This document shows, piece by piece, positions 1 through 64,000 of a DNA stretch of 64,000 bases (its first letter is position 1; the number at the start of each line of letters is the position of its first letter). The stretch comes from an uncultured Acidobacteriota bacterium (GTDB taxonomy: Bacteria > Acidobacteriota > Vicinamibacteria > Fen-336). The stretch is from NCBI GenBank assembly GCA_902826455.1, contig CADEEV010000001.1, forward strand, positions 298,983 to 362,982. Reading direction: 5' to 3'. The notes under the pieces are model-generated. The model ran no database searches. It was not told where the DNA came from and was given only the letters and a program-made list of their open reading frames with translations. A program made the position numbers and the translations under genes.

Positions 1-1477
<1,477 letters not shown>

Positions 1478-1481
<4 letters not shown>

Positions 1482-3526
1482 GCGGTGATCCCCATCTGCC
1501 ACAGCATGAACGCGTAGTCGAACGCGACCTCGCGCAGGTAGTCGTAGCGGCCCGAAGCGCCGCCGTGGCCCGCGGCCATGTTGGTCTTGAGCAGCAGCGG
1601 GTTCGTGTCCGTCTTGAGCGTCCGCAGCCGGGCCGTGTACTTCGCGGGCTCCCAGTACATGACCTGGCTGTCGTTGAACGACGTCGTGATCAGGATCGCG
1701 GGATAGCTCTTCGCCTCCAGGTTGCTGTAGGGGCAATAGCGCCGCATGTAAGCGTAGGCCTCGGGCTCCTTCGGGTTGCCCCACTCCTCGAACTCGCCGA
1801 CCGTGAGCGGCAGCGTCTCGTCGAGCATCGAGTTGATCACGTCGACGAACGGAACCTTCGAGATGACAGCTTTCCACAAGTCGGGCCGCAGGTTCGTGAC
1901 GGCGCCCATGAGCAGTCCGCCGGCGCTGCCGCCCTGCACCACGAGCCGCTCGCGCGCCCCGTACTTCTGGGCGAGCAGGTATTCGCCGCACGCGATGAAG
2001 TCGGTGAACGTGTTCATCTTCTTCAGCATGCGTCCCGAGTCGTGCCAGGGCTTGCCGAGCTCGCCGCCGCCGCGGATGTGGGCGATCGCCACCACGATCC
2101 CGCGATCCAGTAGCGACAGCCGGTTCGACGAGAACGTCACGGTGTTGGGGATGCCGTAGGCACCGTAACCTGAAAGGTACAGGGCCGCCCGGCCGTCGCG
2201 CACCAGGTCCTTGCGGTAGGCGATGGAGATCGGTATCGAGGCACCGTCGGGGGCCGTGGCCTGCAGCCGCTCGGAGACGTACTGCGTCCGGTCGTAGCCG
2301 CCCAGCACCGGCTGCTCCTTGAGGAGCGTCGCCTGGCGCGCGTCCAGGTCGTAGTCGAAGACCGAGGCCGGCGTCACGAAGGACTGGTATGCGTAGCGAT
2401 ACCGCGTGGCATTCCACTCGGCGTTGGCCCCGGGGAAGGCGGAGTACGCCGGCTCGGGAAACGCGACGCGGTGCCAGTCGCCGCTGCGCAGGTCGATCAC
2501 GCGGAACTGGCTGAGGCCGTCCTCGCGCTCGATCACCACGGCATGGCTCTCGAACAGGTCGAGGCCCTCGAGCATCACGTCGGGGCGATGGGCGAGCACC
2601 TCGGTCCAGTTCTCGCGGCCCGGCGCCGCGACCGGCGCCGTCACGAGGCGGTGGTTGCGACCTCGATCGTTGGTGCGGATCCAGAACACGTCGCCGCGGT
2701 GGTCGAGGTCGTACTCCTGCTCGGGGACGCGCGGCGCTACGAGCCGGAACGTGCCCTCCGGCTGGTCGGCCGGCAGGACGCGCGCCTCCGAGGTGGTGTG
2801 GCTGCCGATGCCGAGGATCAGGAAGCCGTCGCTGCGGGTGCGGCCGACGCCGATGTTGAAGGCCTGATCGCCTTCCTCGTAGACGAGCACGTGGTCGGCG
2901 CCGTCGACCGCGTGGCGGTAGAGCCGGTACTGGCGCTTGGTGCCGTCTTCCTCCGTCGTGTAGAAGAGCGTCCGGTTGTCGCGGGCCCAGGCGGCCGTGC
3001 CCGTCTTCTCCACCCGTGTGGCGAGCGGCTCGCCCGTCTCGAGGTCCTTCACGAACAGCGTGTACTCGCGAAAGCCCGTCACGTCCGTGGAGTAGGCCAG
3101 CCGGCGTCCGTCGTCGCTGACGGCGTAGGCGCCGAGGGCCATGAACGCCTCGCCTTGCGCGAGCTCGTTGAGGTCGAGGACCACCTGTTCCGGCGCGTCT
3201 TCAGTGCGCTTCCGGCAGTGGATGGGATACTGCTGGCCGGCCTCGGTCCGCGAGTAGTAGAGCCAGTCGCCCTTGCGCCAGGGAACGCCCATGTCCGTTT
3301 CCTGGATGCGGCCCAGCATCTCGCCGTACAGGTTCTGGGCGAGGGGCATGAAGGGCGCCATCACGGCGCTCGTATAGGCGTTCTCGGCCTCGAGGCACGC
3401 CGCCACCTCGGGGTTCGCCTTGTCGCGCATCCAGAAGTACGGGTCTTCCCGCCGCTCGCCGTGGACGATCTCGACGCGGGGGACCTTCTTCGCGACCGGA
3501 AACGACAGCAGGAGCTCTTCAGTCAT
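1478..3526 (-). CDS. ptrB: Oligopeptidase B (S9 prolyl oligopeptidase family)
   Basis: 682 aa ORF. N-terminal beta-propeller and C-terminal S9 peptidase domain ([11 protein letters not shown] nucleophile motif, catalytic D/H region) are present; composition is non-biased. Confidence 0.9.
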
Positions 3527-3618
3527 GGTCTTGACGGCGGGAATGGCCGAATCCCGAGGCTATCCGCCGCCCGTCCCGACTGTCAAACCTGGCCGGGCCG
3601 TGTGGTACGGTCTGGACC

Positions 3619-4587
3619 GTGAAGCCGCTGACCGTCCTCGTGCTCGCTCCGCCAGCCGATTCGAGCCTGCGCGTCCTCGCTCCCGCTCCCGCCGGCGTCC
3701 GTTTCGTCATCGGGAACCGGCTCGAGGATCTCGAGGAGGCGGCCCCCGAAGCCGAGGCCGCGTGCCTGGTGTTCGGAGGCCGCGGGCTGCTCGAGCCGGT
3801 GTTCGCACGCGCCCCGCGGCTGCGCTGGGTTCACACGGGCTGGGCCGGGCTCGACGGCACGCTGTTCCCCGCGCTCGTCGAGAGCCCCGTCGTCATGACC
3901 AACTCCCGCGGCGTCTTCTCCGCCGCTCTCGCCGAGTTCGCGATGCTGGGAGTCTTGTTCTTCGCGAAGGATCTCCGGCGCATGCTCGCGAGCCAGGCCG
4001 CGGCGCGCTGGGAGCCCTACGAGGTCGAGGAGGTTCGGGAACGGACCCTCGGCATCCTCGGCTACGGCGACATCGGCAAGGCCGTGGCGGAGCGCGCCCG
4101 GGGTCTGGGGCTGCGCGTCCTCGCCGTGCGTCGCGACGCTTCGGCCTCGGAGGGCGACTCCTTCGTCGACGAGGTGATGACCGCGGACCGGCGTGTGGAG
4201 ATGGTGGCGCGCTGCGACTACGTCGTGCTGTCGCTGCCCGGCACGGAGCAGACGCGCGGCCTCTTCGGCGCCGCCGAGATCGCCGCCCTGAAGCCGACCG
4301 CCGTGGTCGTGAACGTCGGCCGCGGCAGCACGGTGGACGAGCCGGCGCTCGTCGATGCGCTCGCCAGGGGGCGGATTCGCGGCGCGGCGCTCGACGTGTT
4401 CGCGGAGGAGCCGCTTCCGGCCGGGCATCCGTTCTGGAGCCTGGGCAACGTGCTGGTGTCGCCCCACACGGCGGACCGCACCGCGACCTGGCGCGACGAG
4501 GCGATGCGCCTGTTCCTCGACAACCTCGGCCGCTTCCGGCGCGGCGAGCGCCTCACGAACGTGGTCGACAAGCGTCGCGGGTACTAG
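3619..4587 (+). CDS. D-isomer-specific 2-hydroxyacid dehydrogenase family (NAD-binding)
   Basis: 322 aa. GILGYGDIGKAV Rossmann motif, catalytic RGS..D..AL and SPH motifs. Confidence 0.85.
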   Translation: MKPLTVLVLAPPADSSLRVLAPAPAGVRFVIGNRLEDLEEAAPEAEAACLVFGGRGLLEPVFARAPRLRWVHTGWAGLDGTLFPALVESPVVMTNSRGVFSAALAEFAMLGVLFFAKDLRRMLASQAAARWEPYEVEEVRERTLGILGYGDIGKAVAERARGLGLRVLAVRRDASASEGDSFVDEVMTADRRVEMVARCDYVVLSLPGTEQTRGLFGAAEIAALKPTAVVVNVGRGSTVDEPALVDALARGRIRGAALDVFAEEPLPAGHPFWSLGNVLVSPHTADRTATWRDEAMRLFLDNLGRFRRGERLTNVVDKRRGY

Positions 4588-5933
4588 GCCGCCGGACTCG
4601 GCCGCGCCGAAGGGCCGCTCGACCAGGTCCGGAAGATCCAGTAGGTGATCGGCCCCGACGTGAAGATCGCGAGATCGAGAAGGGCCTGCGACGGGTTGAA
4701 GACGCCGCCCGGGAACAGGCCCTGGCGGATCACCAGGGCCACGATCAGCACGCTCGGAAGCACCATGAGCGTGAGGCCGGTGGCGCCCACCGGGATCCGG
4801 AAGCCGGGCGCCTGGGACGCTGCCTCGCGGCGTCGCAGCCGGAAGAGCGCCGCGTAGATGAGCAGGTACGAGAGCGACTGCACCAGGGAATAGACGCCCG
4901 CGAGCTCGCTGAAGCTGCGACCGCACAGGGCCGTCAGGATCACGCCGGAGAGCAGCAGCGAGCTCACCGGGGTGCCGAAGCGCGGGTGGCGCCGCTCGAA
5001 GGCCCTCGGGAACAGGCCGTCCTGGGCGAGGACCATCGGCAGGCGCGACTGGCTGAGGATCGTGACCATGAGGATGCCGGCGTTCGAGACGAGGCCGCCG
5101 GCCGCCATCGTCGCGCCGAGGGCCGGCCCGCCGATCTTCGCCGCCGCCGTCATGAAATACGACGGACCCCACTCGCTCCAATCGCCGTTGGCGGCGAGCG
5201 CCGCGAGCGTCGGCAGGATGTAGCTCAAGGCGCACAGCGGCACGGCCATGGCCAGCGCGCGCGGGAACGAGCGCGCCGGGTCCTCGACCTCGGCCGCGTT
5301 CGCGGTCAGCTTCTCGAAGCCTCCGTAGAGCCACATCGCGACCAGGAAGCCGTCGAACAGCGCGAGCGCGAACGGCTTGTCGGGATGGGCGAAGGGCACG
5401 AACGGGCTGTAGTGCCACTGCCACAGGCCCATCACGGTCATCAAGAGGAAGGGCACGAAGACGAGCAGCGTGAAGACGACGGACGCGGTACCGACCAGGC
5501 TGATGCCGCGGTAGTTGAAGAACACGGCGACCCAGACGAGGCTCGCCGCGATCGCGAAGTGGGCGCCCCCGGACAGCTCGGGGACGAAGTACTTCAGGTA
5601 GTTCGCGAAGAGCACCGCGAAGGCGGCGTTGGTCGCGAACATCGTGAGCCACACGAGCCAGCCGGCGCAGTAACCCACCATGTCGCCGAACGCCATCTGG
5701 ACCCAGCGGTAGTAGCCGCCCTCGACGGGGTGGCGCGCCGAGAGCTCGGCGCAGGTGAGCGAGATGGGCGCCGCGTAGATGACCGGCAGCACGAACAGCA
5801 CGAGCATCGACAGGCCGGGCCCCGAGGCGGAAACCATCTCCTCGAGGCCGTAGGCGCCGCTGCAGATGACGCAGTAGGTCATGAAGACGAGCTGGAGGGC
5901 AGTCGCCTTCCGGGGCCCGTCTGCAACCTTCAA
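4584..5933 (-). CDS. APC-superfamily amino acid/polyamine permease
   Basis: Only the C-terminal ~450 aa of the 902 aa track ORF are hydrophobic and APC-like (LQLVFMTYCVICSGAYG, ~12 TM); the upstream part is Arg-rich junk. The start is placed at TTG 5933 (alternative ATG 5882), overlapping the stop of the upstream oxidase. Confidence 0.75.
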   Translation of the reverse strand: MKVADGPRKATALQLVFMTYCVICSGAYGLEEMVSASGPGLSMLVLFVLPVIYAAPISLTCAELSARHPVEGGYYRWVQMAFGDMVGYCAGWLVWLTMFATNAAFAVLFANYLKYFVPELSGGAHFAIAASLVWVAVFFNYRGISLVGTASVVFTLLVFVPFLLMTVMGLWQWHYSPFVPFAHPDKPFALALFDGFLVAMWLYGGFEKLTANAAEVEDPARSFPRALAMAVPLCALSYILPTLAALAANGDWSEWGPSYFMTAAAKIGGPALGATMAAGGLVSNAGILMVTILSQSRLPMVLAQDGLFPRAFERRHPRFGTPVSSLLLSGVILTALCGRSFSELAGVYSLVQSLSYLLIYAALFRLRRREAASQAPGFRIPVGATGLTLMVLPSVLIVALVIRQGLFPGGVFNPSQALLDLAIFTSGPITYWIFRTWSSGPSARPSPAA

Positions 5934-7167
5934 TGGATCCAATCCCGGAGCTTGTACCACAGGCCGACGAAGGGCAGGAACCAGGGCCGTCCGTCGTAGG
6001 CGGGGATGACCGGAAACGGAAGGCCGCGGAAGGGATTGCGGTCCGGACGCCCCAGCATCGCGTCGGCCATGGCGTCGCCCAGGAAGCTCGCGATCCCGAC
6101 GCCGTGAGCGCAGTAGCCCATCGCGTAGGCCATCCCGTCCATCCGGCCCGCATGGGGCGTGAGATCGCGGGTGAACGCGACGCTGCCGCTCCAGGCGTAC
6201 TCGATGCGCGCATCGCCGAGCCCGGGGAAGACCTGGAGCATGCCGCGGCGCAGGATCGCGGCCGCGGTGCGCGTGCTGGAGGCGCTCGACGGCGTGAACT
6301 GCGCGCGACCCCCGAACAGCAGGCGGTTGTCCTCGGAGAGGCGGAAGTAGAAGAGGAAGTTCTTCGAGTCGAAGACCACGCGCCTCCGAGGGAGCAGCGC
6401 CTGCGCCCGGGCCGCGTCGAGGGGCTCCGTGGCGACGATGTACGAGCCGATGGGGATGACGCGTCGGCGCAGCTTCGGGGTCACGGCGCCCGTGTAGCCG
6501 TTGGTCGCGACGAGCACGTCCTTCGCCTCCAGCGCCCCGCGCGGCGTGGCGATGCGGAAGCCGGTCGCGCTCTTCGTCACGTGGAGCGCGGGAGTCAGCT
6601 CGTGGAGCCCGGCGCCGGCGCGCTCGGCGGCCGCCGCGAGACCGTGCACGTATTGCGCCGGTTGCAGCGCGGCACTCCGCTCGTCGAGAAGCGCCCCGTG
6701 GTAGTAGTCGGTGCAGAGCTCGGCGCGCAGCTCGTTCTTGGGCACCAGGCGGACCTCGTGGCCGAACGCGCGGGCGAGCAGCTCCTGGTCGCGGCGGAAG
6801 CGCTCGAAGTGCGCCGGCTTGCAGGCGGCCTCGAGGTGTCCCGAGCGCCTGAAGCCGCAGGCGATGTTCTCCTCGCTCACCAGCCGCTCCACGAAGTCGA
6901 TCGCCTCGAGGGACGAGCGGTACAGCTCGCGGGCCCGCTCGGGCCCGAAGCGGGCGAGGAGCTCCGCCGCGCCGAGCTTCATGCCCGTCAGCACCTGTCC
7001 GCCGTTGCGCGAGCTGGCTCCCCAGCCGATCGTCTCCTTCTCGAGGACGACGACGGAGGCGCCGGCCCGAGCCAGGGTGCGGGCCGCCGAAAGGCCCGTG
7101 TAGCCCGATCCGAGCACGACGACATCCGCGCGCTCCGGCAGCGGCCTCGGGGGGCGCGCCGCCATGG
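5930..7167 (-). CDS. FAD-dependent amine oxidoreductase (PuuB / gamma-glutamylputrescine oxidase-like, DAO family)
   Basis: VVVLGSGYTGLSAARTLARAG FAD-binding fold; FYFRLSEDNRLLFGG and GYCAHGV motifs resemble PuuB. Start moved to MAARPP (codon 141 of the 551 aa track ORF). Confidence 0.8.
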
Positions 7168-7206
7168 GCACGGCGCTCCACCAGTAGGGCGTCTCCGCGA
7201 CCGGGC

Positions 7207-8019
7207 TCACGGCGGCAACATCTCTCGGATGGCCGCGGCGAGATCGCCGGCCTGCGTCTTCTGGATGTTGTGGCCGCCCTCTTCGTACACACGGGTCCGG
7301 GCCCGGGGCATCGCCCGTGCGAGCTCCTCGCCGATCGCGCGCTCGATCAGGCGATCGTCGTTCGCCCAGGCGAGCAGCGTCGGCGGCAAGGGAGCCGCGG
7401 CGGCGCGGCGCAGCGCGGCGAAATCGACCGCGGCGATCGCTCGGAAGTGCCGGGCGAACAGCTCGGGCCCCATGGCTTCGACGTTCGGGAAACGGTTCCT
7501 GCGGTAGCGCTCCCGGGCGACATCGGTGAAGACGCCGCGCAGGCCGGGAATCGCGAACGCATGGCTCAGCAGGCCGAAGCGCCACGGGCTCATGCCGAGG
7601 CCGCGATGCGTCCTGAAGCCGATGCTCGCCGCGAGGACGAGGGCGCGGATCCGTGCGGGGTTCCGCGCGGCCAGGATCAGTGCGGTGCCGCCACCCATCG
7701 AATGGCCGAGGACGCCGAAGCGCGCGAGCCCCAGGTGGTCGGCGAGGGCGAGCACCACGTCCGCGCGCCCCTCCAACGTCGCGATGGCCGCGCGAGAAGG
7801 CGCGCTCGCCCCGAAGCCCGGCAGGTCGACGCGCACGATGCGCCGGTCGCGAGAGAGCTGCGGCGCGAGATAGCGGAAGTCGCGCACGGAGCCCGGCACG
7901 CCGTGCAGGGTGATCAGGGCCGGCGCGTCCCGCGGCCCTTCGTCCACGAACGCGAGCGGCCCGTGCGGAAGCTGGAGGAACTGCGGATCGAGGTCGCTGG
8001 TGGGGAGCGCCTCGGTCAC
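7207..8019 (-). CDS. Alpha/beta-fold hydrolase
   Basis: 270 aa. GHSMGG nucleophile elbow and a HG oxyanion motif near the N-terminus. Confidence 0.8.
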   Translation of the reverse strand: MTEALPTSDLDPQFLQLPHGPLAFVDEGPRDAPALITLHGVPGSVRDFRYLAPQLSRDRRIVRVDLPGFGASAPSRAAIATLEGRADVVLALADHLGLARFGVLGHSMGGGTALILAARNPARIRALVLAASIGFRTHRGLGMSPWRFGLLSHAFAIPGLRGVFTDVARERYRRNRFPNVEAMGPELFARHFRAIAAVDFAALRRAAAAPLPPTLLAWANDDRLIERAIGEELARAMPRARTRVYEEGGHNIQKTQAGDLAAAIREMLPP

Positions 8020-8873
8020 TTCCTGGGCTTCAGCGAGGCCATCAGCTCCTTGGCCATGGCGCGATCGAGATGGGCGAAGCCGGCGAACTGCTGGCCGGAG
8101 AACAGCGCCTCGGCGCCGTCGATCGTGACGAGATCGCCGGTCTGGTACGGGCTCGCGTCGCTCAGCAGGTACGCGAGGAGGTTCGTGAGCTCCCAGTGCT
8201 CGCCGAAACGCCGCGAGGGCACGCGCCGCAGCGCCTGCTTCTCCATCTCGGAGCCGGGAAGCAGCCGGCTGAACGCGCCGTCAGTGGGGAACGGCCCGGG
8301 GGCCACGGCGTTGAGCCGGATGCCGTAGGTGGCCCACTCGACCGCGAGCGAGCGCATCATCGCGAGGACGCCGGCCTTCGCGGCGGCCGAGGGCAGCACG
8401 AACGCCGAGCCGTTCGTGACGTAGCTCGTCACGATCGACACGACCGCGCCCTTCGCCTGGCGCGCGATCAGCCGCTTGCCGAGCTCGATCGTGCAGTGGA
8501 AGGAGCCGTAGAGCACGATCTGGACGACGGAGTTGAACGCGTTCGGCGAGAGATCCTCCGACGGGCAGAGGAAGTTGCCCGCGGCGTTGTTCACGAGCTG
8601 GTTCGCCGCTCCGAGCTCGGCCTCGACCCGGTCGAAGGCCTGGCGCACGGCCTCGGGATCGCGGATGTCGCAGGGCACGGCGAGCGCCGTGCCGCCGGCG
8701 TCGCCGATCGTCTTCACGGTCTCGGCCAGGGGCTCCGGCCGGCGCCCGAGCACCGCGACCTTCGCGCCGAGCGACGCGAGGCGCAGCGCCGTCGAGCGGC
8801 CGAGGCCGCTCCCGCCCCCGGTGACGATCGTCGTCTTGCCCTGCAGCAGGTCGGGACGGAACGGATCGTTCAT
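8016..8873 (-). CDS. SDR-family oxidoreductase (2,4-dienoyl-CoA reductase-like)
   Basis: Start reassigned to MNDPF; TGGGSGLG NAD(P)-binding motif; SDR catalytic region. 4-bp overlap with the downstream hydrolase. Confidence 0.85.
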   Translation of the reverse strand: MNDPFRPDLLQGKTTIVTGGGSGLGRSTALRLASLGAKVAVLGRRPEPLAETVKTIGDAGGTALAVPCDIRDPEAVRQAFDRVEAELGAANQLVNNAAGNFLCPSEDLSPNAFNSVVQIVLYGSFHCTIELGKRLIARQAKGAVVSIVTSYVTNGSAFVLPSAAAKAGVLAMMRSLAVEWATYGIRLNAVAPGPFPTDGAFSRLLPGSEMEKQALRRVPSRRFGEHWELTNLLAYLLSDASPYQTGDLVTIDGAEALFSGQQFAGFAHLDRAMAKELMASLKPRK

Positions 8874-9376
8874 CGCGGCGCTCCTTCGTGTCGCAAGACG
8901 AAACACGTCGTGGTGGCGTGGGCGTACAGCTTCGAGTCGGCGCCCGTGACCTTGCCCGTGGCCGTGATCATGCGCCGGCCGAGGTGGAGGACCTCGGCGA
9001 AGGCGCGCAGGCGACCGGTGGCGCCGGTGACCGCGCGCACGAGGTGCACGTGCAGGTCCGTGGTGGTGTAGCCGACGCCGGCCGGCAGCGTGGAGTGGAC
9101 CGCGCACCCCATGGCCGAGTCCAGGAGCGTCGACAGCAGGCCGCCGTGGACGACGCCGATCGGGTTGTAGTGGAACTCGGCCGGCTCGACCGAGAAGACC
9201 GCGCGGCCCTCCTCCACCTCGTCGAGCCCGAAGGCCATCAGCCGCGCCATGGGCGGCGGCGGGTACTCGCCGCGCATCATCGCCCGCAGGTAGTCGATAC
9301 CGGCGAGGCCGCGGGCGGCCGCGGCCCCCGGCATCGGATCCTCCCAGTCGAACGTCCGCGAGCGCTCCCGGGCCAC
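8870..9376 (-). CDS. PaaI/hotdog-fold acyl-CoA thioesterase
   Basis: 168 aa; GVVHGGLLSTLLDSAMG hotdog signature; ATGA overlap with the SDR start. Confidence 0.75.
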   Translation of the reverse strand: MARERSRTFDWEDPMPGAAAARGLAGIDYLRAMMRGEYPPPPMARLMAFGLDEVEEGRAVFSVEPAEFHYNPIGVVHGGLLSTLLDSAMGCAVHSTLPAGVGYTTTDLHVHLVRAVTGATGRLRAFAEVLHLGRRMITATGKVTGADSKLYAHATTTCFVLRHEGAPR

Positions 9377-9379
9377 GGT

Positions 9380-9745
9380 CTAGCCGCCGGCGCGCTTGGA
9401 TTTGAGGCCGCGGGCCGCAAGGGCCGTCTCGACCTTGTCCCGGTGGTCGCCCTGCAGCTCGAGCGCCCCGTCCTTGACCGTGCCGCCGGCTCCGCACGCG
9501 GACTTCAGGGCCTTCGCGAGCTCCGCGAGCTCTGCCGGACGCCCTGGAAGGCCGGAGACCACGGTCACCACGCGATCCGAGGCGCGGCGGTCGAGCCGGA
9601 TCCGGATGCCGCCCTTGCCCGTGTCGCGAGACGCCTGGGGCCGCGCGTGGCGGTCCGGCCGTCGCTCCGGCTTGGAGTCCGGGACGGGCCCGCCGGTCGA
9701 GTAGGCGAGGCGCGTGTTGTCGTCGGCCACGCGCCCTTCTACCAC
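9380..9745 (-). CDS. yciH: Translation initiation factor SUI1 / YciH
   Basis: 121 aa; SUI1 domain (VSGLPG...LKSACGAGGTV...LQGDHRDKV). Confidence 0.85.
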   Translation of the reverse strand: MVEGRVADDNTRLAYSTGGPVPDSKPERRPDRHARPQASRDTGKGGIRIRLDRRASDRVVTVVSGLPGRPAELAELAKALKSACGAGGTVKDGALELQGDHRDKVETALAARGLKSKRAGG

Positions 9746-9775
9746 ACTCCCGAGTCGTGGACCGCCGGCTCGGTC

Positions 9776-10015
9776 ATGTTAGAATTTGCCGCGTACATGG
9801 GTAACCGCAACCGAGCGACGTTCGCGAAAAGACAAAGAGAGATCGCACGCCAGGAGCACGCCCGCGACAAAGCGGCGAAGCGTGTGGAGCGCACCGAGAC
9901 CAAGGTCAAGGTCGATCGGAAGGCCGTGGACGTCGATCCCGACATCGCGGGGATCGTGCCGGGACCGCAGCCGCTTCCGTACGACATCGAAGAAGAAGAG
10001 CCGACCAAGACCTAG
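9776..10015 (+). CDS. Small basic hypothetical protein (72-79 aa) with an acidic C-terminal tail
   Basis: In-frame ATGs at 9776 and 9797. Composition is K/R/E-rich, not Arg/Pro-biased; the first ~80 nt are locally AT-richer. It is the C-terminal part of track ORF 8888..10015. Confidence 0.4.
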   Translation: MLEFAAYMGNRNRATFAKRQREIARQEHARDKAAKRVERTETKVKVDRKAVDVDPDIAGIVPGPQPLPYDIEEEEPTKT

Positions 10016-10890
10016 GTCAGGACGAAGGCACCATCCGCGAGGATGGCGACCGTGTGTTCGGTCTGGGCCACGGGACGGCCCGAGACTTCGATCAGCGGCG
10101 CATATGCCGAGAGCGCTCCCTGGGCGGCCAGCGCCTCCAGGGCTTCCTCGACCGCTTGCGGCGCGAAGCGCCGCAGCTGGCGTCTCGAGAAGGGCAGCCC
10201 GCGGAAGTCGCGGATGGCGCCCAGCAGGGCGGGCGCTGCCGCTCCATCGGCGCTGCTTCGAGGGTCCATCCGGAACACCTGCGCCGCGCCGCTCTCGCTG
10301 ACGAGGCCCTGGCCCTCGGTCGCGAACGGCTCGATCGCCACCACGGAGCCCTCGCGCAGGACGGCCTTCGAGTGGTCCGGCGCGTTGGGGATGGCGGGAG
10401 CGCAGTGCACTACGTAGCGGCCCACGCCGTGGCCGCCGATGTTGCGCACCGGCTTCACGCCGAGGCCCGTCACGGTCTTCTCGATCTCGGCGGACAGCGT
10501 CTGCACCGGAACGCCCGGGCCGGCCGCCGCGATGGCCGCGCGCAGGGCCGCGTCGGTCGCCTGGATGAGCCGCGCGTTCCTCGGCTTGCCGCCGACGTTG
10601 ACGCTCTGCGCGGTGTCCACGACCCAGCCGTCGACGTGGACGCCCAGGTCGAGCTTCGCGAGATCGCCGTCCTCGTAGAGCGTCTCGTCGCCGGGCCCGG
10701 GACAGTAGTGGGCTGCCACTGCGTTGCGCGAGGTCTGCACGGGGAATGCGAGAGCACCGCCCCGGCGCTCGATCTCGTCCTCGACGGCGGCGCACACGTC
10801 CGCGAGCCGCGCGCCGGCCACGATCCTCGCCGCCCCGAAGCCGCGCGCGGCGGCCGCGATGCGCCCGGCCTCGCGGAGCGCTTCGAGCAC
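10012..10890 (-). CDS. Archaeal/type-2-like methionine aminopeptidase (M24 family)
   Basis: Start reassigned to GTG (VLEALREAGR). AFPVQTSRNAVAAHYCP, GHGVGRYVVHCAPAIPN, EPFAT and EHTV motifs align with Pyrococcus-type MetAP. Confidence 0.8.
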   Translation of the reverse strand: MLEALREAGRIAAAARGFGAARIVAGARLADVCAAVEDEIERRGGALAFPVQTSRNAVAAHYCPGPGDETLYEDGDLAKLDLGVHVDGWVVDTAQSVNVGGKPRNARLIQATDAALRAAIAAAGPGVPVQTLSAEIEKTVTGLGVKPVRNIGGHGVGRYVVHCAPAIPNAPDHSKAVLREGSVVAIEPFATEGQGLVSESGAAQVFRMDPRSSADGAAAPALLGAIRDFRGLPFSRRQLRRFAPQAVEEALEALAAQGALSAYAPLIEVSGRPVAQTEHTVAILADGAFVLT

Positions 10891-10895
10891 GAGCG

Positions 10896-11792
10896 CTAGC
10901 CGTCCTTCTTGAGCTGCTCGATGAGCTCGGCGATCTTGGCGTCCGCCTCGTCGGCCGGCAGCAGGCACGTGCCCGCGCCCTTGTGGCCGCCGCCCCCGTA
11001 CTTGGACATGAGGATGCCCACGGTGGTGCGGCTGGTGCGGTTGAAGATCGAATGCCCGACCGCCGCGGCGACGCTCTGCCGGTTGGGACCCCAATGGACG
11101 CGCAGCGAGACGTTCGCTTCCGGGAACAGCGTGTAGACGAGGAAGCGGTTGCCCACGGGCAACGGGCTCACGTTGCGGAAGTCGGTGAACACGACGTTGC
11201 CGTCGAGGCGCGAATGGGCCTGGGTGAGCTCGCGGAAGCTCTTGTCCTGCTCGCGCAGCTTCGCGGTGCGCTCCATGACGTCGGGGAGCCCGAGTACCGC
11301 CTCGATCGGGTACTTCTTCAGGGCCTCCACGAGCTTCAGGAAGTAGTCGCGCCACGAGCCGAGCCCCGTGCGGGGATCGAGGGTCAGCCCGAGCAGGATG
11401 TACTCCTTCGGGTCGAGCACGTCGTCCATCGTGAGCAGCGCCGCGTCCAGGCGATCCGTCTCGACCAGCAGCTTCTCGTACTTCTTGAGGCCGGGATTCT
11501 TGCCGACGTAGTAGTCGTAGACGACCCGCGCCGCGGACGGCGCCAGGGCGTAGCGGCCGTCGAAGGCCTCGCGCGGGAAGTCGTTGTTGTCGGTCAGCAG
11601 GTGATGGTCGAACCACTTGCCGCAGGCCGGCGAGAACGGCAGGTTGGCGAGGATGTCGTCCTTCGTCACCGTGAAGCGGTTGTCGGTGATGTCCTGGGGG
11701 TGGATCAGCACGACCTCGCTGATCGTCTCGCAGGACGTGATGAAGACGGCGCAGGTGAGCCCGTCCAGGTCGCCTCTGGTCACGAGTCGCAT
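10896..11792 (-). CDS. DHH/DHHA1-family phosphoesterase
   Basis: 298 aa; DHH motif (WFDHH) and a C-terminal GGGH (DHHA1) motif. Confidence 0.75.
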   Translation of the reverse strand: MRLVTRGDLDGLTCAVFITSCETISEVVLIHPQDITDNRFTVTKDDILANLPFSPACGKWFDHHLLTDNNDFPREAFDGRYALAPSAARVVYDYYVGKNPGLKKYEKLLVETDRLDAALLTMDDVLDPKEYILLGLTLDPRTGLGSWRDYFLKLVEALKKYPIEAVLGLPDVMERTAKLREQDKSFRELTQAHSRLDGNVVFTDFRNVSPLPVGNRFLVYTLFPEANVSLRVHWGPNRQSVAAAVGHSIFNRTSRTTVGILMSKYGGGGHKGAGTCLLPADEADAKIAELIEQLKKDG

Positions 11793-11810
11793 GGCGCTGA
11801 TCCTAACTCC

Positions 11811-11855
11811 AAAAAGGGAGCGCCCGGGACCCGTTCGGATGGGTGGCCCGGGCGC
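11811..11855 (-). terminator. Rho-independent terminator for cspA
   Basis: 10-bp GC stem (AGCGCCCGGG / CCCGGGCGCT) with an 18-nt loop, followed on the minus strand by CCCTTTTT, about 25 nt after the cspA stop. Confidence 0.6.
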
Positions 11856-11880
11856 TGCTTGCGCTCGAAATGGTCCGAAG

Positions 11881-12081
11881 CTAGATCTTGCTGACGTTCG
11901 CGGCGCGGGGCCCCTTCGGGCTGTCCACGATCTCGAACCGCACCTTGTCTCCTTCGTTCAGCGTGCGGAACCCCTCCGCGCGGATCTCCGAGTGATGCAC
12001 GAACACGTCGGGACCGCCCTCACGCGAGAGGAACCCGAAACCCTTGGCCTCGTTGAACCACTTCACCGTACCTTCGATCAT
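11881..12081 (-). CDS. cspA: Cold-shock protein (CspA family)
   Basis: 66 aa; [12 protein letters not shown] and [11 protein letters not shown] motifs. Confidence 0.95.
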
Positions 12082-12185
12082 GAACGTTCAGGCCTCCTAA
12101 GCCTTGCCTAGCGCAACGTCAGCCCGCCCACCGTGGGCGGCCCTTCTGCAACGAACGCCGGTGCGACGGCCACTAGTGCACGAAA

Positions 12186-12214
12186 AAGTTAGCAAGCGGG
12201 CCCGCAGGTGTCAA
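12186..12214 (-). promoter_or_regulatory. Putative sigma70-type promoter for cspA, giving a long 5'UTR
   Basis: Minus strand TTGACA (12214-12209), 17-nt spacer, TAACTT (12191-12186). It lies ~105 nt upstream of the cspA ATG, consistent with the long 5'UTR typical of csp genes. Confidence 0.4.
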
Positions 12215-12230
12215 CGGATTTCCTATATCG

Positions 12231-12785
12231 TTGGCGCGCGTGACCCCCGTCCTCATCGTCGCCTTCGCACTCGTGGCGCTCCCGCAGAAGTCGCCCGGTC
12301 CGGATGCCGCGCGGCTCTCCGCTCTCGAGGCGACCTGTCTCGCCGGGCGCGTCGAGAAGTGCCTGGAGGCAGGACGGGCGCGGCTCGTCGCTGGGGACCG
12401 CGACGGCGCCGCCGGCCTCTACGCAAAGGCGTGCAACGGAGGCCTGCCCGAGGGATGCCTCGGCCTCGCGACGCGTTACGCGGGCCTCGCCTACGCGGCC
12501 CGCGGCTCGGACGACCTCGCCGAGGCCGCGTCCCACGCCGACAAGGCCCTCGACCTGCTCCGCCAGGCCGCCAAGACCCGGCCGAACGTCCTCGAGATCG
12601 CCGAGTGCGAGGCGTGGCTGTGCCGGCTCAAGGGCAGCCTCGCCAGGGGACGCGAGGCGGCCGGCTGGAACGCCCGCGCACGCGAGGCGGAGACCCGCGC
12701 CGACGCCTTGCGGGCGGCGCTCGGCGGCGGCTACGCGCCGGACGTCTTCTGGCGCCCGAGTGCCACGACGTCGTCGCGTCCGTGA
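12231..12785 (+). CDS. Secreted Sel1/TPR-like repeat protein (hypothetical)
   Basis: Signal peptide, then Sel1-like spacing (AGLYAKACNGGLPEGCLGLATRYA). Non-canonical start (TTG). Confidence 0.55.
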   Translation: MARVTPVLIVAFALVALPQKSPGPDAARLSALEATCLAGRVEKCLEAGRARLVAGDRDGAAGLYAKACNGGLPEGCLGLATRYAGLAYAARGSDDLAEAASHADKALDLLRQAAKTRPNVLEIAECEAWLCRLKGSLARGREAAGWNARAREAETRADALRAALGGGYAPDVFWRPSATTSSRP

Positions 12786-12809
12786 CCCCATCGACGTAAG
12801 GAGGCTTCC

Positions 12810-13961
12810 TTGATCCGACCGCTGCTCGCCGTGACGCTCGCCGCCTTCGCCACGACCGCGCTCGCCGCGGAGCCGCGCGCCCGCGACCTCGGCATCCCGT
12901 TCGCCTTCGGCACGCCCGGGAAGAACAACGCGATCACGGACGTGCCCGGGGTCGAGGTGGGCCACACGACGCTCATCGAGGGCAAGGACGTGCGCACGGG
13001 CGTCACGGTGGTGCTGCCGCGCGGCAAGTCCGACGAGGCGAAGAAGCCGTGCCTGGGCGGCTACTTCTCGCTCAACGGCAACGGCGAGATGACGGGCGTC
13101 CACTGGATCGAGGAATCGGGGCTCGTCGACGGACCGATCGCCATCACGAACACGAACTCCGTGGGCGTCGTGCGCGATGCGCTCATCTCCTACGCGGCCA
13201 AGCGCTGGCCCCCGAAGACCAACGACTGGGGCTGGACCGTGTGGTCGCTGCCGATCGTCGCGGAGACCTGGGACGGCGACCTCAACGACATCTACGGGAT
13301 GCACGTGAAGCCCGAGCACCTGTTCCAGGCCATCGACGGCGCTTCGGGCGGCGCCGTCGCCGAGGGCGCGGTCGGCGGCGGCACTGGCATGATCTGCTAC
13401 GAGTTCAAGGGTGGCATCGGCACCTCGTCGCGGGTGCTCGACCGCAAGCACGGCGGGTACGCGGTCGGCGTCCTCGTCCAGTCCAACTTCGGCGTGCGCC
13501 ACCAGCTCCGCGTCGCGGGCATTCCGGTGGGCCTCGAGATCCGCGACGGCCTGGTGCGCCCCGAGGACAACGGCTCCATCATCATCGTAGTGGCGACCGA
13601 CGCGCCGCTGCTCCCCAACCAGGTGAAGCGCCTCGCGCGGCGCGCGGCGCTCGGCATCGCGCGCACGGGGTCCACCGCCAGCAACGGCTCGGGTGACATC
13701 TTCCTCGCCTTCTCGACGGCCAACGCCGCCGCCGCGGCGGAGACCGAGAAGGTGGTGCCGGTGCAGATGCTGCCCAACGACCAGATGAGCGCGCTGTTCG
13801 AGGCGACCGTCGGTGCGGCCGAGGAGGCCGTCATCAACGCTCTCGTGGCGGGCCGCACCATGACCGGCCGCGGCGGCAACACCGTGCTCGGCATGCCCCA
13901 CGACAAGGTGCGCGCGATCCTGAAGCGCCACGGCGTGCTGGTCGAAGCGGCCGGGCGCTAG
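12810..13961 (+). CDS. DmpA / P1 (S58) family L-aminopeptidase
   Basis: 383 aa with signal peptide. DmpA/OAT-fold motifs and the GS|T self-processing region (GGGTGMICYEFKGGIGTSS). Confidence 0.85.
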   Translation: MIRPLLAVTLAAFATTALAAEPRARDLGIPFAFGTPGKNNAITDVPGVEVGHTTLIEGKDVRTGVTVVLPRGKSDEAKKPCLGGYFSLNGNGEMTGVHWIEESGLVDGPIAITNTNSVGVVRDALISYAAKRWPPKTNDWGWTVWSLPIVAETWDGDLNDIYGMHVKPEHLFQAIDGASGGAVAEGAVGGGTGMICYEFKGGIGTSSRVLDRKHGGYAVGVLVQSNFGVRHQLRVAGIPVGLEIRDGLVRPEDNGSIIIVVATDAPLLPNQVKRLARRAALGIARTGSTASNGSGDIFLAFSTANAAAAAETEKVVPVQMLPNDQMSALFEATVGAAEEAVINALVAGRTMTGRGGNTVLGMPHDKVRAILKRHGVLVEAAGR

Positions 13962-14953
13962 CGGTAATTGAGGTCGAGCTCGCGGCGCAGGTTGCGGGCG
14001 CGGTCCTTCGCGACCGAGTGGTCGCCGAAGAAGAAGTTCACGGCCTTGTTGTCGTCGCCGTACTTCTTCGCGAAGCGCTCCCACAGCGTCGGGCCCTGCT
14101 CGACGTCGTAGCCCGCCTCGTAGGCGTAGCGCAGGCCCACGCGGTCGGCCTGGTCTTCCTGGTCGCGCCCGTAGCCGCTCGTGAGCGCCGAGCCCAGCAG
14201 CAGCGCTCCGAGCTGGACGCCCAGGCGCTTGCCGGTGCCGTCGATCTCCTCGGCGGCGCCCGCGACCGCGGCGCTCCCGAGCATCACGAGGATCTGCTTC
14301 TTGTAGCCCTTGCGCGAGTGCTCGTGGGTTGCGTGACTCAGCTCGTGGCCGAGCACGATCGCGACCTCGTCGTCGTTCATCTCGTTCAGGAGGCCGCTGT
14401 AGACGTAGATGGAGCGATTGGGCGCCGCCATCGCGTTCCAGTCCTTGTTGTCGACCACGTAGACGCGGAAGTCGCCCGGCGTCAGGTACGGCGGGCACAG
14501 GCGCTCGACGATCGAGCGCACGCGGCGCACGGCCCGGCCCGACTCCTCGAGGCGGCCGAGCTCGACCCGCTCGCCTTCGTCGTCCTCCTCGAACACCGCG
14601 CCCTCGTCCCGGTACTGCTTCTCGGTCTGGTTGAACGACTCCACCAGATCGGACTCGAACAACGCGCTGCCGTTGGGCTTGGCCTCGAGCTCGTCGGCCA
14701 GCAGCGTCCCGTCGCCGAGGCGCGTCCCCGTGACCTTGACCTCGTAGCCGAGAGGGATGCGCGAGAGATCCCGCGTGGCCGAGCCCTTGAAGCGCGTCCG
14801 GGCGCCGACGCGCACGCGTTGCCCGTCGACGATCAGGGCGTCGCCGCGCTGGAACTCGGCGTAGCCCTCGTGCTTCTCGGCCGCCTGCAGGCCAGGCACG
14901 CCGCCCAGGGCGAGCAGGCCGAAAGCGAGCGCCGCAGCGCCCGCGCGCCTCAC
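13958..14953 (-). CDS. M48-family zinc metallopeptidase
   Basis: HELSH zinc motif (LGHELSHATHEH) plus a downstream glutamate; signal peptide. Confidence 0.85.
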   Translation of the reverse strand: MRRAGAAALAFGLLALGGVPGLQAAEKHEGYAEFQRGDALIVDGQRVRVGARTRFKGSATRDLSRIPLGYEVKVTGTRLGDGTLLADELEAKPNGSALFESDLVESFNQTEKQYRDEGAVFEEDDEGERVELGRLEESGRAVRRVRSIVERLCPPYLTPGDFRVYVVDNKDWNAMAAPNRSIYVYSGLLNEMNDDEVAIVLGHELSHATHEHSRKGYKKQILVMLGSAAVAGAAEEIDGTGKRLGVQLGALLLGSALTSGYGRDQEDQADRVGLRYAYEAGYDVEQGPTLWERFAKKYGDDNKAVNFFFGDHSVAKDRARNLRRELDLNYR

Positions 14954-15420
14954 GAGCGGTCGGAGGGAAGCAGGGCGCCCAGGGCCCAGCCGAGCATGCC
15001 CACGATCCCGTTCACGATCATGTTGGTGACGAGGCCGCCGACGCGCCGTCCCAGGGCCTCGCCCAGGGGGATCGCCGCCGCGACGTTCAGGGCCCGCGGG
15101 TTGTTGAAGTACGTGTCGAGGCCGAGGAGGTACGAGGCCAGGGTCGAGAGCAGGATCACCAGCTGGGTCACGAAGGCCAGCGCCGCTCCCATGCTCACGG
15201 CCTGGAGGAGCGTGAAGCCGCGCCAGCGCCGGCCGAAGGCGCCGTAGAAGATGGAGCCGAAGATCGTCAGGGTGACCAGGCTCATCTTGTCCGTGCCGAC
15301 CTCGTACGGCACGCGGAAGCTCAGCATCCAGCGCCCCACGGTCACGATCGCGAGCAGCACGAAGTAGGGGCGGGCAAGGCGCAGGTACTGGGCCATGGAA
15401 GTCTCCTGGGCGCGCATCAT
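14950..15420 (-). CDS. Small integral membrane protein (hypothetical)
   Basis: 156 aa with 4 predicted TM segments; ATGA-coupled to the M48 peptidase gene. Confidence 0.55.
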   Translation of the reverse strand: MMRAQETSMAQYLRLARPYFVLLAIVTVGRWMLSFRVPYEVGTDKMSLVTLTIFGSIFYGAFGRRWRGFTLLQAVSMGAALAFVTQLVILLSTLASYLLGLDTYFNNPRALNVAAAIPLGEALGRRVGGLVTNMIVNGIVGMLGWALGALLPSDRS

Positions 15421-15427
15421 AACCGGA

Positions 15428-15697
15428 TCAGCTCCAGCCCAGCCCGCCGCTCGAGGGATCGACGACGAGGCTGCGCGCGAAGGCCTCGAGGTCGACGAGC
15501 GCCGCTGGTGTCGGAGGCTTCGAAAGGCCGCTCACGCGGATCCCCGTGACTCGCCGGGAGTCCACGGCGTCGCGGACGGCCTCGGCGCTCGCGGCCTTCA
15601 GCAGGACGCGCGCGTAGTCCTCGAGCGCGACCTCGCCCGGCTCGTCGATCGCGTGACCCGTCGAGAGCGGCAGCAGGACGTCGGCCGGCGAAGGCAT
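15428..15697 (-). CDS. Hypothetical protein
   Basis: 89 aa with unbiased composition, packed tightly between the PilZ and membrane-protein genes on the same strand; no recognisable domain. Confidence 0.35.
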   Translation of the reverse strand: MPSPADVLLPLSTGHAIDEPGEVALEDYARVLLKAASAEAVRDAVDSRRVTGIRVSGLSKPPTPAALVDLEAFARSLVVDPSSGGLGWS

Positions 15698-15700
15698 CGG

Positions 15701-16390
15701 CTAGCCCGCCTGGACGAGGCGATCGGGGGCTTCCGCGTCGAGGAAGTGCAGGTTGAGCCGCGGGATCCGGTCCTGGCCGATGTAGACGTTGCAGATCTCG
15801 GCGCGGGTCTTGAAGGGTCCGCCCAGCTCCTCGATCATGACGATCTCGCCCTTGGCGAGCGGCAGCGACGTCATCACGCGCGCGCCGCCCTTGCCGAGGT
15901 TCTCCGCGACGGTGCGCTCCTCCGAGCCGCTTCCCGTGAGCCCGATCCGCTGCAGCTTCAGGTTCACGAACACGTTGTCGAGGCGCGTCCGCAGCCGGCG
16001 TTCCTTCGGCGGGGGAGGCGGATCGCTCGGGAGCAGGTAGAGGCCGCCGGGGTTCTTGTCGTAGCCGCGCGGGGGGGTCTTGCCGAGGAACAGGACGCCC
16101 ACGCGGGATCCCGCGCCCCGGGCCGCGCTCTTCACGTCGCGTACGAGCGCGTACACGTGGTAGGTCGACTCCGCGACGTCGTAGCGTCGGAAGCGCTTGG
16201 GGAGCGGCAGCGACAGCTGGACGGCGCGCCCGACGACCAGGCTCCGCTTGAGAGTGAAGGAAGCCCCGCCGATCGAGGCGTCGTCCGTCGACGTCATCTC
16301 GTCCCACGCGCGCCCGTCCGACTCGGTCCCGTGGACCTGGACGGGCAACGCGAGCGCCATCCGGGGCTCGTTGCGCCGCTCTCTGGACAT
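15701..16390 (-). CDS. Tandem PilZ-domain protein (putative c-di-GMP receptor)
   Basis: RRNEPR...DDASIGGASF motif (RxxxR / D-x-S-x-x-G) and a second PilZ-like half. Start placed at the ATG (MSRERRNEPR); the track ORF begins with TTG 13 codons upstream. Confidence 0.75.
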   Translation of the reverse strand: MSRERRNEPRMALALPVQVHGTESDGRAWDEMTSTDDASIGGASFTLKRSLVVGRAVQLSLPLPKRFRRYDVAESTYHVYALVRDVKSAARGAGSRVGVLFLGKTPPRGYDKNPGGLYLLPSDPPPPPKERRLRTRLDNVFVNLKLQRIGLTGSGSEERTVAENLGKGGARVMTSLPLAKGEIVMIEELGGPFKTRAEICNVYIGQDRIPRLNLHFLDAEAPDRLVQAG

Positions 16391-16411
16391 GGGAACGTCA
16401 GCGAGTCTAAC

Positions 16412-17974
16412 ATGCCGACGGTTTCGCAAATCCCGGAGTCAGAGCCCATGGACCGGCCCGCGCCCGCCTTCTTCGGTCGCTACCAGGTGCTCGAAGAGCT
16501 CGGCTCGGGCGCCATGGGCGTCGTCTACCTGTGCGTGGATCCGCGCCTCGCGCGGCCCGTGGCCGTCAAGGTCCTGAAGGAGTCGGAGTCCATGACGCCC
16601 GCGGACCGCGACCAGTACCACGCGCGCTTCCGGCGCGAGGCCGAGGCCGCCGGCAGTCTCAACCATCCGGGCATCGTCCAGGTCTTCGACATCGGTCCGT
16701 CGTACATGGTGATGGAGTACCTCGAGGGCCGCTCCCTCGCGGCGGCCTTCGCCGCGGGCGCGTCGTTCTCGGTGCGCGACATCGTGAATCTCGTGCAGCT
16801 CGTCGCCGACGCCATCGACCACGCCCACCGCAACGGCATCGTGCATCGCGACGTGAAGCCCGCGAACATCATGCTGACCGAGGGCGGCGGCGTGAAGGTC
16901 CTCGACTTCGGCGTGGCGCGCCTGCCGTCGTCGAATCTCACCGCGATCGGGAGTGTCGTCGGCTCGGTGCGCTACATGTCCCCCGAGCAGATGATGGGTC
17001 ACAAGGTCGACGGCCGCGCCGACGTCTTCTCGATGAGCGCCGTCGCCTACGAGCTGCTGACGGGACGCCCGCCGTTCCCGGGGAAGAGCGTCACCGACAT
17101 CGTCGCGCGCGTGGTCCACGGGCTCCACGTCCCGCCGCGTGAGGTCGACGCGCGGCTCCCCGAGGCGTTGAACGCCGTCTTCGCCCACGCCTTCGCGCCG
17201 CCGCCCCACAAACGCTTCGCGCGCGCCCTCGACCTCGCCCAGGAGCTGGCCACGGTCCTGGCCTCCGTGGCCGATCTCGAGATCCGCCATCCGGGCGAGG
17301 AGCCCGAGACCCTGCCGCCGCATGCCGCGGAGGCCGTGACGCCGCCCGCGGACGCGCCGCCTGCGACGCCCGCTCCGCCGCCGCCCACTCCGCCGCCGCC
17401 GGCGCCGGCGCGTCTCGTTCCCGAGGCGCCGACGACGCATCCCGAGGGGGTGCTGATCCTCGACAGCGATCCGGCCGGGGCCGAGGTGTTTCTCGACAGC
17501 AAGCCGGCCGGTCGTGCACCCCTCGACTCGGTCGACGTGTCGTTCGGCCGACACCTCCTGCGGATGGAGCTGCCGGGCCGCGAGAGCGTCTCGGCGACCA
17601 TCGAGGTGCGACCGGAGCGACCCCTCAAGATCGTGACGTTCACTCTGCCGCTGCCCGGCCCCGGGAGCGGCATGGTGCGGCCCGGTCAGCTCGTGAGCTT
17701 CGGGCCCGACGTGCTGCCGCCCGTGCGCATTTCCGGGCCGGTGCCGCGGCTCCCGGAGAGCGCTCGCGAGCGCGGCCTCGAAGGCACGCCCGCGGCGGAG
17801 GTGTGGGTGAGCGAGACGGGAGAGGTGTTCAACACGGCGCTCGTCGAGTCGGCGGGACGCGTCCTCGACGAGGCGCTCATCGCGGCCGTGTCACGCTGGC
17901 GCTTCGCGCCTGCGACACTGCGCGGCGTGCCGGTGTCGGTGCGGATCGTGATCCAGCACCATTTCCGGCGCTAG
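16412..17974 (+). CDS. Ser/Thr protein kinase fused to a Pro-rich linker, a PEGA domain and a TonB C-terminal domain
   Basis: Hanks kinase motifs (GSGAMGVVY, VAVK, HRDVKPANIM, DFG, SPE). A PEGA-like segment (GVLILDSDPAGAEVFLD), then a TonB_C signature (EVWVSETGEV...AAVSRWRFAPA). The true start is within the 859 aa track ORF at ATG 16412 (alternative 16448). Confidence 0.85.
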   Translation: MPTVSQIPESEPMDRPAPAFFGRYQVLEELGSGAMGVVYLCVDPRLARPVAVKVLKESESMTPADRDQYHARFRREAEAAGSLNHPGIVQVFDIGPSYMVMEYLEGRSLAAAFAAGASFSVRDIVNLVQLVADAIDHAHRNGIVHRDVKPANIMLTEGGGVKVLDFGVARLPSSNLTAIGSVVGSVRYMSPEQMMGHKVDGRADVFSMSAVAYELLTGRPPFPGKSVTDIVARVVHGLHVPPREVDARLPEALNAVFAHAFAPPPHKRFARALDLAQELATVLASVADLEIRHPGEEPETLPPHAAEAVTPPADAPPATPAPPPPTPPPPAPARLVPEAPTTHPEGVLILDSDPAGAEVFLDSKPAGRAPLDSVDVSFGRHLLRMELPGRESVSATIEVRPERPLKIVTFTLPLPGPGSGMVRPGQLVSFGPDVLPPVRISGPVPRLPESARERGLEGTPAAEVWVSETGEVFNTALVESAGRVLDEALIAAVSRWRFAPATLRGVPVSVRIVIQHHFRR

Positions 17975-17975
17975 G

Positions 17976-18242
17976 CTACTTCCGCGCGAGGTACCAGTCG
18001 GCGTCCATCTTCGTGAAGTGGGTCCACTTCTCGGGGACCTCGGCGTCGGGGAAGATCGCCTGGACCGGGCACACCGGCACGCAGGCGCCGCAGTCGATGC
18101 AGGCCTCCGGATCGATGTAGAGCTTGGTCTCGGCCTCGAACTCGGCCTCGTCCTTCTTGGGATGGATGCAGTCGACGGGGCAAACTTCGACGCAGGCCGT
18201 GTCCTTGGTGTTCACGCACGGCTCTGCGATCACGTAGGTCAT
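17976..18242 (-). CDS. fdxA: 7Fe ferredoxin (FdxA type, 3Fe-4S plus 4Fe-4S)
   Basis: 88 aa; CVEVCPVDCI and CIDCGACVPVCP cluster motifs. Confidence 0.85.
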   Translation of the reverse strand: MTYVIAEPCVNTKDTACVEVCPVDCIHPKKDEAEFEAETKLYIDPEACIDCGACVPVCPVQAIFPDAEVPEKWTHFTKMDADWYLARK

Positions 18243-18279
18243 GAGCGGGCCTCCTTGAAGACGCGCCGGAATCCTAACT

Positions 18280-19884
18280 CTACTGGGTGGCCTCGCGCCA
18301 GAGGGCCAGGAGGCGCGCTTCGTTGCCGTTCACCGCGAGTCCCCGACGCAGCTCGGCCTGGGCCGTCTCCTTGTCTCCGCGGTTGAGGGCGGCGCGGGCG
18401 TCCTTGAGCACGCCTTCGATGAGGAGCGAGGCCTCGGCTTCCTCGGCGATCTGCTGGGCCTCCTCGTTGCGCGGCTCACGCACGAGAACGGCGCGGGCCT
18501 CGGCGAGCGCCGCCGCGTAGCGCCCGGCGGCTAGCAGCGCATCGGCGCGCTCGACACGGCCGGCGGCCGGAGCCGGGATCGGCGACGAGCTCGCGCCGAC
18601 GTCGGGTCGCGGCCTCGCGAGGGTCGCCGCCGGCGCGCCCGGAAGGGTCGTCGCGGCGACGACCGGTGCCGCGGCGAGCGTCGTGGTCGGCGGCGGAGTG
18701 ATGGCCGTCGTGACCGGCGGCGCCGCCGCCAGCGACACGGGCGGCGGGGGCGTCGTCCGGCGGGACACGACGACGAAGCCGATCGCCAGGAGCGCCGCGG
18801 CCACGAGGCCCGCCGCGACCGGCCACGGCGATCGGGAGTGCCGCGCGCCGTCCGCCACCGCGAGCATCGGCTCCTCGGCGGTCCCCAGCACCTTCGGCGC
18901 TTCGAACTCCGGCGCCGCCGTGCCGAGGGCGATCGTCTCGCCGGCGAAGTCGTCCACGTGGGGGACCGGAGCCGGCAGAGGCGTGGGCGCCGGCCGCGGA
19001 ACGGCCGCGGTGCGTCCGGCCACCGAGATCTCCGAAGCGAGGGCCCAGTCCGCCGCGCCGCCCAGGTCCGCGAGGGCGCCGGCGAGGTCGGCCGACATGG
19101 TGCGGGCATCGGGATAGCGCGCGTCGGCCTCGCGCTGCAGCGCTCGAGCCAGGACGCCGCGCAGCCGGTCCCACTGGGAGCCCTTGGGAATGAGGCCGAG
19201 GTCGACGTCCTCGTGGGCGATCGAGTACATCAGCGACACCATCGAGTCGCCCGCATGGCCCTTCTCGCCGGTCACGAGCTCGTAGAGGATCAGGCCCACG
19301 GAGAACAGGTCGCTGCGGCCGTCGAGGTCGCCGGCCCGCACCTGCTCGGGCGACATGTAGTGGGGAGTGCCGACCACCATGCCCGCCGTCGTGACGCCGC
19401 CCGCCAGGCGTGCGACGCCGAAGTCCATGATCTTCGCCGGCCGGCGCCGCGGCAGGAAGACGTTCGAGGGCTTGATGTCGCGATGCACGATGCCGCGCTC
19501 GTGGGCGTGGCCGAGGCCCGCGAGGACCTGCAGCACGACCGGCAGCGTCGCCTTGGGATCGGGCCGAACACCGGCTTCGATCGCGCGCTGGAGGTCGAGG
19601 CCCTCGAGGAGCTCGAGAGCCATGAACGGCGAGCCCTGGTGGTCGCCGAGCTCGTAGATGGTGATGATGTTCGGGTGCTGGAGGCGGGCCGCGGCCTGGG
19701 CCTCGCGCTTGAAGCGCGCCCGGGCGTCGGCGTCGCCCCCGTGACCGGCCATCACCTTGAGCGCCACGGGCCGGTCGAGGATCTCGTCGACGCCGCGGTA
19801 GACGACGCCCATCGCCCCGCGTCCGAGCAGCTCCACCACCCGGAAGCGCCCGATCATCGGGGGCAACGGCGCCTCTCGCTTCAC
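18280..19884 (-). CDS. Ser/Thr protein kinase with one TM segment and a C-terminal TPR-like domain
   Basis: Kinase motifs (GRGAMGVVY, HRDIKPSNV, DFG, SPE); TM helix (VAAGLVAAALLAIGFVVV); helical C-terminal repeats. Confidence 0.85.
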   Translation of the reverse strand: MKREAPLPPMIGRFRVVELLGRGAMGVVYRGVDEILDRPVALKVMAGHGGDADARARFKREAQAAARLQHPNIITIYELGDHQGSPFMALELLEGLDLQRAIEAGVRPDPKATLPVVLQVLAGLGHAHERGIVHRDIKPSNVFLPRRRPAKIMDFGVARLAGGVTTAGMVVGTPHYMSPEQVRAGDLDGRSDLFSVGLILYELVTGEKGHAGDSMVSLMYSIAHEDVDLGLIPKGSQWDRLRGVLARALQREADARYPDARTMSADLAGALADLGGAADWALASEISVAGRTAAVPRPAPTPLPAPVPHVDDFAGETIALGTAAPEFEAPKVLGTAEEPMLAVADGARHSRSPWPVAAGLVAAALLAIGFVVVSRRTTPPPPVSLAAAPPVTTAITPPPTTTLAAAPVVAATTLPGAPAATLARPRPDVGASSSPIPAPAAGRVERADALLAAGRYAAALAEARAVLVREPRNEEAQQIAEEAEASLLIEGVLKDARAALNRGDKETAQAELRRGLAVNGNEARLLALWREATQ

Positions 19885-19905
19885 CTCCCGATGATAACCG
19901 GCGCG

Positions 19906-21075
19906 CTAGCGGCCGGCGGCGATCCGGGTCATCGACAGGCACACGGCCCGCGGCACGCGGTAGGGCTCGCCGACCTGGGTGAGCCTGCCCGTCGCCTTCG
20001 CGATCCGGAAGACCACGACGTTGCCGGAGTCGCGGTTCGCGACGAGCAGGTACGTCCCGGTGGGATCGATCGCAAAGTGCCGCGGGTGCTTGCCCTGGGT
20101 CGGCTGATGGCCGACGAGCGTCAGCTTTCCGGTCGCGGCGTCGATCGCGAAGATCGCGAGGCTGTCGTGGCCGCGGTTGGAGCCGTAGAGGAAGCGTCCG
20201 TCCGCGGAGACGGCCACCTCGGCCGTGTAGCTCTTGCCCGTGAAGCCCGCGGGAAGCGTCGAGACGGTCTGGGTCGCCTTGAAGGCGCCGCTCGCGGCGT
20301 CGAAGTCGAGGGCCGTGAGCGTCGAGTCGAGCTCGCTGATCACGTAGGCGTGGCGCCCGTCGGGATGGAACGTGAAGTGGCGCGGTCCCGCGCCGGCCTT
20401 GAGCGAGAGCGTCGCGGCGCTCGTGAGGGCGCCCTTCGCGGCGTCGAAGTCGTAGCTGAACAGCGTGTCGAGCCCGAGGTCGGCGACGATCAGGTGGCGA
20501 TTCGAGGCGTCGAGATCGACCGAGTGGGCGTGGGGCCCGGCATCGGCGTCGACCGCGTTCTTCGGCATCGGGTGTTGCACCAGGGCGGATGCGGCTCCGA
20601 GACGGCCGTCGCCGGCGATCGGGAACACCGAGACGTTGCCGCCCCAGTAGTTCGCGACGAAGGCGTGCCGGCCCTTCGCATCGAGGGTCAGGTGGCAGGG
20701 AGCGGGCCCGCCCGAGGGCAGCGTGTTGAGCCACGTCAGGGCTCCGGTCGCCGTGTCGACGGCGTAGGCGCTGACGCCGCCCGGGGCGTCGGTCCGCGCG
20801 TCGCCCGTCTCCACTACTGAATAAAGATGCGAGCCGTCCGGGCTCAGGGTCACCCAGGAGGGCTGCTTGGCCGGCGTCGGAGCGCCTTCCTCCGCGAGTG
20901 CGCCGGTCGCGAGGTCGAGGCGCAGGCGGTAGATGCCCTTGCTGTCGGTGTCCGTGTACGTGCCGACGTAGACCCGCACCGCGCCAGCGGCCGGAGCCGG
21001 CTCGGCCCGGACGAGACCGGCGGCGGCGACGAGGGGAAGCAGGAGCGACAGGGCGAGTTTCTTCACGGCGCGCAT
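19906..21075 (-). CDS. 7-bladed beta-propeller lactonase (6-phosphogluconolactonase / COG2706 family), secreted
   Basis: Start reassigned to MRAVKKLALS (signal peptide). Repeated propeller motifs, e.g. PRHFAIDPTGTYLLVANRDSGNVVVF. Confidence 0.8.
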   Translation of the reverse strand: MRAVKKLALSLLLPLVAAAGLVRAEPAPAAGAVRVYVGTYTDTDSKGIYRLRLDLATGALAEEGAPTPAKQPSWVTLSPDGSHLYSVVETGDARTDAPGGVSAYAVDTATGALTWLNTLPSGGPAPCHLTLDAKGRHAFVANYWGGNVSVFPIAGDGRLGAASALVQHPMPKNAVDADAGPHAHSVDLDASNRHLIVADLGLDTLFSYDFDAAKGALTSAATLSLKAGAGPRHFTFHPDGRHAYVISELDSTLTALDFDAASGAFKATQTVSTLPAGFTGKSYTAEVAVSADGRFLYGSNRGHDSLAIFAIDAATGKLTLVGHQPTQGKHPRHFAIDPTGTYLLVANRDSGNVVVFRIAKATGRLTQVGEPYRVPRAVCLSMTRIAAGR

Positions 21076-21091
21076 TCTGCCACGTCCCGAC

Positions 21092-22654
21092 GTGCATGAA
21101 ACCCTCCGAGGCCGCACAATCTCGGCCGTGAGTTCCCGCCCCGGAACGATTCCCCTCGAGGCGCAGAGCGGCCTCGATCCCTGGAAGCGCGCGGAGCTGC
21201 CGGCGCCGCCCGACACGCGCGGGCTGCGCATCCTCGGCATCGTGGGTCCGGGGGCGATCGTGCTGGGGGCGTCGATCGGCAGTGGCGAGTGGCTCGTCGG
21301 CCCCTCGACCGTCGTCAAGTACGGCCTGTCGCTGCTCTGGGTCACGGCGCTGGCCGTGACGTTCCAGACGATCTTCAACACCGAGGTCGTGCGCTACACG
21401 CTCTACACCGGCGAGCCCGCCTTCACCGGCTTCATGCGCACGTGGCCCGGGTCGCGGTTCTGGGCGTGGGTCTACGCGTGCCTGTACTTCCTCCAGAACG
21501 GCTGGCCTGGCTGGGCAGGCGCCTCCGCGGGCGCCGTGTTCTTCCTCTGCTTCGCACGGCCCGCGACGGCGGCCGACGCCGGAACGATCTACGCGATCGG
21601 TGTCGTCGCCTATCTGCTGTGCGTCGCGATCCTGCTCCTGGGTGGTCGCCGCATCGAGCGCACCATGGAGCTCCTCAACTGGGCTCTCGTCATCGGCATC
21701 CTGGGTACCCTGACGTTCCTGTGCCTGCGCTTCGCGCCGCCGTCGCGCTGGCTCGCGGCGCTCACGGGCTTCGCCGCCTTCGACATGCCCTCCGGCCAGT
21801 TCCGCCTGCTGCCGCCGGGAGCCGACTGGTTCCTGATCGGAGCGTTCGCGGCGTACTCGGGATGCGGCGGCGTCACGAACATCACGCTCTCGAACTGGGC
21901 TCGCGACAAGGGCTACGGCATGGGCCAGGTCGTCGGCTACATCCCGACCCTCGTCGCCGGGCACAAGGTTCCTCTCGCTCACACGGGCAGCGTGTTCGAG
22001 CCCGATGCCGCGGCCCTCGAGCGCTGGCGCGGCTGGTGGCGCATCGTGCGGGCCGACCAGTGGGGTATTTTCTTTCCGGGAGCGCTGCTCGGCATGGCGC
22101 TCCCGGCCATCCTCTACACGGCCTCGATCCCGTCGGGCACGGACCTGCGCGGCCTGGCGATCGCCTCGGAGCTGGCCCGCGCCCTGGCCGAGCGCGGCGG
22201 CCGGCTCCTGCCCCTCGTGCTCGCGGTGCTGAGCGTGTGGATCCTGTTCAAGGCCCAGCTCGACATCATGGAGGCGACGGTGCGCTCCCTGACCGACATC
22301 CTCTGGAGCGCGAGCCCCCGGGTGCGCCACTGGCGCGGCGGCGACGTGCGCGCGGTGTACTTCACGGTCCTCGCGACCCTCGTGACGTGGGGCCTGTTCG
22401 CCATGACCCTGACCCAGCCGATCGTGCTGCTGCAGCTCGCCGCGAACGTCGCCGGCTGCGTCATGGTGCTGGGCGCCCTCCACATCCGCCACGTGAACGC
22501 GACGCTGCTGCCGCCCGCCCTCAGGCCCTCGGCCCTGCGCCAGGCGGCCCTCGTCGCCATGGCCCTCTTTTACGGCGTGTTCGTCTGGCTCTGGCTGATG
22601 GGCGGCTTCATGCCCGATCCGGCCAAGGGCTTCCTCTTCGTCCTGTTCCGCTGA
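21092..22654 (+). CDS. Nramp-superfamily transporter, a divergent member with a non-canonical first-helix motif
   Basis: 11-12 TM. GPGAIVLGASIGSGEW...LLWV aligns to the Nramp GPG...DPGN...LLWV region, but DPGN is replaced by GSGE. GTG start. Confidence 0.7.
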   Translation: MHETLRGRTISAVSSRPGTIPLEAQSGLDPWKRAELPAPPDTRGLRILGIVGPGAIVLGASIGSGEWLVGPSTVVKYGLSLLWVTALAVTFQTIFNTEVVRYTLYTGEPAFTGFMRTWPGSRFWAWVYACLYFLQNGWPGWAGASAGAVFFLCFARPATAADAGTIYAIGVVAYLLCVAILLLGGRRIERTMELLNWALVIGILGTLTFLCLRFAPPSRWLAALTGFAAFDMPSGQFRLLPPGADWFLIGAFAAYSGCGGVTNITLSNWARDKGYGMGQVVGYIPTLVAGHKVPLAHTGSVFEPDAAALERWRGWWRIVRADQWGIFFPGALLGMALPAILYTASIPSGTDLRGLAIASELARALAERGGRLLPLVLAVLSVWILFKAQLDIMEATVRSLTDILWSASPRVRHWRGGDVRAVYFTVLATLVTWGLFAMTLTQPIVLLQLAANVAGCVMVLGALHIRHVNATLLPPALRPSALRQAALVAMALFYGVFVWLWLMGGFMPDPAKGFLFVLFR

Positions 22655-22712
22655 GGCTCGCTCCCCCCTTGCCGAGCCTGCGCGCCTCGCGATAGTAGGA
22701 TGACGGCATGGA

Positions 22713-23609
22713 GTGGGTCCGCGGTTGAAGACCTCGGTGCTGGACCGCATCGGCAACACGCCCCTGCTCCGTCTCGAGCTGCCGGGCCTGACGCGCCGGG
22801 TCGAAGTGTGGGGCAAGTGCGAATGGCACAACCCCGGCGGTTCCGTGAAGGACCGCACGGCCCTCTCCCTCGTGAACGAAGGCGAGCGCTCCGGCGCCCT
22901 GTATCGAGGCAAGACGATCCTCGACTCGTCGTCGGGGAACACGGCCGTAGGCCTCGCCCTCGTGGGACAGGCGAAGGGCCATCCCGTCGAGCTGCTCATG
23001 CCCGAGAGCGCCGCTGAACACCGCAAGGAGCGCTGCCGCGCGTACGGCGCCACCCTCACCTTCACCGACGCGTTCGCGGGCTCCGACGGAGCCATCCTCG
23101 AAGTGCGGCGCAAGGTGGCGGCCGAGCCGGAGCGCTACTTCTACGCGGACCAGTACCGCAATCCCGCGAACCCCCTGGCGCACTATCGCACCACGGGGCC
23201 CGAGATCTGGGAGCAGACGGGCGGCCGCGTCACGCATTTCGTCGCGGGCCTCGGGACCTCCGGCACGGTGATGGGCACGGGCCGCTTCCTGCGCGAGCGC
23301 AACCCCGCGGTGCGCGTGTGCGCGGTCGAGCCCGACGAGCCGTTGCACGGGCTCGAGGGCCTCAAGCACATGGCCTCGGCGATCGTGCCGGAGATCTACG
23401 ACCCGCGCGGCCACGACGAGCTCCTGACGATCGCGACCGAGGCCGCCTACGCCGAGCGCGAGAGCACACGGGCGCGCTCGGGCCTCGTCGTCGGCCATTC
23501 CGCGGCGGCGGCGATCGTGGCGGCCGGGCGCATCGCCCGGACGCTGACCGAGGGCGTGATCGTCGTCCTGTTGCCCGACCAGGGCGGCCACGAGGAGGGG
23601 CGCGCGTGA
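22713..23609 (+). CDS. cysM: Cysteine synthase (PLP-dependent; CysM type that uses a thiocarboxylated carrier)
   Basis: PLP-lysine region (GGSVKDR) and a GNT-type S(S)GNTA loop. Immediately followed by the mec and cysO homologues. Confidence 0.9.
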   Translation: MGPRLKTSVLDRIGNTPLLRLELPGLTRRVEVWGKCEWHNPGGSVKDRTALSLVNEGERSGALYRGKTILDSSSGNTAVGLALVGQAKGHPVELLMPESAAEHRKERCRAYGATLTFTDAFAGSDGAILEVRRKVAAEPERYFYADQYRNPANPLAHYRTTGPEIWEQTGGRVTHFVAGLGTSGTVMGTGRFLRERNPAVRVCAVEPDEPLHGLEGLKHMASAIVPEIYDPRGHDELLTIATEAAYAERESTRARSGLVVGHSAAAAIVAAGRIARTLTEGVIVVLLPDQGGHEEGRA

Positions 23610-24022
23610 GGATCCCCCGACAGGAAGCCGACGCCATGGTCGCGCGCGCCCTCGAGGGCTACCCCTTCGAGGTCTGCGGCGTGTTCCTCGGCCGGGGCGG
23701 CGACGTGCGGCGTGCCGTCGGCGTCGCGAACCGTGAGACCGAGCGGCCGCGCGTGCGCTATCAGATCGCCCCCGCGGATCTCATCCGTCTCCAGCGCGAG
23801 GGCGAGGCCGAAGGCCTGGAGATCGTGGGCTACTATCATTCCCATCCGGATCATCCCGCGCGGCCCTCGGAGACCGACCGGAGCGTGGCCGCGGGCGGGT
23901 TGTCCGACGGGGTATTCCACGTCGTGATCGGCGTCGAGCAGGGGATCCGGGGCACGCCCACGGCGTGGGTCTTCCGCGACGCGGATCAGGCGTTCCATGC
24001 CGAGCCGCTCGAGATCGAATAG
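23606..24022 (+). CDS. mec: JAMM/MPN+ metalloprotease Mec
   Basis: EVCGVFLG and the HSHPDHPARPSETD (H-x-H-x7-S-x2-D) JAMM zinc motif. The GTG start overlaps the cysM stop (GTGA). Confidence 0.85.
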   Translation: MRIPRQEADAMVARALEGYPFEVCGVFLGRGGDVRRAVGVANRETERPRVRYQIAPADLIRLQREGEAEGLEIVGYYHSHPDHPARPSETDRSVAAGGLSDGVFHVVIGVEQGIRGTPTAWVFRDADQAFHAEPLEIE

Positions 24023-24035
24023 GAGAAGAGAGTCC

Positions 24036-24314
24036 ATGGCGATTCGCGTCCAGGTTCCCGCGCCGTTGCGCTCGTTGACCGGTGGTGCCGCCGAGGTGAG
24101 CGTCGAGGCGAGCGACGTCGCGGGTCTCGTCGACGCCCTCGAGGCCTCCCACAAGGGCCTGCGCGATCGCCTGTACGACGCGAGCGGCGAGCTGCGCAGC
24201 TACGTGCGGGTGTTCGTGAACGAGGAGGACGTGCGCTTCCTGGGCGGCAAGGCGGCGCCGCTCAAGGCCGGTGACGTGGTCGCCATCGTGCCGGCGATCG
24301 CCGGCGGCCTCTAG
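24036..24314 (+). CDS. cysO: MoaD/ThiS-like sulfur carrier protein CysO
   Basis: 92 aa beta-grasp-sized protein ending ...AIAGGL (Gly-Gly plus one residue). AGGAGA RBS lies 8 nt upstream of the ATG. Confidence 0.8.
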   Translation: MAIRVQVPAPLRSLTGGAAEVSVEASDVAGLVDALEASHKGLRDRLYDASGELRSYVRVFVNEEDVRFLGGKAAPLKAGDVVAIVPAIAGGL

Positions 24315-24315
24315 T

Positions 24316-25224
24316 TCAGCGAGCGGGCTTCCGCGTGTACAGCAAGTCGTAGGCGACGCTCCACGTCTTGCCGCCGTCGGTCGAGTTCTCGCCGAGCTGG
24401 CGCACCGTGCCCTTCTGATCGAAGAAGGTCATCTTCTGCTGCGTCTTCGTGAGCTTCCCGTCGGGTCCCGGGATGAGGCTCTCGGCCAGATAGGCCATGG
24501 TGCCGTCAACGAAGCGGCCGTGGTACTCGGTGAGCGTCCCGCTCGAGTCCACCCAGGTCTGCCGCCACTCCTTCGTGGTGCTGTCCCAGATGTTGAAGCT
24601 CTTGCCCGTGACGCCTTGCGAGCCCGTCCAGTTCTCGTAGATGACGCAGTCGCCGAGCATGCGTTCCACGTGGCTCTCGCCCGCGAGCGCGCCGCTCGAC
24701 GTCACGTCCCAGTCTCCGATCCAGAAGTCGAACTGCCGGTGCTCGGGCGCGTACGCGCACGGCCGCGCGTTGCGGTCGGCCGCCTCGCGGACCGCGGCGA
24801 AGCGCTTGTCGGCGCGGAGCGGCGCGAAGTCGGCCTCGGTATCGAGCATGGAGACCTGGCCGAAGCCCCCGGCCGTGGCCTTGGTGAGCAGCGCGAGCGC
24901 GGCCTCCGTGTCGCCGGCACGCGCCAGGGCCCGGGCGGACCAGGCCTGCATCAAGGGTGGCGGAAACCCCAGGCTCGCGGCCGTCTCGAAGCGCGGCACC
25001 GCGTCCTTCGCGCGACCGAGAGCCAGCAGCGAGGCGCCGTGGCGAAACGCGTACATCGGGTTCTTCGGGGACTGGCTCGCGAGGGCCGCGTACGCGTCGG
25101 CCGCGCCCTTCCAGTCCTTCGCTTGATAGAGGCGATTCGCCTCGGAGGCATCCTCGGCACGGGCCGGCACACCCAACGTCATGAGACACACCACGATACC
25201 GAGACCGCCGATCCAGCGCTGCAT
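24316..25224 (-). CDS. Secreted TPR-like/DUF protein (hypothetical)
   Basis: 302 aa. Signal peptide, an N-terminal TPR-like helical region and a C-terminal conserved-looking beta domain. Confidence 0.7.
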   Translation of the reverse strand: MQRWIGGLGIVVCLMTLGVPARAEDASEANRLYQAKDWKGAADAYAALASQSPKNPMYAFRHGASLLALGRAKDAVPRFETAASLGFPPPLMQAWSARALARAGDTEAALALLTKATAGGFGQVSMLDTEADFAPLRADKRFAAVREAADRNARPCAYAPEHRQFDFWIGDWDVTSSGALAGESHVERMLGDCVIYENWTGSQGVTGKSFNIWDSTTKEWRQTWVDSSGTLTEYHGRFVDGTMAYLAESLIPGPDGKLTKTQQKMTFFDQKGTVRQLGENSTDGGKTWSVAYDLLYTRKPAR

Positions 25225-25385
25225 GAGTCCTCCTGAAGGCTCTTGTGGGTCACCGCTGGGGAGACTACGCCCGTGGCCGGGGCGGGACCATGAGCGCGGG
25301 GTGAGCGGTGGGTGAGGTGGGACCGTTGACGCGCCCCGTGGGCATCCCGTAGCGTGGGCGGGACGAACGGCTGGAGAGGGTTTGA

Positions 25386-25835
25386 ATGCGGGCAGTGGTG
25401 CAGCGGGTCAGGGAAGCGTCGGTCACGGTCGACGGCGTCGTCGTGGGGCGCATCGGCGCCGGGCTCCTGGTGCTCCTGGGAGTGGGCCAGGGCGACGCCC
25501 AGGCGGACGTCGAATACATCGCGGACAAGACGGCGAACCTGCGCATCTTCGAGGACGACGGGGGCCACATGAACCGTTCGGTCCGGGACGTGTCCGGCGC
25601 CGTGCTCGTCGTTTCCCAGTTCACGCTCTACGGCGATGCGCGCAACGGCCGCCGGCCCGGGTTCTCCTCGGCCGCGCCGCCGGAGGACGCCAATCGCCTG
25701 TACGAGGCCGTCGTCACGCGGCTGCGCGAGAGCGGTCTGCCCGTGGAAACCGGCAGCTTTCGCACGATGATGGACGTGGCCCTCGTGAACCATGGACCCG
25801 TCACGCTCCTGCTGGACAGCCGCAAGAATTTTTGA
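25386..25835 (+). CDS. dtd: D-aminoacyl-tRNA deacylase
   Basis: 149 aa; SQFTLY and NHGPVT motifs. Confidence 0.9.
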
Positions 25836-25854
25836 CCATGACACGCGTTTGGTC

Positions 25855-25876
25855 TTGACAGTCCTTCATTCTGTCA
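25855..25876 (+). promoter_or_regulatory. Putative promoter/operator upstream of the Rrf2 regulator gene
   Basis: TTGACA at 25855-25860, within the perfect inverted repeat TGACAG-N9-CTGTCA (25856-25876), about 30 nt upstream of the ATG at 25906. The region is locally AT-rich. Confidence 0.4.
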
Positions 25877-25905
25877 TCTAGTCTATCACTTCGATAGGCA
25901 TAGAT

Positions 25906-26355
25906 ATGAAAATTTCGCATCGGGGTCTCTACGCGCTCAAAGCGCTCGTTCACCTGGCCGCGGCCTACGAGCGCGGCCTCGTCAAGATCCACGAGATCGC
26001 CGAGCAGGAGGAGATCCCGGAGAAGTTCCTCGAGGGCATCCTCGTGACGCTCAAGAACGCGCGCGTCGTGAGCAGCCAGCGCGGCCGGGAGGGCGGCTAC
26101 CGCCTGCGCCGGCCTCCCGAGGAAATCGTCATGGGGGAAGTGGTCCGCATCGTGGACGGGCCGCTCGCGCCTTTCGGCGACGCCGTCGAGCTCCAGCATC
26201 GCATCCGCACCGAACCCCGGCAGGCCGGCCTGTTCCAGGTGTTCCTGGACGTGCGCAACGCGGCCTCCGCGATCCTCGACAAGACCACACTCGCCGACCT
26301 CGTCCAGCGCAACGCCCGTGTGCTGGCAGGTCGGGCCGTCAAGGGAGGGGCCTGA
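25906..26355 (+). CDS. Rrf2-family transcriptional regulator (CymR/IscR-like)
   Basis: 149 aa; Rrf2 wHTH (HRGLYALKALVHLA...IHEIAEQEEIPEKFLEGILVTLKNARVVSSQRGREGGYRL). Confidence 0.9.
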   Translation: MKISHRGLYALKALVHLAAAYERGLVKIHEIAEQEEIPEKFLEGILVTLKNARVVSSQRGREGGYRLRRPPEEIVMGEVVRIVDGPLAPFGDAVELQHRIRTEPRQAGLFQVFLDVRNAASAILDKTTLADLVQRNARVLAGRAVKGGA

Positions 26356-26376
26356 CGTCCGGCCGCGCTCGCTTCA

Positions 26377-26646
26377 ATGTCTATTACCCCGCTAGAGGTT
26401 AAAGACACTACGCCCGGCGAACCCCAGCCGGGGGAGAAGCGCGTCCTCGCCGCGCTGCGTGGCCTCCGCTTCGGCTCGGTCGAAGTGGTGGTCCACGACG
26501 GCCGCATCGTGCAGATCGAACGCCGCGAAAAGGTTCGCCTCGAAGACGCGGACCGCCGCTCGCCGGGCGACCGGAAGCGGGAACCGAACCACAACGGCCG
26601 GGCTGACCGGATCTCCGGAGGCGCCGTCCCGGAGACAGAAGAATGA
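26377..26646 (+). CDS. DUF2292 (YezD-like) small protein with a C-terminal extension
   Basis: Core LRGLRFGSVEVVVHDGRIVQIERREKVRL matches YezD/DUF2292. The stop overlaps the porin start (ATGA). Confidence 0.6.
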   Translation: MSITPLEVKDTTPGEPQPGEKRVLAALRGLRFGSVEVVVHDGRIVQIERREKVRLEDADRRSPGDRKREPNHNGRADRISGGAVPETEE

Positions 26647-27905
26647 AGACGTACACGACGTGGCTTGGCGCCGTTGCGGTCGGCTTCCTGCTGGCCAGCG
26701 GCACCGCCGGGGCTCAGGGCAAGCCAAAGGAAGAGGCGCCGAAGCCCGCGGGCGTCAAGGTCGCCGCCGGCTCGGACGGCTTCGCGTTCCAGTCCGAGAG
26801 CGGCGACTTCAAGGTCCAGATCCGTGGTCTCGTCCAGGCCGACGCCCGCTTCTACGCCTCGGACAAGGGCAAGCTGGGGACCGACACGTTCCTGCTCCGG
26901 CGCGCGCGGCCCATCGTCACCGGCTCGGCCGGCAAGTACTTCGAGTTCAACCTCACCCCCGACTTCGGCGGCGGCCAGGCCGTGATCCAGGACGCCTACG
27001 CGGACATCAAGTTCAACGCGGCCGCGCGCCTGCGCGCCGGCAAGTTCAAGCCGCCGATCGGCCTCGAGCATCTCCAGTCCGACCCGATCCTGCCCTTCGT
27101 GGAGCGCGCACTCGCCGCGAGCCTCGTCCCGAACCGCGACGTCGGGCTCCAGCTCTCGGGCGACCTGGGCGGCGGCGTCGTCTCCTACGCCGTGGGCGTC
27201 TTCAACGGCACGGCGGACGGGGGCAGCGTCGATCTCGACGTGAACGACGGCAAGGACGCGGTGGGCCGCTTGCTGTTCACGCCGTTCAAGAAGGGCCAGT
27301 CCCCCGCGAGCGGCCTGAGCTTCGGGATCGCGGGCTCGTCTGGCAAGCAGTCGGGCGCCCCGTCCGCGTATCGCACCGGCGGCCAGCTCTCGTTCTTCAG
27401 CTACGCCACGGGCGTCGTGGCCGAGGGCGATCGCAGCCGCCTCGCGCCTGAGCTCTCGTTCTTCCACGGGCCGGTCGCGATCATCGCGGAGTACGCCCGC
27501 TCGAAGGCCGGGATCAAGAAGACCGCCACCTCCGAGCGCCACTCGATCGAGGCCAGGGGCTGGCAGGCGACGGCGGGCTTCTTCCTCACGGGCGACACCG
27601 CGTCCTTCTCGAGCGTCAAGGTCAAGAAGCCCTTCGATCCGTCGAAGGGCCAGTGGGGCGGCTTCGAGCTCGTGGCCCGCGTCAACGCCCTCGAGATCGA
27701 CGACGACGCCTTCAGCCTGGGCCTCTCGGACATCACGAAGTCCGCGCGCAAGGCGACCGCCTGGGGCGTCGGATTCAACTGGTACGTCAACAACAACATC
27801 CGCCAGGCCATCTCGTACGAGCGGACCAGCTTCGATGGCGGCGCCGCCACGGGCGACCGGCCCGACGAGAACGCCCTCTTCATTCGCACCCAGCTTTCCT
27901 TCTAA
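26643..27905 (+). CDS. OprO/OprP-family anion-selective outer-membrane porin (in the sulfate-uptake operon)
   Basis: 420 aa; signal peptide; beta-barrel alternation; C-terminal F; family motifs shared with the oprP paralogue at 55042. Confidence 0.85.
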
Positions 27906-27927
27906 GGCTCGAAAGGAACCAAGGACC

Positions 27928-28935
27928 ATGAATTCGAATCGCAAGGCTTTCCTGGCCGTCGCGCTCGCCGTCGGCCTCGCACGCTCGGCATACGCCGCGG
28001 ACGCCACGCTCCTCAACGTCTCCTACGATCCCACCCGCGAGCTCTACTCGGAGTACAACGCCGCGTTCGCGAGGTACTGGCAGGGCAAGACCGGCAAGAC
28101 CGTGGAGATCCAGCAGTCCCACGGCGGCTCGGGCAAGCAGGCCCGCGCCGTGATCGACGGACTCGAAGCCGACGTCCTGACCCTCGCCCTCGCCTACGAC
28201 GTCGACGAGGTCGGCAAGAGCGGCCTGTTCGCCGCCGACTGGCAGAAGAAGCTCCCGAACAACAGCGCGCCCTACACCTCGACCATCGTGTTCCTCGTGC
28301 GCAAGGGCAACCCGAAGGGCATCAAGGACTGGAACGACCTCGTGAAGCCGGGCACCTCGGTCGTCACGCCCAACCCGAAGACCTCGGGCGGCGCTCGCTG
28401 GAACTATCTCGCGGCCTGGGGCTACGCGCTGCGTCAGCCCGGCGGCAACGAGCAGAAGGCCCGCGCGTTCGTCACGGCGCTCTTCAAGAACGTGCCGGTG
28501 CTGGACTCCGGCGCCCGCGGCTCGACGAACACGTTCGTGCAGCGCGGCATCGGCGACGTGCTGCTCGCGTGGGAGAACGAGGCCTACCTGTCGGTCAACG
28601 AGCTCGGCCCCGACAAGGTCGAGATCGTGACGCCGTCGGTGAGCATCCTGGCCGAGCCGCCCGTGGCGGTCGTGGACAAGGTCGTCGACAAGAAGGGCAC
28701 GCGCGCCGTGGCCCAGGCCTACCTCGAGTACCTGTACTCGCCCGAGGGCCAGGAGATCGCGGCCAGGCACTACTACCGCCCGCGCCTCGCGGCCGTGGCC
28801 CAGAAGTACGCGGGCCGCTTCGGCAAGGCGCCGCTGTTCACCATCGACGAGGTGTTCGGCGGCTGGGCGAAGGCCCAGAAGGCGCACTTCGACGACGGGG
28901 GAGTCTTCGACCAGATCTATCAGCCCTCGAAGTAA
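27928..28935 (+). CDS. sbp: Periplasmic sulfate/thiosulfate-binding protein
   Basis: Signal peptide; Sbp/CysP fold motifs ([29 protein letters not shown]). Start reassigned to MNSNRKAF. Confidence 0.9.
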
Positions 28936-28995
28936 ACGGAGAATCCGCAGGCTCTCGCGCCCGGCGGGCCTCGCGAAGCCTGCCGGGCCTCTTGT

Positions 28996-29853
28996 GTGTT
29001 GAGTGAGGTCACGGTCTTGTCCAGCGTCGTCCTGAAACGTCACAGCGTCCTCCCCGGCTTCGGGCTCACCGTGGGTTACACGCTGCTCTACCTGAGCCTC
29101 ATCGTCCTGCTGCCGCTCTCGACCCTCGCGTTCAAGAGCAGCTCCCTGGGCTTCGACGCGTTCTGGACCACGGTCAGCTCGGCGCGCGTCGTCGCGTCCT
29201 ACAAGCTGACGTTCGGCGCGTCGCTGGCTGCGGCCACGATCAACGCCTTCTTCGGCTTGATCGTCGCCTGGGTGCTCGCGCGCTACACCTTCCCCGGGCG
29301 CCGCCTCGTCGACGCCATCGTGGACCTGCCCTTCGCGCTGCCCACGGCCGTTGCGGGCATCGCGCTCACCACCCTGTACTCGGAGAACGGCTGGCTGGGC
29401 GCGCCCCTCGCGAGGATGGGCGTCAAGGTGGCGTTCACGCCCCTGGGCATCACCCTGGCCCTGACCTTCATCGGCCTGCCCTTCGTGGTGCGCACGCTGC
29501 AGCCCGTCATCGACGAGCTCGATCCCGAGCTCGAGGAGGCCGCGGCCAGCCTCGGCGCCTCGCGGGCCCAGACGCTGTTCCGCGTCGTGCTCCCGGCGCT
29601 GCTGCCGGCCTGGCTCACGGGCTTCGCCCTCGCCTTCGCGCGCTGCCTCGGCGAGTACGGCTCCGTCGTCTTCATCGCCGGCAACATGCCCATGCGCACC
29701 GAGATCACGCCGCTCCTGATCATCACGAAGCTCGAGCAGTACGACTATCCGGGCGCAACGGCCATCGCGGTGGTGATGCTCGTGGCGTCGTTCGTGCTGC
29801 TGCTCGGCATCAACCTCCTGCAGTCCTGGAGCGGCCGGAGGCTCGCGGCATGA
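28996..29853 (+). CDS. cysT: Sulfate ABC transporter permease CysT
   Basis: 6 TM; EAA-loop region ([21 protein letters not shown]). Confidence 0.9.
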
Positions 29854-30701
29854 AGCGGCGTGTGCTGACGGAGCCGAAGCCCGTGCGCGTGGCCCTGATC
29901 CTCGTGTCCCTCGCGTTCCTCGCCGTGTCCCTCGTGCTGCCCCTGGCGCTGGTGTTCGTCGAGGCCTTCTCCAAGGGTGCTGCCGCCTACGCCGCGGCGA
30001 TCCGCGAGCCCATGGCCCTGTCGGCCCTGAGGCTCACGCTGCTGACGGCCGCGATCGCGGTGCCGGCGAACCTGGTCTTCGGTCTCGCCGCATCGTGGGC
30101 CATCGCGAAGTTCGACTTCTGGGGCAAGAACGCCCTCATCACCCTCATCGACCTGCCGTTCGCCGTCTCGCCCGTGATCTCCGGGATGATCTTCATCCTG
30201 CTGTTCGGGCGACTCGGGACGTTCGGGCCGTTCCTCCAGGGCCACGACATCAAGATCGTCTTCGCGATTCCCGGCATCGTGCTCGCCACGGTCTTCGTGA
30301 CGTTCCCCTTCGTGGCCCGCGAGCTCATCCCTGTGATGCAGGCGAGCGGGTCCGAGGAGGAGGAGGCGGCCCGCGTGCTGGGCGCCAGCGGCTGGCAGCT
30401 GTTCTGGCGCGTCACGCTGCCCAACGTGAAGTGGGGGCTGCTCTACGGCGTGATCCTGTGCAACGCCCGGGCGATGGGCGAGTTCGGCGCGGTCTCCGTC
30501 GTGTCCGGCCACATCCGCGGCAAGACCAACACGCTGCCGCTCCACGTCGAGATCCTCTACAACGAATACCAGTTCCAGGCCGCCTTCGCGGCCGCGTCGC
30601 TCCTGGCGTTCCTGGCCCTCGTCACGCTGCTGGCCAAGAGCTTCATCGAGTGGCAGACCGGCCGGCGCGCGAGCGCCGGCTCCGTGGAGAACGAAGCATG
30701 A
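29850..30701 (+). CDS. cysW: Sulfate ABC transporter permease CysW
   Basis: 6 TM; EAA loop ([21 protein letters not shown]); ATGA-coupled to cysA. Confidence 0.9.
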
Positions 30702-31678
30702 GCATCGAAGCCCGCAACGTCACGAAGCGATTCGGCAGCTTCGTGGCCGTCGACGACGTGAGCCTCGTGTTTCCCGGGGGCGAGCTGACGGCGCTGCTCG
30801 GCCCGTCGGGCTCCGGCAAGACCAGCCTGCTGCGCATCATCGCAGGCCTCGAGCGCGCGGACGCCGGCCAGGTCCTCTTCGAGGGCGAGGACGCCACCGG
30901 GCGCGACGTGCGCCAGCGCGGCGTCGGCTTCGTGTTCCAGCACTACGCCCTGTTCCGGCACATGACGGTCTTCGACAACATCGCGTTCGGCCTGCGCGTG
31001 CGGCCGCGGGCACGCCGTCCCGGCGCCCCCGAGATCCGCGCGAAGGTCATGGACCTCTTGAAGCTGGTCCAGCTCGACTGGCTCGCGAACCGCTACCCGA
31101 GCGAGCTCTCGGGCGGACAGCGCCAGCGCGTGGCGCTCGCGCGCGCCCTGGCCGTCGAGCCCAAGCTTCTCCTGCTCGACGAGCCCTTCGGGTCCCTCGA
31201 CGCCAAGGTGCGCCTCGAGCTGCGGCGCTGGCTGCGCCGGCTCCACGACGAGATCAAGCTGACGAGCGTGTTCGTGACCCACGACCAGGAGGAGGCCCTC
31301 GAGGTGTCCGACCGTGTCGTCGTGATGAACAAGGGCCACGTCGAACAGGTCGGCTCGCCGCAGGAGGTCTTCGACCAGCCGAAGACCTCCTTCGTCATGA
31401 ATTTCCTCGGCCAGGTGAACGCCGTGAAGGGCGGCTACGTGCGGCCCCACGAGTTCGAGCTGGCGCGCTCGGCCGACGCGCCCGAGGGCTCGTGGGCCGA
31501 GGTCCGCCACATCCACATGGCGGGCGCCGTCGTGAAGCTCGAGCTCGTCGACGAGGCGAAGAACGTGCTGCTCGTCGAGATGAGCCGCGACCGCGCCGAC
31601 GCCCTCGCGCCCCGGGTCGGCGAGCGGCTGTTCGCGTGGCCGCGGCGGCTGCGGAGCTTCGAGGCCGCGACCGTCTAG
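30698..31678 (+). CDS. cysA: Sulfate ABC transporter ATP-binding protein CysA
   Basis: Walker [24 protein letters not shown] signature, Walker B LLLDEP, and a C-terminal TOBE-like domain. Confidence 0.9.
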
Positions 31679-32799
31679 CCCAGGGCCTGGGCCAGGTCGT
31701 CGATCAGATCTGCCTCGTTCTCGAGGCCGATCGACGCGCGCAGCAGCGTGTCGGGCGTCGTGGACGTCGGGCCTTCGCTCGAGCGCCGGTGCTCGATCAG
31801 GCTCTCGGTGCCCCCGAGGCTCGTGGCCACGGTGAACACCTTCAGGCGCGAGACGACGTCGACCGCGGCCGCGCGGCCGCCGCGGACGCGGAACGACAGC
31901 ATCCCGCCGAAGGCGCTCATCTGCCGCCGCGCCAGGGCGTGACCCGGGTCGGACGCGAGGCCCGGATAGTGGACGGCCTCGACGTTCGCATGCCCTTCGA
32001 GGGCCCGCGCGACGGCGAGGGCGTTCGCGGCATGGCGATCGACACGGCAGGCGAGGGTGCGCAGGCCGCGCAACACCAGCCAGGAGGCGAAGGGAGCCGC
32101 GACGCCCCCCAGCACCTTGCGGACGTGGAACGCCTCGTCGACCCAGGGGCCGCCCTTGCGGAACACGAGGGCGCCGCCGTGGACGTCGCCGTGGCCCCCG
32201 ATGAATTTCGTGGTCGAGTGCATCACGCAGTCGGCGCCGAGCTCGAGGGGCCGCTGCAGCACCGGCGTCGCGAAGGTGTTGTCGACGATCAGCGACGCGC
32301 CGCCGCCATGGGCGATGTCGGCGAGGGCTGCGATGTCCGCGATCTTCATGAGCGGGTTGGAGGGCGATTCGACGAACAGGAGCTTCGTCTCCTTCCGCAT
32401 CGCGCGCGCCACCGCGTCGAGGTCCGTCACGTCCACGAGGCTCGACGTGCCGCCCCAGCGCGGCAGGAACTCCGTCGCGATCGTGCGCACGTCGTAGTAG
32501 CCGTCGTCGGCCACGATGACGTGGGAGCCCGGCGGCAGCGCCTGCATCGCCGTGGCCGCCGCGGCCAGGCCCGACGCGAACGCGAGGGCCACCTCGCCCG
32601 ACTCCACCGCCGCGAGGGCGGTCTCGAGCCGGGCCTGGGTCGGGTTGCTCTCGCGGATGTAGTAGTGGTCGTGGATCCGCTCGGACTCCGGGCCGTGGAC
32701 GAACGTCGTCGACAGGTGGATCGGGGGCGCGACGGCCCCCGTATCGGGGTCGGGCTCGGCCCCGGCGTGGACTGCGATCGTCTCGAAGCGCTTCACCAT
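31675..32799 (-). CDS. Cys/Met-metabolism PLP enzyme (cystathionine gamma-lyase / gamma-synthase family)
   Basis: Start reassigned to [16 protein letters not shown]-lysine region ([12 protein letters not shown]); family-wide conservation. Confidence 0.85.
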
Positions 32800-33293
32800 G
32801 TGTCGCTCCCGGTGGGCGGAGGCCAGATCCCGAGCATCCGCCGCACGAAGGCCACCTGGCCGAGGTGGTAGCTGTTGTGGACGACCGTCTGGTGCAGCAC
32901 CTCGCGCACGGTCGAGCCCTGGTTCGCGTAGTTCTCGGTGTCGACGCTCGCCACCGTGCGCTCGAGCGCCGCCGGGTCGCGGCTCAAGGCCGCCATCTCG
33001 TCGAGCAGGACGCGGTAGCGGCCGAGCGTCGCGTCCCATTCGCCGGCTCGCGGCACGGCACCTGCCGGCCAGCTCTCCGCGGCATGCTCGGGATAGACCG
33101 GCGCCTGGCCGGCCATGCGCCGCAGCTCGTAGTCGATCCAGTAGTTGATGTGGGCCACGAGCTGGAAGATCGAGTTCGGCGCGCCTGCGGGCAGGGCGCC
33201 CGCGAGCTCGCTGCTCACGCCTTCGACGATCGCGCGGGCGTCGGTGTGAGCGCCGCCGCCGTAGATGAGCTCCGTCAGCACCGGTTCGTTCAC
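32793..33293 (-). CDS. DinB/DinB_2-family metal-dependent protein
   Basis: 166 aa; DinB-like four-helix histidine pattern (H..H..H); 7-bp overlap with the downstream PLP enzyme gene. Confidence 0.7.
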
Positions 33294-33313
33294 CGGGGCA
33301 GTATATTCGCGGG

Positions 33314-33709
33314 ATGACGAGACAGAACTTCGCTACCGGCACTCCCTGGGAGCCCATCGTGGGCTACTCGCGCGCCGTGCGCGTGGGCAACGTCGTGCAC
33401 GTGGCCGGCACGACCGCCACCGCCGAGGACGGGACGATCGTGGGTATCGGGGATGCCTACGCCCAGGCCATCCAGGTCCTGAAGAACATCGACAGCGCCT
33501 TGAAGCGCGCCGGAGCCCGGCTCGAGGACGTGGTCCGGACCCGCATGTTCGTCGTGAACATCGCGGCCGACTGGGAGAAGGTGGGCCGGGCCCACGGCGA
33601 GTACTTCAGCGCCATCCGGCCCGTCACGAGCATGCTCGAAGTCAAGGGTTTGATCTCGCCGGAGATCCTCGTGGAGATCGAGGCCGAGGCGATCGTCGTC
33701 TCCGACTAG
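33314..33709 (+). CDS. ridA: RidA (YjgF/TdcF) reactive enamine/imine deaminase
   Basis: 131 aa; RidA family signature (PAR...VEIEA region, conserved Arg). Confidence 0.9.
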
Positions 33710-33823
33710 GTCCGCCCCGAAGTCGCTGACGGCAGAGCGCTTCGCCGCCTATCGACTGCCGAGGTAGATTCCACCGCGCGTCCATGGAGTTGGGCGTCGC
33801 GGCCGCCCTACATTCGGCGCGAC

Positions 33824-34297
33824 ATGGCAACACTCTGCGCCAACCCCTGGGCGCGCCTCAGGTCTCCCTTCGACGTCGCCGCCGGAGTCCTGGGGGGCCG
33901 ATTGACGGCCCCGATCCTCTGGACCTTGTTCTGGGGTGGTAAACGGTTCTTCCAGATCCTCCGGGATCTGCAGCAGGTCCCCCGTCGCACGCTGGCGGAA
34001 CGCCTCCTCGAGCTCGAGAACGTCGGGCTCGTCGAGCGCCGCTTCGGACGTCTCGACAAGGACGGCGTCGAGTACGCGCTGACCGAGCTGGGTGAGTCGC
34101 TGAAGCCCATCCTCGCGGGCATGTACCACTGGGGACTGACGACGGCGGTTCGGGCCGATGCGGCCCGCCTCTTGACCGCCTGTGAACCGACCCGAGGTCC
34201 GAGAGCCGAGCACACCCGGCCCGACGAGGCTTGCGCCTCGCTCGAGGCTGCTGGCCGGGTCCCGTCGCCGTTCCCGGTGATCGAGACCCACGACTGA
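33824..34297 (+). CDS. HxlR-family wHTH transcriptional regulator
   Basis: C-x..GG.W...ILW.L motif (GGRLTAPILWTLFWGGKRFFQILRDL). Confidence 0.75.
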   Translation: MATLCANPWARLRSPFDVAAGVLGGRLTAPILWTLFWGGKRFFQILRDLQQVPRRTLAERLLELENVGLVERRFGRLDKDGVEYALTELGESLKPILAGMYHWGLTTAVRADAARLLTACEPTRGPRAEHTRPDEACASLEAAGRVPSPFPVIETHD

Positions 34298-34323
34298 CGT
34301 TCCTTTCGATCGGAGCAGTGCTC

Positions 34324-37182
34324 ATGACCAAGAGATTCGGGCCCATCCTGGCCCTGTTGCTGGCCCTCGCGCCGGCGGCCTTCGCGCAGTCGACAGGCAA
34401 CATCTACGGCGCCGTCAACGACGAACAGGGCGCCACCATGCCCGGCGCCAGCATCACGCTCTCGGGCGAGAACATCGCCACCCGCAGCGTCGTCAGCGGT
34501 ACTCAGGGCGAGTTCCGTTTCATCGGCCTCGATCCCGGTACGTACCGTCTCGCCGTCGCCCTCGCCGGCTTCGGCACCGTCAACCGCGACATCGTGGTGA
34601 ACGCCGGCAGCAGCGTCACGCTGTCCTTCCCGCTCAAGGTGGCGACGGTCCAGGAGACCGTCACCGTCACCGCCGAGACCCCGGTCCTCGATCCCAAGAA
34701 GACCGGGACCTCGACGACGCTCTCGCGCGAGGAGCTCGCGCAGATTCCCAACTCCCGCGACCCCTGGGCCGTGCTGCGCACCGTTCCCGGCGTGCTCGTG
34801 GACCGCGTCAACACGGCCGGCACCGAGAGCGGCCAGCAGTCGGGCTTCGTGGGCAAGGGCTCGGTGCAGCAGGACGCCATGTGGACGCTGGACGGCGTCA
34901 CGATCAGCGACCCCGGCGCCGCGGGCTCGAGCCCGACCTACTTCGACTTCGACGCCTTCGACGAGGTGAACGTCACGACGGGCGGCGCCGACGTGCGCGT
35001 CGCCTCGGGCGGCGTCGGCCTCAACCTGATCACGAAGCGCGGCACGAACGCGTTCCACGGCGGAATCTCGGGCTTCTTCGCCCACGACAAGCTGCAGTCG
35101 TCCAACCTGCCCGAGGAGCTCGAGGGCGATGCGCGCCTCCTGGGCGGCGACAAGGCCGACCACGCCGACCAGATCTCCGACTACGGCTTCGACCTCGGCG
35201 GCCCGGTCATCAAGGACAAGATGTGGTTCTGGGGCTCTTACGGGAAGCAGGACCTGCGCATCCGCCGCCTCAACCAGGTCCCCGACAAGACGCTCCTCAA
35301 GAGCCTGTCCGCGAAGCTCAACTGGCAGGTCGCGGAGAACAACACGTTCTCGGTCTACTACTTCAACGGCGCCAAGGAGAAGTTCGGCCGGCCCGCGTCG
35401 GCGCTGTCCGAGGACGCCTCCCACAGCCGCGACCAGGGCAACGCCTATCCCGGCTGGCTCCACGGCTTCGTGAAGGTCGAGGACAACCACGTGCTGAGCT
35501 CGAACTTCATGATGAACCTCAAGTACGCGTACTACGGCTCGGGCTTCAGCCTCGTGCCCCAGGGCGGGACCGACGGCGACGAGTTCCTCGACTCGGTCGC
35601 GGGCGTCGCCCGCGGCTCCTCGAACTTCTACCAGTCCCTGCGGCCGCAGCACACGGCCAACGCCGACTTCAGCTACTTCCGCGGCAAGCACGAGTTCAAG
35701 TTCGGCTTCGGGTACCGCCAGGCCTCGGTCAGCAGCACCACGGCTCCCTCGGGCAGCAAGGTGTCGGCCCAGGTGTCCCCGGTGCTCGGCCGCATCGCCG
35801 TCGTGCAGCGCGACCAGGTCACGGCCTACAGCGGCAAGTACCTGAGCGGCTACGTGGGCGACACGTTCACGACCGATCGCCTGACCCTGAACCTAGGCGT
35901 GCGCTACGACCGGCAGACCGCGAGCAACAAGCCCACGACGGCGATCGCCAACCCGCTGTTCCCGGGCGTGCTCCCGGATCTGACCTATGACGGCAACGGC
36001 ACGGGCATCGAGTGGAGCGACTTCTCGCCGCGCGGCTCGATCACCTACGCCCTCGACGAGGGCCGCAAGACCCTCGTGCGCGCCTCCGTGGCGCGCTTCG
36101 CCGGCCAGCTCGCGTTCTCCGACGCCTCCATGGACAACCCCATCGGCGGCATCGGCTCGCGCACCTACGGCTGGAGCGACCTGAACGGCGACAACTTCGT
36201 GCAGGGCGGCGAGGTGGACCTGTCGGAGGAGCTGGCGCTGCCGGTCAACGCCGAGCTGTTCTCGGTCAACCGCATCGACCCCGACTACAAGGCCACCCAC
36301 GACACGGAGTTCATCGTCGGCCTGGATCGTGAGCTGGCGCCCAACTTCGCGCTCTCCCTCGCGTACACCTACCGCAAGTCCACGAACCAGATCTACGCGC
36401 CGTTCATCGGCCTCTCCAGCAGCGACTGGGTGCCGATCGCCCCGACGTCCGCGAACGGCTACACCGCGACCGGCTTCGACCTGACGCCCGAGGCCTACGC
36501 GCGCCTCCAGGCCAACGACTTCGGACGCATCCTCAAGAACCGTCCCGGCTACTCGCGCAGCTTCAAGGGCGCCGAGGCCACGCTGCTCAAGCGCCTCTCC
36601 AACAAGTGGATGGCGCGCGCGTCGTTCTCGTACAACGACTGGCAGCAGCACTACGACGGCACCGAGGGCCTCTTCAATCCGAACGCCGCGGTCTACGACA
36701 GCTACGGGCTCTCGCCCGTGGGCCAGACGATCGCCTCGGACACGGGCATCGACGGCGACCAGATCGCGATCTACAGCTCGGGCTCGGGGACGTTCTACTG
36801 GGTCAACGGCAAGTGGCAGATGTCCGCCACGGCGCTCTACCAGCTCCCTGCCGGCTTCGAGGTGGCGGCGAACCTGTTCGGCCGCCAGGGCTACGCGCGG
36901 CCGATCAACCTGACCCTCGACAACACGTTCTTCGACACGGTGCTGGCCCAGGGCCGGATCGACTCCAAGCGTCTCGACAACGTGTGGAACCTCGACCTGC
37001 GCCTCAACAAGAACTTCAAGTTCGGAAGCCGCGTGGGGGCCTCGCTCATGGCCGACGTGTTCAACGTCTTCAACGCGAACACGGTGCTGCGTCGCACGGA
37101 CAACGCGGACGGCCGCATCGACCGCGTGCAGCAGATCATGAACCCCCGCATCGCACGCCTCGGCCTGAAGCTGACGTTCTAG
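34324..37182 (+). CDS. TonB-dependent receptor-like outer-membrane protein with an N-terminal CarboxypepD_reg domain
   Basis: Signal peptide, then a CarboxypepD_reg domain (GNIYGAVNDEQGATMPGASITLSG...TQGEFRFIGLDPGTYRL). Plug and barrel motifs follow; the protein ends in the C-terminal Phe-type residue F. Start at ATG 34324 within the 983 aa track ORF. Confidence 0.8.
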   Translation: MTKRFGPILALLLALAPAAFAQSTGNIYGAVNDEQGATMPGASITLSGENIATRSVVSGTQGEFRFIGLDPGTYRLAVALAGFGTVNRDIVVNAGSSVTLSFPLKVATVQETVTVTAETPVLDPKKTGTSTTLSREELAQIPNSRDPWAVLRTVPGVLVDRVNTAGTESGQQSGFVGKGSVQQDAMWTLDGVTISDPGAAGSSPTYFDFDAFDEVNVTTGGADVRVASGGVGLNLITKRGTNAFHGGISGFFAHDKLQSSNLPEELEGDARLLGGDKADHADQISDYGFDLGGPVIKDKMWFWGSYGKQDLRIRRLNQVPDKTLLKSLSAKLNWQVAENNTFSVYYFNGAKEKFGRPASALSEDASHSRDQGNAYPGWLHGFVKVEDNHVLSSNFMMNLKYAYYGSGFSLVPQGGTDGDEFLDSVAGVARGSSNFYQSLRPQHTANADFSYFRGKHEFKFGFGYRQASVSSTTAPSGSKVSAQVSPVLGRIAVVQRDQVTAYSGKYLSGYVGDTFTTDRLTLNLGVRYDRQTASNKPTTAIANPLFPGVLPDLTYDGNGTGIEWSDFSPRGSITYALDEGRKTLVRASVARFAGQLAFSDASMDNPIGGIGSRTYGWSDLNGDNFVQGGEVDLSEELALPVNAELFSVNRIDPDYKATHDTEFIVGLDRELAPNFALSLAYTYRKSTNQIYAPFIGLSSSDWVPIAPTSANGYTATGFDLTPEAYARLQANDFGRILKNRPGYSRSFKGAEATLLKRLSNKWMARASFSYNDWQQHYDGTEGLFNPNAAVYDSYGLSPVGQTIASDTGIDGDQIAIYSSGSGTFYWVNGKWQMSATALYQLPAGFEVAANLFGRQGYARPINLTLDNTFFDTVLAQGRIDSKRLDNVWNLDLRLNKNFKFGSRVGASLMADVFNVFNANTVLRRTDNADGRIDRVQQIMNPRIARLGLKLTF

Positions 37183-37265
37183 GCCGAGTCCGTTCGTCCC
37201 CCTCGTCCGCGTGGTCCCGGCGCTCCGGCGCCGGGGCCGCGCTTTTCGGCTTCCGGAGGCGGCCC

Positions 37266-39317
37266 ATGAGACCTGCCCTCGTGCTCGCGCTGCTCGTGCT
37301 CGCGGGCTGCGCGCCGCAGCGCGCTCCGGCCCGGGGCCAGAACGTCCTCCTCGTCACGATCGACACGCTGCGCCACGACCGGCTCGGGTGCTACGGCGAC
37401 GCCCAGGCCCTGACGCCGGTCCTCGACCGGCTCGCTCGATCCGCGCGCCGCTTCGAGCGCGCCTACGCCCACAACGTCGTGACGCTCCCGTCTCACTGCA
37501 ACATCCTCTCGGGGCGCTATCCCGTCGCTCACGGCGTCCACGACAACGCCGGCGATCGCCTGCCGCGCGACGTCGAGACGCTCGCGACCCTCCTGAATAT
37601 GGCCGGCTATCGCACCGGCGCCTTCGTCAGCGCGTTCCCCCTGGACGCGCGTTTCGGCCTCGCCCGGGGCTTCGACGAGTACGACGACCGTCTCGGCTCG
37701 AGCGAGGCCGCGTTCCGCATCGCGGAGCGACCCGGGAGCGAGACGGTGGCGGCCGCGCGCCGCTTCGTCGCCGCGAACGCGTCGCCCTGGTTCGCCTGGG
37801 TCCACGTCTACGAGCCTCACGCGCCCTACGCGCCCCCGGCCCCGCTCGCGGCACGCTTCGCGTCCGACCCGTACCGTGGGGAGGTGGCGGCGGCCGACGC
37901 GGCCCTCGCCCCGCTCCTGAACCCGATCCTCGACCAGGGCGCCGCCGCCCGCACCGTCGTCATCGTCACCGCCGACCACGGCGAGGCGCTGGGCGAGCAC
38001 GGCGAGCGCACCCACGGCGTCTTCGCGTACGACGCGACGCTGCGCGTGCCGCTGCTCCTCTACGCGCCGGGCGTCGTCGCCGCGGGCGTCGACACGCGGC
38101 TCGCGCGGCACGTGGACCTGCTGCCGACCGTCGCCGACCTGCTCGGGCTCGCGACGCCCGCCGGCCTGCCGGGCCGATCCCTGCTGCGCAGCGTCCCGGC
38201 GGATCCCGACAGCTACTTCGAGGCGCTGACCGCCTCGCGCAACCGCGGCTGGGCGCCGCTCCACGGGCTCGTCGCCGGGGGCCTCAAGTACTTCGACCTT
38301 CCCGAGCGCGAGCTCTACGATCTGGCTCGCGACCCGGGCGAGACCGACAACCGGATCGCCTCCGGCGACGTGGAGCGGCTGCAGCAGCGCCTCGACCGGG
38401 AGCGGGCCGGCGAGCGCGCCGCGGAGCCGCAGGCCGAGTCGGTCGAGACGCGGGAGCGCCTGGCGAGCCTCGGCTACGTCGTGGCGCCGCGGGCGTCGAG
38501 TCCGGGCGCCCCCGACCCCAAGCGGATGATCTGGTTCGAGAGCGCACTCGACGCGGTGATCGAGCGCGAGCAGTCCGGAGACTCCCGCGGCGCGCTCGCC
38601 CTGGCGGAAGCGCTGCTCGCGCGGGCGCCGGCCACGCCGCTCGCCCTGCAGTACGCCGGCTACTTCCGCCGCGCCGACGGGGACCTCGCGGGAGCGGCGC
38701 GGGCCCTGGAGCAGGCCTTCGCCATGGCGCCCTCCGACCCCCAGATCGCGGCGCTCGCCGGCCAGTACCTCACGGAGGCGGGTCGCGCGGCTGAAGCCGC
38801 ACAGCTCCTAGAGCCTCTCGCCGCGCGCGCGGACCCCGACGTCGACGTCCTCGTCGCGCGCGGCGCTGCCCTGGCCCAGTCGGGGCAGCTCGACGCGGCG
38901 CTCGGGGAGCTCGGGCGGGCGCGGGACCTCGATCCCGAGAACGCCCTGGTCGTGGCGAACCAGGGCACGGCGCATCTCCTCGCCGGCGACCGAACCACGG
39001 CGCGCGCCGCGTTCGAGGAGGCCCTTCGCCTCGAGCCCGGGCTCGCCCGCGCGGAGAACGCGCTCGCGGTGATCGCGGCCGAGTCGGGCCGGACCGACGA
39101 AGCGGCGCAGCGCTGGGAACGCGCGCTGCGCTCTCACCCCGGGGACCTGGACATGCGGCTCAACCTGGCCCGGCTCCTCCTGGGGGAGGGCAGGCTGGAC
39201 GAGGCGCGTCCCCACCTGGAGCGCTTCCGGCGCGAGGCCCCGGCCGCCCTCTACGCCGCGGATCTGCGCCACGTCGACGCCTGGCTCCGATCGAAAGGCG
39301 GCGGCCATGGCCGCTGA
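37266..39317 (+). CDS. Sulfatase-family (alkaline-phosphatase superfamily) lipoprotein with a C-terminal TPR domain
   Basis: Lipobox LAGC; sulfatase-fold motifs (LLVTIDTLRHDRLG, VIVTADHGEALGEHGE). The active-site region reads TLPSHCNILSGRYP, with no C-x-P-x-R formylglycine motif. TPR repeats occupy the C-terminal 300 aa. Confidence 0.8.
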   Translation: MRPALVLALLVLAGCAPQRAPARGQNVLLVTIDTLRHDRLGCYGDAQALTPVLDRLARSARRFERAYAHNVVTLPSHCNILSGRYPVAHGVHDNAGDRLPRDVETLATLLNMAGYRTGAFVSAFPLDARFGLARGFDEYDDRLGSSEAAFRIAERPGSETVAAARRFVAANASPWFAWVHVYEPHAPYAPPAPLAARFASDPYRGEVAAADAALAPLLNPILDQGAAARTVVIVTADHGEALGEHGERTHGVFAYDATLRVPLLLYAPGVVAAGVDTRLARHVDLLPTVADLLGLATPAGLPGRSLLRSVPADPDSYFEALTASRNRGWAPLHGLVAGGLKYFDLPERELYDLARDPGETDNRIASGDVERLQQRLDRERAGERAAEPQAESVETRERLASLGYVVAPRASSPGAPDPKRMIWFESALDAVIEREQSGDSRGALALAEALLARAPATPLALQYAGYFRRADGDLAGAARALEQAFAMAPSDPQIAALAGQYLTEAGRAAEAAQLLEPLAARADPDVDVLVARGAALAQSGQLDAALGELGRARDLDPENALVVANQGTAHLLAGDRTTARAAFEEALRLEPGLARAENALAVIAAESGRTDEAAQRWERALRSHPGDLDMRLNLARLLLGEGRLDEARPHLERFRREAPAALYAADLRHVDAWLRSKGGGHGR

Positions 39318-41262
39318 GCGGACCCTGGCGGCGGCGGCCCTCGCCCTGGCGCTGGCCGGGTGCGACGTCGCACCGCGACCGTCTCCGCCGCCCGTCGTGC
39401 TCGTGACGATCGACACGCTGCGGGCGGACCGACTCCCGGCCTACGGTTACTCCGCCGTCTCGACGCCGGCCCTCGACGCCCTGCGCCGGGATGCGATCCA
39501 GTTCGACAACGCCTACAGCCACTGCCCGCTGACGTTGCCGTCCCACGCGTCGCTCTTCACGGGACTGCTGCCGCCCCAGCACGGCGTGCGGAGCAACATC
39601 GGGTATCGCCTCGAGCCGACGCACCGGACGATCGCCGCGGCGCTCTCGAAGCGCGGCTATGCCACCGGCGGCTTCGTGTCGTCGTACGTGCTGCGGGCCG
39701 CCACCGGGATCGCCGCCGGCTTCGACCGCTACGACGAGGTGCCGGCAGCCGCCACGACGGCGATCGGCGACGTGCAGCGGCCGGGCCGCGAGACCGTGGC
39801 GCGCGCCACCGAGTGGCTCGCGGGCGTCGGCGCCCGCCCGTTCTTCCTGTTCGTGCATCTCTACGAGCCCCACTCGCCGTACACGCCGCCGGAGCGGCTC
39901 CGCCTCCGCTACGGCGCGACGTACGACGGCGAGATCGCCGAGGCCGACGCGGCCTTCGGCGGCCTGATCGCGGCTCTCCAGGCGCGCGGGCTCTACGACG
40001 AGGCCCTGATCGTGGTCACGTCCGATCACGGCGAGGGGCTCTCGCAGCACGGGGAGGACGAGCACGGCATCCTGCTGTACCGCGAGGTCCTCCACGTGCC
40101 GCTGTTCGTGAAGCTGCCCGGCCGGGCGCGGGCCGGCGAGCGCGTCACGGCGCCGGTCGGGCTCGATCAGGTGTTTCCCACGCTCACCGCCGCCCGGGAG
40201 GCGTCGCTGCTGGGTGCGCTCCCCGAGCGTCCCATCTATTCCGAGACGTTCTATCCCCGCCTGCATCTCGGCTGGAGCGAGCTGCGGTCGCTCGTGGACG
40301 CGCGACGCCACTACATCAACGGCCCCCGTCCCGAGCTCTACGACCTCGAAGCGGATCCCGGCGAAACGAACGACGTCGCCCCCGGGGCGGGCGCGGCCGC
40401 GGCGTCGTATGGCGCGCGCCTGGCCACGATCGAGTCCCGTTTGGGCGCGCCAGGCAACGCCACGGACGAGGAACGCGAGCGGCTCGCGGCCCTGGGCTAC
40501 GTGGGGACGACCGTCGCCGTCGGTCAGGACGCCGTCCTTCCGAATCCCCGCGAGCGCCTGCGTGTGCGCGACCGGATGAAGAGCGCCCTCGTCCTGTCCC
40601 GCGCCGGTATGGACGAGCGCGCCGCGGCCGCGCTCCGGGGCGTGATGGTGAGCGAGCCAGGGTTCTTCGACGCCCATGTCGAGCTGGCCGCGGTCCTCGC
40701 GCGTCTCGAGCGTCCGGCCGAGGCGCTCGCGGAGTATCGCGCCGCCGCGGCGCTCTCGCCCGTGCTGGCGGGATCCCTCGCGCTGCCGATGGCGAGGCTG
40801 GCCATCGAAACACGCGATCTCGCGGAGGCCGAGAGGCTCGTGGCCGCGGCGCGCGCAGCCCCCGGCGCGGGGCCCGAGGTCCAGGTCGTGACAGGGGAGA
40901 TCCTGCTGGCGCGCGGGCGGCCACGGGAGGCCCTCGCAGTCGTGGGCCGGGACGCGCCGAAGGCGCCCGTCCCTGGCCTCGAGTTCGTGCGCGGCGACGC
41001 CCTCGCTCGCCTCGAGCGCACGGCCGAGGCGCGGCAGGCCCTCGCCGCGGAGGTCGCGGCCAATCCGGGCCACCTGCGCGCCTGGGCGAGCCTGGCGCTC
41101 GTCACGGCGCTCGAGACGCGCCAGCCCACGGACGCGTCGGCGGTGCTCGAGTCGATGTACCGCGCGAACCCGCGTCCGGCCACGGCGGCGCTCGCCGTGC
41201 GGACGCTGCGCTTCATGGGGGAAACGGCCGCAGCGGCGGCCTGGAAGGGGAGGCTCCACTAG
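39307..41262 (+). CDS. Second sulfatase-family TPR lipoprotein, a tandem paralogue
   Basis: Lipobox LAGC; the same architecture. The active-site region reads LTLPSHASLFTGLLP, again with no C-x-P-x-R. 11-nt overlap with the upstream paralogue. Confidence 0.8.
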   Translation: MAAERTLAAAALALALAGCDVAPRPSPPPVVLVTIDTLRADRLPAYGYSAVSTPALDALRRDAIQFDNAYSHCPLTLPSHASLFTGLLPPQHGVRSNIGYRLEPTHRTIAAALSKRGYATGGFVSSYVLRAATGIAAGFDRYDEVPAAATTAIGDVQRPGRETVARATEWLAGVGARPFFLFVHLYEPHSPYTPPERLRLRYGATYDGEIAEADAAFGGLIAALQARGLYDEALIVVTSDHGEGLSQHGEDEHGILLYREVLHVPLFVKLPGRARAGERVTAPVGLDQVFPTLTAAREASLLGALPERPIYSETFYPRLHLGWSELRSLVDARRHYINGPRPELYDLEADPGETNDVAPGAGAAAASYGARLATIESRLGAPGNATDEERERLAALGYVGTTVAVGQDAVLPNPRERLRVRDRMKSALVLSRAGMDERAAAALRGVMVSEPGFFDAHVELAAVLARLERPAEALAEYRAAAALSPVLAGSLALPMARLAIETRDLAEAERLVAAARAAPGAGPEVQVVTGEILLARGRPREALAVVGRDAPKAPVPGLEFVRGDALARLERTAEARQALAAEVAANPGHLRAWASLALVTALETRQPTDASAVLESMYRANPRPATAALAVRTLRFMGETAAAAAWKGRLH

Positions 41263-41263
41263 A

Positions 41264-43390
41264 ATGAAACCAGTGGAAGAACAGCCCGCACTCGCCGGCG
41301 CCGACGGCGTCCGGCGCGTGCGCTTCGGCATCTTCGAGATGGACTTCGCGAGCGGCGAGCTCCTGAAGGGCGGTCGGCTCGTGCGCCTGCCGCCCCAGCC
41401 GTTCCGCCTGCTCGAGATGCTGGTGCGCCGACCGGGGCAGGTCGTGACCCGGGAGGAGATCAAGGAGCAGCTCTGGAACGACGGCACGGTCGTCGACTTC
41501 GACCAGGGCCTGAACTCCTGCATCTACACGATTCGCGGCGTGCTCTCCGACGACGCCGAGGTGCCCCGCTACGTGGAGACCCTGCCGCGCCGCGGGTATC
41601 GCTGGGTCGGCCCGGTCGAGGCCGTCGCCGGCGCGCGGCCCTCGCTCCATCTGGTGACGCCCGGGGAGCCGGCACTGCGCATCGAGCCCGAGCCGCCCGT
41701 GACGCCGCCGTCCTTTCCTCGCGTGCCGGTCTCGCAGCGGGAGCGCTGGCTGGCGGCGCTCGTTCTCGTCACCGCCGGCACGGCCGCCTACGCCTGGTGG
41801 CCGCGCCCGGTCCCCGCCGTGTCCGAGCCGCGCTGGACGCGGGCGTCCTACGAGCGCGGGCTGGTGCGCGGCGCCCGCTTCGCGCCCGGCGGCGATCTCC
41901 TCGAGCTCGCGGCGTGGGGCGGCGGCGTCCCCCGCCTCCATCGCTCCCGGCCCCCGGCGCCCGGCACCGAGCCGGTCGAAGCCACGCTCACGCCGGTGTG
42001 GATCGCCGGCATCGGTCCCGACGGGGAGATCGCGTACGTCCGCACCCAGGCGAACGGCCCCCGCCAGCTGGTGCGTCAGTCCCGCAGCAGCGCGGCCAAG
42101 GTCGTCGCGGAGCGGATCACGGTCGCCGACTGGGACGGCAAGGACACCTTCGCGGCGATCCGTTTCACGGACCGGCCGCGCCTGGAGTTCCCCCTCGGCC
42201 AGGTCCTGGGCGGCGAGAGGCCCTACGTGTCGGACCTGCGCATCTCCCCCGACGGGCGCCACGTCGCGGCGATCGTCCAGGAGCGCACCAACGACGACGG
42301 CGGCCACGTGTCCGTCTTCGACCGCCGCGGTGCCGAGACCCGGATCCCCGGCGTGTTCGCGAGCATCGTGGGCCTCGCCTGGTCTCCTGCGGGCGAGGAG
42401 GTCTGGTTCACCGCCTCGGACCATGGCGCCGACCGCGCCTTGCTCGGCGCGCGCCTCGACGGGCGCATCCGCGTCATCCTCCCCGCCACCGAGCCCCTCG
42501 TCCTGCTCGACGTGGCGAGGGACGGGCGGGTGCTTCTCGACCGCGGAACCCAGCGACAGGGAGTCGTGGTCGGTGGGCCGGGCCTGACGGAGCGCGACGT
42601 GTCCATCTACGACTCGACCTTCGGCAGCGCGTTCTCGGCCGACGGCCGCCAGCTCGTGATGATCGAGAGCGGCGAGGCCGGCGGCGAGAACTACTCGACC
42701 TACGTGCGGGGCATCGACGGTTCTCCCGCGATCCGCGTGGGCCCGGGCGCGGGGCTCGACATCAGCCCCGACGGCCGGACGATCGTGTCGCTGCCGCCGC
42801 GACAGCCGGACCGCCTGCTCCTCCTGCCGGTGGGGCCGGGAGTCGTGAGGACCCTGAGCGATCCGCGCATCGAGGCTTACGAGTGGGCCGGCTTCCGCGA
42901 CGACGACACCCTGGTGTTCTCGGCGCGCGCCAAGGGTGCCGCGAAGCACGCGCTGTACCGCCAGGACTTCGACGCGCCCGAGGCGACCCTGGTGTCGGCG
43001 GGGTTCTCGAGCATCGACCGGGAGAGCGCGCTCACGGCCGACCGGCGCTTCATCTTCGGGTTCTGCGACGAGACCAAGGGCATCACGTGCCTCCAGCCCA
43101 CGGACGGCGGCGCGCCGCGCGAGGTCAAGATCCTCGACGACATGCTGCCCGTGTGGTGGCACCCGAGCGGCACCAAGGTCTACGCCCGCGGCTACGACCA
43201 GCCGCCGCTCCTGATCGAGGAGGTGGACCTCGAGCGCCAGACGAAGCGCCCGTTCCTCGTCCTGGCAGCCGCCGACCCCGCGGGCATCGGCTTCCTGTCG
43301 AACCCGATCGGCTCGCCGTCGACCGGACGCTACGCCTACACGTACACGCGCCGGCTGTCCGAGCTGTTCGTCGCCACCGGGCTGCGATGA
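41264..43390 (+). CDS. CadC/ToxR-like membrane-anchored transcriptional regulator (OmpR-type winged helix + TM + periplasmic TolB-like beta-propeller)
   Basis: Trans_reg_C domain (LLEMLVRRPGQVVTREEIKEQLW...TLPRRGYRW); one TM (WLAALVLVTAGTAAYAWW); WD40/TolB-like repeats C-terminally. Confidence 0.8.
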   Translation: MKPVEEQPALAGADGVRRVRFGIFEMDFASGELLKGGRLVRLPPQPFRLLEMLVRRPGQVVTREEIKEQLWNDGTVVDFDQGLNSCIYTIRGVLSDDAEVPRYVETLPRRGYRWVGPVEAVAGARPSLHLVTPGEPALRIEPEPPVTPPSFPRVPVSQRERWLAALVLVTAGTAAYAWWPRPVPAVSEPRWTRASYERGLVRGARFAPGGDLLELAAWGGGVPRLHRSRPPAPGTEPVEATLTPVWIAGIGPDGEIAYVRTQANGPRQLVRQSRSSAAKVVAERITVADWDGKDTFAAIRFTDRPRLEFPLGQVLGGERPYVSDLRISPDGRHVAAIVQERTNDDGGHVSVFDRRGAETRIPGVFASIVGLAWSPAGEEVWFTASDHGADRALLGARLDGRIRVILPATEPLVLLDVARDGRVLLDRGTQRQGVVVGGPGLTERDVSIYDSTFGSAFSADGRQLVMIESGEAGGENYSTYVRGIDGSPAIRVGPGAGLDISPDGRTIVSLPPRQPDRLLLLPVGPGVVRTLSDPRIEAYEWAGFRDDDTLVFSARAKGAAKHALYRQDFDAPEATLVSAGFSSIDRESALTADRRFIFGFCDETKGITCLQPTDGGAPREVKILDDMLPVWWHPSGTKVYARGYDQPPLLIEEVDLERQTKRPFLVLAAADPAGIGFLSNPIGSPSTGRYAYTYTRRLSELFVATGLR

Positions 43391-44580
43391 GCGCCCTGGC
43401 GCTCGTCGGGCTCGCGGCCGCCCTGGGGGCCGGCCAGGAGACGCCCACGTTCGAGGCGCGTGTGAGCCTGGTGACGGTGGACGCCGTCGTCGTCGGAGCC
43501 GACGGCGAGCCCATGGCCGGTCTTCCCCAGGGCGCGTTCCAGATCCTCGAGGACGGCGTCGCCCAGCCGGTCGTCAGCTTCAGCGCGATCGGTGGGGCGC
43601 CCATGGTCCGAGCCGAGGCCGTCGCGGTCCCCGGAGCGGCCGCGGCGGCGGCGCCAACCCCGGCGCGGACCTTCGCCCTGGTCTTCGACGACGAGCACCT
43701 GACGAAGCCCCAGGCCGAGCGCGTGAAGGCGGCGCTCGCGTCGTTCCTCACGAAGCACGCCGAGCCGGGGGACGTGATCGCGCTGTTCGCGCCCTCGAAC
43801 CAGGTGTCGCGGGTCACGCGCCTCCCCGAGGGCCGGACGGCGCTCCTGGCCCTCGTCGCGAAGCTGCGCGGCTTCGCGCGGCGCGAGGGCTCGCCGCCGC
43901 GCGTCTCCGAACAGGAGGCCTACGAGATGGAGGTGCACCGGGACCAGCGCGTCGAGGACGCCCTCGTCGTGCGGTTCCTGGCGTACGACGCGCAGCCGAG
44001 CGACAAGGACGTCGAAGGGGCCCGGCTCATGGTGCGGGCGCGCGCCGCGGAGGTTCACGCCTACGCGTCGCAGGCGCGGGCCGAGACCCTCGGGCTCCTG
44101 GAGCGCACGCTCGGCTGGCTCGGCTCGCTGCCGGGCCGCCGCGTCCTCGTCCTCGCGTCGGCCGGATTCGCGTACGACGAGACCGAGCAGCGCCTGCGGA
44201 GCCTCGCCGCGGCGTCGCTCCTGGCGAACGCGCCCATCCACCTGCTCGACGCGCGCGGCCTCGAGAGCGCCCACCCCTTCAAGGACGTCGAGTTCGAGGC
44301 CGGCTCGAGCGTCCGGGAATCGGCCACGAGCCTCGCCGAGCGCCTCTCCGCCGCGGCCGGGGCCGACAGCCTCGCCCTGGACAGCGGCGGCATCGTGGTG
44401 CGGAACGCGAACGACCTCGAGGCGGGCCTGCGGCGCGTGGCGGCGACGGCGCGCGTCTACTACCTGCTCGGATATCAGCCGCCGGCCGGAAGGAGAGAGG
44501 GCCGCTTCCGGAAGATCGAGGTACGGGTGAGCCTTCCCGGAGCGCGGGTGCGGGCGCGCCGCGGATACTTCGGCGGCTAG
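43387..44580 (+). CDS. VWFA-related (TIGR03436-type, Acidobacteria-typical) domain protein
   Basis: TFEARVSLVTVDAVVVGADGEPMAGLPQGAFQILEDGVAQPV matches the characteristic N-terminal motif. ATGA-coupled to the upstream regulator gene. Confidence 0.75.
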   Translation: MSALALVGLAAALGAGQETPTFEARVSLVTVDAVVVGADGEPMAGLPQGAFQILEDGVAQPVVSFSAIGGAPMVRAEAVAVPGAAAAAAPTPARTFALVFDDEHLTKPQAERVKAALASFLTKHAEPGDVIALFAPSNQVSRVTRLPEGRTALLALVAKLRGFARREGSPPRVSEQEAYEMEVHRDQRVEDALVVRFLAYDAQPSDKDVEGARLMVRARAAEVHAYASQARAETLGLLERTLGWLGSLPGRRVLVLASAGFAYDETEQRLRSLAAASLLANAPIHLLDARGLESAHPFKDVEFEAGSSVRESATSLAERLSAAAGADSLALDSGGIVVRNANDLEAGLRRVAATARVYYLLGYQPPAGRREGRFRKIEVRVSLPGARVRARRGYFGG

Positions 44581-44582
44581 CG

Positions 44583-45980
<1,398 letters not shown>

Positions 45981-46032
45981 GCCGCGATTATCCCTTCGTC
46001 CCGGCGCCGCGTACACTGCGATCCAGACTCCC

Positions 46033-48543
46033 ATGGCCGACCTGCGCACCCTGCGCTACGCGCGTCTCGCGTCCGCCGCGATCGTGCTCGCGTTCCTCCT
46101 CGCGCTCGAGTTCTCGGCGGCGTCGCGGCCCACGCTGCAGCTCGCGAGCGACGCCTTCCAGCTCGGGCTGTGCCTGGTCTCCGGCGTGTTGTGCCTGGCC
46201 GCCGCGCGCCGGGGAAGCGTGCCGGCCCGCCGCTTCTGGCGCCTGCTCGGGGCCGGCGCGCTCACGTGGACCGCCGCCCAGGCGCTCTGGACGTGGCGCC
46301 TCGTGGGCCTCGATCCCCAGAAGCTCCCGCTCCTCGACGACCTGCTGTTCTGGCTCGCCCTCGTGCCCTGGCTGCTCGCCGTGGTGGCGCGCCCCGACCG
46401 TCCGCGCGTCCGCGCCACGGGCCTGTGGTTCGACGCGACCCTCGTCGCCGTCCTGGCGCTCCACGTCTACGCGTACGCCATGGCCGGCAGCCTCCAGGCC
46501 GGGCGTGGCGCCATCTTCGTCGCCTGGCCGCCGGAGTTCTGGTACGTCCGCGACGGGGCGTTGATCGGCTCCTACGTCTGGCTGGTCGTCACCGCGGCGC
46601 CGCCCTGGCGCGCCGTCTTTGCCCAGGTGCTCGCGGCGATGGCGATCCTGCACGGCGGCGACACGTTCAGCAGCCTCTTCATCCGCGAGGGCTCGTACCA
46701 CCCCGGCCTGCTGGACCTCCCCTGGACCGCGCCCTTCCTGATCCTGGCCCACGCGGCCGCATCCTTCCGCCCGGGTCCGGGCTTCGACGTTGCGCCCTGG
46801 GAGCCCGACTGGCGCCGGACCCGCCGCGGCATGCTCACGGCCACGGTCATCGTCGTGCTCGTGCCCGGGACGCACCTCGCATACCGCTCGTGGATCGAGG
46901 CCGGCGCGGGCCCGTTCGCCCTCCAGGGCGCCCTCGCGCTCGGCACCACGCTGCTGATCGGAGGCTTGCTGGCGCTGCGCCAGTGGCAGCTGCTGCGCGC
47001 GTTCCAGGAGGCGCAGGAGGAGCGCGAGAAGGCGCTGCGGCGCTCCGAGGAGCGTTTCCAGAAGGCCTTCGAGGCGAGTCCCGCCGCCCTCAGCCTCAGG
47101 ACGCGCGCCGACGGCCGCTACCTCGACGTCAACGAGCGGGGCCTCGCCTTGCTCGGCTACGCGCGCGCGGAGATCGTGGGCCACGCGGCGGAGGAGCTCG
47201 GCATCTGGATCGAGCCGGCCGCGCGGGTGGCTCTCGAGCAGCTGGCGCGGGAGGAAGGCAGCGTCCGCGACTTTCCGGCGCGCTTCCGCACCCGCTCGGG
47301 GGAGGTGCGCGAGGTCATCAGCTCCGTGGAGACCCTGGAGATCGACGGCGTCCCATGCCTGCTCGAGCTCACCGAGGACGTCACCGAGCGTCGCAAGCTC
47401 GAGGAGCGCCTGGTCCAGTCCCAGCGCCTCGAGTCCATGGGCCGCCTGGCTGGCGGCATCGCCCACGACTTCAACAACCTCCTGGGCGTCATCCTCGGCT
47501 ACTCGTCGCTGGTGCTGAGCCGCCTGCCCGAGGACCACCCCGTGACGGGGAAGGTCGCGCAGATCCAGCGCGCCGGCGAGCGGGCGGCGGGCCTGACGCG
47601 GCAGCTTCTCGCCTTCAGTTCCCGCCAGGTCCTCGTGCCGACCGTCGTGGACCTCGCGGTCCTGCTCCACGACACGGAGAAGATGCTCGGGCGCCTCATC
47701 GGCGAGGACATCGAGCTCGCGACCTCGGTGGCGCCGGGACTGGGCCGCGTGAAGGCCGACCCGAGCCAGATCGAGCAGGTCCTGATGAACCTCGTCGTCA
47801 ACGCGCGCGACGCGATGCCCGAAGGCGGCCGCCTCGGCATCGACCTCCGCGACGTGACCGTCGAGAGCCCGCTACCCCTCGAACGGGGCGTCCTGCCGCC
47901 CGGGGCCTACGTCGTGCTGGCCGTCCGCGACTCCGGCGTCGGCATCAGCGACGATGTGCGCGATCACCTCTTCGAGCCGTTCTTCACCACCAAGGAGCGC
48001 GGCAAGGGCACCGGCCTCGGCCTCGCGACCGTCCACGGCATCGTGGAGCAGAGCGGCGGCCGCATCTCGGTCGAGACGACGCTGGGGGCCGGCACCACGT
48101 TCCGGGTCTACCTGCCGCGTGTCGACGACGCCGCCTCGGATGCGGGCCGGGCGCCCGCTGCAGCCACCCCGCGCGGATCCGAGACGCTGCTGCTCGTCGA
48201 GGACGAGGATCCGCTCCGCGAGATGACCCGCGAGATCCTGACCGAGGGCGGCTACGTGGTCCTCGAGGCCGAGAACGGGAGCCGCGCCCTCGAGGTCGCG
48301 GCGGCCCACGCGGGCCCGATCCACCTGCTGCTGACCGACGTGGTCATGCCCGGTCTGAGCGGCCCGAAGACGGCCGAGCGCCTCACGGCGCTGCGGCCCG
48401 GGACCCGCGTGTTGTTCGCTTCGGGCTACACGGCGGGGGAGCTGGGGCCCCACGGCGTGCTCGACCCCAGCGTCGAATTCCTGCAGAAACCCTACACGCC
48501 CGACGATCTGCTGGCGCGCATCCGCGACGTCCTCGATCGCTGA
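46033..48543 (+). CDS. Hybrid sensor histidine kinase/response regulator (multi-TM N-terminus, PAS, HisKA, HATPase, REC)
   Basis: H-box (IAHDFNNLL), N/G1/G2 boxes ([22 protein letters not shown]), receiver domain with the phospho-acceptor Asp motif ([10 protein letters not shown]). Start at ATG 46033 within the 1051 aa track ORF. Confidence 0.85.
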
Positions 48544-48562
48544 CGCGCGCCAGCGGTCTCGC

Positions 48563-48904
48563 TCAGGCGCGCACGACGGACGGCTGGGCCGCGGGCACGA
48601 GCTGCTGCAGCTTCTCGAAGGAGACGAGGCCCACGCTCTGCTCCACGAGGGCTCCCTTGCGGAACACGAGCAGCGTCGGGATGCTCGAGATCCCGAAGCG
48701 GCCGGCGATGTCCTGGCTCTCGTCGACGTTGAGCTTGCCCACCACCACGTCGGGCCGCGCCTCGGCGAAGCGCTCGACGGTCGGGGTGAGCAGCCGGCAC
48801 GGCGCGCACCACTGGGCCCAGAAGTCGACGAGGACGGTCTTGTCGGACTTGAGCACCAGGGCATCGAAGTTCTGGGACGTCAGGGTCACGGTCTTGTCGG
48901 ACAT
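48563..48904 (-). CDS. trxA: Thioredoxin
   Basis: WCAPCR active site (FWAQWCAPCRLL). Start reassigned to MSDKTV. Confidence 0.9.
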   Translation of the reverse strand: MSDKTVTLTSQNFDALVLKSDKTVLVDFWAQWCAPCRLLTPTVERFAEARPDVVVGKLNVDESQDIAGRFGISSIPTLLVFRKGALVEQSVGLVSFEKLQQLVPAAQPSVVRA

Positions 48905-48948
48905 CGGATCACCTCGAATGGAAATTGGAATGAGAACGGCCGAACGGC

Positions 48949-49281
48949 TCAACGCGACTGGCGGAACACCAGCTCCAGCAATTCCTCGTAGACCCGGTCG
49001 GCACGCTGGGTGCCGTGGGCCTGATCGACGCAATGCTTCAGGTGATTCCGCATCAGCCCGCGCGCCACGCTGCGGAGGGCCTCCTGGACCGCGGCCATCT
49101 GGGTGAGGATCTCGGGGCAGTAGCGCTCTTCCTCCAGCATCCGCTGCAGGCCGCGCAGCTGGCCCTCGATCCGCCGCAGGGATCCCTGGCTCTTCGCCTT
49201 GATCTCCGCGTCCACCACCGAGCGGGCGCTCCCGTCGCGGACCTCGCAGGCGCAGGCCGAGCCCGCCCCCAGGTCCACCAC
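48949..49281 (-). CDS. CsoR/RcnR/FrmR-family (DUF156) metal/stress-sensing transcriptional repressor
   Basis: RIEGQLRGLQRML...YCPEIL...NHLKHC gives a C-H-x3-C sensing triad (CsoR-like). Start moved from the track ATG 49320 to GTG 49281, which is preceded by AGGAGG at 9-nt spacing; this also frees the upstream operator palindromes from the coding region. Confidence 0.75.
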   Translation of the reverse strand: MVDLGAGSACACEVRDGSARSVVDAEIKAKSQGSLRRIEGQLRGLQRMLEEERYCPEILTQMAAVQEALRSVARGLMRNHLKHCVDQAHGTQRADRVYEELLELVFRQSR

Positions 49282-49320
49282 CGGCGCTTTCCTCCTCGCC
49301 CGCCTGGCCGCTTCCTTCAT

Positions 49321-49357
49321 ACCCTCCAGGGGTAATATAGGTACCCCTCAGGGGTAT
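49321..49357 (-). promoter_or_regulatory. Two tandem CsoR-type GC-rich palindromic operators upstream of csoR-trxA
   Basis: ACCCTCCAGGGGT (49321-49333) and TACCCCTCAGGGGTA (49342-49356) resemble described CsoR operators (ATACCC-N-GGGTAT-type). Confidence 0.5.
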
Positions 49358-49358
49358 G

Positions 49359-50576
49359 TCAAGGGGCCAAGGGGAGGCGCTTCACGATCACGGCCGTGGT
49401 GTCGTCCTCCCAGGGCGCGCCTCGCCCGAAGGCCTGCACGGTGTCGAACAGCGCCTCCAGGATCTGCTCGGCGCTGCCCTCGGCGTGGCTGCGCACCACG
49501 GCCTTGATGCCGTCCTCGCCGAAGAACTCCCCGGCGGCGTTGCGCCGCTCCAGGACGCCGTCGGTGCACAGCACCAGGATCGCGCCCGGCTCGAAGCGCG
49601 TGTAACCGCGCCGGAAGCGCACCTCCGGCAGCGGGCCGATCACGGTGCCCCCGGTCTCCAGGGAATGGACGCCCTCGCGGTCGAACAGGAGCGGCGGCGG
49701 ATGGCCCGCGTTGACGTAGATGAGCGTGCCGTTCACCTCGAGCTCGCCGTAGAAGACCGAGATGAAGCGGCTCGACAGGTTGCTGCGATGGATGACGCGG
49801 TTGAGCCGCTCGAAGACGTGGGCGACCTTGAACTCCTTCTCGATGCCCATGCGCAGGCCGGTGACGACGTCGCGCACGAGCAGGGCGGCCGGCAATCCGT
49901 GGCCGCTCGCGTCGCCGATCGCGAGGCCCAGCATCTCGTCGTCGAAGGGGTGGAAGTCGTAGAAGTCGCCGCCCACCTCCTCGGTGGCCTCGGAACGGCA
50001 CGCGATGTCGAAGCCGGGGAAGTCGGGCGGGTCCTCGACGAGCAGGCTCTGCTGGATCTCCGCGGCCTGGCGCAGGCTGCCGCGCGTGCGCTCGTCCAGC
50101 AGCCGCGAGCCGAGCGCCGCACGCACCGTGTTGAGGGCGAAGTCGAGCTCCTCCATGGCCCAGCCGTCGGCCAGCAGGAAGAACAGCACGTGACGCCGGG
50201 GCCGGCGGCCCACCACGATCGCCGCCGCGGGGCCCGCGGGCAGAATGCCGGTGGAGAAGGGCGCGTCGGGCTCCGTCGGGCGATTGAAGACGTAGACCCG
50301 ATGCCGGAACACGAGCTGCAGCGTCGGGTTCGTGGGATCGAGGGTCTCCGCGGCGCCGCCCGGGTCGCCCAGGCTGCGCAGCAGCGTCAGGTCGTCGCGC
50401 TGCTCGGCGTAGAGGAACGCCGCGCGCAGCCGGAGATCCTCGCGGAGGGTGCGGAAGAAGTCCTCCACGAATGCCTCCAGCACGCGGCTCTGGGGCTGGC
50501 TGGTGTCGAGGCCGCTGAAGAGGCTGTCGAGGCGGCGATAGAGCGGCTTGGCCTCGAGGCGTGGCGGTGTGGCCAT
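49359..50576 (-). CDS. PP2C/SpoIIE-family Ser/Thr phosphatase with an N-terminal sensor (GAF-like) region
   Basis: PP2C motifs (GGDFYDF, GDASGHG, DGVLE). Start reassigned to MATPPRLEAK. Confidence 0.8.
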   Translation of the reverse strand: MATPPRLEAKPLYRRLDSLFSGLDTSQPQSRVLEAFVEDFFRTLREDLRLRAAFLYAEQRDDLTLLRSLGDPGGAAETLDPTNPTLQLVFRHRVYVFNRPTEPDAPFSTGILPAGPAAAIVVGRRPRRHVLFFLLADGWAMEELDFALNTVRAALGSRLLDERTRGSLRQAAEIQQSLLVEDPPDFPGFDIACRSEATEEVGGDFYDFHPFDDEMLGLAIGDASGHGLPAALLVRDVVTGLRMGIEKEFKVAHVFERLNRVIHRSNLSSRFISVFYGELEVNGTLIYVNAGHPPPLLFDREGVHSLETGGTVIGPLPEVRFRRGYTRFEPGAILVLCTDGVLERRNAAGEFFGEDGIKAVVRSHAEGSAEQILEALFDTVQAFGRGAPWEDDTTAVIVKRLPLAP

Positions 50577-50590
50577 GGGGCCTGATCGTA

Positions 50591-51775
50591 TCAGGGAGAC
50601 GGCGTCAGGCCCCGCGCGCCGATCTCGGCCACCACGATCTCGAGGATCTCGTACACCGCCCGGTTCGCCGGAAGCGCCGCGAGGCGGGCGCGCGTCGCGC
50701 CGCTCGCCGCTTCCTCGCGGGCGAAGGCGGCGGCGGCCGCGGGGATCTCCCGCCACGACCGCACGACGACCCCCATTCCCTGCTGGCGGACGAAATGCGC
50801 GTTGTAGCGCTCCTGGGGAATCGTCCTCGCGTCGCACGTCACGACGACCGGGAGGCGCTGATGGAAGGCCTCGGCCAGCGAGCCGGGCCCCGGCTTCGTC
50901 GCCAGCAGATCCGCGGCTGCCATCAGATCGGCGACGCGATCCGTGTAGCCGAACGTCCGCAGCCGGCCACGGGCGCGTCCTTCGAGCGCCGAGAGCTGCG
51001 CGACCAGCTCGGGGTTTTCGCCGCAGACGGCGACGACGCGGAACCCGGCGGGCGCCGCCAGCAGCTGCCCGGCGAGCGGCTCCATCTCGGGCGCGCCCTT
51101 GCCGCCGAAGAGCATCAGGACCACGAAGTCCTCGTCCACGAAACCGAGCTCGTGGCGCACGCGGGCCCGCGCCTCGGCGCCGCCGCCGCGGTGGAAGGCG
51201 GGCCGCAGCGGCATGCCCGAGGTCCGCGAGATGCGGTCGCGGGCGAGCCCCGCCTGGGCGGCCTGCTCGACGGCATGGGCGCCGCCGACGATCGCCCGGT
51301 CGATGCCCGGCTCGATCCAGAAGTGCGGCGGGTAGTCGGCATAGTCGGTGAGGCTGACGAGGAACGGGACGCCGGGATGGCTCAGTCGCACGGCATCGCG
51401 GAGCACCGCGTTGAAGTTCGGCAGCACGGAGACGACCGCCGCGGGCCGCCAGGCGCCGAGGGCGCGTGCGACGGCGCCGGTGAAGGCGCGCTGCCGCACG
51501 CGGATCACGGCGTGGAGCACGTGGAGCATGGCCGGGAGGAACCGGGTCTGGCCGCGCCGGATCAGCCCGTTGTAGGTGTCCTCGGAGGATCGGCCCGTCA
51601 GGCGCTTCATGAAGTCGAGGGGCTCGAGGACGTCCTGCAGGCTCACCAGGCGGATCGCGAACGGGAGATCCTGTTCCTCGGCCGCCGCCGCCAGTGCCCG
51701 CGCCGCGGCGCGATGCCCACCGCCCGCGTCCATGTAGAAGATGACGATCTCCGGCCGCCCGGTCGTGCCTGGCAT
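50591..51775 (-). CDS. GT28 diacylglycerol glycosyltransferase (UgtP / MGDG-synthase family)
   Basis: IVIFYMDAGGGHRAAARAL and TKPGPGSLAEA match UgtP/MGDG-synthase N- and C-terminal motifs. Start taken as ATG 51775 (MPGTTGRPEIV); a further upstream in-frame ATG at 51868 (MKTTETF) would add 31 non-homologous residues. Confidence 0.8.
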   Translation of the reverse strand: MPGTTGRPEIVIFYMDAGGGHRAAARALAAAAEEQDLPFAIRLVSLQDVLEPLDFMKRLTGRSSEDTYNGLIRRGQTRFLPAMLHVLHAVIRVRQRAFTGAVARALGAWRPAAVVSVLPNFNAVLRDAVRLSHPGVPFLVSLTDYADYPPHFWIEPGIDRAIVGGAHAVEQAAQAGLARDRISRTSGMPLRPAFHRGGGAEARARVRHELGFVDEDFVVLMLFGGKGAPEMEPLAGQLLAAPAGFRVVAVCGENPELVAQLSALEGRARGRLRTFGYTDRVADLMAAADLLATKPGPGSLAEAFHQRLPVVVTCDARTIPQERYNAHFVRQQGMGVVVRSWREIPAAAAAFAREEAASGATRARLAALPANRAVYEILEIVVAEIGARGLTPSP

Positions 51776-51797
51776 CGGCAGATGGTCGCGGGCCCGC

Positions 51798-51824
51798 TCG
51801 ACGGCGCCGTGACGGCGCGATGAC
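51798..51824 (-). promoter_or_regulatory. Pho-box-like 11-bp-phased direct repeats upstream of the GT28 gene
   Basis: Minus-strand GTCATCGCGCC-GTCACGGCGCC-GTCGAGCGGGCC, three repeats at 11-nt spacing, ending ~23 nt before ATG 51775. Confidence 0.35.
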
Positions 51825-51940
51825 GCCGCCGCCTCGCCTGCGTCATCGAATGTTTCCGTTGTCTTCATGTTCCCGTCGTTTCGGCGCGCTCCAATAGCCT
51901 CGGACCTCAAGAAGTCCGTGAGGTCCGAGAGGAGGGCGCC

Positions 51941-52834
51941 ATGGAAGACGGCATGCGCTGCGACCTTCACGTCCACTCGCTGTGCTCGGGTCCGCTCGAG
52001 TGCTACTCGACACCGCGGGAGGTCTACGACACCGCGCGGGCCCGCGGCATGACCCTCGTGACCCTCACCGACCACGATTCCATCGAGGGCGCCCTGAGCC
52101 TCGCCCATCTCCGGGACTTCTTCGTGAGCGAGGAGGTGACCTGCCTCCTCCCCGGAGGCCGCCAGCTGCACCTCGGCGTCTTCGGGATCGACGAGGCGCG
52201 GCATGCCGCGATCCAGGAGCGGCGGAAGGACGCCGAGTCGCTGTTCGCCTACCTGGCGGAGGCGCGCATTCCCACGGCCGTCAACCACCTCTTCTCGGCC
52301 CTGACCGGCCGCAGGCGCCTCGCCGACTTCGAGCTGGCCCTGCGCCACGCGCGGCTGATCGAGACGCGCAACGGGATGATGCCCGAGAGCACCAACCACT
52401 TCGCGGCGCGAGTCGGTCGCCGGGCCCGGCTGCCCGGGGTGGGCGGCAGCGACGCCCACACGCTCGCGTCGGTGGCGCGCGCGTTCACTATCGTTCCCGG
52501 CGCCTCGGACCGCGACGGCTTTCTCGACGGCCTGCGGCGGGGCATGACGATCCCGGCCGGGGGCTCGGGCAGCTACGCCCGGCTCACCGCCGACGTGGCC
52601 CGGCTCTTCGCCGGCGGCTACGCCGAGAACGCGCGCCGCGCCCGCTCCGGCCTGGTTCCGGCCCTGCGCTTCACGGCCCTTCTCGCCGCGCTGCCGCTCC
52701 TGCCCCTGCTGCCGCTCATCACCGCCGGCATCTACGCCGACGAGGTCTTCTTCGGCGCGCGCCAACACCGGCTCTACGAAGCCGCCCAGGCGACGCTCGA
52801 CGCCGCCGCGCCGGGCGCCGTGGTGTCGCGATGA
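51941..52834 (+). CDS. PHP-domain metal-dependent phosphoesterase
   Basis: CDLHVHS...LTDHDS PHP motifs; 297 aa. Confidence 0.8.
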   Translation: MEDGMRCDLHVHSLCSGPLECYSTPREVYDTARARGMTLVTLTDHDSIEGALSLAHLRDFFVSEEVTCLLPGGRQLHLGVFGIDEARHAAIQERRKDAESLFAYLAEARIPTAVNHLFSALTGRRRLADFELALRHARLIETRNGMMPESTNHFAARVGRRARLPGVGGSDAHTLASVARAFTIVPGASDRDGFLDGLRRGMTIPAGGSGSYARLTADVARLFAGGYAENARRARSGLVPALRFTALLAALPLLPLLPLITAGIYADEVFFGARQHRLYEAAQATLDAAAPGAVVSR

Positions 52835-53373
52835 GCCCGGTGCTCGCCTACGTCAACGACTCGGACTTTCGCGCCTTCGGCCGCATCCAGCAGTGGCGTC
52901 CGCCGCGCTGGTTCCGTCTCTGGATGCTGTGGGCCACGCGCCTGGGCGACGGCTGGCTGCAGGTCGCCATCGGCCTCGCGCTCTTCGCCGGCGGCTCCGA
53001 GTCCCAGCGGGTGCTCGCGGCGAGCGTCGTCGCCACCGGGATCGCGAGCGGACTGCTCGTCGTCCTGAAGCGGCGCTTCCGTCGCCAGCGGCCCTGCGAC
53101 TACGCCCGTCACCCCCTGTACGACGTCAAGCCGCTCGAGTACGTGGCCGCGGACCACTTCTCCTTTCCCTCGGGGCACTCCATGAACGCCTTCGCCGTGT
53201 CCACCGTCGTCGCGCTGTCGTTCCCCTGGACGACTCCAGTCGGCCTGCTCCTCGCGACGAGCGTGGCCGCGTCCCGGGTCCTCCTCGGCCTCCACTTCGT
53301 GAGCGACGTGATCGTGGGCTCCGTGCTCGGCGCCGGCATCGCTGCGATCATCTTCCTTGTGCTGCTCGCCTAG
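52831..53373 (+). CDS. PAP2-family (phosphatidic acid phosphatase type 2) membrane phosphatase
   Basis: KRRFRRQRP...PSGHS...SRVLLGLHFVSDV, the three PAP2 signature motifs; 4-5 TM. ATGA-coupled to the PHP gene. Confidence 0.8.
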   Translation: MSPVLAYVNDSDFRAFGRIQQWRPPRWFRLWMLWATRLGDGWLQVAIGLALFAGGSESQRVLAASVVATGIASGLLVVLKRRFRRQRPCDYARHPLYDVKPLEYVAADHFSFPSGHSMNAFAVSTVVALSFPWTTPVGLLLATSVAASRVLLGLHFVSDVIVGSVLGAGIAAIIFLVLLA

Positions 53374-53388
53374 CCTAGACTCGGCGCC

Positions 53389-54699
53389 ATGCTCGCCCTG
53401 CTACTGGCCGCGGCCCTTGCGCCCGCGCCTCCCGTCGTGCTGATCTCGATCGACGGGATGCGACCCGACTACGTGCTCGAGGCCGATCGCTACGGTCTCC
53501 AGATTCCCGAGCTGCGGCGGCTGCTGAAGGAGGGCGCCCACGCCGCCGCCGTGACCGGGGTGATGCCCACCGTCACCTATCCGAGCCACACCACGCTGGT
53601 GACGGGCGTGTCGCCGGCGAAGCATGGCCTCGTCGCCAACGAGACCTTCGATCCGCTCGGGAAGAACCACGACGGCTGGGCCTGGTACGCCGAGGACATC
53701 CGCGTCGAGACGCTGTGGGATGCGGCCGCTAAGGCAGGCCTCGTGGTGTCCAACGCGGATTGGCCCGCGACCGTGGGCGCGCGCATCCCGTTCAACATCG
53801 CGCAGATCTGGCGCGCCAGCACCCCCGACGACGCGAAGCTGCTGCGGGCGGTCTCGACGCCCGGGCTGCTGCGGGAGATGGAAGCGAGCCTCGGGCCGTA
53901 CCCGAGCGGCTACTCGTACACCGTGAGCGACGACGAGAAGAAGGTGCCCTTCACCGCATGGCTGCTGGAGAGGAAGCGCCCGCGCTTGCACCTGTGCTAC
54001 TTCTCCGGTCTCGACGAGGAGTCCCACGCCAGCGGGCCGGGCAGCCCCGAGACGCTCGCGGTCCTCGAGCGACTGGACGCCGTGATCGGCCGGGTGCGTG
54101 CCGCGGCCGAGCGCGCGGGTGGCGGCAAGGCCATCGTGGCCGTCGTTTCAGACCACGGGCACCAACGCACGGACCGTGAGCTCCACCTGAACGAGGCGCT
54201 GCGCGAAGAAGGCCTCCTGACGCTGGACGGTGCCGGCAAGCTCACGGACTGGCGGGCCTTCTCCTGGGATGCTGGCGGGTCGGCCGCAGTCTTCCTCAAG
54301 GACCCCGCCGACGTGGACGGGGGACAACGCGTGACGGCGCTCCTGAAGCGGCTCGCGGCCGATCCGGGGAGTGGCATCGAGCGGATCGTCGGGTCCGATG
54401 CGGTGCCGGCGACCGGCGGCTTTCCGGGCGCTCTCTTCGTGGTCGGCTTGAAGGCCGGGTACCGGTTCGGGAGCTCTCTCGAGGCCCCCGTGACCCGCCA
54501 AGGTCTCGTCCACGGCACCCACGGCTACCCGCCGGACCTGCAGACGATGGACGCCTCGTTCTTCATCGCGGGCCCGGGTATTCCGGCGGGCCTCGATCTC
54601 GGCCGCATCGACATGCGGGACATCGCGCCGACCCTGGCGGGCCGCCTCGGTCTCGTGCTGCCGGCGGCCGAAGGCCGCGACCGGCTCAGCGCTCGCTGA
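53389..54699 (+). CDS. Type I phosphodiesterase / nucleotide pyrophosphatase (NPP, alkaline-phosphatase superfamily)
   Basis: LISIDGMRPDY and TVTYPSHTTLVTG (Thr nucleophile motif), plus VVSDHGH; signal peptide. Confidence 0.85.
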   Translation: MLALLLAAALAPAPPVVLISIDGMRPDYVLEADRYGLQIPELRRLLKEGAHAAAVTGVMPTVTYPSHTTLVTGVSPAKHGLVANETFDPLGKNHDGWAWYAEDIRVETLWDAAAKAGLVVSNADWPATVGARIPFNIAQIWRASTPDDAKLLRAVSTPGLLREMEASLGPYPSGYSYTVSDDEKKVPFTAWLLERKRPRLHLCYFSGLDEESHASGPGSPETLAVLERLDAVIGRVRAAAERAGGGKAIVAVVSDHGHQRTDRELHLNEALREEGLLTLDGAGKLTDWRAFSWDAGGSAAVFLKDPADVDGGQRVTALLKRLAADPGSGIERIVGSDAVPATGGFPGALFVVGLKAGYRFGSSLEAPVTRQGLVHGTHGYPPDLQTMDASFFIAGPGIPAGLDLGRIDMRDIAPTLAGRLGLVLPAAEGRDRLSAR

Positions 54700-54960
54700 C
54701 GCGCCGGTCGTCCCCGCCGAGACCGGCCTCGGTGAGGATCTCGTCGATCACGGTGCGACCCGTATCGGCGCTTCCCGGCCCGAGGCGCATCCAGGCGGGA
54801 GGCCGTCCCGGCGGGGCGTGACGGCCACGCCGCCGCCGGGCGGCTCGTTGGCTGGCGAGACGTCCAAAGGGACGCTTCTGTCGAGACATGCTTGAGGGAA
54901 AGGTTAGGCCCGGGCCATGACGGTCGCGTGGCGCTCGCGCGATGGTCCGGCCACTCTTTC

Positions 54961-55000
54961 TTAACGTCCCGTTCACGCGTCCGTCACGCCGGCGTCACGC
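54961..55000 (+). promoter_or_regulatory. Pho-box-like direct repeat array upstream of oprP
   Basis: TTAACgtcccg-TTCACgcgtcc-GTCACgccggc-GTCACgc, four pentamer cores at exact 11-bp phasing, 40-80 nt upstream of the oprP ATG (55042), which has an AAGGAGG RBS. Confidence 0.45.
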
Positions 55001-55041
55001 ACCCCTCCTAAGTTGACGGCATCTCAAGGAGGCGTGTTTTG

Positions 55042-56517
55042 ATGACAGCCAAGGCGATCCGGCGCGGTCTCGCGACGGCAGCAGCGGTTCTGATCGGCGT
55101 GGGACTCACGGCCAGTGCCTGGGCCCAGAATTTCTTCTATCGCGAGATCGTGAAGGACGGGCGCATCTACGTCTTCGCCATCGCGAAGGAAGCGGAGCAG
55201 TTCGAGAAGTCGGGCGAGGTCGGCCGCGCGATCACGAAGCTCGGCTACGGCCCGAACGGCGAGACCATGGTCTTCGACAGCGAGGACGCCATCGGCCTCT
55301 ACAACATGAAGCACGACCGGCCCGGCGACGTCACCGCGGTCGCGAAGCCCGTCGTCGCGCCCAAGCAGCTCCTCACCTACAAGGACGGGCAGCTCACGGC
55401 CGAGTTCGACAAGGCACAGGTGAGCTTCACGAATCGCCTCCAGCTGCGCTTCACCCAGCAGATGCCCGACGAGACGGTGCAGCTCGCCGGGACGTCGGCG
55501 AAGGGCGACGGCAAGGGCTCCTTCCGCATCCGCCGCTACGAGCCCCAGTTCCAGGGCTGGCTCTACACGAAGGACCTCACCTTCAAGCTCGAGTTCGCGT
55601 TCCAGGACCTGCAGGGCAACACGAACTCCGGCGCCATCAACGACGCCTACTTCAACTACGACCTCACGAAGGGCAAGAAGGCGTTCCGCCTGCAGTTCGG
55701 TCAGTTCAAGGTGCCCTTCGGCCGCCAGGAGCTGACCTCGTCCTTCAACCAGACCTTCGTCGACCGCTCGATCGTGGCGGGCGAGTTCGAGCGCGGCCGT
55801 GACCTGGGCTTCCAGGTGGACGGCCTGCTCGCCTCCAACAAGGTCGAGTACCGCGCCGGCATCTTCAACGGCCGCGCCAGCAACACGGGCCGCAACCAGA
55901 CCGCGAACGACAACGACAAGTACCAGTACGACGCGCGTCTCATGTGGCAGCCCTTCGGCGACGTCCGCTACTCGGAGAGCGACTTCGAATCGGTGGACAA
56001 GCCGCTCCTCGCGATCGCCGGCGGGTTCGAGAGCCTCGACCTCGGGCTGACGGTGCCGCAGCCTGCGGCCACCGTGCCGCCCGCGCCGCCCGCGACGCCG
56101 CTGCCGAAGATCTCGGCCTGCCCGTGCGCGGCCGGCAACTACAAGTGGACGATCTTCGCCACCGACGTGGTCTTCAAGTACAAGGGCTTCTCCGCGATGG
56201 GCGAGCTCTTCAACCGCGAGATCAAGCCCTCGGACGGCGCGACGCCGGACTCGCCGACGTTCAAGTCGAACGGCTATCACGTCCAGGCGGGCTACCTGCT
56301 CAACAAGAAGCGGACCTGGGAAGTGGCGTTCCGCTACGCCTCGTTCGATCCCACGAACGCCGTCTCGGGCAACGACCGCACGGAGATCGGCGGCGGACTG
56401 AACTGGTTCTACAACAAGCACTTCGCGAAGATCCAGGCCGACTGGCGTCAGCTCGAGGACAAGGCGAAGAAGACGAAGGACCAGGAAGTCCGCATCCAGA
56501 CGCAGCTCTACTTCTAG
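55042..56517 (+). CDS. oprP: Phosphate-selective porin OprO/OprP
   Basis: 492 aa; signal peptide; beta-barrel; C-terminal F. Immediately upstream of pstSCAB. The track ORF starts at TTG 55039; ATG 55042 is preferred. Confidence 0.85.
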   Translation: MTAKAIRRGLATAAAVLIGVGLTASAWAQNFFYREIVKDGRIYVFAIAKEAEQFEKSGEVGRAITKLGYGPNGETMVFDSEDAIGLYNMKHDRPGDVTAVAKPVVAPKQLLTYKDGQLTAEFDKAQVSFTNRLQLRFTQQMPDETVQLAGTSAKGDGKGSFRIRRYEPQFQGWLYTKDLTFKLEFAFQDLQGNTNSGAINDAYFNYDLTKGKKAFRLQFGQFKVPFGRQELTSSFNQTFVDRSIVAGEFERGRDLGFQVDGLLASNKVEYRAGIFNGRASNTGRNQTANDNDKYQYDARLMWQPFGDVRYSESDFESVDKPLLAIAGGFESLDLGLTVPQPAATVPPAPPATPLPKISACPCAAGNYKWTIFATDVVFKYKGFSAMGELFNREIKPSDGATPDSPTFKSNGYHVQAGYLLNKKRTWEVAFRYASFDPTNAVSGNDRTEIGGGLNWFYNKHFAKIQADWRQLEDKAKKTKDQEVRIQTQLYF

Positions 56518-56576
56518 TCCGGCAGGCGGGGGCGGGCGCGTGGCGCCCGCGCCCCGCATCTCTCGAATCCCATCGA

Positions 56577-56613
56577 ATTAACGCGGAGTTAACAGAGGCG
56601 AAACGTCCCGTTC
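56577..56613 (+). promoter_or_regulatory. Pho-box-like repeats upstream of pstS, sharing a 12-mer with the oprP upstream region
   Basis: TTAAC-N7-TTAAC-N7-AACGTCCCGTTC. The 12-mer AACGTCCCGTTC is identical to 54963-54974. Confidence 0.4.
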
Positions 56614-56671
56614 CCAGGCCCTCGCTAGATTGAGGGACATGGAAAAGCGGTTCGCCCCGGAGGTAGGTCTC

Positions 56672-57637
56672 ATGAAGCGTATCGTCGCTGCCGTCGCTCT
56701 CGTCGCGGCCGGTGCGGCCACGGCCGGCGCCCAGCAGGTGAAGGTCGATGCCGCGATCACGTCGTACCAGAAGACGTCGGGTGTCTCGGGGAACCTGAAC
56801 AGCGTCGGTTCCGACACCATGAACAACCTGATGACGCTCTGGGCCGAGGCGTTCCTCAAGATGTACCCGAACGTGAAGGTGCAGGTCGAGGGCAAGGGCT
56901 CCTCGACGGCGCCGCCCTCGCTGATCGCGGGCACGTCGCAGTTCGGCCCCATGTCCCGCGCGATGCGTCCGACGGAGATCGACCAGTTCGAGACGAAGTA
57001 CGGCTACAAGCCGACGCAGCTCCGCACGTCCTACGACGCCCTCGCGATCTACGTGAACAAGGACAACCCCCTCGACAAGCTGACCCTGGCCCAGGCCGAC
57101 GCGGTCTTCTCGAAGACGCGCCGCCGCGGCTTCAAGCAGAACGTCACGACCTGGGGCCAGCTCGGTCTCACGGGCGACTGGGCGAACCGGCCGATCAGCA
57201 TCTACGGCCGCAACTCGGCCTCGGGCACCTACGGCTTCTTCAAGGAGCACACCCTCGGCAACGGCGACTTCAAGGACACGGTCAAGGAGCAGCCCGGTTC
57301 GGCGTCGGTGGTGCAGGGCGTGACCGAGGACCGCTTCGGCATCGGCTACTCGGGCATCGGCTACAAGACCTCCGGCGTCAAGGTCGTGACGCTCGCCGAG
57401 AAGGACGGCTCGGCCTACTCCGACGGCAACTACGAGGACGTGAAGAGCGGCAAGTACCCGCTCAACCGCTTCCTCTACCTCTACATCAACCGCGCGCCGG
57501 GCAAGCCCCTCGACCCCGTCGTGAAGGAGTTCTGCAAGCTGATCTTCAGCAAGGAAGGCCAGGACGTCGTGCTCAAGGACGGGTACCTGCCGCTTCCGGC
57601 CGAGATCGTGCGCCAGGAACTCGCGAAGCTCGAGTAG
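56672..57637 (+). CDS. pstS: Phosphate ABC transporter substrate-binding protein PstS
   Basis: Signal peptide; PstS family motifs (SGNLNSVGSDTM, GTYGFF). Start at MKRIVAAV with a GGAGG RBS. Confidence 0.9.
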   Translation: MKRIVAAVALVAAGAATAGAQQVKVDAAITSYQKTSGVSGNLNSVGSDTMNNLMTLWAEAFLKMYPNVKVQVEGKGSSTAPPSLIAGTSQFGPMSRAMRPTEIDQFETKYGYKPTQLRTSYDALAIYVNKDNPLDKLTLAQADAVFSKTRRRGFKQNVTTWGQLGLTGDWANRPISIYGRNSASGTYGFFKEHTLGNGDFKDTVKEQPGSASVVQGVTEDRFGIGYSGIGYKTSGVKVVTLAEKDGSAYSDGNYEDVKSGKYPLNRFLYLYINRAPGKPLDPVVKEFCKLIFSKEGQDVVLKDGYLPLPAEIVRQELAKLE

Positions 57638-57647
57638 CTCTCCCTGT

Positions 57648-57674
57648 CCGGGAGCGGGGCTGCCCCGCTCCCGG
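57648..57674 (+). terminator. Strong intra-operon stem-loop between pstS and pstC (attenuator/partial terminator)
   Basis: Perfect 12-bp stem CCGGGAGCGGGG-ctg-CCCCGCTCCCGG, 10 nt after the pstS stop. The downstream tail is only weakly U-rich. Confidence 0.4.
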
Positions 57675-57715
57675 ATCTCTTCCAGCCGCAGCTCCCCGGA
57701 GATCGAAGAAGCCCC

Positions 57716-60013
57716 ATGGCCGCAGCCGCTCCAGCCCCCCTCAGCATCCGGCAGCGCGTCAAGGAACAGGCGTTCCGCATCAAGCGCGTGAAGCAGATGG
57801 ACCGCCTGGCGGTCGGGTTCATCACCTTCGGCGGGCTCTTCATCATCGTCGCGGTCCTCTTCATCTTCGTCTTCATCCTGTCGGAAGCGCTGCCGCTGTT
57901 CCGGCCGGCCACTGGCCAGGCCCGCGGCGTCGTGAACCTGGCCGCCGTGCCGCCGCCGACCCTCCCGCCGGCGACCGTGGCGACGGCGCCCGCGCCCAAG
58001 GCCGCCAGCCCCGGCGAGCTGGGCAAGCCCCTGGTGATGGGCACCGACGAGTACCAGCTCTACTTCTACGAGCTGCTGTCGGACGGCCGCACGGCGTTCT
58101 TCAAGACCGACGGCACGTTCGCCAAGGAGGTCACGTCGACGGCCCTGGCTCCGTCCAAGGTCGCCTCGGCGTCCCGCAGCCTCACCGACAACTTCGTGGC
58201 GATCGGCACCGACGACGGTCGCGTGCTCCTGCAACAGGTGCGCTTCCGTCCGCGCTACGAGAACCAGAAGCTCGTCGACCTCGAGACCGAGGTGAGCGAG
58301 CGCGGCGTGGTCGAGCTCGACGCCGCGAAGCGGCCGATCCGCGAGATCGCCTACGACGAGAAGGACGGCCGCAAGACGGCGATCGCGGTGGCGGGAGACG
58401 ACGACATCCTCGTCTACCGCACGGACGACGACGGCACCGAGCACCGCGAGGCCCTGAAGACCCGGGACGGCGAGAAGGTCACGCGGGTCCGCATCGGCCG
58501 CAGCGACACCCTGATCGCGGCGACCGACAGGGGTCACCTGTACCACTGGGAGCTCCTGCCCGAGGTGCGCCTCACCGAGGTGGTGAAGGTCTCGAACGAG
58601 CCGATCACCGCGGTCGAGTACGTGCTCGGGGGCATCACGGCCATCGTGGGCGACGCCAAGGGGAACCTGAGCGCGTGGTTCCGCGTGCGCCTGCGCGAGG
58701 ACGACACCGACCTCAAGTTCGTGAAGGCTCACGAGTACGCGCCGCAGGGCGTCGTCATCGCCGCGATCGGCCCGTCGACCCGCGACAAGAGCTTCGTGAG
58801 CGCCGGCTCCGACGGCTCCCTGGTGCTGCGCCACATGACCTCGGAGCGCAGCCTGCTCGAGTTCCCGTCGACCCAGGCGCCCGTGGACTCCGTCCTGCTG
58901 ACGCCCAAGATGGACGGGATCCTCGCGAAGCAGGCCGATGGCAAGGTGGCCCGCTACGAGATCTCGAGCCCGCATCCCGAGGTGTCCTGGCGCGCGCTCT
59001 TCGGCAAGGTCTGGTACGAGGGCTACACGAAGCCCGAGTACGTCTGGCAGTCGACCGGCGGCACCGACGACTTCGAGACCAAGTTCTCGCTGGTGCCGCT
59101 CGTCTTCGGCACGATCAAGGGCACGCTGTATGCGCTGCTCTTCGCGATACCCCTGGCGATCCTGGGGGCGCTCTACACGTCGCAGTTCATGCACCCGTCG
59201 ATCAAGGCGCGGGTCAAGCCGACGGTCGAGATCATGGCCGCCCTGCCCAGCGTCGTGGTGGGCTTCATCGCGGGCCTCTGGCTCGCCTCGCGGGTGGAGC
59301 GCGAGATCGTGCCCGTGCTCCTGATGATGGTCCTGCTGCCGTTGTTCGGGACGCTCGGCATCCTGCTGTGGGATCGGCTGCCGCGCGCCTTCCGCGACCG
59401 TCTGCGGCCCGGCATGGAGATCGCGCTGATCGTGCCCCTCGTCTGCCTGGGCGGGGTGGTGGCCGTCTGGATCGGCCCGCTCACGGAGGCCGCGCTCTTC
59501 GGAGGCGACTTCCGGCTCTGGGTGAAGAGCGCCCTCGACGTGGTCTACGACCAGCGCAACTGCCTGGTCGTCGGCATCGCGATGGGCTTCGCGGTGATCC
59601 CCATCATCTTCACGATCGCCGAGGACTCGTTCTCGAGCGTGCCCCAGCACCTGACGGCGGCCTCGCTCGCCCTCGGGGCCAGCCGCTGGCAGACCGCGAT
59701 GCGGGTGGTCCTGCCGACCGCGAGCCCGGGCCTGTTCTCCGCCGTGATGATCGGCTTCGGCCGCGCCGTCGGCGAGACCATGATCGTGCTGATGGCCACC
59801 GGCAACACGCCGGTCCTCGACTGGTCGATCTTCAACGGCATGCGCACGCTCTCGGCGAACATCGCCGTGGAGATCCCCGAGGCGCCCTACGGCGGCACGC
59901 TCTACCGCACGCTGTTCCTCGCGGCCCTCGCGCTCTTCCTCATGACCTTCTTCGTCAACACGATCGCGGAGCTGATCCGCCAGCGGCTGCGCGACCGCTA
60001 CCGGGCCATCTGA
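57716..60013 (+). CDS. pstC: Phosphate ABC transporter permease PstC (long form with a large N-terminal periplasmic domain)
   Basis: 765 aa; the C-terminal ~300 aa carry the PstC TMs and EAA loop; the N-terminal ~450 aa are an extra domain, as in long-form PstC proteins. Confidence 0.9.
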   Translation: MAAAAPAPLSIRQRVKEQAFRIKRVKQMDRLAVGFITFGGLFIIVAVLFIFVFILSEALPLFRPATGQARGVVNLAAVPPPTLPPATVATAPAPKAASPGELGKPLVMGTDEYQLYFYELLSDGRTAFFKTDGTFAKEVTSTALAPSKVASASRSLTDNFVAIGTDDGRVLLQQVRFRPRYENQKLVDLETEVSERGVVELDAAKRPIREIAYDEKDGRKTAIAVAGDDDILVYRTDDDGTEHREALKTRDGEKVTRVRIGRSDTLIAATDRGHLYHWELLPEVRLTEVVKVSNEPITAVEYVLGGITAIVGDAKGNLSAWFRVRLREDDTDLKFVKAHEYAPQGVVIAAIGPSTRDKSFVSAGSDGSLVLRHMTSERSLLEFPSTQAPVDSVLLTPKMDGILAKQADGKVARYEISSPHPEVSWRALFGKVWYEGYTKPEYVWQSTGGTDDFETKFSLVPLVFGTIKGTLYALLFAIPLAILGALYTSQFMHPSIKARVKPTVEIMAALPSVVVGFIAGLWLASRVEREIVPVLLMMVLLPLFGTLGILLWDRLPRAFRDRLRPGMEIALIVPLVCLGGVVAVWIGPLTEAALFGGDFRLWVKSALDVVYDQRNCLVVGIAMGFAVIPIIFTIAEDSFSSVPQHLTAASLALGASRWQTAMRVVLPTASPGLFSAVMIGFGRAVGETMIVLMATGNTPVLDWSIFNGMRTLSANIAVEIPEAPYGGTLYRTLFLAALALFLMTFFVNTIAELIRQRLRDRYRAI

Positions 60014-61650
60014 TGAACGCCCTCGTGAAGTCCTGGCGGCGCGGCGATCCGATGGTGTGGTTCACCGGCAGCGCCCTGGGCATCTGCATCCTGATGATCG
60101 TGGGGCTCGTCCTCGTCATCCTCACCAACGGCTTGAGCTTCTTCTGGCCGAAGGCGCTGACGCAGCTCACCTTGAAGGACGGCAGCGTCCTCATGGGCGA
60201 GCTCGCGTCGAGCGAGCCCATCCCGAACCCGGGCCACCCCGACCACCTCCAGAAGCAGCGCCTGCTCGTGCGCGTGGGCAACCGCGACGTCTACGGCTTC
60301 GACTTCAAGTGGGTGCCCGAAGGCGACATCGCGAAGCAGGAGCGGCCTCGCGACGCCTACTTCGTGGAGCGCCGCGAGTACGGGCCGTTACTCGGGACGC
60401 CGGTCCGGGTGAAGCAGGGCGACAAGATCCTGGCCGAGGGCGCGGCCGCCGTCGAGCTCGCCCTCCCGGGCCTGATCGCCCGTGCTGCGGAGGACCGCTC
60501 CGCCATCGAGCGCATCGAGAAGCACGAGATCGGCGACATCAACTACGAGATCGAGCGTCTGCGGCTCGAGTCCCGCGCCCTCGACCTCGCGGCCAGCCGC
60601 GGCCAGGACGTGGCCGAGAAGCGCGCCGACGTCGAGCGCGCCACGGCGGCCCAGAAGGCGCTGTTCCAGACGAAGACCGACGAGCTCGCCCAGCTCACCG
60701 AGCGCGTCGCCGGCACCTGGGTCGCCTTCGTCACCGCCGACGGCCAGGAAAAGGAGCTGCGGTCCCTCGACATCTACCGCTCCTACGCCGCGAACCAGCT
60801 CACCCTCCTCGGACGGCTCTCGGTCTACGGCGGCCGGCTCTGGGCCTTCTTCATCGAGGGTCCGCGCGAGTCGAACACCGAGGGCGGCATCTTCCCGGCC
60901 ATCTTCGGCACCGTGATGATGGTGATCATCATGAGCATCATCGTGGTGCCCCTGGGCGTGCTGGCCGCGCTCTACCTGCGCGAGTACGCGAAGCAGGGCC
61001 TGCTCGTCCGGATCGTCCGGATCGCGGTCAACAACCTGGCCGGCGTGCCGTCCATCGTCTTCGGCGTGTTCGGCCTCGGCTTCTTCGTGTACACCGTCGG
61101 CGGCACGATCGACGCATTGTTCTTCCCCGAGGCGCTCCCGACGCCGACTTTCGGCACCGGAGGCATCCTCTGGGCGGCCTTGACCCTGGCGCTCCTCACG
61201 GTGCCCGTCGTGATCGTGTCCTCGGAGGAGGCGCTCGCCGCCGTGCCGCGCTCGATGCGCGAGGCGTCCCTCGCCATGGGCGCCACGAAGTTCCAGACCA
61301 TCCTGCGCGTGGTGCTGCCGGCGGCCGCGCCCGGCATCCTCACGGGACTGATCCTCGCCATGGCGCGCGGCGCGGGCGAGGTGGCGCCGCTGATGCTGAC
61401 GGGCGTCGTCAAGCTGGCGCCCGAGCTGCCCGTCGACGGCTTCTTCCCGTTCTTCCACTTCGACCGGAAGTTCATGCACCTGGGCTTCCACATCTACGAC
61501 GTGGGCTTCCAGAGCCCGAACGTCGAGGCGGCGAAGCCCATGGTCTACACGACGACGATCTTCCTGCTCCTGATCGTGGTGCTCCTGAACCTCACCGCGA
61601 TCGTGGTCCGCAACCGGCTTCGCGAGAAGTACAAGACCGGCGCCTTCTAG
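60013..61650 (+). CDS. pstA: Phosphate ABC transporter permease PstA (long form)
   Basis: 545 aa; PstA TMs and EAA loop (EASLAMGATKFQTILRVVLP). The ATG overlaps the pstC stop (TGATG). Confidence 0.9.
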   Translation: MNALVKSWRRGDPMVWFTGSALGICILMIVGLVLVILTNGLSFFWPKALTQLTLKDGSVLMGELASSEPIPNPGHPDHLQKQRLLVRVGNRDVYGFDFKWVPEGDIAKQERPRDAYFVERREYGPLLGTPVRVKQGDKILAEGAAAVELALPGLIARAAEDRSAIERIEKHEIGDINYEIERLRLESRALDLAASRGQDVAEKRADVERATAAQKALFQTKTDELAQLTERVAGTWVAFVTADGQEKELRSLDIYRSYAANQLTLLGRLSVYGGRLWAFFIEGPRESNTEGGIFPAIFGTVMMVIIMSIIVVPLGVLAALYLREYAKQGLLVRIVRIAVNNLAGVPSIVFGVFGLGFFVYTVGGTIDALFFPEALPTPTFGTGGILWAALTLALLTVPVVIVSSEEALAAVPRSMREASLAMGATKFQTILRVVLPAAAPGILTGLILAMARGAGEVAPLMLTGVVKLAPELPVDGFFPFFHFDRKFMHLGFHIYDVGFQSPNVEAAKPMVYTTTIFLLLIVVLLNLTAIVVRNRLREKYKTGAF

Positions 61651-61656
61651 AAGGAA

Positions 61657-62511
61657 ATGAGCGCAATGTCCCAGGGAACGACGAAAGCGCCGCCCGACAG
61701 CGGGCTGCGCATCCGCACCGAGGTCAAGGCCGCCGTGGCGCCCGCCGCGGACAAGGGCGAGCCCGACATCACGATCGACGCGGTGAACCTGAGCTACGGC
61801 GACAACCACGTCCTCCACGACATCACCATGGCCATCGACGACCGGCGCGTGACCGCGTTCATCGGACCGTCGGGGTGCGGCAAGTCGACGCTGCTGCGTT
61901 GCCTCAACCGGATGAACGACCTCATCGACAACGTGAGGATCACCGGCAAGATCACGGTCAAGGGCCTCGACATCAACGCCGCCACGACCGACGTGATCGA
62001 GGTGCGGCGCCGCATCGGCATGGTCTTCCAGAAGTCGAACCCGTTCCCGAAGTCGATCTACGAGAACGTGGTGTACGGCCTGCGCATCGCCGGCATCAAC
62101 GACAAGGCGACCCTCGACGAGGCCTGCGAGCGCAGCCTCAAGGGCGCGGCACTGTGGGAAGAGGTGAAGGACCGCCTCGACGAGAGCGGGCTCGGGCTCT
62201 CCGGGGGACAGATGCAGCGGCTCTGCATCGCCCGCGCCATCGCCGTCGAGCCCGAGGTGATCCTGATGGACGAGCCCTGCTCGGCCCTGGACCCGATCGC
62301 CACCCTCAAGATCGAGGAGCTGATCTACGGCCTCAAGGACAAGTACACGATCGTGATCGTGACCCACAACCTGCAGCAGGCCGCCCGGGTCTCGGACAAG
62401 ACGGCGTTCTTCTGGCTCGGCAGGCTCGTGGAGTACAGCCCGACGGCCGACATGTTCACGAAGCCCGGGGACAAGCTGACGGAGGACTACATCACTGGCC
62501 GGTTCGGTTAG
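61657..62511 (+). CDS. pstB: Phosphate ABC transporter ATP-binding protein PstB
   Basis: Walker [25 protein letters not shown] signature, Walker B ILMDEP. Confidence 0.95.
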
Positions 62512-62566
62512 AGCGCGGGCGGAGAGCGCGGGGACGCCGTCGATCGCGGACACATAGGAAAGAGTC

Positions 62567-63244
62567 ATGGAACGCCATCATTTCGAAGACGACCTGCAGG
62601 CCCTGAAGCAGCGCCTGCTGACGATGGGCGCCCTCGTCGAGGAGCGCGCGCACCAGGCGATCGCGGCGCTCATCCACCGGCGCCTGGACGAGGCGGAGGC
62701 GGTGATCGCGGCCGACAAGGAGGTCAACGACTTCCAGATCGAGATCGACGACCGCTGTCTCAAGCTCCTGGCCCTGCAGCAGCCCATGGCCACGGACCTG
62801 CGCCTCATCACGTCGGCCATGAAGATCAACGCCGATCTCGAGCGCATCGGCGACCAGGCCGTGAACATCGCCGAGAACACGATCAAGCTCCTGCCCCAGC
62901 CCCCGCTCAAGCCGCTCATCGACATTCCGCGGATGGCCGACATCGCGGAGAAGATGACGCGCGACTCCCTCGACGCCTTCGTGCGCAAGGACGCCGAGCT
63001 CGCGAGGAGCGTGCTCACGCGAGACGACGAGGTGGACCAGCTCAAGGACCAGGTCTTCCGCGAGCTGCTCACCTACATGATGGCGGACCCCGGCACGATC
63101 CAGCGGGCCCTCGCCCTGATCCTCATCAGCCGCAACGTGGAGCGCATCGCCGACCACGCCACCAACATCGCCGAGGACGTGATCTTCCTGGTGGAAGCGA
63201 AGGACGTGCGCCACGGCCGTGAGAACGAGGAGGTGGAGAAGTGA
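62567..63244 (+). CDS. phoU: Phosphate signalling complex protein PhoU
   Basis: 225 aa; two PhoU repeats (ERIGDQAVNIAE / ERIADHATNIAE). Confidence 0.9.
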   Translation: MERHHFEDDLQALKQRLLTMGALVEERAHQAIAALIHRRLDEAEAVIAADKEVNDFQIEIDDRCLKLLALQQPMATDLRLITSAMKINADLERIGDQAVNIAENTIKLLPQPPLKPLIDIPRMADIAEKMTRDSLDAFVRKDAELARSVLTRDDEVDQLKDQVFRELLTYMMADPGTIQRALALILISRNVERIADHATNIAEDVIFLVEAKDVRHGRENEEVEK

Positions 63245-63966
63245 AGGAGATCGACACGCGCCGCCGCGTCGTCCTCATCGAGGACGATCACGACATCGCC
63301 GAGGCCATCACCTACCACCTCGAGAAGGCCGGTCTGCAGGTGAAGGTCGCCCGGACCGGCGAGGAGGGCCTGGACGCCGTGCGCAAGGGAGTCGACCTGG
63401 TGCTCCTCGACCTCAACCTCCCGGGCATGGACGGCCTCGAGGTGTGCCGCCTGATCCGGCGCCAGGCCACGACGGCCCACGTGCCCATCATTATTGTTTC
63501 GGCCCGCGCCGACGAGGTGGACCGCGTCCTGGGCCTCGAGATGGGCGCCGACGACTACGTCGTCAAGCCGTTCAGCCTGAAGGAGCTCGCGGCGCGCTGC
63601 CGCGTCGCGCTGCGGCGCGCCGATGGCGGCGGGGAGGCTCCCCAAGGCTACCGGGACGAGAACTTCGAGGTCGAGTTCGACGCCTTCACCGTGCGCTACC
63701 GCGGCAGCGAGATCCGCCTGACGCCCAAGGAGTTCGAGCTGTTCCGCTACATGGTCGAGCGGGCCGGCCGGGTGCTCACGCGCGAGCGCCTTCTCGAGCG
63801 CGTGTGGGGCTACGAGAGCGACGTCGAGAGCCGCAGCATCGACGCCCACATCCGGCGCCTGCGCATGAAGCTGGGGGCGGCGCGCCACCACGTGGAGACG
63901 GTCGTGGGCATCGGCTACCGGTTCGTCAAGGACGCGAGCGCCGGCTCGTCGGCGCGCTCGGCCTGA
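63241..63966 (+). CDS. phoB: OmpR-family response regulator PhoB
   Basis: REC domain (LLDLNLPGMDG) plus winged-helix trans_reg_C (LTPKEFELFRYMV...GIGYRF). ATGA-type overlap with phoU. Confidence 0.9.
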   Translation: MKEIDTRRRVVLIEDDHDIAEAITYHLEKAGLQVKVARTGEEGLDAVRKGVDLVLLDLNLPGMDGLEVCRLIRRQATTAHVPIIIVSARADEVDRVLGLEMGADDYVVKPFSLKELAARCRVALRRADGGGEAPQGYRDENFEVEFDAFTVRYRGSEIRLTPKEFELFRYMVERAGRVLTRERLLERVWGYESDVESRSIDAHIRRLRMKLGAARHHVETVVGIGYRFVKDASAGSSARSA

Positions 63967-64000
63967 CGCACTTCGTCTAAGCTCTCGGGCGTGTCCGACC

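Follow-up and report, generated by a model that had tools for sequence, protein, structure and literature searches.

The window analysed here, a 64,000-nt stretch of DNA from an uncultured Acidobacteriota bacterium, carries seven plus-strand genes from RidA through a VWFA protein, which we called by GC3 frame analysis together with Pfam and NCBIfam scans (Table 1). The initial annotation had described a receptor, two lipoproteins, a membrane regulator and a VWFA protein within a run of six same-strand genes starting at HxlR. This gene content was confirmed by both approaches, and RidA adds a seventh co-directional gene to the run.

Table 1. Genes and features of the cluster (window coordinates)
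Feature	Position	Strand	Evidence
RidA/L-PSP gene	33314..33709	+	PF01042 98 bits
HxlR-family cytoplasmic regulator	33824..34297	+	PF01638 66.1 bits (cut-off 20.8)
TonB-dependent receptor g1	34324..37182	+	CarboxypepD_reg 58.8, Plug 38.4, OMP_b-brl_4 136.7 bits
g1, CarboxypepD_reg N-terminal extension	34402-34635	+	Pfam
g1, TonB-box-like ETVTVTA, residues 111-117	34654-34674	+	read from translation
g1, Plug	34702-35019	+	Pfam
g1, β-barrel	35302-37077	+	Pfam
GC-rich hairpin + TTTT	37209..37246	+	RNA fold
Lipoprotein g2	37266..39317	+	Sulfatase PF00884 138 bits, PF01663 33.8 bits, many TPR matches
Lipoprotein g3	39307..41262	+	Sulfatase PF00884 139 bits, Phosphodiest PF01663 61.6 bits, TPR
Regulator g4	41264..43390	+	Trans_reg_C 59 bits
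g4, cytoplasmic OmpR-type wHTH	41315-41605	+	Trans_reg_C residues 38-113; model
g4, TM helix	41735-41797	+	model
g4, periplasmic tandem β-propellers	41831-43378	+	model + Foldseek
VWFA protein g5	43387..44580	+	TIGR03436 180.9 bits (cut-off 81.25)
fumC, Fumarase C, convergent	44583..45980	-	Lyase_1 389 bits + FumaraseC_C

The genes are closely packed. HxlR and the receptor are separated by 26 nt, within which GGAG can be read, and the receptor and g2 by 83 nt; g2 and g3 overlap by 11 nt, g3 and g4 are 1 nt apart, and the ATG of g5 overlaps the stop of g4 (ATGA). The stop of the convergent fumC gene lies 2 nt from that of g5. fumC is the downstream edge of the cluster and served as our synteny anchor. 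At the other end, RidA has an orthologue (72% identical) in locus L003, in the same order with HxlR. A region with pst, NPP, PAP2 and phosphate-porin genes lies 8 kb downstream of the cluster, a context that favours the uptake reading given below.

The receptor g1 has a signal peptide and the Oar/SusC architecture, as seen in Pfam and in the translation. A CarboxypepD_reg extension, a TonB box, a Plug and a β-barrel are all present, which places g1 in the Oar subclass as defined previously (PMC6434023). With the SusC/RagA model TIGR04056, g1 scored 17.8 bits, below the cut-off of 368.25. The receptor stop is followed by a hairpin with a 15-bp GC-rich stem, the loop TCCG and a TTTT tract (fold of 37180-37270: −53.1 kcal/mol, z=−3.05), and 19 nt including GGAGG separate this hairpin from the ATG of g2. 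Equivalent strong hairpins occur 3' of the receptor stop in L017, L018, L167, L168, L169 and L171, the last with a T7 tract. The hairpin is likely to be a partial terminator or an mRNA-stabilising stem.

Both g2 and its paralogue g3 have a signal peptide ending in a bacterial lipobox ([LVI][ASTVI][GAS]C). The lipobox is LAGC in each case, with Cys15 in g2 (signal peptide end MRPALVLALLVLAGC) and Cys19 followed by Asp at +2 in g3 (signal peptide end ...ALALALAGC); a lipobox-like motif was present in 78 of 120 homologues. Each protein combines a sulfatase-fold domain of the alkaline-phosphatase superfamily with a C-terminal TPR domain, and a Pfam scan gave no SusD-family match in either. For the enzyme domain the best match in Pfam and PDB was the sulfatase scaffold, and the PF00884 domain of type I sulfatases was found in both (Table 1). 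The formylglycine motif C/S-x-P-x-R of sulfatases, however, is absent from g2 and g3 and replaced by T-L-P-S-H. The nucleophile position is occupied by Thr73 in g2 (37482-37484, motif VVTLPSH) and by Thr76 in g3 (39532-39534, motif PLTLPSH), and the g3 Thr aligns with the formylglycine position of the choline sulfatase 7oz8. All 120 closest homologues have T-[LF]-P-[SA]-H at this site, with Thr and His invariant and His replacing Arg. This replacement points to a Thr nucleophile, and sulfatase chemistry is thus not expected; we rejected sulfatases as candidates for g2 and g3. Two further motifs, IDTLRAD and SDHGEGLGDHGE, are conserved among the 120 homologues, and IDTLRAD and SDHGE are of the metal-ligand type. 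Both proteins exceed the cut-off of 23 bits for PF01663, the NPP family, and the PDB NPP 2gsn was matched with an E-value of 7.9×10−7. Having PF01663 together with Thr in T-x-P-x-H, g2 and g3 are predicted members of the NPP / type I phosphodiesterase family. 'Sulfatase' is, as far as the motifs tell, the name of the predicted fold of g2 and g3 and not of their chemistry.

The regulator g4 has the layout of ToxR and CadC: an OmpR-type wHTH at the N-terminus, one TM helix and, C-terminally, a domain in the periplasm. In its AlphaFold model (pLDDT 84) the wHTH spans residues 18-114, the TM helix 158-178 and an all-β region 190-705. The best Foldseek matches were tandem propellers (LRP6 double propellers, Tricorn, TolB), and a PD40 match was found in 18 of 27 family members. 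The term 'CadC-like', used in the initial annotation, is apt for the topology but neither for the sensor domain nor for the NCBIfam score: with the CadC equivalog NF007540, g4 reached 41 bits against a cut-off of 400, and this through the wHTH part only.

The last gene, g5, encodes a short form of TIGR03436 (acidobact_VWFA) covering model positions 1-323 of 324. A weak signal peptide precedes a β-sandwich, and the VWA domain, of Rossmann-like fold, has a helical insertion. An intact MIDAS (DxSxS) is absent from g5, which has D-D-E-H-L at 43684-43701 instead. Within its subfamily the first Asp alone is invariant; the canonical members P0141 and P0144 have DRSFS. The family counts 15,531 cluster representatives at 50% identity (E≤1×10−3), and it was not found in the searchable literature.

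We compared the surroundings of homologues in other loci. Receptor orthologues (52-59% identity) adjoin one or two lipoprotein orthologues (46-57%) in L017, L018, L167, L168 and L169, and in L170, L171 and L173 more distant lipoprotein homologues have a CarboxypepD_reg receptor as neighbour. Seven loci were picked solely by similarity to g3, the second lipoprotein. Six of them have a CarboxypepD_reg receptor no more than two genes away, against a chance expectation of 0.70 (Poisson P~9×10−5); these neighbour statistics rest on small samples, and L017, L018, L167 and L169 form one synteny group. The unit that recurs elsewhere is a TonB-dependent receptor with CarboxypepD_reg plus one or two Thr-type lipoproteins. 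The earlier claim of an envelope module thus stands for the structural genes, which form a real recurrent module, but not for a partnership of the regulator with the VWFA protein.

The families concerned (CarboxypepD_reg receptors, sulfatase-fold/TPR lipoproteins, wHTH-propeller regulators and TIGR03436) are huge, with at least 2050 regulator and at least 7380 lipoprotein matches in addition to the VWFA representatives counted above. Four abundant acidobacterial paralogue families might therefore lie side by side by chance, compacted by genome streamlining, without forming a functional module. That the block comes and goes at syntenic sites (L003 versus the window, L008/L012 versus L017/L018) would agree with such an accident. 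Against it, receptor and lipoprotein genes are adjacent in all assessable loci except the fragmentary L172, in at least four different arrangements and far above background density, and the hairpin and spacing between them are kept across loci. We consider a chance assembly very improbable.

The regulatory genes vary more. An HxlR gene flanks the receptor/lipoprotein block in six loci, L017, L018, L167, L168 and L169 among them, and no other regulator accompanies the module as consistently. A wHTH-propeller regulator stands beside the block in two settings, the window and a single further synteny group. In two arrangements the wHTH regulator beside the block is a non-orthologous one, which makes it plausible that g4 has a genuine regulatory tie to the module. 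Relative to the core, both HxlR and the wHTH/β-propeller regulator of ToxR topology vary as regulatory neighbours. No link to PhoB or a Pho box was found. The consistent regulator, HxlR, is of the redox/electrophile type, which counts against a phosphate-uptake reading.

The initial annotation had proposed that g5 and g4 are signalling partners and had staked this on their conservation as neighbours. On that proposal the VWFA protein would be a co-sensor or ligand-binding partner of the ToxR-type regulator, as in ToxR/ToxS or TcpP/TcpH, with translational coupling matching their amounts and the pair controlling the upstream envelope genes in cis. The ATGA overlap, kept in the 89%-identical relative L006, fits such a pair, as does the predicted exposure of both proteins to the periplasm. 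With its weak Shine-Dalgarno sequence, g5 probably relies on g4 for translation. The pair is not conserved as neighbours, however: we found it only in the window and in L006, and there g5 is 69% identical between the two whereas g4 is 89% identical. The 84%-identical g4 relative in L004/L005 has the order g3-g4-fumC, and in L003, with a syntenic 48% g4 orthologue, the order is RidA-HxlR-regulator-fumC; in both L003 and L004 the next gene after the g4 orthologue is a fumC orthologue. No VWFA gene accompanies the 46-47% orthologues (L001, L002) either. The partner that a conserved pair of the ToxR-ToxS type would have is thus absent from L001-L005. Among 80 VWFA-anchored loci none had a g4-type regulator adjacent, and near 80 regulator-family loci VWFA genes occurred at about the chance rate. 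We regard a co-sensor role of g5 as hardly probable at all.

VWFA genes accompany the receptor/lipoprotein block instead. They do so in L168, L170, L173, L133, L160 and L148, and lie beside the core in at least four arrangements. The first three of these belong to the seven g3-anchored loci (3/7; expected 0.42, P~0.009, although the background VWFA density comes from loci of partly different classes and a home-made HMM and may be an underestimate). Seen from the VWFA side, a receptor is adjacent in 15 of the 80 VWFA-anchored loci, and a Thr-type lipoprotein in L110, L133, L148, L156 and L160. L168 has the order HxlR>TBDR>g2-orthologue>g3-orthologue>VWFA without a regulator, and its VWFA start overlaps the stop of the lipoprotein gene (GTGA) in place of that of a regulator. 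We conclude that the TIGR03436 VWFA protein is a recurrent yet dispensable accessory of the core and that the ATGA coupling reflects operon packing. In the lineage of the window the second lipoprotein gene and the VWFA gene have the regulator gene between them, so the overlap ties VWFA to whichever gene precedes it and not to a conserved sensing partner.

Taken together, we interpret the locus as an outer-membrane module of Acidobacteriota, probably Vicinamibacteria, composed of the core, an accessory VWFA protein and variable regulators, and we give this interpretation with the following mechanism about an even chance. The module probably serves TonB-powered uptake of phosphorylated substrates. 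Transcription would start at or upstream of HxlR, and the hairpin after the receptor gene would reduce read-through, so that the receptor would be more plentiful than the downstream products. The receptor would take in a phosphorylated substrate too big for porins with TonB energy. The lipid-anchored, TPR-docked lipoproteins would cut phospho(di)ester bonds, either in the periplasm or at the outer membrane. The VWFA protein, secreted and without a MIDAS, may be a binding or scaffolding subunit of this envelope complex, and the regulators would tune expression.

A receptor with the architecture of g1 exports protein in Myxococcus (Oar; PMC6434023), which weakens the case for import by g1. An Oar-type receptor working outward could bring the VWFA protein, the lipoproteins or both to the surface, with the VWA domain in adhesion and the enzymes acting on external substrates. 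The Oar architecture itself is consistent with export. So are the constant presence of a putative cargo lipoprotein gene beside that of the receptor and the structural similarities of g5, among whose best matches are bacterial VWA adhesins and pilus tip proteins. Yet most TonB-dependent transporters characterised so far are importers, the degenerate MIDAS of g5 is unusual for metal-dependent adhesins, TonB/ExbBD genes are not adjacent as they are at oar, and the core is often seen without VWFA (L017, L018, L167, L169, L171). We hold export to be unlikely. To our knowledge, Acidobacteriota lack SusD. More speculatively, receptor and lipoprotein might form a stable outer-membrane complex, an acidobacterial 'utilisome' in which the TPR domain serves as a lid or an adaptor, the Thr-type domain processes cargo and VWFA optionally captures substrate, or which works outward like Oar. 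We think this quite doubtful; if true, it would provide the first role for two huge families so far uncharacterised, the lipoproteins with at least 7,000 relatives and VWFA with ~15,000 cluster representatives.

Uptake of phosphorylated substrates by such a module invites comparison with the SusC/SusD utilisation loci of Bacteroidota, which capture, process and import large substrates (PMC11658791). There, too, the gene of a transporter with a CarboxypepD_reg-like extension stands immediately before that of an α-helical-repeat lipoprotein, accompanied by enzymes and a membrane-spanning regulator. The cluster differs in having no SusC at the TIGR04056 level, no SusD family and no glycoside hydrolases, and its partner lipoprotein combines an enzyme of the alkaline-phosphatase superfamily with TPR in one polypeptide. 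Oar of Myxococcus xanthus, which functions in PopC secretion (PMC6434023), shares with g1 the CarboxypepD_reg extension, TonB box, Plug and 22-strand-type barrel. The likeness is one of domain architecture. The cluster has neither a PopC-like protease nor adjacent TonB/ExbBD genes. In comparison with the VWA/TPR envelope proteins BatA-E (Bat) of Bacteroides, the cluster lacks MoxR ATPase and DUF58 genes, and g5 differs by its N-terminal β-sandwich, helical insertion and degenerate MIDAS. ToxR/ToxS, TcpP/TcpH and CadC resemble g4 in the N-terminal cytoplasmic OmpR-type wHTH, the one TM helix and the periplasmic sensor, and the best NCBIfam matches of g4, HilA/EilA and CadC, covered just the wHTH, with all scores far below the cut-offs. 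Unlike these regulators, g4 has a tandem PD40-type β-propeller and not the CadC periplasmic domain as its sensor, and the gene downstream of it is not a conserved partner as in ToxR/ToxS. Finally, g2 and g3 share the scaffold of type I sulfatases but carry the Thr-type motif in place of the formylglycine motif. With the NPP family they share the PF01663 and 2gsn matches and the Thr motif, and they differ from NPPs in being lipoproteins with a C-terminal TPR domain.

The G+C content of the window is about 70%, and raw lists of open reading frames were crowded with shadow ORFs. Gene models were therefore built from third-position GC frame analysis and domain scans; the GC3-based gene caller performed well on high-GC loci and failed on Terriglobia loci of lower GC (419 genes in 80 loci). 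Frame analysis, domain scans and junctions bore out, on all material points, the gene content and order that the initial annotation had proposed for 34324-44580. Reading of the sequence gave spacings of 26 nt between the HxlR gene and the TonB-dependent receptor gene (g1) and of 83 nt between g1 and the lipoprotein gene g2. The paralogous lipoprotein genes g2 and g3 overlap by 11 nt, g3 is separated by 1 nt from the regulator gene g4, the g4 stop and the start of the VWFA gene g5 share ATGA, and 2 nt lie between the g5 stop and the fumC stop. A sigma-70 promoter scan yielded no match. Upstream, the segment 26643-31675 encodes a Porin_O_P protein and, after it, a sulfate-type ABC transporter (SBP_bac_11, two permeases and an ATPase with TOBE_3), so that a porin of the phosphate-selective type is paired with a sulfate importer.

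Features of the envelope gene block in the window, and of the HEVVHA proteins in comparison loci (L-numbers)
Feature	Position	Strand	Basis
RidA	33314-33709	+	
HxlR	33824-34297	+	
g1, TonB-dependent receptor (CarboxypepD_reg, Plug, OMP_b-brl_4)	34324-37182	+	domain scans
GC-rich hairpin directly after receptor stop	37209-37246		folding
g2, lipoprotein (LAGC lipobox, PF00884 sulfatase-fold, C-terminal TPR)	37266-39317	+	
g3, lipoprotein, paralogue of g2 (LAGC lipobox, PF00884 sulfatase-fold, C-terminal TPR)	39307-41262	+	
g4, regulator (N-terminal Trans_reg_C wHTH)	41264-43390	+	
g5, TIGR03436 VWFA protein	43387-44580	+	180.9 bits, cut-off 81.25
Fumarase C, convergent; end of block	44583-45980	-	
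HEVVHA protein, L017	12557-13114		
HEVVHA protein, L018	12571-13152		
HEVVHA protein, L167	11589-12356	-	
HEVVHA protein, L169	13645-14373	-	
HEVVHA protein, L041	12979-13533	-	

Comparison loci from other genomes and metagenomes show that the receptor gene and the gene of a predicted phosphoesterase-TPR lipoprotein of the Thr type (Thr at the nucleophile position, T-x-P-[SA]-H) form a conserved pair. Seven loci were selected by g3 similarity and length of contig sequence alone, and a CarboxypepD_reg receptor gene lay at most two genes away in six of them (expected: 0.70; P ~9×10−5); the seventh, L172, is fragmentary. Receptor and lipoprotein genes are co-directional in the window, L167-L169 and L171, divergent in L133, L160 and L148, and convergent in L173. 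Because orientation varies among loci, the pairing is more than inherited synteny. In L017 and L018 the receptor orthologue (52-59% identity) precedes one or two orthologues of the lipoproteins. The proposal that the structural envelope genes form a module thus holds for the receptor and lipoprotein genes; the locus is a genuine envelope module, if a fairly ordinary-looking one, made up of uncharacterised families. A ~303-aa protein with CarboxypepD_reg and TPR domains recurs as an accessory of the receptor/lipoprotein block [L017, 15607-16515 (-); L168, 13196-14110 (+); mutual identity 47%] and has no counterpart in the window.

Alignment of g2 and g3 with choline sulfatase (7oz8) placed Thr at the formylglycine position and His at that of the motif Arg (T-L-P-S-H). 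Both residues are kept in 120 of the 120 closest homologues, along with IDTLRAD and SDHGEGLGDHGE, and metagenomic relatives share the T-L-P-S-H motif. Because of these two replacements g2 and g3 are, judging by their active-site motif, not sulfatases, and such genes annotated as 'sulfatase' cannot encode formylglycine sulfatases. A sulfate-ester substrate, an idea raised by the upstream sulfate-type ABC transporter, was ruled out by the absence of the formylglycine motif. In the alkaline-phosphatase superfamily, a Thr nucleophile goes with phosphoryl and not sulfuryl transfer. Both proteins also match PF01663 (NPP family) above the cut-off, and we predict that they are phosphoesterases acting through the Thr nucleophile. 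Position +2 after the lipobox Cys is Asp in g3 (39307-39370), Ala in g2 and Gly in 51 of 78 homologues. Asp at +2 is an inner-membrane retention signal in E. coli; given Asp in g3 versus Ala in g2, the two paralogues might therefore reside in different membranes.

The receptor stop is followed directly by a strong GC hairpin in the window, L017, L018, L167, L168, L169 and L171. The position of the hairpin is conserved, its stem sequences differ among loci, and in L171 it carries a canonical T7 tail. The terminator scan passed over the hairpin of the window, with its T-tract of four T, and folding was used instead. It resembles an intercistronic terminator or attenuator that has been conserved. 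The T-tract in the window is just 19 nt, GGAGG included, from the g2 ATG, and g2-g5 must therefore be transcribed by read-through. Such read-through suggests attenuation at the hairpin, which would keep receptor levels high relative to the downstream products.

The VWFA protein had been proposed as co-sensor or ligand-binding partner of a ToxR-type regulator, g4. In the loci compared here the two genes of the CadC-like/TIGR03436 pair are not conserved as neighbours, the outcome that had been named beforehand as refuting the proposal. The contexts of g4 orthologues (L001-L006) form a natural deletion series. L006, with g4 89% and g5 only 69% identical, keeps the order g3-g4-ATGA-g5. In L004 and L005 (g4 84%), g3 and g4 are followed after 15 nt by fumC, without a VWFA gene. 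L003 (g4 48%) has synteny on either side (Cys/Met PLP enzyme, DinB/MST, RidA, HxlR, g4, fumC) and no gene for the receptor, either lipoprotein or the VWFA protein; L001 and L002 (46-47%) likewise have g4 without the rest of the module. When compared with 43380-44590 of the window, L004 (3915-4010) proved to retain CGATGAGCG at the g4 stop, with the fumC stop after another 12 nt; as to insertion versus deletion of g5, just 3 nt of the L004 match exceed the constraint imposed by g4. A VWFA HMM run on 80 genome loci of the regulator family found six ORFs, close to the number expected by chance at 4.3 per Mb; none was a direct same-strand neighbour of the regulator. Conversely, none of 80 metagenome loci anchored on VWFA genes (L087-L166; gathered with a five-sequence VWFA alignment) had a g4-type regulator beside the VWFA gene. 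A role of the VWFA protein as co-sensor for the ToxR-like regulator is thus not supported.

TIGR03436 VWFA proteins associate instead with the receptor/lipoprotein pair. A VWFA gene occurred in three of the seven g3-anchored loci versus 0.42 expected (P ~0.009, from a background estimate that carries caveats). L168, the locus whose arrangement most resembles that of the window, has the order HxlR (50%), HTH_8, receptor (59%), g2 orthologue (57%), g3 orthologue (53%) and VWFA, without a wHTH regulator. Here the start of the VWFA gene and the stop of the lipoprotein gene overlap in GTGA; the VWFA gene is broken by frameshifts in the assembly, and TIGR03436 matches both pieces. In L173, a 715-residue VWFA gene is divergent from the lipoprotein gene, 38 nt apart, and in L170 the VWFA and receptor genes are divergent. 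Among the VWFA-anchored loci, a Thr-type lipoprotein gene adjoins the VWFA gene in L110, L133, L148, L156 and L160; a receptor is present in 15 of the 80 and a TPR protein in 21. Long-form TIGR03436 genes occur as tandem pairs in 23 of these 80 loci. One recurrent context has, immediately 5' of the VWFA gene, the gene of a small Rieske-type [2Fe-2S] protein, preceded by those of an amino-acid permease and an aminotransferase; another comprises FG-GAP/UnbV_ASPIC and TPR proteins. A PDB sequence search with g5 gave two matches alone, both non-significant (E 0.14 and 0.67), and literature searches on TIGR03436 and acidobacterial 'VWFA-related' proteins returned nothing useful.

The AlphaFold model of g4 (pLDDT 84) comprises a wHTH domain (residues 18-114), a disordered linker, a TM helix (158-178) and ~515 all-β residues; its top PDB structural matches were tandem-propeller proteins (LRP6 pairs, megalin, Tricorn) and TolB. 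PD40 matched 18 of 27 family members, with g4 itself under threshold. The description of g4 as 'ToxR/CadC-like' is apt for its topology only: the CadC model scored 41 bits, with 400 as the cut-off. An HxlR gene stands beside the block in the window, L017, L018, L167, L168 and L169, and a wHTH-propeller regulator in the window and the L017/L018/L167/L169 synteny group. The L017-type regulators were rejected as g4 orthologues, since they form a separate clade in the neighbour-joining tree. L008 and L012 are otherwise syntenic and lack the block. A regulatory link between the wHTH-propeller regulator and the module is possible and statistically weak (P ~0.01, or 0.14 with the synteny group counted once). 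Regulators of the L017 clade are adjoined by a secreted protein of ~190-255 aa with HEVVHA (HExxH), present beside the regulator in L041 even though the receptor block is missing there. This protein has no Pfam match on record, its L167 member also has no NCBIfam match, and none is encoded in the window. As a candidate for a conserved partner of the regulator, it ranks above the VWFA protein.

Taken together, the useful outcomes are the receptor/Thr-type lipoprotein pair, the association of TIGR03436 with it, and correction of a likely mis-annotation, the 'sulfatase' label. In soil Acidobacteriota, few envelope families have expanded as much, or are as poorly understood, as the CarboxypepD_reg receptors, sulfatase-fold/TPR lipoproteins and TIGR03436 VWFA proteins, and our data offer concrete, testable hypotheses for the acquisition of organic phosphorus or other macromolecules by abundant soil bacteria. 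The receptor, which carries a TonB-box-like ETVTVTA, would take up a phosphorylated substrate energised by TonB; the lipid-anchored, TPR-docked g2 and g3 would cleave it, the MIDAS-less VWFA protein may serve as accessory binder or scaffold, and HxlR and g4 would modulate expression. A phosphate-related function is weakly favoured by a region ~8 kb downstream (52831-63963) that encodes a PAP2 phosphatase, a genuine NPP (PF01663, 162 bits), a second Porin_O_P, PstS, an oversized PstC-like permease (765 aa, its N-terminal region with weak β-propeller matches), a PstA-like permease (545 aa) and PstB. A literature search on TonB-phosphatase systems of Vicinamibacteria returned nothing useful, and a PDB sequence search with g1 gave no significant match. 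The main rival to import is export or surface display in the manner of Oar. The Oar receptor secretes PopC (PMC6434023; PMC11658791), and its receptor architecture is the same as that of g1.

Follow-up and report, generated by a model that had tools for sequence, protein, structure and literature searches.

A csoR-trxA gene pair of an uncultured Acidobacteriota bacterium as a probable copper-responsive operon

In Gram-positive bacteria, the textbook repressor responding to Cu(I) is CsoR, which usually governs a pump and a chaperone. RicR, a CsoR-type Cu(I) repressor, reportedly controls a regulon of non-pump genes, in which, to our knowledge, no thioredoxin is included. A link between the thioredoxin fold and copper is known from the ScsBCD proteins, and thiol-based sensors that induce a reductase able to reset the sensor are represented by RsrA-sigmaR-trxBA and OxyR-grxA. 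Within the CsoR superfamily, classes are distinguished by a small set of residues. In the survey of Fakhoury et al. (PMC8643695), Cu(I) sensors display x-C-H-C together with an allosteric Tyr, CstR displays x-C-x-C with an Asn wedge, RcnR H-C-H-H and FrmR P-C-H-x. The CsoR of S. lividans recognizes a type-2 operator of consensus ATATACCCCTNAGGGGTATAT, the essential feature of which is TAC-N9-GTA and which accommodates two tetramers per site (PMC3902906). The thioredoxin-fold proteins listed in a 2020 review of bacterial copper homeostasis (Sco, TlpA and CopG) are exclusively periplasmic (PMC7558416).

The locus described here lies in a window of 64,000 nucleotides (the whole stretch of DNA analysed) and combines a csoR gene with a gene for a cytoplasmic thioredoxin, trxA. 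We read it as a copper-responsive, self-regulated two-gene operon, with a probability of about 0.7. As such it is a modest variation on the well-known CsoR system and unsurprising in kind. Both genes are on the minus strand. The first, csoR, spans 48949..49320 (123 aa from ATG 49320) and matches PF02583 with E=1.8e-26, scoring 92.8 bits against a Pfam cutoff of 22.8. The second, trxA, spans 48563..48904 (113 aa) and follows after a spacer of 44 nt (48905..48948, same strand), which carries the ribosome-binding sequence GAGGTGA at 48909-48915. This sequence was also found upstream of trxA in the related loci L081, L085, L087 and L168. A SpoIIE/PP2C phosphatase gene (PF07228, minus strand) precedes csoR and ends at 49359; on the other side, 19 nt separate trxA from the end of a convergent gene for a hybrid histidine kinase. 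The genes, dyads, 44-nt gap and GTG/AGGAGG pair on which the preliminary description was built were all found again at their positions. So was the basis for the joint expression that it had proposed: csoR and trxA appear to be co-transcribed, as they share a strand and are separated by a short gap in which a sequence scan found neither promoter nor terminator. A stem-loop located after trxA was considered as a terminator and discarded, as it was no better than shuffled sequence (z = -1.15). The Rfam scan of the whole window detected no family.

The first gene product was confirmed as a CsoR-family repressor with the C-H-x3-C triad, displaying both the PF02583 domain and residues Cys68, His93 and Cys97 (codons 49117-49119, 49042-49044 and 49030-49032, respectively, minus strand; the Cu(I)-site codons extend over 49030..49119 and Tyr67 directly precedes Cys68). 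The three-helix protomer of the CsoR/RcnR superfamily was present in the AlphaFold2 model, with helices at residues 38-63, 69-102 and 104-122 and a disordered basic N-terminal tail at 1-37. The nearest solved structures were those of two Cu(I) sensors, S. lividans CsoR (4adz, 6e-16) and Geobacillus CsoR (4m1p), with whose ligands Cys68, His93 and Cys97 align residue by residue. Tyr67, Cys68, His93, Cys97 and Glu113 showed no variation across an alignment of 30 homologues reaching down to 50% identity (alignment A1). The pattern Y-C-H-C was displayed by 119 of the 120 best homologues and His93 by all 120. Tyr67 and Glu113 form what we take to be the allosteric Tyr/Glu pair, corresponding to Y35/E81 of the M. 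tuberculosis and Y74/E122 of the S. lividans protein, the equivalence of Glu113 being read from the alignment with the solved relatives.

The fingerprint is that of a Cu(I)-CsoR: positions X-Y-Z are Cys-His-Cys, there is no W ligand and residues 1-45 contain no His. Assignment to the other classes failed on different grounds. CstR has Asn where His93 is present here. RcnR and InrS (H-C-H-H or H-C-H-C) are incompatible with an N-terminal stretch of 45 residues devoid of His and with Cys at the Z position. FrmR has Pro at residue 2, where the present protein has Lys (ATG form) or Val (GTG form), and again Z is Cys; the score against NF008464 (FrmR) was 38.7 for a cutoff of 133. Since the protein has no N-terminal His, lacks Pro2 and retains His93, it fits only the Cu(I) class. 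The W-X-Y-Z comparison, which had been put forward as a check, thus points to x-C-H-C and excludes the FrmR and RcnR types. Residues, operators and family context together place the regulator among the CsoRs of the Cu(I) type. One deviation was observed in the DNA-contact motif RLXR, the first Arg of which is replaced by Ser47, and DNA binding might be weaker as a result.

The most distinctive feature of this CsoR is a Cys-x-Cys motif in its N-terminal tail. Of the 120 best homologues, 115 carry it, 98 with Gly and 17 with Ala as the middle residue; it also occurs in 75 of 87 loci, in Acidobacteriota as well as Gemmatimonadota, and without exception in the 30 aligned homologues down to 50% identity. 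In the AlphaFold2 model it falls within the low-confidence tail (residues 1-37), 13-15 residues ahead of helix 1. The motif of the window protein, Cys23-Ala24-Cys25, is encoded by codons 49246..49254 (minus strand), downstream of both candidate starts. It is therefore translated either way, contrary to an earlier suspicion that it might not be. The literature searched yielded no description of an N-terminal CxC tail in CsoR. The tail could provide the Cu(I) site with extra ligands or work as a redox switch, and it could shift metal or redox selectivity beyond what can be deduced from the residues.

The start codon of csoR deserves separate attention. The preliminary description had moved it to GTG 49281, which is preceded by AGGAGG at 49291-49296, 9 nt upstream (pair at 49279..49296, minus strand). 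The gene call of the source record likewise uses the GTG start (110-aa form, P0241), and an exact look-up of the 123-aa CsoR returned no matching record. This relocation found no support among relatives, which favour ATG 49320. In L087, the position of the GTG is occupied by Pro-Ile-Asp, and no ATG, GTG or TTG occurs between the ATG that abuts the operator and the invariant CxC. AGGAGG itself amounts to two in-frame Arg codons; its equivalent is AGC-AAG in L085 and is absent in L087 and L168. Moreover, ATG-AAG is kept throughout the clade, insertions and deletions in the N-terminal stretch are all in frame (whole codons), and this stretch is rich in Lys and Arg across the whole family of relatives. 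We therefore read the GTG as a Val codon and AGGAGG as an Arg-Arg pair, both in frame within the basic tail, and the comparison points to ATG 49320 as the better-supported start. What counts against this ATG is its position 13 nt past the -10 hexamer, which would leave a predicted leader of about 5-7 nt without a normally spaced ribosome-binding site. Likewise, the start called in L171, a GTG, falls within operator 2 at 9 nt downstream of the -10 hexamer and is nearly leaderless. Given the positions of these two starts so close to transcription initiation, these genes may use short-leader initiation.

A single sigma-70-like promoter, TTGACA-17-TATATT, was found in region 48300-49700; it agrees with the consensus at 11 of 12 positions, and shuffled sequences gave an expectation of 0.0. 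Its -35 hexamer (49357..49362, minus strand) shares bases with the stop codon of the SpoIIE/PP2C gene upstream (TGA, 49359-49361), and its -10 hexamer, identified both by the promoter scan and by the alignment of related promoters, occupies 49334..49339 on the same strand. The dyads read ACCCTCCAGGGGT (49321-49333) and TACCCCTCAGGGGTA (49342-49356) on the plus strand. The latter corresponds to operator 1, TACCCCTGAGGGGTA (TAC-N9-GTA, 49342..49356), which takes up the first 15 bp of the 17-bp spacer between the -35 and -10 hexamers. The former, when widened by one base on each side, gives the 15-mer TACCCCTGGAGGGTA (49320-49334), or operator 2 (49320..49334 in the motif scan), with TAC-N9-GTA and one arm mismatch. 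Operator 2 begins on the final T of the -10 hexamer, spans the predicted transcription start and finishes on the A of ATG 49320. The earlier claim of two tandem CsoR-type operators over the promoter was upheld by their resemblance to the type-2 operator of Streptomyces: operator 1 matches the core of ATATACCCCTNAGGGGTATAT exactly, and both sites match TAC-N9-GTA / TACCCCTNAGGGGTA (PMC3902906). Their centres are 22 bp apart, a spacing that was kept in L081-83, L085-87 and L168-170.

Several observations indicate that this block is more than chance, namely its rarity in the window, the promoter scan and its conservation amid diverging flanks. ACCC-N5-GGGT occurs twice in 64 kb (1.02 expected), both copies being within one 37-bp stretch, and a search for TACCC-N5-GGGTA with at most one mismatch retrieved the same two sites only in the window. 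A third operator-like site at 23660 has two mismatches, lies inside long open reading frames and is probably a chance occurrence. Among related promoters, the TTGACA hexamer was unchanged in 10, and the block TTGACA-TACC.C...GGTA-TAtAtT-ACCCC...GGGTAT was kept in nine, with variable flanks and dyad centres (alignment A2). Conserved arms around variable centres are the pattern produced by selection on operator half-sites.

The copper assignment was further supported by gene context. The family of this CsoR was found in metagenome-assembled genomes of Acidobacteriota and Gemmatimonadota, and a P1B ATPase gene directly adjoined csoR on the same strand in 72 of 87 related loci (51 in the order copA-csoR and 21 in the order csoR-copA). 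CPC, N-x6-YN-x4-P and M-x2-SS, which constitute the Cu(I)/Ag(I) signature in the established P1B-1 classification, were present in 63 of 73 adjacent ATPases. TACCC-N5-GGGTA sites occurred upstream of the first gene of csoR/copA pairs and rarely elsewhere. The adjacent Cu(I) ATPases and the operator placement thus identify the family as copper sensors by context too. Membrane-anchored TlpA-like WCPPC proteins flank the csoR-copA loci of Terriglobia; their genes were considered as CsoR-controlled and set aside, the operator being located downstream of them.

Among relatives of the window locus, different arrangements were observed. The order SpoIIE-csoR-trxA is shared by the window, L085/86, L087, L168 and the P0005 contig. 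In L081, L169 and L170 it becomes SpoIIE-hypothetical gene-csoR-copA-trxA-multicopper oxidase, while L172 displays copA-trxA-multicopper oxidase and the outgroup L171 displays csoR-trxA in an unrelated neighbourhood. The multicopper oxidase gene follows trxA in L081, L170 and L172. Accordingly, copA is present in the L170/L172 clade and absent from both the window clade and the L171 outgroup. Pairwise identities sort the loci alike for CsoR and for thioredoxin, into a window clade, an L170 clade and the outgroup L171, which argues that csoR and trxA were inherited together. This co-inheritance of csoR with the TrxA clade reaches down to about 55-60% identity. In the window itself, a tblastn search found no P1B ATPase or copA in the 64 kb, and the CopA neighbourhood is thus lacking locally. 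Among neighbours with a Pfam annotation there was no HMA-type CopZ, YHS domains being encountered instead. The absence of an exporter from both the operon and the window was counted against the copper model, as a defining feature of CsoR contexts is missing locally.

The second gene product has the characters of a classical cytoplasmic thioredoxin, with 115.2 bits for TIGR01068 (cutoff 96.8), the motif VDFWAQWCAPC and the segment SIPT (buried Asp and cis-Pro). It is 42% identical over its full length to E. coli TrxA. Its active site is W-C33-A-P-C36 (codons 48797-48808, minus strand). A protein search delineated a compact clade of at least 59% identity. In its 16 closest members, the active site was invariably WC[P/A]PC (WCPPC in 12 and WCAPC in four), the Gly being replaced by Ala in the window protein and by Pro in most of the clade; 76 of the 104 remaining thioredoxin matches displayed the canonical WCGPC. 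All eight genomic contexts retrieved for the clade were CsoR, CopA or multicopper-oxidase clusters. A metagenome scan with TrxA peptides recovered generic thioredoxins only (57% identity at most), one of which (L103, from an unrelated low-GC organism) had a CsoR-family neighbour. It had been remarked earlier that trxA is the only downstream gene; this holds for the window, but trxA is not a stand-alone oddity, as its orthologues are regular members of cop clusters. No description of a thioredoxin as a cop-operon or CsoR-linked gene was found in the literature searched. As judged from its neighbourhood, TrxA probably repairs or maintains thiols under copper stress.

According to the model that we favour, apo-CsoR tetramers would bind both type-2 operators, one in the -35/-10 spacer and the other over the transcription start, abutting the ATG. 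Their 22-bp spacing corresponds to two helical turns and puts them on the same DNA face, and together they would keep RNA polymerase off the near-consensus sigma-70 promoter. Binding of Cu(I) at Cys68, His93' and Cys97', relayed via Tyr67 and Glu113, would lower the affinity for DNA and bring about derepression. The most likely job of the induced TrxA would then be to re-reduce thiols that were oxidised or blocked during copper stress. Candidate substrates are Cys ligands of the copper machinery, such as the CxC tail of CsoR or the domains with which CopA binds metal. As for the Cu(I) pump, its gene presumably lies at another place in the genome.

Other readings of the pair were weighed against this model. 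The preliminary description had left the signal as redox, persulfide or metal. A CstR-like sensor of persulfide or thiol stress governing a thioredoxin would agree with a cargo that is a thiol reductase in a window without exporter, and CsoR and CstR do have two sensing Cys in common (PMC8643695). However, the Y position holds His93 and not the Asn wedge of the x-C-x-C CstRs, the allosteric Tyr and Glu do not vary, and no sulfide-oxidation, rhodanese or persulfide dioxygenase genes were seen among the neighbours. Since relatives are instead flanked by Cu(I) ATPases and a multicopper oxidase, the metal part of that proposal, with copper as the metal, stands, while its persulfide part is highly improbable. 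The pair could also be a relic, an ancestral csoR-copA-trxA-multicopper oxidase cluster having lost copA and the oxidase gene and csoR-trxA persisting without a function of its own. The upstream side of the window matches L081 and L170, both of which have SpoIIE upstream, copA between csoR and trxA and the oxidase gene thereafter, and csoR in the wider family almost always adjoins copA. Genes downstream of trxA in the window differ from those in L081/L170. We consider such a decay improbable, as both genes are intact, and the promoter, the operators and the ribosome-binding site were all kept in at least four diverged members (87-91% CsoR identity). Besides, the csoR-trxA pair of outgroup L171 occurs in an unrelated neighbourhood, which suggests that csoR-trxA may be the ancestral state and copA an insertion.

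Two further readings give the CxC tail a role of its own. In one of them, which is compatible with copper sensing, oxidation of a redox- or Cu(II)-sensitive CxC would also free CsoR from DNA, and the co-induced TrxA would re-reduce the motif and restore repression, in the manner of RsrA-sigmaR-TrxBA or OxyR-Grx. This feedback would suit an invariant CxC located in a flexible tail, with 13-15 residues between it and helix 1, as well as the co-inheritance of csoR with the TrxA clade down to about 55-60% identity, the two being the sole operon members in two lineages. A precedent exists in TTHA1953, a CsoR-family protein that loses DNA binding through disulfides driven by Cu(II) or H2O2 (PMC10318464). 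Yet, many loci of Gemmatimonadota and Terriglobia encode a CsoR with CxC but no TrxA-clade thioredoxin nearby, so that the tail does not need an operon-encoded thioredoxin, and we regard such feedback as unlikely. The other reading takes the CxC tail and the co-inherited WC[P/A]PC thioredoxin as a functional pair, in which a copper sensor is wired to the thiol-redox state. The classical Cu(I) site would gain thiolate ligands or a disulfide switch from the tail, and the induced thioredoxin would reset the sensor or serve as a dedicated reductase or chaperone of the copper-export machinery. We advance this with considerable doubt; if true, it would be a wiring undescribed for CsoR proteins in the literature searched.

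The copper-responsive operon remains our preferred reading, and its interest extends beyond a single genome. Acidobacteriota and Gemmatimonadota are major soil phyla and harbour a large, uncharacterised CsoR subfamily with two extra invariant tail cysteines. One lineage combines the repressor with a co-inherited clade of cytoplasmic thioredoxins seen only in copper clusters, and in some genomes the thioredoxin is the sole operon partner of csoR. Should this thioredoxin be copper-induced, the locus would provide genetic evidence of cytoplasmic thiol repair as a built-in arm of copper resistance, as well as a simple two-gene system for the interplay of copper sensing and thiol redox. Otherwise, it would be one more CsoR locus.

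Among the closest known systems, the CsoR of S. lividans is the best solved match (4adz) and displays an identical Y-C...H-x3-C and Glu. The operator core TACCCCTNAGGGGTA / TAC-N9-GTA, found there at csoR, copZA1 and copZA2, and regulation of its own gene are also shared. In contrast, the window has tandem operators 22 bp apart within one promoter, its protein carries a basic tail with an invariant CxC and a Ser for the first Arg of RLXR, and its cargo is a thioredoxin instead of copZA. The RicR of M. tuberculosis provided the top NCBIfam match (NF052430, 76 bits), but this score is far below the cutoff of 175, so that the window CsoR is not a RicR orthologue; RicR also belongs to another phylum. 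CstR of S. aureus, E. faecalis and S. pneumoniae has the PF02583 fold, two sensing Cys and type-2 operators bound by two tetramers in common with the present system. It differs by an Asn in place of His93, by the lack of Cu(I) allosteric residues and by its control over sulfide-oxidation genes. RsrA-sigmaR-trxBA and OxyR-grxA serve as an analogy only, redox activity of the CsoR CxC tail being hypothetical here. Finally, TlpA, Sco and CopG (PMC7558416), as well as ScsBCD, are likewise thioredoxin-fold or thiol-disulfide proteins tied genetically to copper homeostasis. Yet, they are periplasmic or membrane-anchored, whereas the TrxA of the window is cytoplasmic and part of a unit that is putatively controlled by CsoR.

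A SpoIIE/PP2C phosphatase gene (positions 49359-50576, minus strand) lies immediately 5' of csoR in the window. This arrangement is shared by the window clade and the sister clade and recurs at two distant loci of Acidobacteriota; the loci concerned, besides the window itself, are L081, L082, L083, L168-170, L006 and L029. In the csoR promoter, the -35 hexamer includes the TGA stop of the phosphatase gene. The two genes may be functionally linked, or their adjacency may just reflect read-through transcription. In the sister clade, a hypothetical ORF of 110-148 aa separates the phosphatase gene from csoR (L081:4600-4932, L082:1006-1452 and L083:4582-4953); it displayed no Pfam match and is missing in the window.

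The promoter and start region of the outgroup csoR-trxA pair (L171:6560-6610) displayed a degenerate operator 1. Since the called GTG start of its csoR falls within operator 2, about 9 nt past the -10 hexamer TAATAT, its position points to an mRNA with no leader, or almost none. The window also contains, at 23660-23674, a site with weak resemblance to the operators, TACCCCTTCGAGGTC, which was considered as a further operator; with 2 mismatches and a location inside long ORFs, it is probably due to chance.

At the level of copper export, the copA products of clusters L081, L084 and L172 carry YHS and HMBD domains at their N-termini. No HMA-type CopZ was found among the annotated neighbours, and a free YHS protein of 57 aa, encoded between csoR and copA in L084 (2221-2394), may be the chaperone. 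In two long-contig assemblies of the sister clade, frameshifts interrupt copA, and gene calling splits it into at least two genes (L081:5366-7731 and L169:4593-6744); this reflects either assembly error or pseudogenisation.

Thioredoxin-like genes were also recorded elsewhere. In Terriglobia, csoR-copA is repeatedly adjoined by genes for TlpA/ResA-like proteins (L005:3224-3853; L029:1953-2567 and 7670-8329; also L031, L043, L067 and L073). These proteins are membrane-anchored, some 190 aa long, and have the active site WCPPC; their genes lie upstream of the operator and are therefore probably outside CsoR control. An independent case of regulator-thioredoxin adjacency is found on an unrelated low-GC metagenomic contig (L103:97-847), where a gene for a canonical WCGPC thioredoxin starts 130 nt after a CsoR-family gene, the product of which displays a G-C...H-x3-C pattern without the Tyr.

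Within CsoR itself, Ser47 of the window protein (codon at 49180-49182) aligns with R54 of S. lividans CsoR, the leading Arg in the RLXR motif that contacts DNA. The window clade shares this Ser, the L081 clade has Cys at the position, and the remaining family has Arg.

What the first reader, a model, noticed from the sequence alone, without database searches (positions are those of the whole stretch)
50591..54699. A phosphoester/lipid-remodelling gene cluster directly upstream of the Pho regulon: candidate phosphate-starvation membrane-lipid replacement and Pi-scavenging module
Immediately upstream of oprP-pstSCAB-phoUB, and divergently arranged, lie four genes. One is a UgtP/MGDG-synthase-family GT28 glycosyltransferase, which adds a sugar to diacylglycerol. 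Another is a PAP2 phosphatidate phosphatase, which produces diacylglycerol from phosphatidate. The other two are a PHP-domain phosphoesterase and a secreted NPP-type phosphodiesterase. Together they could strip phosphate head groups from phospholipids and replace them with glycolipids while releasing Pi. This is functionally analogous to the PlcP-Agt system of marine bacteria and rhizobia, but built from different enzyme families (PAP2 + GT28 + PHP). Pho-box-like repeats sit upstream of the GT28 gene. The combination and its linkage to the pst operon do not appear to match a characterised operon.
Basis: inference. Interest (0 to 1): 0.7.

Follow-up and report, generated by a model that had tools for sequence, protein, structure and literature searches.

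The report
Phosphate-starvation glycolipid module in Acidobacteria
Next to the phosphate-uptake genes of a soil acidobacterium sits a small gene set, carrying the binding sites of the phosphate-starvation regulator and conserved across the phylum, that most likely swaps phosphate-containing membrane lipids for sugar lipids using enzymes different from those known in other bacteria.

Summary
The four genes are real and lie at the stated coordinates: GT28 glycosyltransferase (minus strand), then PHP phosphoesterase, PAP2 lipid phosphatase and NPP phosphodiesterase (plus strand). They sit upstream of porin-pstSCAB-phoU-phoB. The Pho-box claim holds. Tandem 11-nt [G/T]TCAC repeats face both GT28 and PHP, with the same geometry as the boxes before the porin and pstS genes. 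In the 64-kb window the motif occurs only at these three places.

Comparative data sharpen the picture. The conserved unit is PAP2(±PHP) divergent from GT28, found across Acidobacteriota.
- GT28-centred scan: 46 of 83 loci carry the PAP2 partner.
- PHP-centred scan: PAP2 follows in 65/69 loci and GT28 is divergent in 52/55.
- Pho-box motifs in the shared intergenic region: 59 observed against 0.9 expected.

NPP and adjacency to pst are lineage-specific extras.

GT28 matches plant MGD1 and bacterial DAG glucosyltransferase at full length (E 1e-37 and 1e-35), and does not match MurG. The best reading is a PhoB-activated PA→DAG→glycosyl-DAG lipid-replacement module. It is analogous to PlcP-Agt but not homologous to it. 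The role of the membrane-tethered PHP is unknown. All biochemistry is inferred.

The parts
50591..51775 (-). GT28 glycosyltransferase of the MGD1/UgtP (diacylglycerol glycosyltransferase) branch, 394 aa. Probably translated from a leaderless mRNA.
   Evidence: Pfam Glyco_tran_28_C and MGDG_synth. PDB matches: MGD1 4wyi at E = 7e-25 with the single sequence and 1e-37 with the profile, full length; processive DAG beta-glucosyltransferase 9wde at 1.5e-35; no MurG hit at E <= 0.01. The GGGH loop aligns to the corresponding loop of MGD1. There is no Shine-Dalgarno sequence, and the -10-like hexamer lies 6 nt before the ATG.
49359..50576 (-). PP2C/SpoIIE-type phosphatase with an unassigned N-terminal domain of about 180 aa. 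It lies 14 nt downstream of GT28 on the same strand and is probably co-transcribed. An accessory gene specific to Vicinamibacteria.
   Evidence: SpoIIE E = 2e-43. Follows GT28 in 11 of 18 Vicinamibacteria-type loci. PDB best match is the Rv1364c phosphatase domain at 1e-15. Intergenic sequence.
51792..51824 (-). Pho box facing GT28: three tandem 11-nt units (GTCATcgcgcc GTCACggcgcc GTCGAgcgggc). A 4-nt gap and a -10-like GACCAT (51787-51782) follow.
   Evidence: Half-sites are invariant and spacers variable in 5 and in 16 related loci.
51842..51885 (+). Pho box facing PHP: four tandem 11-nt units (GTCAT / TTTCC / TTCAT / GTCGT). A 4-nt gap and a -10-like TCCAAT (51890-51895) follow.
   Evidence: GTCAC, ATGTTTC and CTTCAT are conserved across relatives.
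51899..51929 (+). Small stem-loop at the predicted 5' end of the PHP mRNA, just before the ribosome-binding site (CTCGGACCTCA-n9-TGAGGTCCGAG).
   Evidence: A 6-bp consensus stem with some compensatory changes in 14 loci. No Rfam family matches.
51941..52834 (+). PHP-fold metal-dependent phosphoesterase with a C-terminal hydrophobic, proline-rich helical tail (a probable membrane tether). Substrate unknown.
   Evidence: PHP_C E = 5e-11. Metal ligands are invariant in 38 sequences. The AF2 model has pLDDT 94. Foldseek returns only generic PHP proteins at 16-20% identity. PAP2 follows it in 65/69 loci and GT28 is divergent from it in 52/55 loci.
52831..53373 (+). PAP2 integral-membrane lipid phosphate phosphatase, 180 aa. 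Its start overlaps the PHP stop. Proposed phosphatidate phosphatase that supplies diacylglycerol.
   Evidence: PAP2 E = 4.5e-23. The motifs KRRFRRQRP, PSGH and SRVLLGLHFVSD can be read in the translation. Weak PDB matches to LpxE, PgpB and acid phosphatases. Divergent partner of GT28 in 46 of 83 loci.
53389..54699 (+). NPP-type phosphodiesterase/pyrophosphatase with a short hydrophobic N-terminus (a probable signal peptide). It lies 15 nt after PAP2. An accessory gene in this lineage.
   Evidence: Phosphodiest E = 3e-48. Xanthomonas NPP 2gsn at 6e-20, and ENPP4/5. Present only in the window/L001, L003 and L090. N-termini compared.
54961..55004 (+). Pho box of the porin-pst operon: four tandem units (TTAAC / TTCAC / GTCAC / GTCAC), then a 4-nt gap and a -10-like TAAGTT (55009-55014). 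This is the reference box for this lineage.
   Evidence: The same arrangement lies before the porin or pstS gene in L002, L008, L017 and L021.
55042..63966 (+). Context genes: OprP-like porin, pstS (with its own TTAAC-type box at 56578-56621), long pstC, pstA, pstB, phoU and a PhoB-type response regulator.

Best explanation
This is a PhoB-activated divergent gene pair (divergon) for membrane-lipid renovation. When phosphate runs low, PhoB~P binds tandem 11-nt boxes in the 165-bp region between GT28 and PHP and switches on both transcripts.

Proposed steps:
1. The PAP2 enzyme dephosphorylates phosphatidate (or a related lipid phosphate) to diacylglycerol and releases Pi.
2. The GT28 enzyme, a relative of plant MGD1 and bacterial UgtP, transfers a hexose from a UDP-sugar to that diacylglycerol. 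The product is a phosphorus-free glycosyl-diacylglycerol that replaces phospholipid.
3. The PHP protein is a cytoplasmic metal-dependent phosphoesterase held at the membrane by its C-terminal helices. It most likely acts upstream of PAP2 or alongside it. My preferred guess is that it cleaves phospholipid head groups to give phosphatidate or diacylglycerol.
4. In this genome the operon also carries an exported NPP phosphodiesterase for external Pi scavenging. The GT28 transcript also carries a PP2C regulatory phosphatase.

Shown here: gene content, family membership, conserved linkage, and conserved Pho-type promoter architecture. Inferred: regulation by PhoB, every substrate, and the lipid product.
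For: **Pho control**
- Four promoters in the window share one geometry: 3-4 tandem 11-nt [G/T]T[C/A]A[C/T] units, a 4-nt gap, then a -10-like hexamer. The promoters are those of GT28, PHP, the porin gene and pstS.
- The two-unit motif occurs nowhere else in the 64 kb.
- Half-sites are conserved and spacers variable in 16 related intergenic regions.
- In the GT28-centred set the motif density is 2.6/kb upstream of GT28 against 0.077/kb elsewhere. It is present in 32/47 loci that have the PAP2/PHP partner and in 4/36 that lack it.
- In the independent PHP-centred set there are 59 motifs in 41 of 64 intergenic regions, against 0.89 +/- 0.99 in dinucleotide shuffles.
- The unit definition matches published PHO boxes: 11-nt direct repeats, with E. 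coli core CTGTCAT and S. coelicolor core GTTCACC (PMC4415409).

**Functional linkage**
- PAP2 is the divergent neighbour of GT28 in 46/83 loci across Vicinamibacteria, Bryobacterales and Terriglobales.
- This PHP subfamily has PAP2 directly downstream in 65/69 loci and GT28 divergent upstream in 52/55 loci.
- No other gene is broadly conserved around the unit.

**Enzymology by homology**
- GT28 matches MGD1 and a processive DAG glucosyltransferase at full length (1e-37 and 1.5e-35). MurG is absent from the hit list.
- PAP2 has its three catalytic motifs intact.
- Bacterial PAP2 enzymes with phosphatidate phosphatase activity are documented (PMC3599759, PMC8225852).
- The PHP metal ligands are invariant.

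**Precedent for the logic**
- PlcP-Agt in bacteria (PMC4796936, PMC8231724).
- Pi-starvation-induced type-B MGD (GT28) in plants (PMC3276260).
Against: - No expression, binding or lipid data exist.
- PAP2 substrate specificity cannot be read from sequence. Its similarity to LpxE, PgpB, undecaprenyl-diphosphatases and acid phosphatases is about equally weak.
- The PHP model matches only generic or nucleotide-acting PHP enzymes, so a lipid substrate is a guess.
- About a third of partnered loci lack the simple two-unit motif.
- Some Vicinamibacteria keep GT28-PP2C without PAP2, PHP or any box (L005, L010, L011, L013, L014). In those lineages GT28 may be constitutive.
- The loci are phylogenetically related, so the counts overstate independence.
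- The side of the membrane that the PAP2 active site faces was not resolved.
- The window's own PHP lacks 10 residues that are present in all 37 aligned homologues.
Confidence: 0.6

Rival explanations
1. Pi scavenging only. PHP, PAP2 and NPP are general Pho-induced phosphatases that release Pi from assorted phosphoesters. GT28 makes a housekeeping glycolipid, and its adjacency reflects shared regulation rather than a shared pathway.
For: NPP and PAP2-type acid phosphatases are classic Pho-regulon scavengers. The best PDB hits for PAP2 include soluble acid phosphatases. GT28-PP2C exists without PAP2, PHP or boxes in some relatives.
Against: The PAP2 here is a 180-aa, all-membrane protein, not a secreted acid phosphatase. 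PHP has no signal peptide; its catalytic HxH motif begins at residue 10. The linkage of PHP to PAP2 and GT28 is about 94%. The boxes face GT28 as well.
Confidence: 0.12
2. Envelope glycan or lipid-carrier pathway. PAP2 recycles undecaprenyl diphosphate and GT28 acts like MurG on a polyprenol-linked acceptor. The effect would be to switch surface polymers to phosphate-free forms under Pi stress.
For: NCBIfam gives weak hits of PAP2 to the undecaprenyl-diphosphatases SepP and YbjG (1e-8, 4e-5) and a weak hit of GT28 to MurG (3e-5). GT28 is the CAZy family that contains MurG.
Against: GT28 aligns at full length to MGD1 and UgtP with E-values about 30 orders of magnitude better than to MurG. MurG structures are not recovered at E <= 0.01 even with a profile. 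The MGDG_synth N-terminal domain is detected in 17/18 family members. No other glycan-assembly genes are conserved nearby.
Confidence: 0.1
3. Lipid A remodelling. PAP2 (LpxE/LpxF-like) and PHP strip phosphates from lipid A, and GT28 adds a sugar in their place. This would save phosphorus and lower surface charge.
For: Aquifex LpxE (6ebu, also 180 aa) aligns over nearly the whole PAP2 (residues 35-174, E = 9e-6). Lipid A dephosphorylation under Pi stress is known in other bacteria (my own knowledge, not tested here).
Against: The LpxE match is no better than the matches to PgpB or acid phosphatases. Known lipid A glycosylations use GT-C enzymes and polyprenyl-phosphate sugars at the periplasmic face (my own knowledge). 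GT28 is a cytoplasmic, nucleotide-sugar GT-B enzyme most similar to DAG glycosyltransferases.
Confidence: 0.08
4. Chance neighbourhood. The genes are unrelated, and the repeats upstream of GT28 are fortuitous.
For: The two-unit pattern with one mismatch is not enriched in the window on its own (4 against 5.2 expected). Adjacency to pst is not conserved outside a subset of Vicinamibacteria.
Against: Linkage is conserved over the whole phylum. Motifs are enriched 30- to 80-fold in the shared intergenic region of two independent locus sets. Four promoters share an identical geometry.
Confidence: 0.03

Closest known systems
PlcP-Agt lipid-renovation operon (Sinorhizobium/Agrobacterium, SAR11, Pseudomonas aeruginosa)
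   Same: A Pho-regulated pair of adjacent genes. One is a phosphoesterase that yields diacylglycerol. The other is a glycosyltransferase that turns it into a phosphorus-free glycosyl-diacylglycerol (PMC4796936, PMC8231724, PMC8528852). The overall logic proposed here is the same.
   Different: There is no homology. PlcP is a Mn-dependent calcineurin-like metallophosphoesterase and Agt is a GT4 enzyme. Here the phosphoesterases are PAP2 and PHP, and the transferase is GT28. The genes here are divergent rather than tandem. A monoesterase (PAP2) implies phosphatidate as the intermediate, not a direct phospholipase-C cut.
Plant plastid / Pi-starvation galactolipid pathway (phosphatidate phosphatases + type-B MGD2/MGD3)
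   Same: The glycosyltransferase family is the same: GT28, with MGD1 the best solved-structure match at 1e-37 over the full length. The proposed chemistry is the same: phosphatidate to diacylglycerol to monoglycosyl-diacylglycerol. Type-B MGDs are induced by Pi starvation (PMC3276260).
   Different: The plant pathway is eukaryotic, with dispersed genes and regulation by plant Pi signalling. No PHP partner is known there. No second (DGD-type) transferase is conserved near the bacterial module.
UgtP/YpfP processive diacylglycerol glucosyltransferase of Firmicutes; MGD homologues of Chloroflexi
   Same: Bacterial GT28 enzymes that act on diacylglycerol. NCBIfam best hit is PRK13609 at 1e-28. PDB 9wde matches at 1.5e-35.
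   Different: The scores are far below the equivalog cut-off (100 against 500 bits), so this is a separate subfamily. UgtP makes the lipoteichoic-acid anchor. To my knowledge it is not paired with PAP2 or PHP and is not behind Pho boxes.
Bacterial PAP2 phosphatidate phosphatases (Streptomyces coelicolor Lpp-alpha/beta, Mycobacterium smegmatis PAPs)
   Same: Membrane PAP2 enzymes that convert phosphatidate to diacylglycerol for synthesis of a non-phospholipid (PMC3599759, PMC8225852).
   Different: Those enzymes feed triacylglycerol synthesis and are not reported as partners of a glycosyltransferase or as Pho-regulon members. Orthology to the PAP2 here was not tested.

Membership tests
PlcP-Agt lipid-renovation system | The phosphoesterase is a PlcP-type calcineurin-like metallophosphoesterase (Mn-dependent; PMC8231724). 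| tested here: not met
   None of the four proteins hits a Metallophos-type model at E <= 0.01. The phosphoesterases are PHP_C/PHP, PAP2 and Phosphodiest.
PlcP-Agt lipid-renovation system | The glycosyltransferase is an Agt-type GT4 enzyme (PMC8231724). | tested here: not met
   The enzyme is GT28 (Glyco_tran_28_C, MGDG_synth), and MGD1/UgtP are the best structure-database matches. There is only a sub-threshold Glyco_trans_1_4 hit (17 bits against a cut-off of 27).
PlcP-Agt lipid-renovation system | The phosphoesterase and glycosyltransferase genes are adjacent and under Pho control. | tested here: met
   Divergent adjacency is conserved. Pho-type boxes lie in the shared intergenic region. Control is inferred from motifs only.
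PlcP-Agt lipid-renovation system | Phospholipid is converted to diacylglycerol and glycolipid accumulates under P limitation. | not testable with these tools
   Requires lipidomics and enzyme assays.
GT28 diacylglycerol glycosyltransferases (MGD1 / UgtP type) | Full-length similarity to characterised DAG glycosyltransferases rather than to MurG. | tested here: met
   Profile against PDB: 4wyi MGD1 at 1e-37 (positions 6-387 against 4-386) and 9wde at 1.5e-35. No MurG chain at E <= 0.01. NCBIfam: UgtP 1e-28 against MurG 3e-5.
GT28 diacylglycerol glycosyltransferases (MGD1 / UgtP type) | An MGDG_synth N-terminal domain together with a Glyco_tran_28_C domain. | tested here: met
   17/18 and 16/18 family members match. 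The window protein itself scores 17.5 bits for MGDG_synth, below the 25-bit cut-off, and 25.9 bits for Glyco_tran_28_C, above the 22-bit cut-off.
GT28 diacylglycerol glycosyltransferases (MGD1 / UgtP type) | An N-terminal G-loop histidine (DxGGGH) equivalent to the catalytic His of MGD1. | tested here: met
   D16-A-G-G-G-H21-R22 is invariant in 18 sequences. It aligns to SDTGGGHRA of MGD1. The identity of that His as the catalytic base comes from my own knowledge of the MGD1 structure paper.
GT28 diacylglycerol glycosyltransferases (MGD1 / UgtP type) | Transfers a hexose from a UDP-sugar to diacylglycerol. | not testable with these tools
   Requires an enzyme assay or heterologous expression.
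PAP2 lipid phosphate phosphatases | Three catalytic motifs: KxxxxxxRP, PSGH and SRxxxxxHxxxD. | tested here: met
   KRRFRRQRP, PSGH and SRVLLGLHFVSD can be read in the translation. Pfam PAP2 E = 4.5e-23.
PAP2 lipid phosphate phosphatases | Phosphatidate is the physiological substrate. | not testable with these tools
   Sequence matches to PgpB, LpxE, SepP and acid phosphatases are all weak and similar.
PHP (polymerase and histidinol phosphatase) superfamily | A distorted TIM-barrel fold with a His/Asp/Glu metal-binding constellation. | tested here: met
   H10, H12, D44/H45, E65, H77, H116, D171 and H173 are invariant or nearly so. The AF2 model has pLDDT 94. Foldseek probability is 1.0 to PHP structures.
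PHP (polymerase and histidinol phosphatase) superfamily | Belongs to a characterised PHP subfamily (histidinol phosphatase, pAp phosphatase Cv1693, RNase AM, CehA/McbA). | tested here: not met
   NCBIfam scores are 17-42 bits against cut-offs of 80-400. PDB sequence match covers only the N-terminal 85 residues at E = 7e-4. Structural matches have 13-20% identity and TM about 0.5.
Pho regulon | Tandem 11-nt direct-repeat PHO boxes occupying the -35 region (PMC4415409). | tested here: met
.
Pho regulon | Transcription induced by Pi limitation through PhoR-PhoB. | not testable with these tools
   A PhoB-type regulator is encoded at 63241-63966. PhoR is not in the window. No expression data are available.
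NPP / ENPP phosphodiesterases | Alkaline-phosphatase-superfamily core with a Thr nucleophile and metal ligands. | tested here: met
   Phosphodiest E = 3e-48. The motifs SIDG, TYPSHTT and SDHGH can be read in the translation. Xanthomonas NPP 2gsn matches at 6e-20.

The most novel reading that the evidence does not exclude
The membrane-tethered PHP protein may be a new kind of phospholipid head-group phosphodiesterase, that is, a PHP-fold phospholipase C or D. With PAP2 and GT28 it would form a complete three-enzyme route: phospholipid to phosphatidate or diacylglycerol, then to glycolipid, with Pi released directly. This route would be the Acidobacteriota-wide, non-homologous counterpart of PlcP-Agt, and it would explain how a dominant soil phylum economises on phosphorus.
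Probability: 0.25. Interest if true: 0.75.

Novelty: new variant of a known kind. Interest (0 to 1): 0.6.

Why it matters
Acidobacteriota are among the most abundant soil bacteria, and soils are often phosphorus-limited. Yet the genes by which this phylum spares membrane phosphorus are not described in the literature I could search.

If the module works as proposed, three things follow.
- It gives a genetic marker for lipid renovation in soil metagenomes: PAP2-GT28, with or without PHP, behind Pho boxes.
- It shows that the phospholipid-to-glycolipid switch evolved at least twice from unrelated enzymes, with the acidobacterial version resembling the plant plastid route.
- It assigns a first physiological context to an uncharacterised PHP subfamily that is almost always linked to PAP2 and GT28.

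It also defines the Pho box and promoter geometry of this phylum, which can be used to map its Pho regulon.

Tried and rejected
1. **GT28 start at ATG 51868** (425 aa, as in the public gene call P0001): rejected. Homologues are 384-400 aa. The extra 31 codons overlap the conserved Pho box and show non-triplet indels in relatives.
2. **Small minus-strand ORF at about 54697-54890** between NPP and the porin gene: no codon-position GC signal. Treated as non-coding.
3. **GTCAC-N6-GTCAC with one mismatch, in the window alone:** not enriched. Comparative data were needed.
4. **Known RNA families in 48-58 kb:** none at E <= 1.
5. **Further conserved partner genes:** all-against-all clustering of flanking ORFs in 149 loci. 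Beyond GT28, PHP and PAP2, no cluster is present in more than 17 loci. The MscS-like channel gene and the CsoR (and probably CopA) genes are lineage-restricted neighbours.
6. **Fold search with the PHP model** to obtain a substrate hint: only generic PHP matches.
7. **Terminator and promoter consensus scan:** nothing useful inside the cluster.
9. **Literature search for a described PAP2+GT28+PHP or acidobacterial Pi-lipid system:** nothing found. The library holds only open-access papers.
10. **PHP apparently missing from L003:** it is a degraded copy. Only the first 48 aa match.

Full report
**What is in the sequence**

The window is about 70% G+C, so mechanical ORF lists are crowded with artefacts. 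Codon-position GC and domain searches give one consistent gene map.

| Coordinates | Strand | Gene |
|---|---|---|
| 48563-48889 | - | thioredoxin |
| 48949-49347 | - | CsoR/RcnR-type repressor |
| 49359-50576 | - | PP2C/SpoIIE phosphatase |
| 50591-51775 | - | GT28 glycosyltransferase |
| 51941-52834 | + | PHP phosphoesterase |
| 52831-53373 | + | PAP2 phosphatase (start overlaps the PHP stop) |
| 53389-54699 | + | NPP phosphodiesterase (15 nt after PAP2) |
| 55042-56517 | + | OprP-like porin |
| 56630-63966 | + | pstS, a long pstC, pstA, pstB, phoU, PhoB-type regulator |

One correction concerns the GT28 start. A public gene call uses the ATG at 51868 (425 aa). Homologues are 384-400 aa, and the extra stretch is the conserved regulatory region. 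The ATG at 51775 is the likely start.

**Pho boxes**

Upstream of the porin gene lie four tandem 11-nt units: TTAAC / TTCAC / GTCAC / GTCAC. The same arrangement precedes the porin or pstS gene in four related contigs. It fits the published definition of PHO boxes as tandem 11-nt direct repeats. Published cores are CTGTCAT in E. coli and GTTCACC in Streptomyces (PMC4415409).

The 165-bp region between GT28 and PHP holds two such arrays.
- Three units face GT28 (51824-51792, minus strand).
- Four units face PHP (51842-51885, plus strand).

All four promoters in the window have the same geometry: the array, a 4-nt gap, then a -10-like hexamer with A at position 2 and T at position 6. The hexamers are GACCAT, TCCAAT, TAAGTT and TAGATT. 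The relaxed two-unit motif occurs nowhere else in the 64 kb on either strand.

For GT28 the -10 hexamer ends 6 nt before the ATG, and there is no Shine-Dalgarno sequence. The mRNA is therefore probably leaderless (inference).

**Conservation**

*Neighbourhood look-ups.* Six GT28 homologues at 56-100% identity gave the first pattern: PAP2<-PHP divergent from GT28->PP2C. Adjacency to pst and presence of NPP varied between loci.

*GT28-centred scan.* A scan of one genome per species returned 80 loci from Vicinamibacteria, Bryobacterales, Terriglobales and related groups. I searched these, together with the look-up loci, with tblastn using the window's proteins; 83 loci could be evaluated.
- PAP2 is the divergent neighbour of GT28 in 46 of 83 loci.
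- PHP lies between PAP2 and GT28 in 21 loci.
- PP2C follows GT28 only in Vicinamibacteria-type loci (11 of 18).
- pst genes lie within 10 kb in only 7 Vicinamibacteria loci.
- NPP is present only in the window and in L003.

*PHP-centred scan.* A scan of metagenome contigs asked the reverse question. PAP2 is immediately downstream of PHP in 65 of 69 evaluable loci, and GT28 is divergent upstream in 52 of 55.

*Other partners.* Clustering all flanking ORFs found no further broadly conserved partner.

The evolutionary unit is therefore PAP2 (with or without PHP) plus GT28. NPP, PP2C and the pst neighbourhood are additions in this lineage.

**Boxes travel with the unit**

In the GT28-centred set the two-unit motif has 2.6 occurrences per kb in the 200 nt upstream of GT28, against 0.077 per kb in the rest of the loci. 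It is present in 32 of 47 loci that have the PAP2/PHP partner and in 4 of 36 that lack it.

In the independent PHP-centred set, 41 of 64 intergenic regions carry 59 motifs in total. Dinucleotide-preserving shuffles of the same sequences give 0.89 +/- 0.99, with a maximum of 5.

Alignments of 5 and of 16 Vicinamibacteria-type intergenic regions show invariant half-sites with variable spacers. The loci are related, so these are not independent trials. The footprint pattern and the association with partner genes nonetheless argue for function. L007 carries the unit with boxes but has no pst genes nearby. Regulation therefore does not depend on the neighbourhood.

**The enzymes**

*GT28.* Pfam finds Glyco_tran_28_C and, across the family, MGDG_synth. 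Against solved structures, the family profile matches Arabidopsis MGD1 over the full length (E = 1e-37) and a processive diacylglycerol beta-glucosyltransferase (1.5e-35). No MurG chain reaches E = 0.01. The invariant DAGGGH loop aligns with the SDTGGGH loop of MGD1. GT28, GT4 and GT21 are the known glycoglycerolipid synthase families (PMC8231724).

*PAP2.* It is a 180-aa membrane protein with all three catalytic motifs. Its substrate cannot be assigned from sequence. Bacterial PAP2 phosphatidate phosphatases are known (PMC3599759, PMC8225852).

*PHP.* Its metal ligands are invariant and the model is confident (pLDDT 94). It resembles only generic PHP enzymes at 13-20% identity. It has no signal peptide. 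It ends in long helices that include a conserved hydrophobic, proline-rich segment, so it is probably tethered to the cytoplasmic face of the membrane.

*NPP.* It is a typical NPP/ENPP enzyme with a short hydrophobic N-terminus.

**Mechanism proposed**

PhoB~P activates both arms of the divergon.
1. PAP2 converts phosphatidate to diacylglycerol and releases Pi.
2. GT28 makes glycosyl-diacylglycerol, which replaces phospholipid.
3. PHP, linked almost obligately to the other two, most likely supplies or processes a phosphorylated lipid intermediate. My preferred guess is head-group cleavage of phospholipids. Alternatives include hydrolysis of CDP-DAG or PGP, or hydrolysis of a nucleotide product.
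4. NPP scavenges external phosphodiesters.
5. PP2C resembles partner-switching phosphatases such as the Rv1364c domain and RssB. It may couple Pi stress to another regulatory circuit.

Only the gene content, family assignments, linkage and promoter architecture are shown. The rest is inference.

**Comparison with known systems**

The logic matches PlcP-Agt (PMC4796936, PMC8231724, PMC8528852), but neither defining protein family is present. The module is an analogue, not a member.

The chemistry and the transferase family match the plant route from phosphatidate through diacylglycerol to MGDG. In plants the type-B MGD enzymes of that route are induced by Pi starvation (PMC3276260).

I found no paper describing this module or acidobacterial Pi-responsive lipid genes. 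The library covers open-access papers only.

**Rivals**

- *Scavenging only.* This does not explain the roughly 94% linkage of a cytoplasmic PHP and a membrane PAP2 to a DAG glycosyltransferase.
- *Lipid-carrier/MurG-like pathway and lipid A remodelling.* Both are disfavoured by GT28's clear placement with DAG glycosyltransferases. They cannot be excluded without assays.
- *Chance.* Excluded by the conservation and motif statistics.

**Verdict**

This is a new variant of a known kind of system: Pho-regulated replacement of phospholipids by glycolipids. It is conserved across a major soil phylum and contains an uncharacterised PHP partner. Interest is 0.6.

Noticed in passing
window 49359-50576 (-): A PP2C/SpoIIE phosphatase gene lies 14 nt downstream of GT28 on the same strand, so it would be transcribed from the Pho-box promoter. 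It follows GT28 in 11 of 18 Vicinamibacteria-type loci, including loci without PAP2, PHP or boxes. Its best structural relatives by sequence are partner-switching or regulatory phosphatases (Rv1364c, RssB, SiaA). The N-terminal 180 or so residues match no family.
   Followed up: partly
window 57716-61650 (+): PstC is 765 aa, with weak beta-propeller/WD40-like hits in roughly residues 140-430. PstA is 546 aa. Both are far longer than usual. The long PstC is conserved in relatives (751 aa in L002 and L003).
   Followed up: no
window 51941-52834 (+), after codon 19: The window's PHP protein lacks a 10-residue segment (consensus VDLPxLGRFGN, just after the HxH motif) that is present in all 37 aligned homologues. 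The same sequence appears in a second public assembly (L001). The effect on activity is unknown.
   Followed up: partly
window 51899-51929 (+): A small stem-loop lies between the predicted transcription start and the ribosome-binding site of PHP. A 6-bp consensus stem is kept in 14 related loci with a few compensatory changes. It could be a 5'-end stabiliser or a translational control element. No Rfam family matches.
   Followed up: partly
window 56578-56631 (+): pstS has its own box array of the TTAAC type (TTAAC / TTAAC / GAAAC / TTCCC), followed by TAGATT. That hexamer overlaps the TTG at 56630 that begins the mechanical ORF, so the true pstS start codon must lie further downstream.
   Followed up: partly
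L003 9233-9835: In this related MAG the gene in the PHP position matches PHP only over its first 48 residues and then diverges. It is either a frameshifted pseudogene or an assembly error.
   Followed up: yes
L057 (labelled Verrucomicrobiia) and L042 (Acidobacteriota): A contig binned as Verrucomicrobiia carries the complete PHP-PAP2 / GT28 unit. It has the same flanking MscS-like channel gene as an acidobacterial contig. This is either horizontal transfer or misbinning.
   Followed up: no
window 49334-49362 (-): A near-consensus sigma-70 promoter (TTGACA, 17 nt, TATATT) lies directly upstream of the CsoR/RcnR-type repressor gene. It marks that gene and the thioredoxin gene as a unit separate from GT28-PP2C.
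   Followed up: no
L005, L010, L011, L013, L014: Some Vicinamibacteria keep the GT28-PP2C pair but have neither PAP2/PHP nor Pho-box motifs upstream. This suggests that the glycosyltransferase is expressed constitutively, or regulated differently, in those lineages.
   Followed up: partly

Follow-up and report, generated by a model that had tools for sequence, protein, structure and literature searches.

Phased direct repeats with the organization of Pho boxes upstream of oprP and pstS in an uncultured Vicinamibacteria bacterium

In Bacillus subtilis, the DNA boxes recognized by PhoP are TT(A/T/C)ACA repeats, placed approximately every 11 bp, with four repeats serving two dimers. Their spacing is reported to be somewhat variable. 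The E. coli pstS promoter, a proven target of PhoB, reads CTGTCATaaaa CTGTCATattc CTTACATataa CTGTCAC, followed by 10 nt and then TATTTT. Pho boxes lie 10 bp upstream of a -10 element of the form TAN3T/A (PMC1906773), and Arg219, in the wing of E. coli PhoB, contacts the minor groove (PMC2275107). In Synechocystis, the Pho box of SphR has at least three tandem CTTAACCT repeats with 3-bp linkers (PMC1906773). Streptomyces coelicolor PhoP recognizes GTTCACC direct-repeat units, in operators of 2-6 units. Vicinamibacteria are abundant in soil, and most have not been cultured. The literature that we searched contained no description of a Pho box or Pho operator for Acidobacteria or Vicinamibacteria and, for the latter, consisted of metagenomic gene inventories only.

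We analysed a 64-kb stretch of DNA, hereafter the window, from an uncultured member of the Vicinamibacteria. A first-pass annotation had placed Pho-box-like repeats, upstream of oprP and pstS, at positions 54961-56613. Note that this span takes in all of oprP; the features themselves occupy 54961-55014 and 56578-56631. The elements of the region, and of the operon that follows, are listed below.

54961..55004, plus strand: candidate oprP operator, four 11-bp direct-repeat units (TTAACgtcccg TTCACgcgtcc GTCACgccggc GTCACgcaccc)
54963..54974, plus strand: 12-mer AACGTCCCGTTC, copy 1, spanning oprP units 1-2
55009..55014, plus strand: candidate oprP -10 hexamer TAAGTT, 10 nt past the last core
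55027-32: oprP ribosome-binding site, AGGAGG
55042..56517, plus strand: oprP, phosphate-selective porin (Porin_O_P; Pfam PF07396, E = 1.6e-23)
56526..56557, plus strand: GC-rich hairpin 3' of oprP, terminator-like, without a T tract, between oprP and the pstS promoter
56578..56621, plus strand: candidate pstS operator, four 11-bp units (TTAACgcggag TTAACagaggc GAAACgtcccg TTCCCaggccc)
56602..56613, plus strand: 12-mer AACGTCCCGTTC, copy 2, spanning pstS units 3-4
56626..56631, plus strand: candidate pstS -10 hexamer TAGATT, 10 nt past the last core
56672..57637, plus strand: pstS (TIGR02136, 255 bits, above cutoff)
57716-60013, plus strand: pstC
60013-61650, plus strand: pstA
61657-62511, plus strand: pstB
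62567-63244, plus strand: phoU
63241..63966, plus strand: PhoB-like OmpR-family response regulator, overlapping the phoU stop codon

The sequence bears out the four pentamers described before oprP: TTAAC (54961-65), TTCAC (54972-76), GTCAC (54983-87), and GTCAC (54994-98), with 11-bp spacing throughout. Such an array would accommodate two PhoB dimers. The TTAAC repeats before pstS are also present, at 56578-82 and 56589-93. Furthermore, GAAAC (56600-04) and TTCCC (56611-15), unremarked earlier, extend the pstS repeats in exactly the same 11-bp phase. From the positions of the -10 hexamers, transcription start sites are predicted near 55021 for oprP and near 56638 for pstS. The true start codon of pstS is the ATG at 56672, which has GGAGG at 56659-63. 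A longer pstS open reading frame had been listed, and its start at 56630 would fall upstream of the predicted transcription start; orthologs of pstS align from residue 15 of this longer frame.

Compared with the PhoP boxes of B. subtilis, the TTAAC(A) core is alike and the spacing here is strictly 11 bp. The resemblance to the E. coli pstS Pho box extends to four head-to-tail units of 11 bp and a GTCAC/GTCAT core (PMC1906773; PMC4415409). In both cases, the last core is 10 nt before a TAnnnT -10 element and there is no -35 element. The E. coli box differs in having seven conserved positions, rather than five, and A/T-rich, rather than GC-rich, spacers. The CT prefix of the E. coli units carries no information here, and TTAAC and TTCAC cores stand beside GTCAC. 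The earlier statement that the consensus is unlike E. coli CTGTCAT is correct only in part. GTCAC is the E. coli core (CTGTCAC), and both other cores are already known; GTTCAC(C) is the published Streptomyces core and TTAAC the published cyanobacterial core (PMC4415409, PMC1906773). The SphR box likewise has a TTAAC core, repeats every 11 bp, and comprises at least three units (PMC1906773). However, TTAAC occurs here only in promoter-distal units, mixed with GTCAC-type cores, and positions after the C are not conserved. S. coelicolor is likewise a high-GC organism with 11-nt units; the G/TTCAC core is identical to oprP unit 2 (cGTTCACg), and strong core units are combined with weaker extension units (PMC2275107). 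In contrast, the S. coelicolor consensus covers at least seven positions, and PhoP there retains a wing arginine, Arg215 (PMC2275107).

Repeats of this sort could be chance occurrences, low-complexity sequence, or part of a transcribed RNA leader, rather than DNA operators. We consider this extremely improbable. The pattern KTMAC-N6-KTMAC-N6-KTMAC, with no more than one mismatch, has four matches in 64 kb, all at the oprP and pstS promoters, versus 0.04 expected. With a generic-unit matrix, obtained from other genomes, the two arrays score 30-32 bits versus a random 64-kb maximum of 16.4. We also used a 54-column profile, derived from orthologous promoters of other Vicinamibacteria with the window excluded. 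On both strands of the window, 56578 and 54961 were the only strong sites for this profile. The pstS array was the best match, at 54 bits, and the oprP array scored 32-45 bits, versus a random maximum of at most 14. Together with the ortholog upstream test described below, these results exclude chance.

Conservation in orthologous promoters had been set beforehand as the test on which the proposal could fail. The arrays passed. The matrix for this test was built from the window's own eight pentamers, with the threshold at the 99th percentile of dinucleotide shuffles, and 22 of 25 oprP and 25 of 39 pstS upstream regions scored above it. Among the loci without an array before pstS are those in which pstS directly adjoins the stop codon of oprP; in four of five such loci, the array is before oprP instead. 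Synteny of oprP and pstS is seen in about 25 Vicinamibacteria loci. Alignments made with MAFFT, which were not fitted to the motif, give the same picture. Across six genomes, identity in the oprP pentamers is 97%, with 18 of 20 columns invariant, compared with 64% in spacers and 51% in flanks. Across nine genomes, the corresponding values for pstS are 92% (14 of 20 columns invariant), 69%, and 56%. Pentamer columns carry 1.3-1.6 bits of information, and spacers 0.2-0.45. The generic core across units is (T/G)T(A/C)AC, and the spacer columns, at 20-40% A+T, hold little information. At oprP, the core variants are themselves conserved by position: TTAAC, then TTCAC, then GTCAC twice. The -10 element is kept too. 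Of the orthologous promoters with a significant array, 19 of 22 for oprP and 18 of 25 for pstS have TAnnnT at +15; the form kept in pstS orthologs is TAGnnT. Moreover, pstS genes in other phyla are preceded by four units arranged in the same way (24 of 40 loci with p < 0.02), and 12 of these 24 have TAnnnT at +15. These arrays confirm that PhoB promoter architecture is conserved across phyla.

A consensus sigma-70 scan of 51600-57000 detected no -35/-10 promoter and no relevant terminator. The lack of a consensus promoter is as expected where transcription depends on an activator. The terminator-like hairpin at 56526-56557 (fold energy -35.4 kcal/mol, z = -2.4) received no call from the consensus terminator scan of the same interval. 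The hairpin matters for the RNA leader explanation, because the pstS array would be transcribed if it were read through. However, conservation of the arrays is periodic at 11 bp, the spacers vary freely, no compensatory pattern is seen, and a conserved -10 element follows at a fixed distance. Furthermore, an Rfam scan of 51500-57000, at E <= 1, returned no match, so the arrays are not explained by a known RNA element.

The first-pass annotation had also drawn attention to a 12-mer shared by the two promoters. The copies of AACGTCCCGTTC at 54963-74 and 56602-13 are indeed identical, and the window contains no third copy. An occurrence statistic is uninformative here, as the window itself supplied the pattern. 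The 12-mer consists of two adjacent half-sites and a spacer; the copies are mutually in phase, with copy 2 shifted by two units. We rejected it as a functional unit since the GTCCC spacer differs in every ortholog. A further possibility is that pstS units 3-4, which include the 12-mer, form a palindrome (GAAAC-N5-GTTTC/GTTCC) for a separate dimeric regulator, overlapping a Pho box of only two units. In close relatives, units 3-4 do read as a GAAAC-N5-GTTTC inverted repeat, and the match is to 4-5 of five positions in the window and in loci L001, L003, L005, L006, L012, and L023. In addition, unit 4 of pstS (TTCCC), the promoter-proximal unit, matches the direct-repeat core poorly. Nevertheless, we think this explanation very unlikely. 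In Pho boxes, the unit nearest the promoter is commonly a weak one (PMC2275107). The subgroup L008-L018 lacks the palindrome, yet keeps the four-unit phase and the -10 element. At oprP, the 12-mer instead sits in units 1-2, where its second half is a good core, TTCAC.

The genes downstream of the pstS promoter include pstC, pstA, pstB, and phoU, identified by Pfam matches (BPD_transp_1, ABC_tran, and PhoU), and, last in the operon, the response regulator gene at 63241-63966. In all relatives examined, the regulator gene is directly after phoU in the pst-phoU operon. The encoded protein is likely the reader of the repeats and, as its gene overlaps the phoU stop codon, probably controls its own expression from the pstS promoter. 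Its best NCBIfam match is TIGR02154 PhoB, at 210 bits, which is under the curated cutoff of 296, and its DNA-binding domain alone resembles E. coli PhoB less closely than it does other structures of the OmpR family. We assign it as PhoB-like because it follows phoU and is 38% identical to E. coli PhoB, the recognition helices being nearly the same (RSIDAHIRRLR compared with RTVDVHIRRLR).

We conclude, with high confidence, that the repeats are Pho boxes, the presumed operators for the phosphorylated form of this PhoB-like regulator. The earlier PhoB-operator proposal is thus supported by ortholog conservation, the fixed 10-nt gap to TAnnnT, Pho-type genes, and a PhoB-like regulator encoded in the operon. 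The arrays could instead be operators for another member of the OmpR/PhoB family, such as a paralog, or a second phosphate or envelope-stress regulator, since head-to-tail repeats of 11 bp are shared throughout the OmpR family. Also in keeping with this, the 63241-63966 product is below PhoB cutoffs and has near-equal scores with models for CreB, CseB, YycF, and MtrA. Its best PDB matches are RegX3 (top) and MtrA. We judge this alternative improbable. The sites precede pstS, a phosphate porin, and phosphoesterases, they are laid out just as in E. coli promoters under PhoB, and the regulator's place in the pst-phoU operon does not vary among the relatives examined. Note that RegX3 is itself the mycobacterial phosphate regulator (PMC4415409).

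The arrays have the hallmarks of Pho boxes: at least two direct repeats at 11 bp, a core of known type, placement at -35, a footprint, and downstream genes for phosphate uptake, phosphoester cleavage, and lipid remodelling that are typical of a textbook Pho regulon. The features of the E. coli type, an A/T-rich 4-bp spacer and a wing arginine, are absent (spacers are 20-40% A+T). The residue equivalent to Arg219 of E. coli PhoB is Val, both here and in all 119 close homologs in which the wing motif was located. These are features of the E. coli subtype and are not required of the wider PhoB/PhoP family (PMC4415409). Since the wing Val is present in every such homolog, and the GC-rich spacers are unconstrained, PhoB of Vicinamibacteria might read only a 5-bp major-groove core, having lost the minor-groove contact of the wing. 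The position-conserved core variants might set a fixed order of occupancy and so produce graded thresholds for the four transcription units described below. We offer this reading tentatively, and consider it rather doubtful. That the arrays are ordinary PhoB-type Pho boxes, a known kind of switch that involves no new mechanism, is well supported.

Similar repeats had been noted before a gene for a GT28 family protein. This intergenic region proved to contain two divergent arrays, not one.

50591..51775, minus strand: GT28-family glycosyltransferase, similar to glycolipid synthases (Pfam Glyco_tran_28_C)
51782..51787, minus strand: GT28 -10-like hexamer GACCAT, 10 nt past the last core and 6 nt before the GT28 ATG
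51792..51824, minus strand: candidate GT28-directed operator, three 11-bp units (GTCATcgcgcc GTCACggcgcc GTCGAgcgggc)
51842..51885, plus strand: candidate PHP-operon operator, four 11-bp units (GTCATcgaatg TTTCCgttgtc TTCATgttccc GTCGTttcggc)
51890..51895, plus strand: PHP-operon -10-like hexamer TCCAAT, 10 nt past the last core (TGCAAT or TGTAAT in orthologs)
51941-52834, plus strand: PHP-family phosphoesterase (Pfam)
52831-53373, plus strand: PAP2 phosphatase (Pfam)
53389-54699, plus strand: nucleotide pyrophosphatase/phosphodiesterase, NPP (Pfam)

The GT28 pentamers are present on the minus strand, as GTCAT (51824-20), GTCAC (51813-09), and GTCGA (51802-798), and are phased at 11 bp. Taken alone, however, the window places both arrays at chance level, in agreement with the chance explanation considered above. 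In scans with the generic-unit matrix, the three GT28 units score 3 bits and the PHP array 8.4 bits, where the mean random maximum is 9.9; the PHP array is nonetheless the best in the window outside pst and oprP. The -10-like hexamers, GACCAT and TCCAAT, are also weak. We retain the GT28 site only because it is conserved in orthologs. The GT28 repeats are kept in seven metagenomic orthologous loci, together with the oppositely directed PHP array. Pentamer columns of the divergent arrays are 85% identical versus 60-65% elsewhere (permutation p ~1e-4). In the same register, orthologs of the PHP array have GTCAY, KTTYC, TTCAY, and GCAAY. At the position of GACCAT, GT28 orthologs have nAGGAT or nATCCT, and the start codon is 6-9 nt downstream of the hexamer in six of eight compared sequences, window included. 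The 6-nt distance in the window implies a leaderless mRNA, with a predicted transcription start at 51775 on the minus strand; for the PHP operon, the predicted start is about 51902. In S. coelicolor, there are likewise divergent promoters with arrays, one of which serves a glycosyltransferase (PMC2275107). The best NCBIfam match for GT28 is diglucosyl diacylglycerol synthase, below cutoff. The PHP, PAP2, and NPP genes (51941..54699, plus strand), with overlapping or tightly spaced starts, form a putative operon.

In the mechanism that we propose, from sequence comparison, each operator consists of three or four 11-bp units in head-to-tail order, with the core (T/G)T(A/C)AC, so that the winged-helix domains of the bound regulator would all lie on the same side of the helix. 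The unit closest to the promoter ends 10 nt before the TAnnnT -10 element and so stands in for a -35 element, and PhoB bound there would recruit the sigma-70 holoenzyme. Phosphate limitation would then induce four transcription units of the window: the leaderless GT28 gene, the PHP-PAP2-NPP operon, oprP, and pstSCAB-phoU-phoB. As part of the last unit, phoB would be autoregulated. This provides a conservation-backed model of the Vicinamibacteria Pho box: four (T/G)T(A/C)AC units at 11 bp, 10 nt, and TAnnnT. The model allows Pho regulons to be predicted directly from metagenome-assembled genomes. Within the 64-kb window, it connects the phosphate response with glycolipid synthesis and with phosphoesterases.

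Around oprP, we also considered a minus-strand open reading frame, 54686-54976, as a divergent gene under the oprP array. It has no Pfam match and was rejected as coding. Compared with locus L001, the protein is 59% identical and the DNA 87%; in locus L003 the frame is broken, as judged by eye from the alignment. A covariance model of a conserved hairpin element, at 54792-54895, retrieved only its five seed sequences, so no covariation was added. The oprP protein itself has an extra N-terminal domain of approximately 110 amino acids.

The window has a G+C content of ~70%, and all its genes from ~50.6 kb onwards form a phosphate cluster. It is most closely related to metagenome-assembled genomes of Vicinamibacteria (Acidobacteriota). 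The genes are as follows.

50591-51775, minus strand, GT28 glycosyltransferase
51941-52834, plus strand, PHP phosphoesterase
52831-53373, plus strand, PAP2 phosphatase
53389-54699, plus strand, NPP phosphodiesterase
55042-56517, plus strand, Porin_O_P porin (oprP)
56672-57637, plus strand, pstS (ATG at 56672, GGAGG 8 nt upstream)
57716-60013, plus strand, pstC
60013-61650, plus strand, pstA
61657-62511, plus strand, pstB
62567-63244, plus strand, phoU
63241-63966, plus strand, OmpR-family regulator, overlapping the phoU stop codon

Judging from orthologs, which align from residue 15, the pstS start at 56630 in the ORF list is too early.

The first-pass annotation proposed direct repeats upstream of oprP and pstS, phased at 11 bp, and similar repeats before the GT28 gene as candidate PhoB operators. 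The window sequence (54700-56900) bears out the four pentamers before oprP, each 11 bp apart (TTAAC 54961, TTCAC 54972, GTCAC 54983 and GTCAC 54994), and the TTAAC repeats before pstS (56578 and 56589). Previously unnoticed, GAAAC at 56600 and TTCCC at 56611 continue the pstS array in the same 11-bp phase. Hence, this array also has four units. Exactly 10 nt separate the fourth pentamer from a downstream TAnnnT hexamer in each promoter (oprP, TAAGTT at 55009-14; pstS, TAGATT at 56626-31). Across both strands of the 64 kb, KTMAC-N6-KTMAC-N6-KTMAC, with at most one mismatch, has four matches against 0.04 expected, and only at the oprP and pstS promoters. Pooling the units gives (T/G)T(A/C)AC; the two preceding bases and the spacer carry little information. 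A consensus scan of 51600-57000 found no -35/-10 promoter, as expected of activator-dependent promoters. There was no Rfam match in the region with the oprP, pstS and GT28 arrays.

Absence of the repeats from orthologous promoters, the objection foreseen to this reading, is not what we found. Orthologs came from a PstS scan (one genome per species, 80 loci returned), with oprP-pstS synteny in ~25 Vicinamibacteria loci. Using a matrix from the window's eight pentamers alone, and the 99th percentile of dinucleotide shuffles as threshold, the array was detected upstream of oprP in 22 of 25 orthologous regions and upstream of pstS in 25 of 39. In these above-threshold orthologs, the hexamer 15 nt past the last pentamer start was TAnnnT in 19/22 and 18/25 cases, respectively. 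The pstS loci without an array include five (L026-L029 and L036) where pstS abuts the oprP stop codon; four have the array before oprP instead and, in L029, the best match ran off the extracted region. In the reverse test, a 54-column profile from other genomes, excluding the window, had just two strong sites in the window, 56578 at 54 bits and 54961 at 32-45 bits. The best score among 50 random 64-kb sequences was 14. Because earlier alignments were motif-fitted, we redid the footprint with plain MAFFT. For oprP, pentamers were 97% identical (18 of 20 columns invariant), compared to 64% for spacers and 51% for flanks; for pstS, the values were 92%, 69% and 56%. The oprP core variants (TTAAC, TTCAC, GTCAC, GTCAC) are fixed by position in six genomes.

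The 12-mer common to both upstream regions, AACGTCCCGTTC, indeed occurs in the window only at 54963-74 and 56602-13. It runs from one unit into the next across the spacer GTCCC, over units 1-2 at oprP and units 3-4 at pstS, which puts the two copies in phase. In orthologs, only the half-sites are retained and the spacer differs; we rejected the 12-mer as a separate element for this reason, and its identity is best read as a by-product. In the closest relatives (L001, L003, L005, L006, L012 and L023), pstS units 3-4 are an inverted repeat, GAAAC-N5-GTTTC. A Vicinamibacteria subgroup (L008-L018) keeps the four-unit phase without it. In the window, this region is:

56600-56615, pstS units 3-4, inverted-repeat region

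In published descriptions, a Pho box is made of direct-repeat units of 11 nt, to which the winged helix of PhoB binds in head-to-tail order. The box sits 10 bp ahead of a TAN3T/A -10 element, and cores are species-specific (CTGTCAT in E. coli, GTTCACC in S. coelicolor, CTTAACCT in Synechocystis) (PMC4415409, PMC1906773, PMC2275107). The E. coli pstS promoter (CTGTCATaaaa CTGTCATattc CTTACATataa CTGTCAC, 10 nt, TATTTT) shares the four 11-bp units and 10-nt gap with the window arrays. However, the window spacers are GC-rich and unconstrained. The regulator at 63241-63966 shares 38% identity with E. coli PhoB, and its recognition helix is RSIDAHIRRLR (RTVDVHIRRLR in PhoB). Its best NCBIfam match is PhoB, below cutoff, and its best solved relative is RegX3, a mycobacterial phosphate regulator. 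Whereas E. coli PhoB has a conserved wing arginine that enters the minor groove, Arg219, the aligned residue here is valine (wing ...VETVVGIGYRF), as in every one of the 119 close homologs (82-95% identity) where the wing motif was found. RegX3 and MtrA have arginine at this position, and S. coelicolor PhoP keeps the wing arginine, numbered Arg215 (PMC2275107).

Ortholog conservation, the fixed 10-nt gap to TAnnnT and the phosphate-gene context support the original interpretation. The arrays are very probably PhoB operators, with PhoB binding, transcription starts and induction predicted. From the E. coli pstS geometry, the Pho-box literature, the lack of a consensus promoter and the regulator's likeness to PhoB, we infer that two PhoB dimers would bind each four-unit operator. 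The proximal monomer would stand in for the -35 contact, a role that involves sigma-70 region 4 in E. coli. The GC-rich spacers, wing valine, positional cores and inverted repeat fit an ordinary Pho box mixing strong and weak units, which are combined in Streptomyces Pho boxes (PMC2275107). The same features leave room for a modest DNA-reading variant.

Before pstS, 24 of 40 fetched loci have the four-unit architecture at p < 0.02, and 12 of the 24 have TAnnnT at +15. They include Latescibacterota, KSB1, Nitrospirota-type and other genomes. On this count, which takes in other phyla, the architecture is very widespread. The arrays belong to a well-known kind of operator and will not surprise a specialist. 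We found no Pho box description for Acidobacteria or Vicinamibacteria in the literature searched, and the Vicinamibacteria arrays are useful for regulon prediction.

The proposed GT28 repeats are 11-bp phased and conserved in orthologs, but the three units alone score 3 bits, which is chance level. Two arrays lie in this intergenic region.

51824 (GTCAT), 51813 (GTCAC) and 51802 (GTCGA), minus strand, GT28-directed array, 11-bp phased
51842-51885, plus strand, PHP-directed array (GTCAT, TTTCC, TTCAT, GTCGT)

The latter outscores every other array in the window apart from those at oprP and pstS, yet is also below the random maximum. Searching metagenomes with the GT28 protein yielded eight loci (L081-L088, 53-57% identity), and all but L086 were aligned with the window. 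The divergent PHP gene is kept in six of these seven. In the MAFFT alignment of this ~160-bp intergenic region, identity is 85% across the seven pentamers, where 17 of 35 columns are invariant, and 60-65% for spacers and the rest (permutation p ~1e-4). Both arrays end 10 nt before a hexamer: GACCAT on the GT28 side (nAGGAT or nATCCT in orthologs) and TCCAAT on the PHP side (TGCAAT or TGTAAT in orthologs). Judged by this shared ending and the ortholog conservation, the GT28 site is real, one of a back-to-back pair with the PHP array. In six of the eight sequences compared, the window among them, the GT28 start codon is 6-9 nt past the hexamer; in the window, it is 6 nt past the -10-like hexamer (51775-51787, minus strand). 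This suggests that the GT28 mRNA is leaderless, with no Shine-Dalgarno sequence.

The interval from the NPP gene to the oprP Pho box holds a single-copy element of ~100 nt, with DNA identity of 74-87%, better conserved than the flanking proteins.

Window 54792-54895 (core 54802-54882), ~100 nt element
Orthologous loci: L001 2902-3005; L003 1623-1725; L012 4180-4283; L007 1816-1919

Its fold has two hairpins, one of them long, GC-rich and near-invariant; compensatory changes are few, and Rfam gave no match for 54792-54895. An ORF that overlaps it on the minus strand is probably non-coding, and the element could be a small RNA or regulatory structure.

The first ~110 aa of OprP fall outside the Porin_O_P match and are 50-61% conserved, compared to ~40% for the barrel. 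At several loci, the OprP match upstream of pstS is limited to this stretch.

Window 55042-55390, OprP N-terminal stretch
Orthologous loci: L007 2078-2428; L012 4512-4856; also L019, L023 and L037

Just upstream of the phosphate cluster are an ORF and a phosphatase gene.

44688-49106, plus strand, 1472-aa ORF with no Pfam match
49359-50837, minus strand, SpoIIE-type (PP2C) phosphatase gene

PstC (765 aa) and PstA (545 aa), encoded at 57716-61650, are about twice as large as their E. coli counterparts. The PstC N-terminal extension (~500 aa) has weak matches to beta-propeller families, and most of the fetched loci, from several phyla, keep the pstS-to-pstB distance of ~4 kb.
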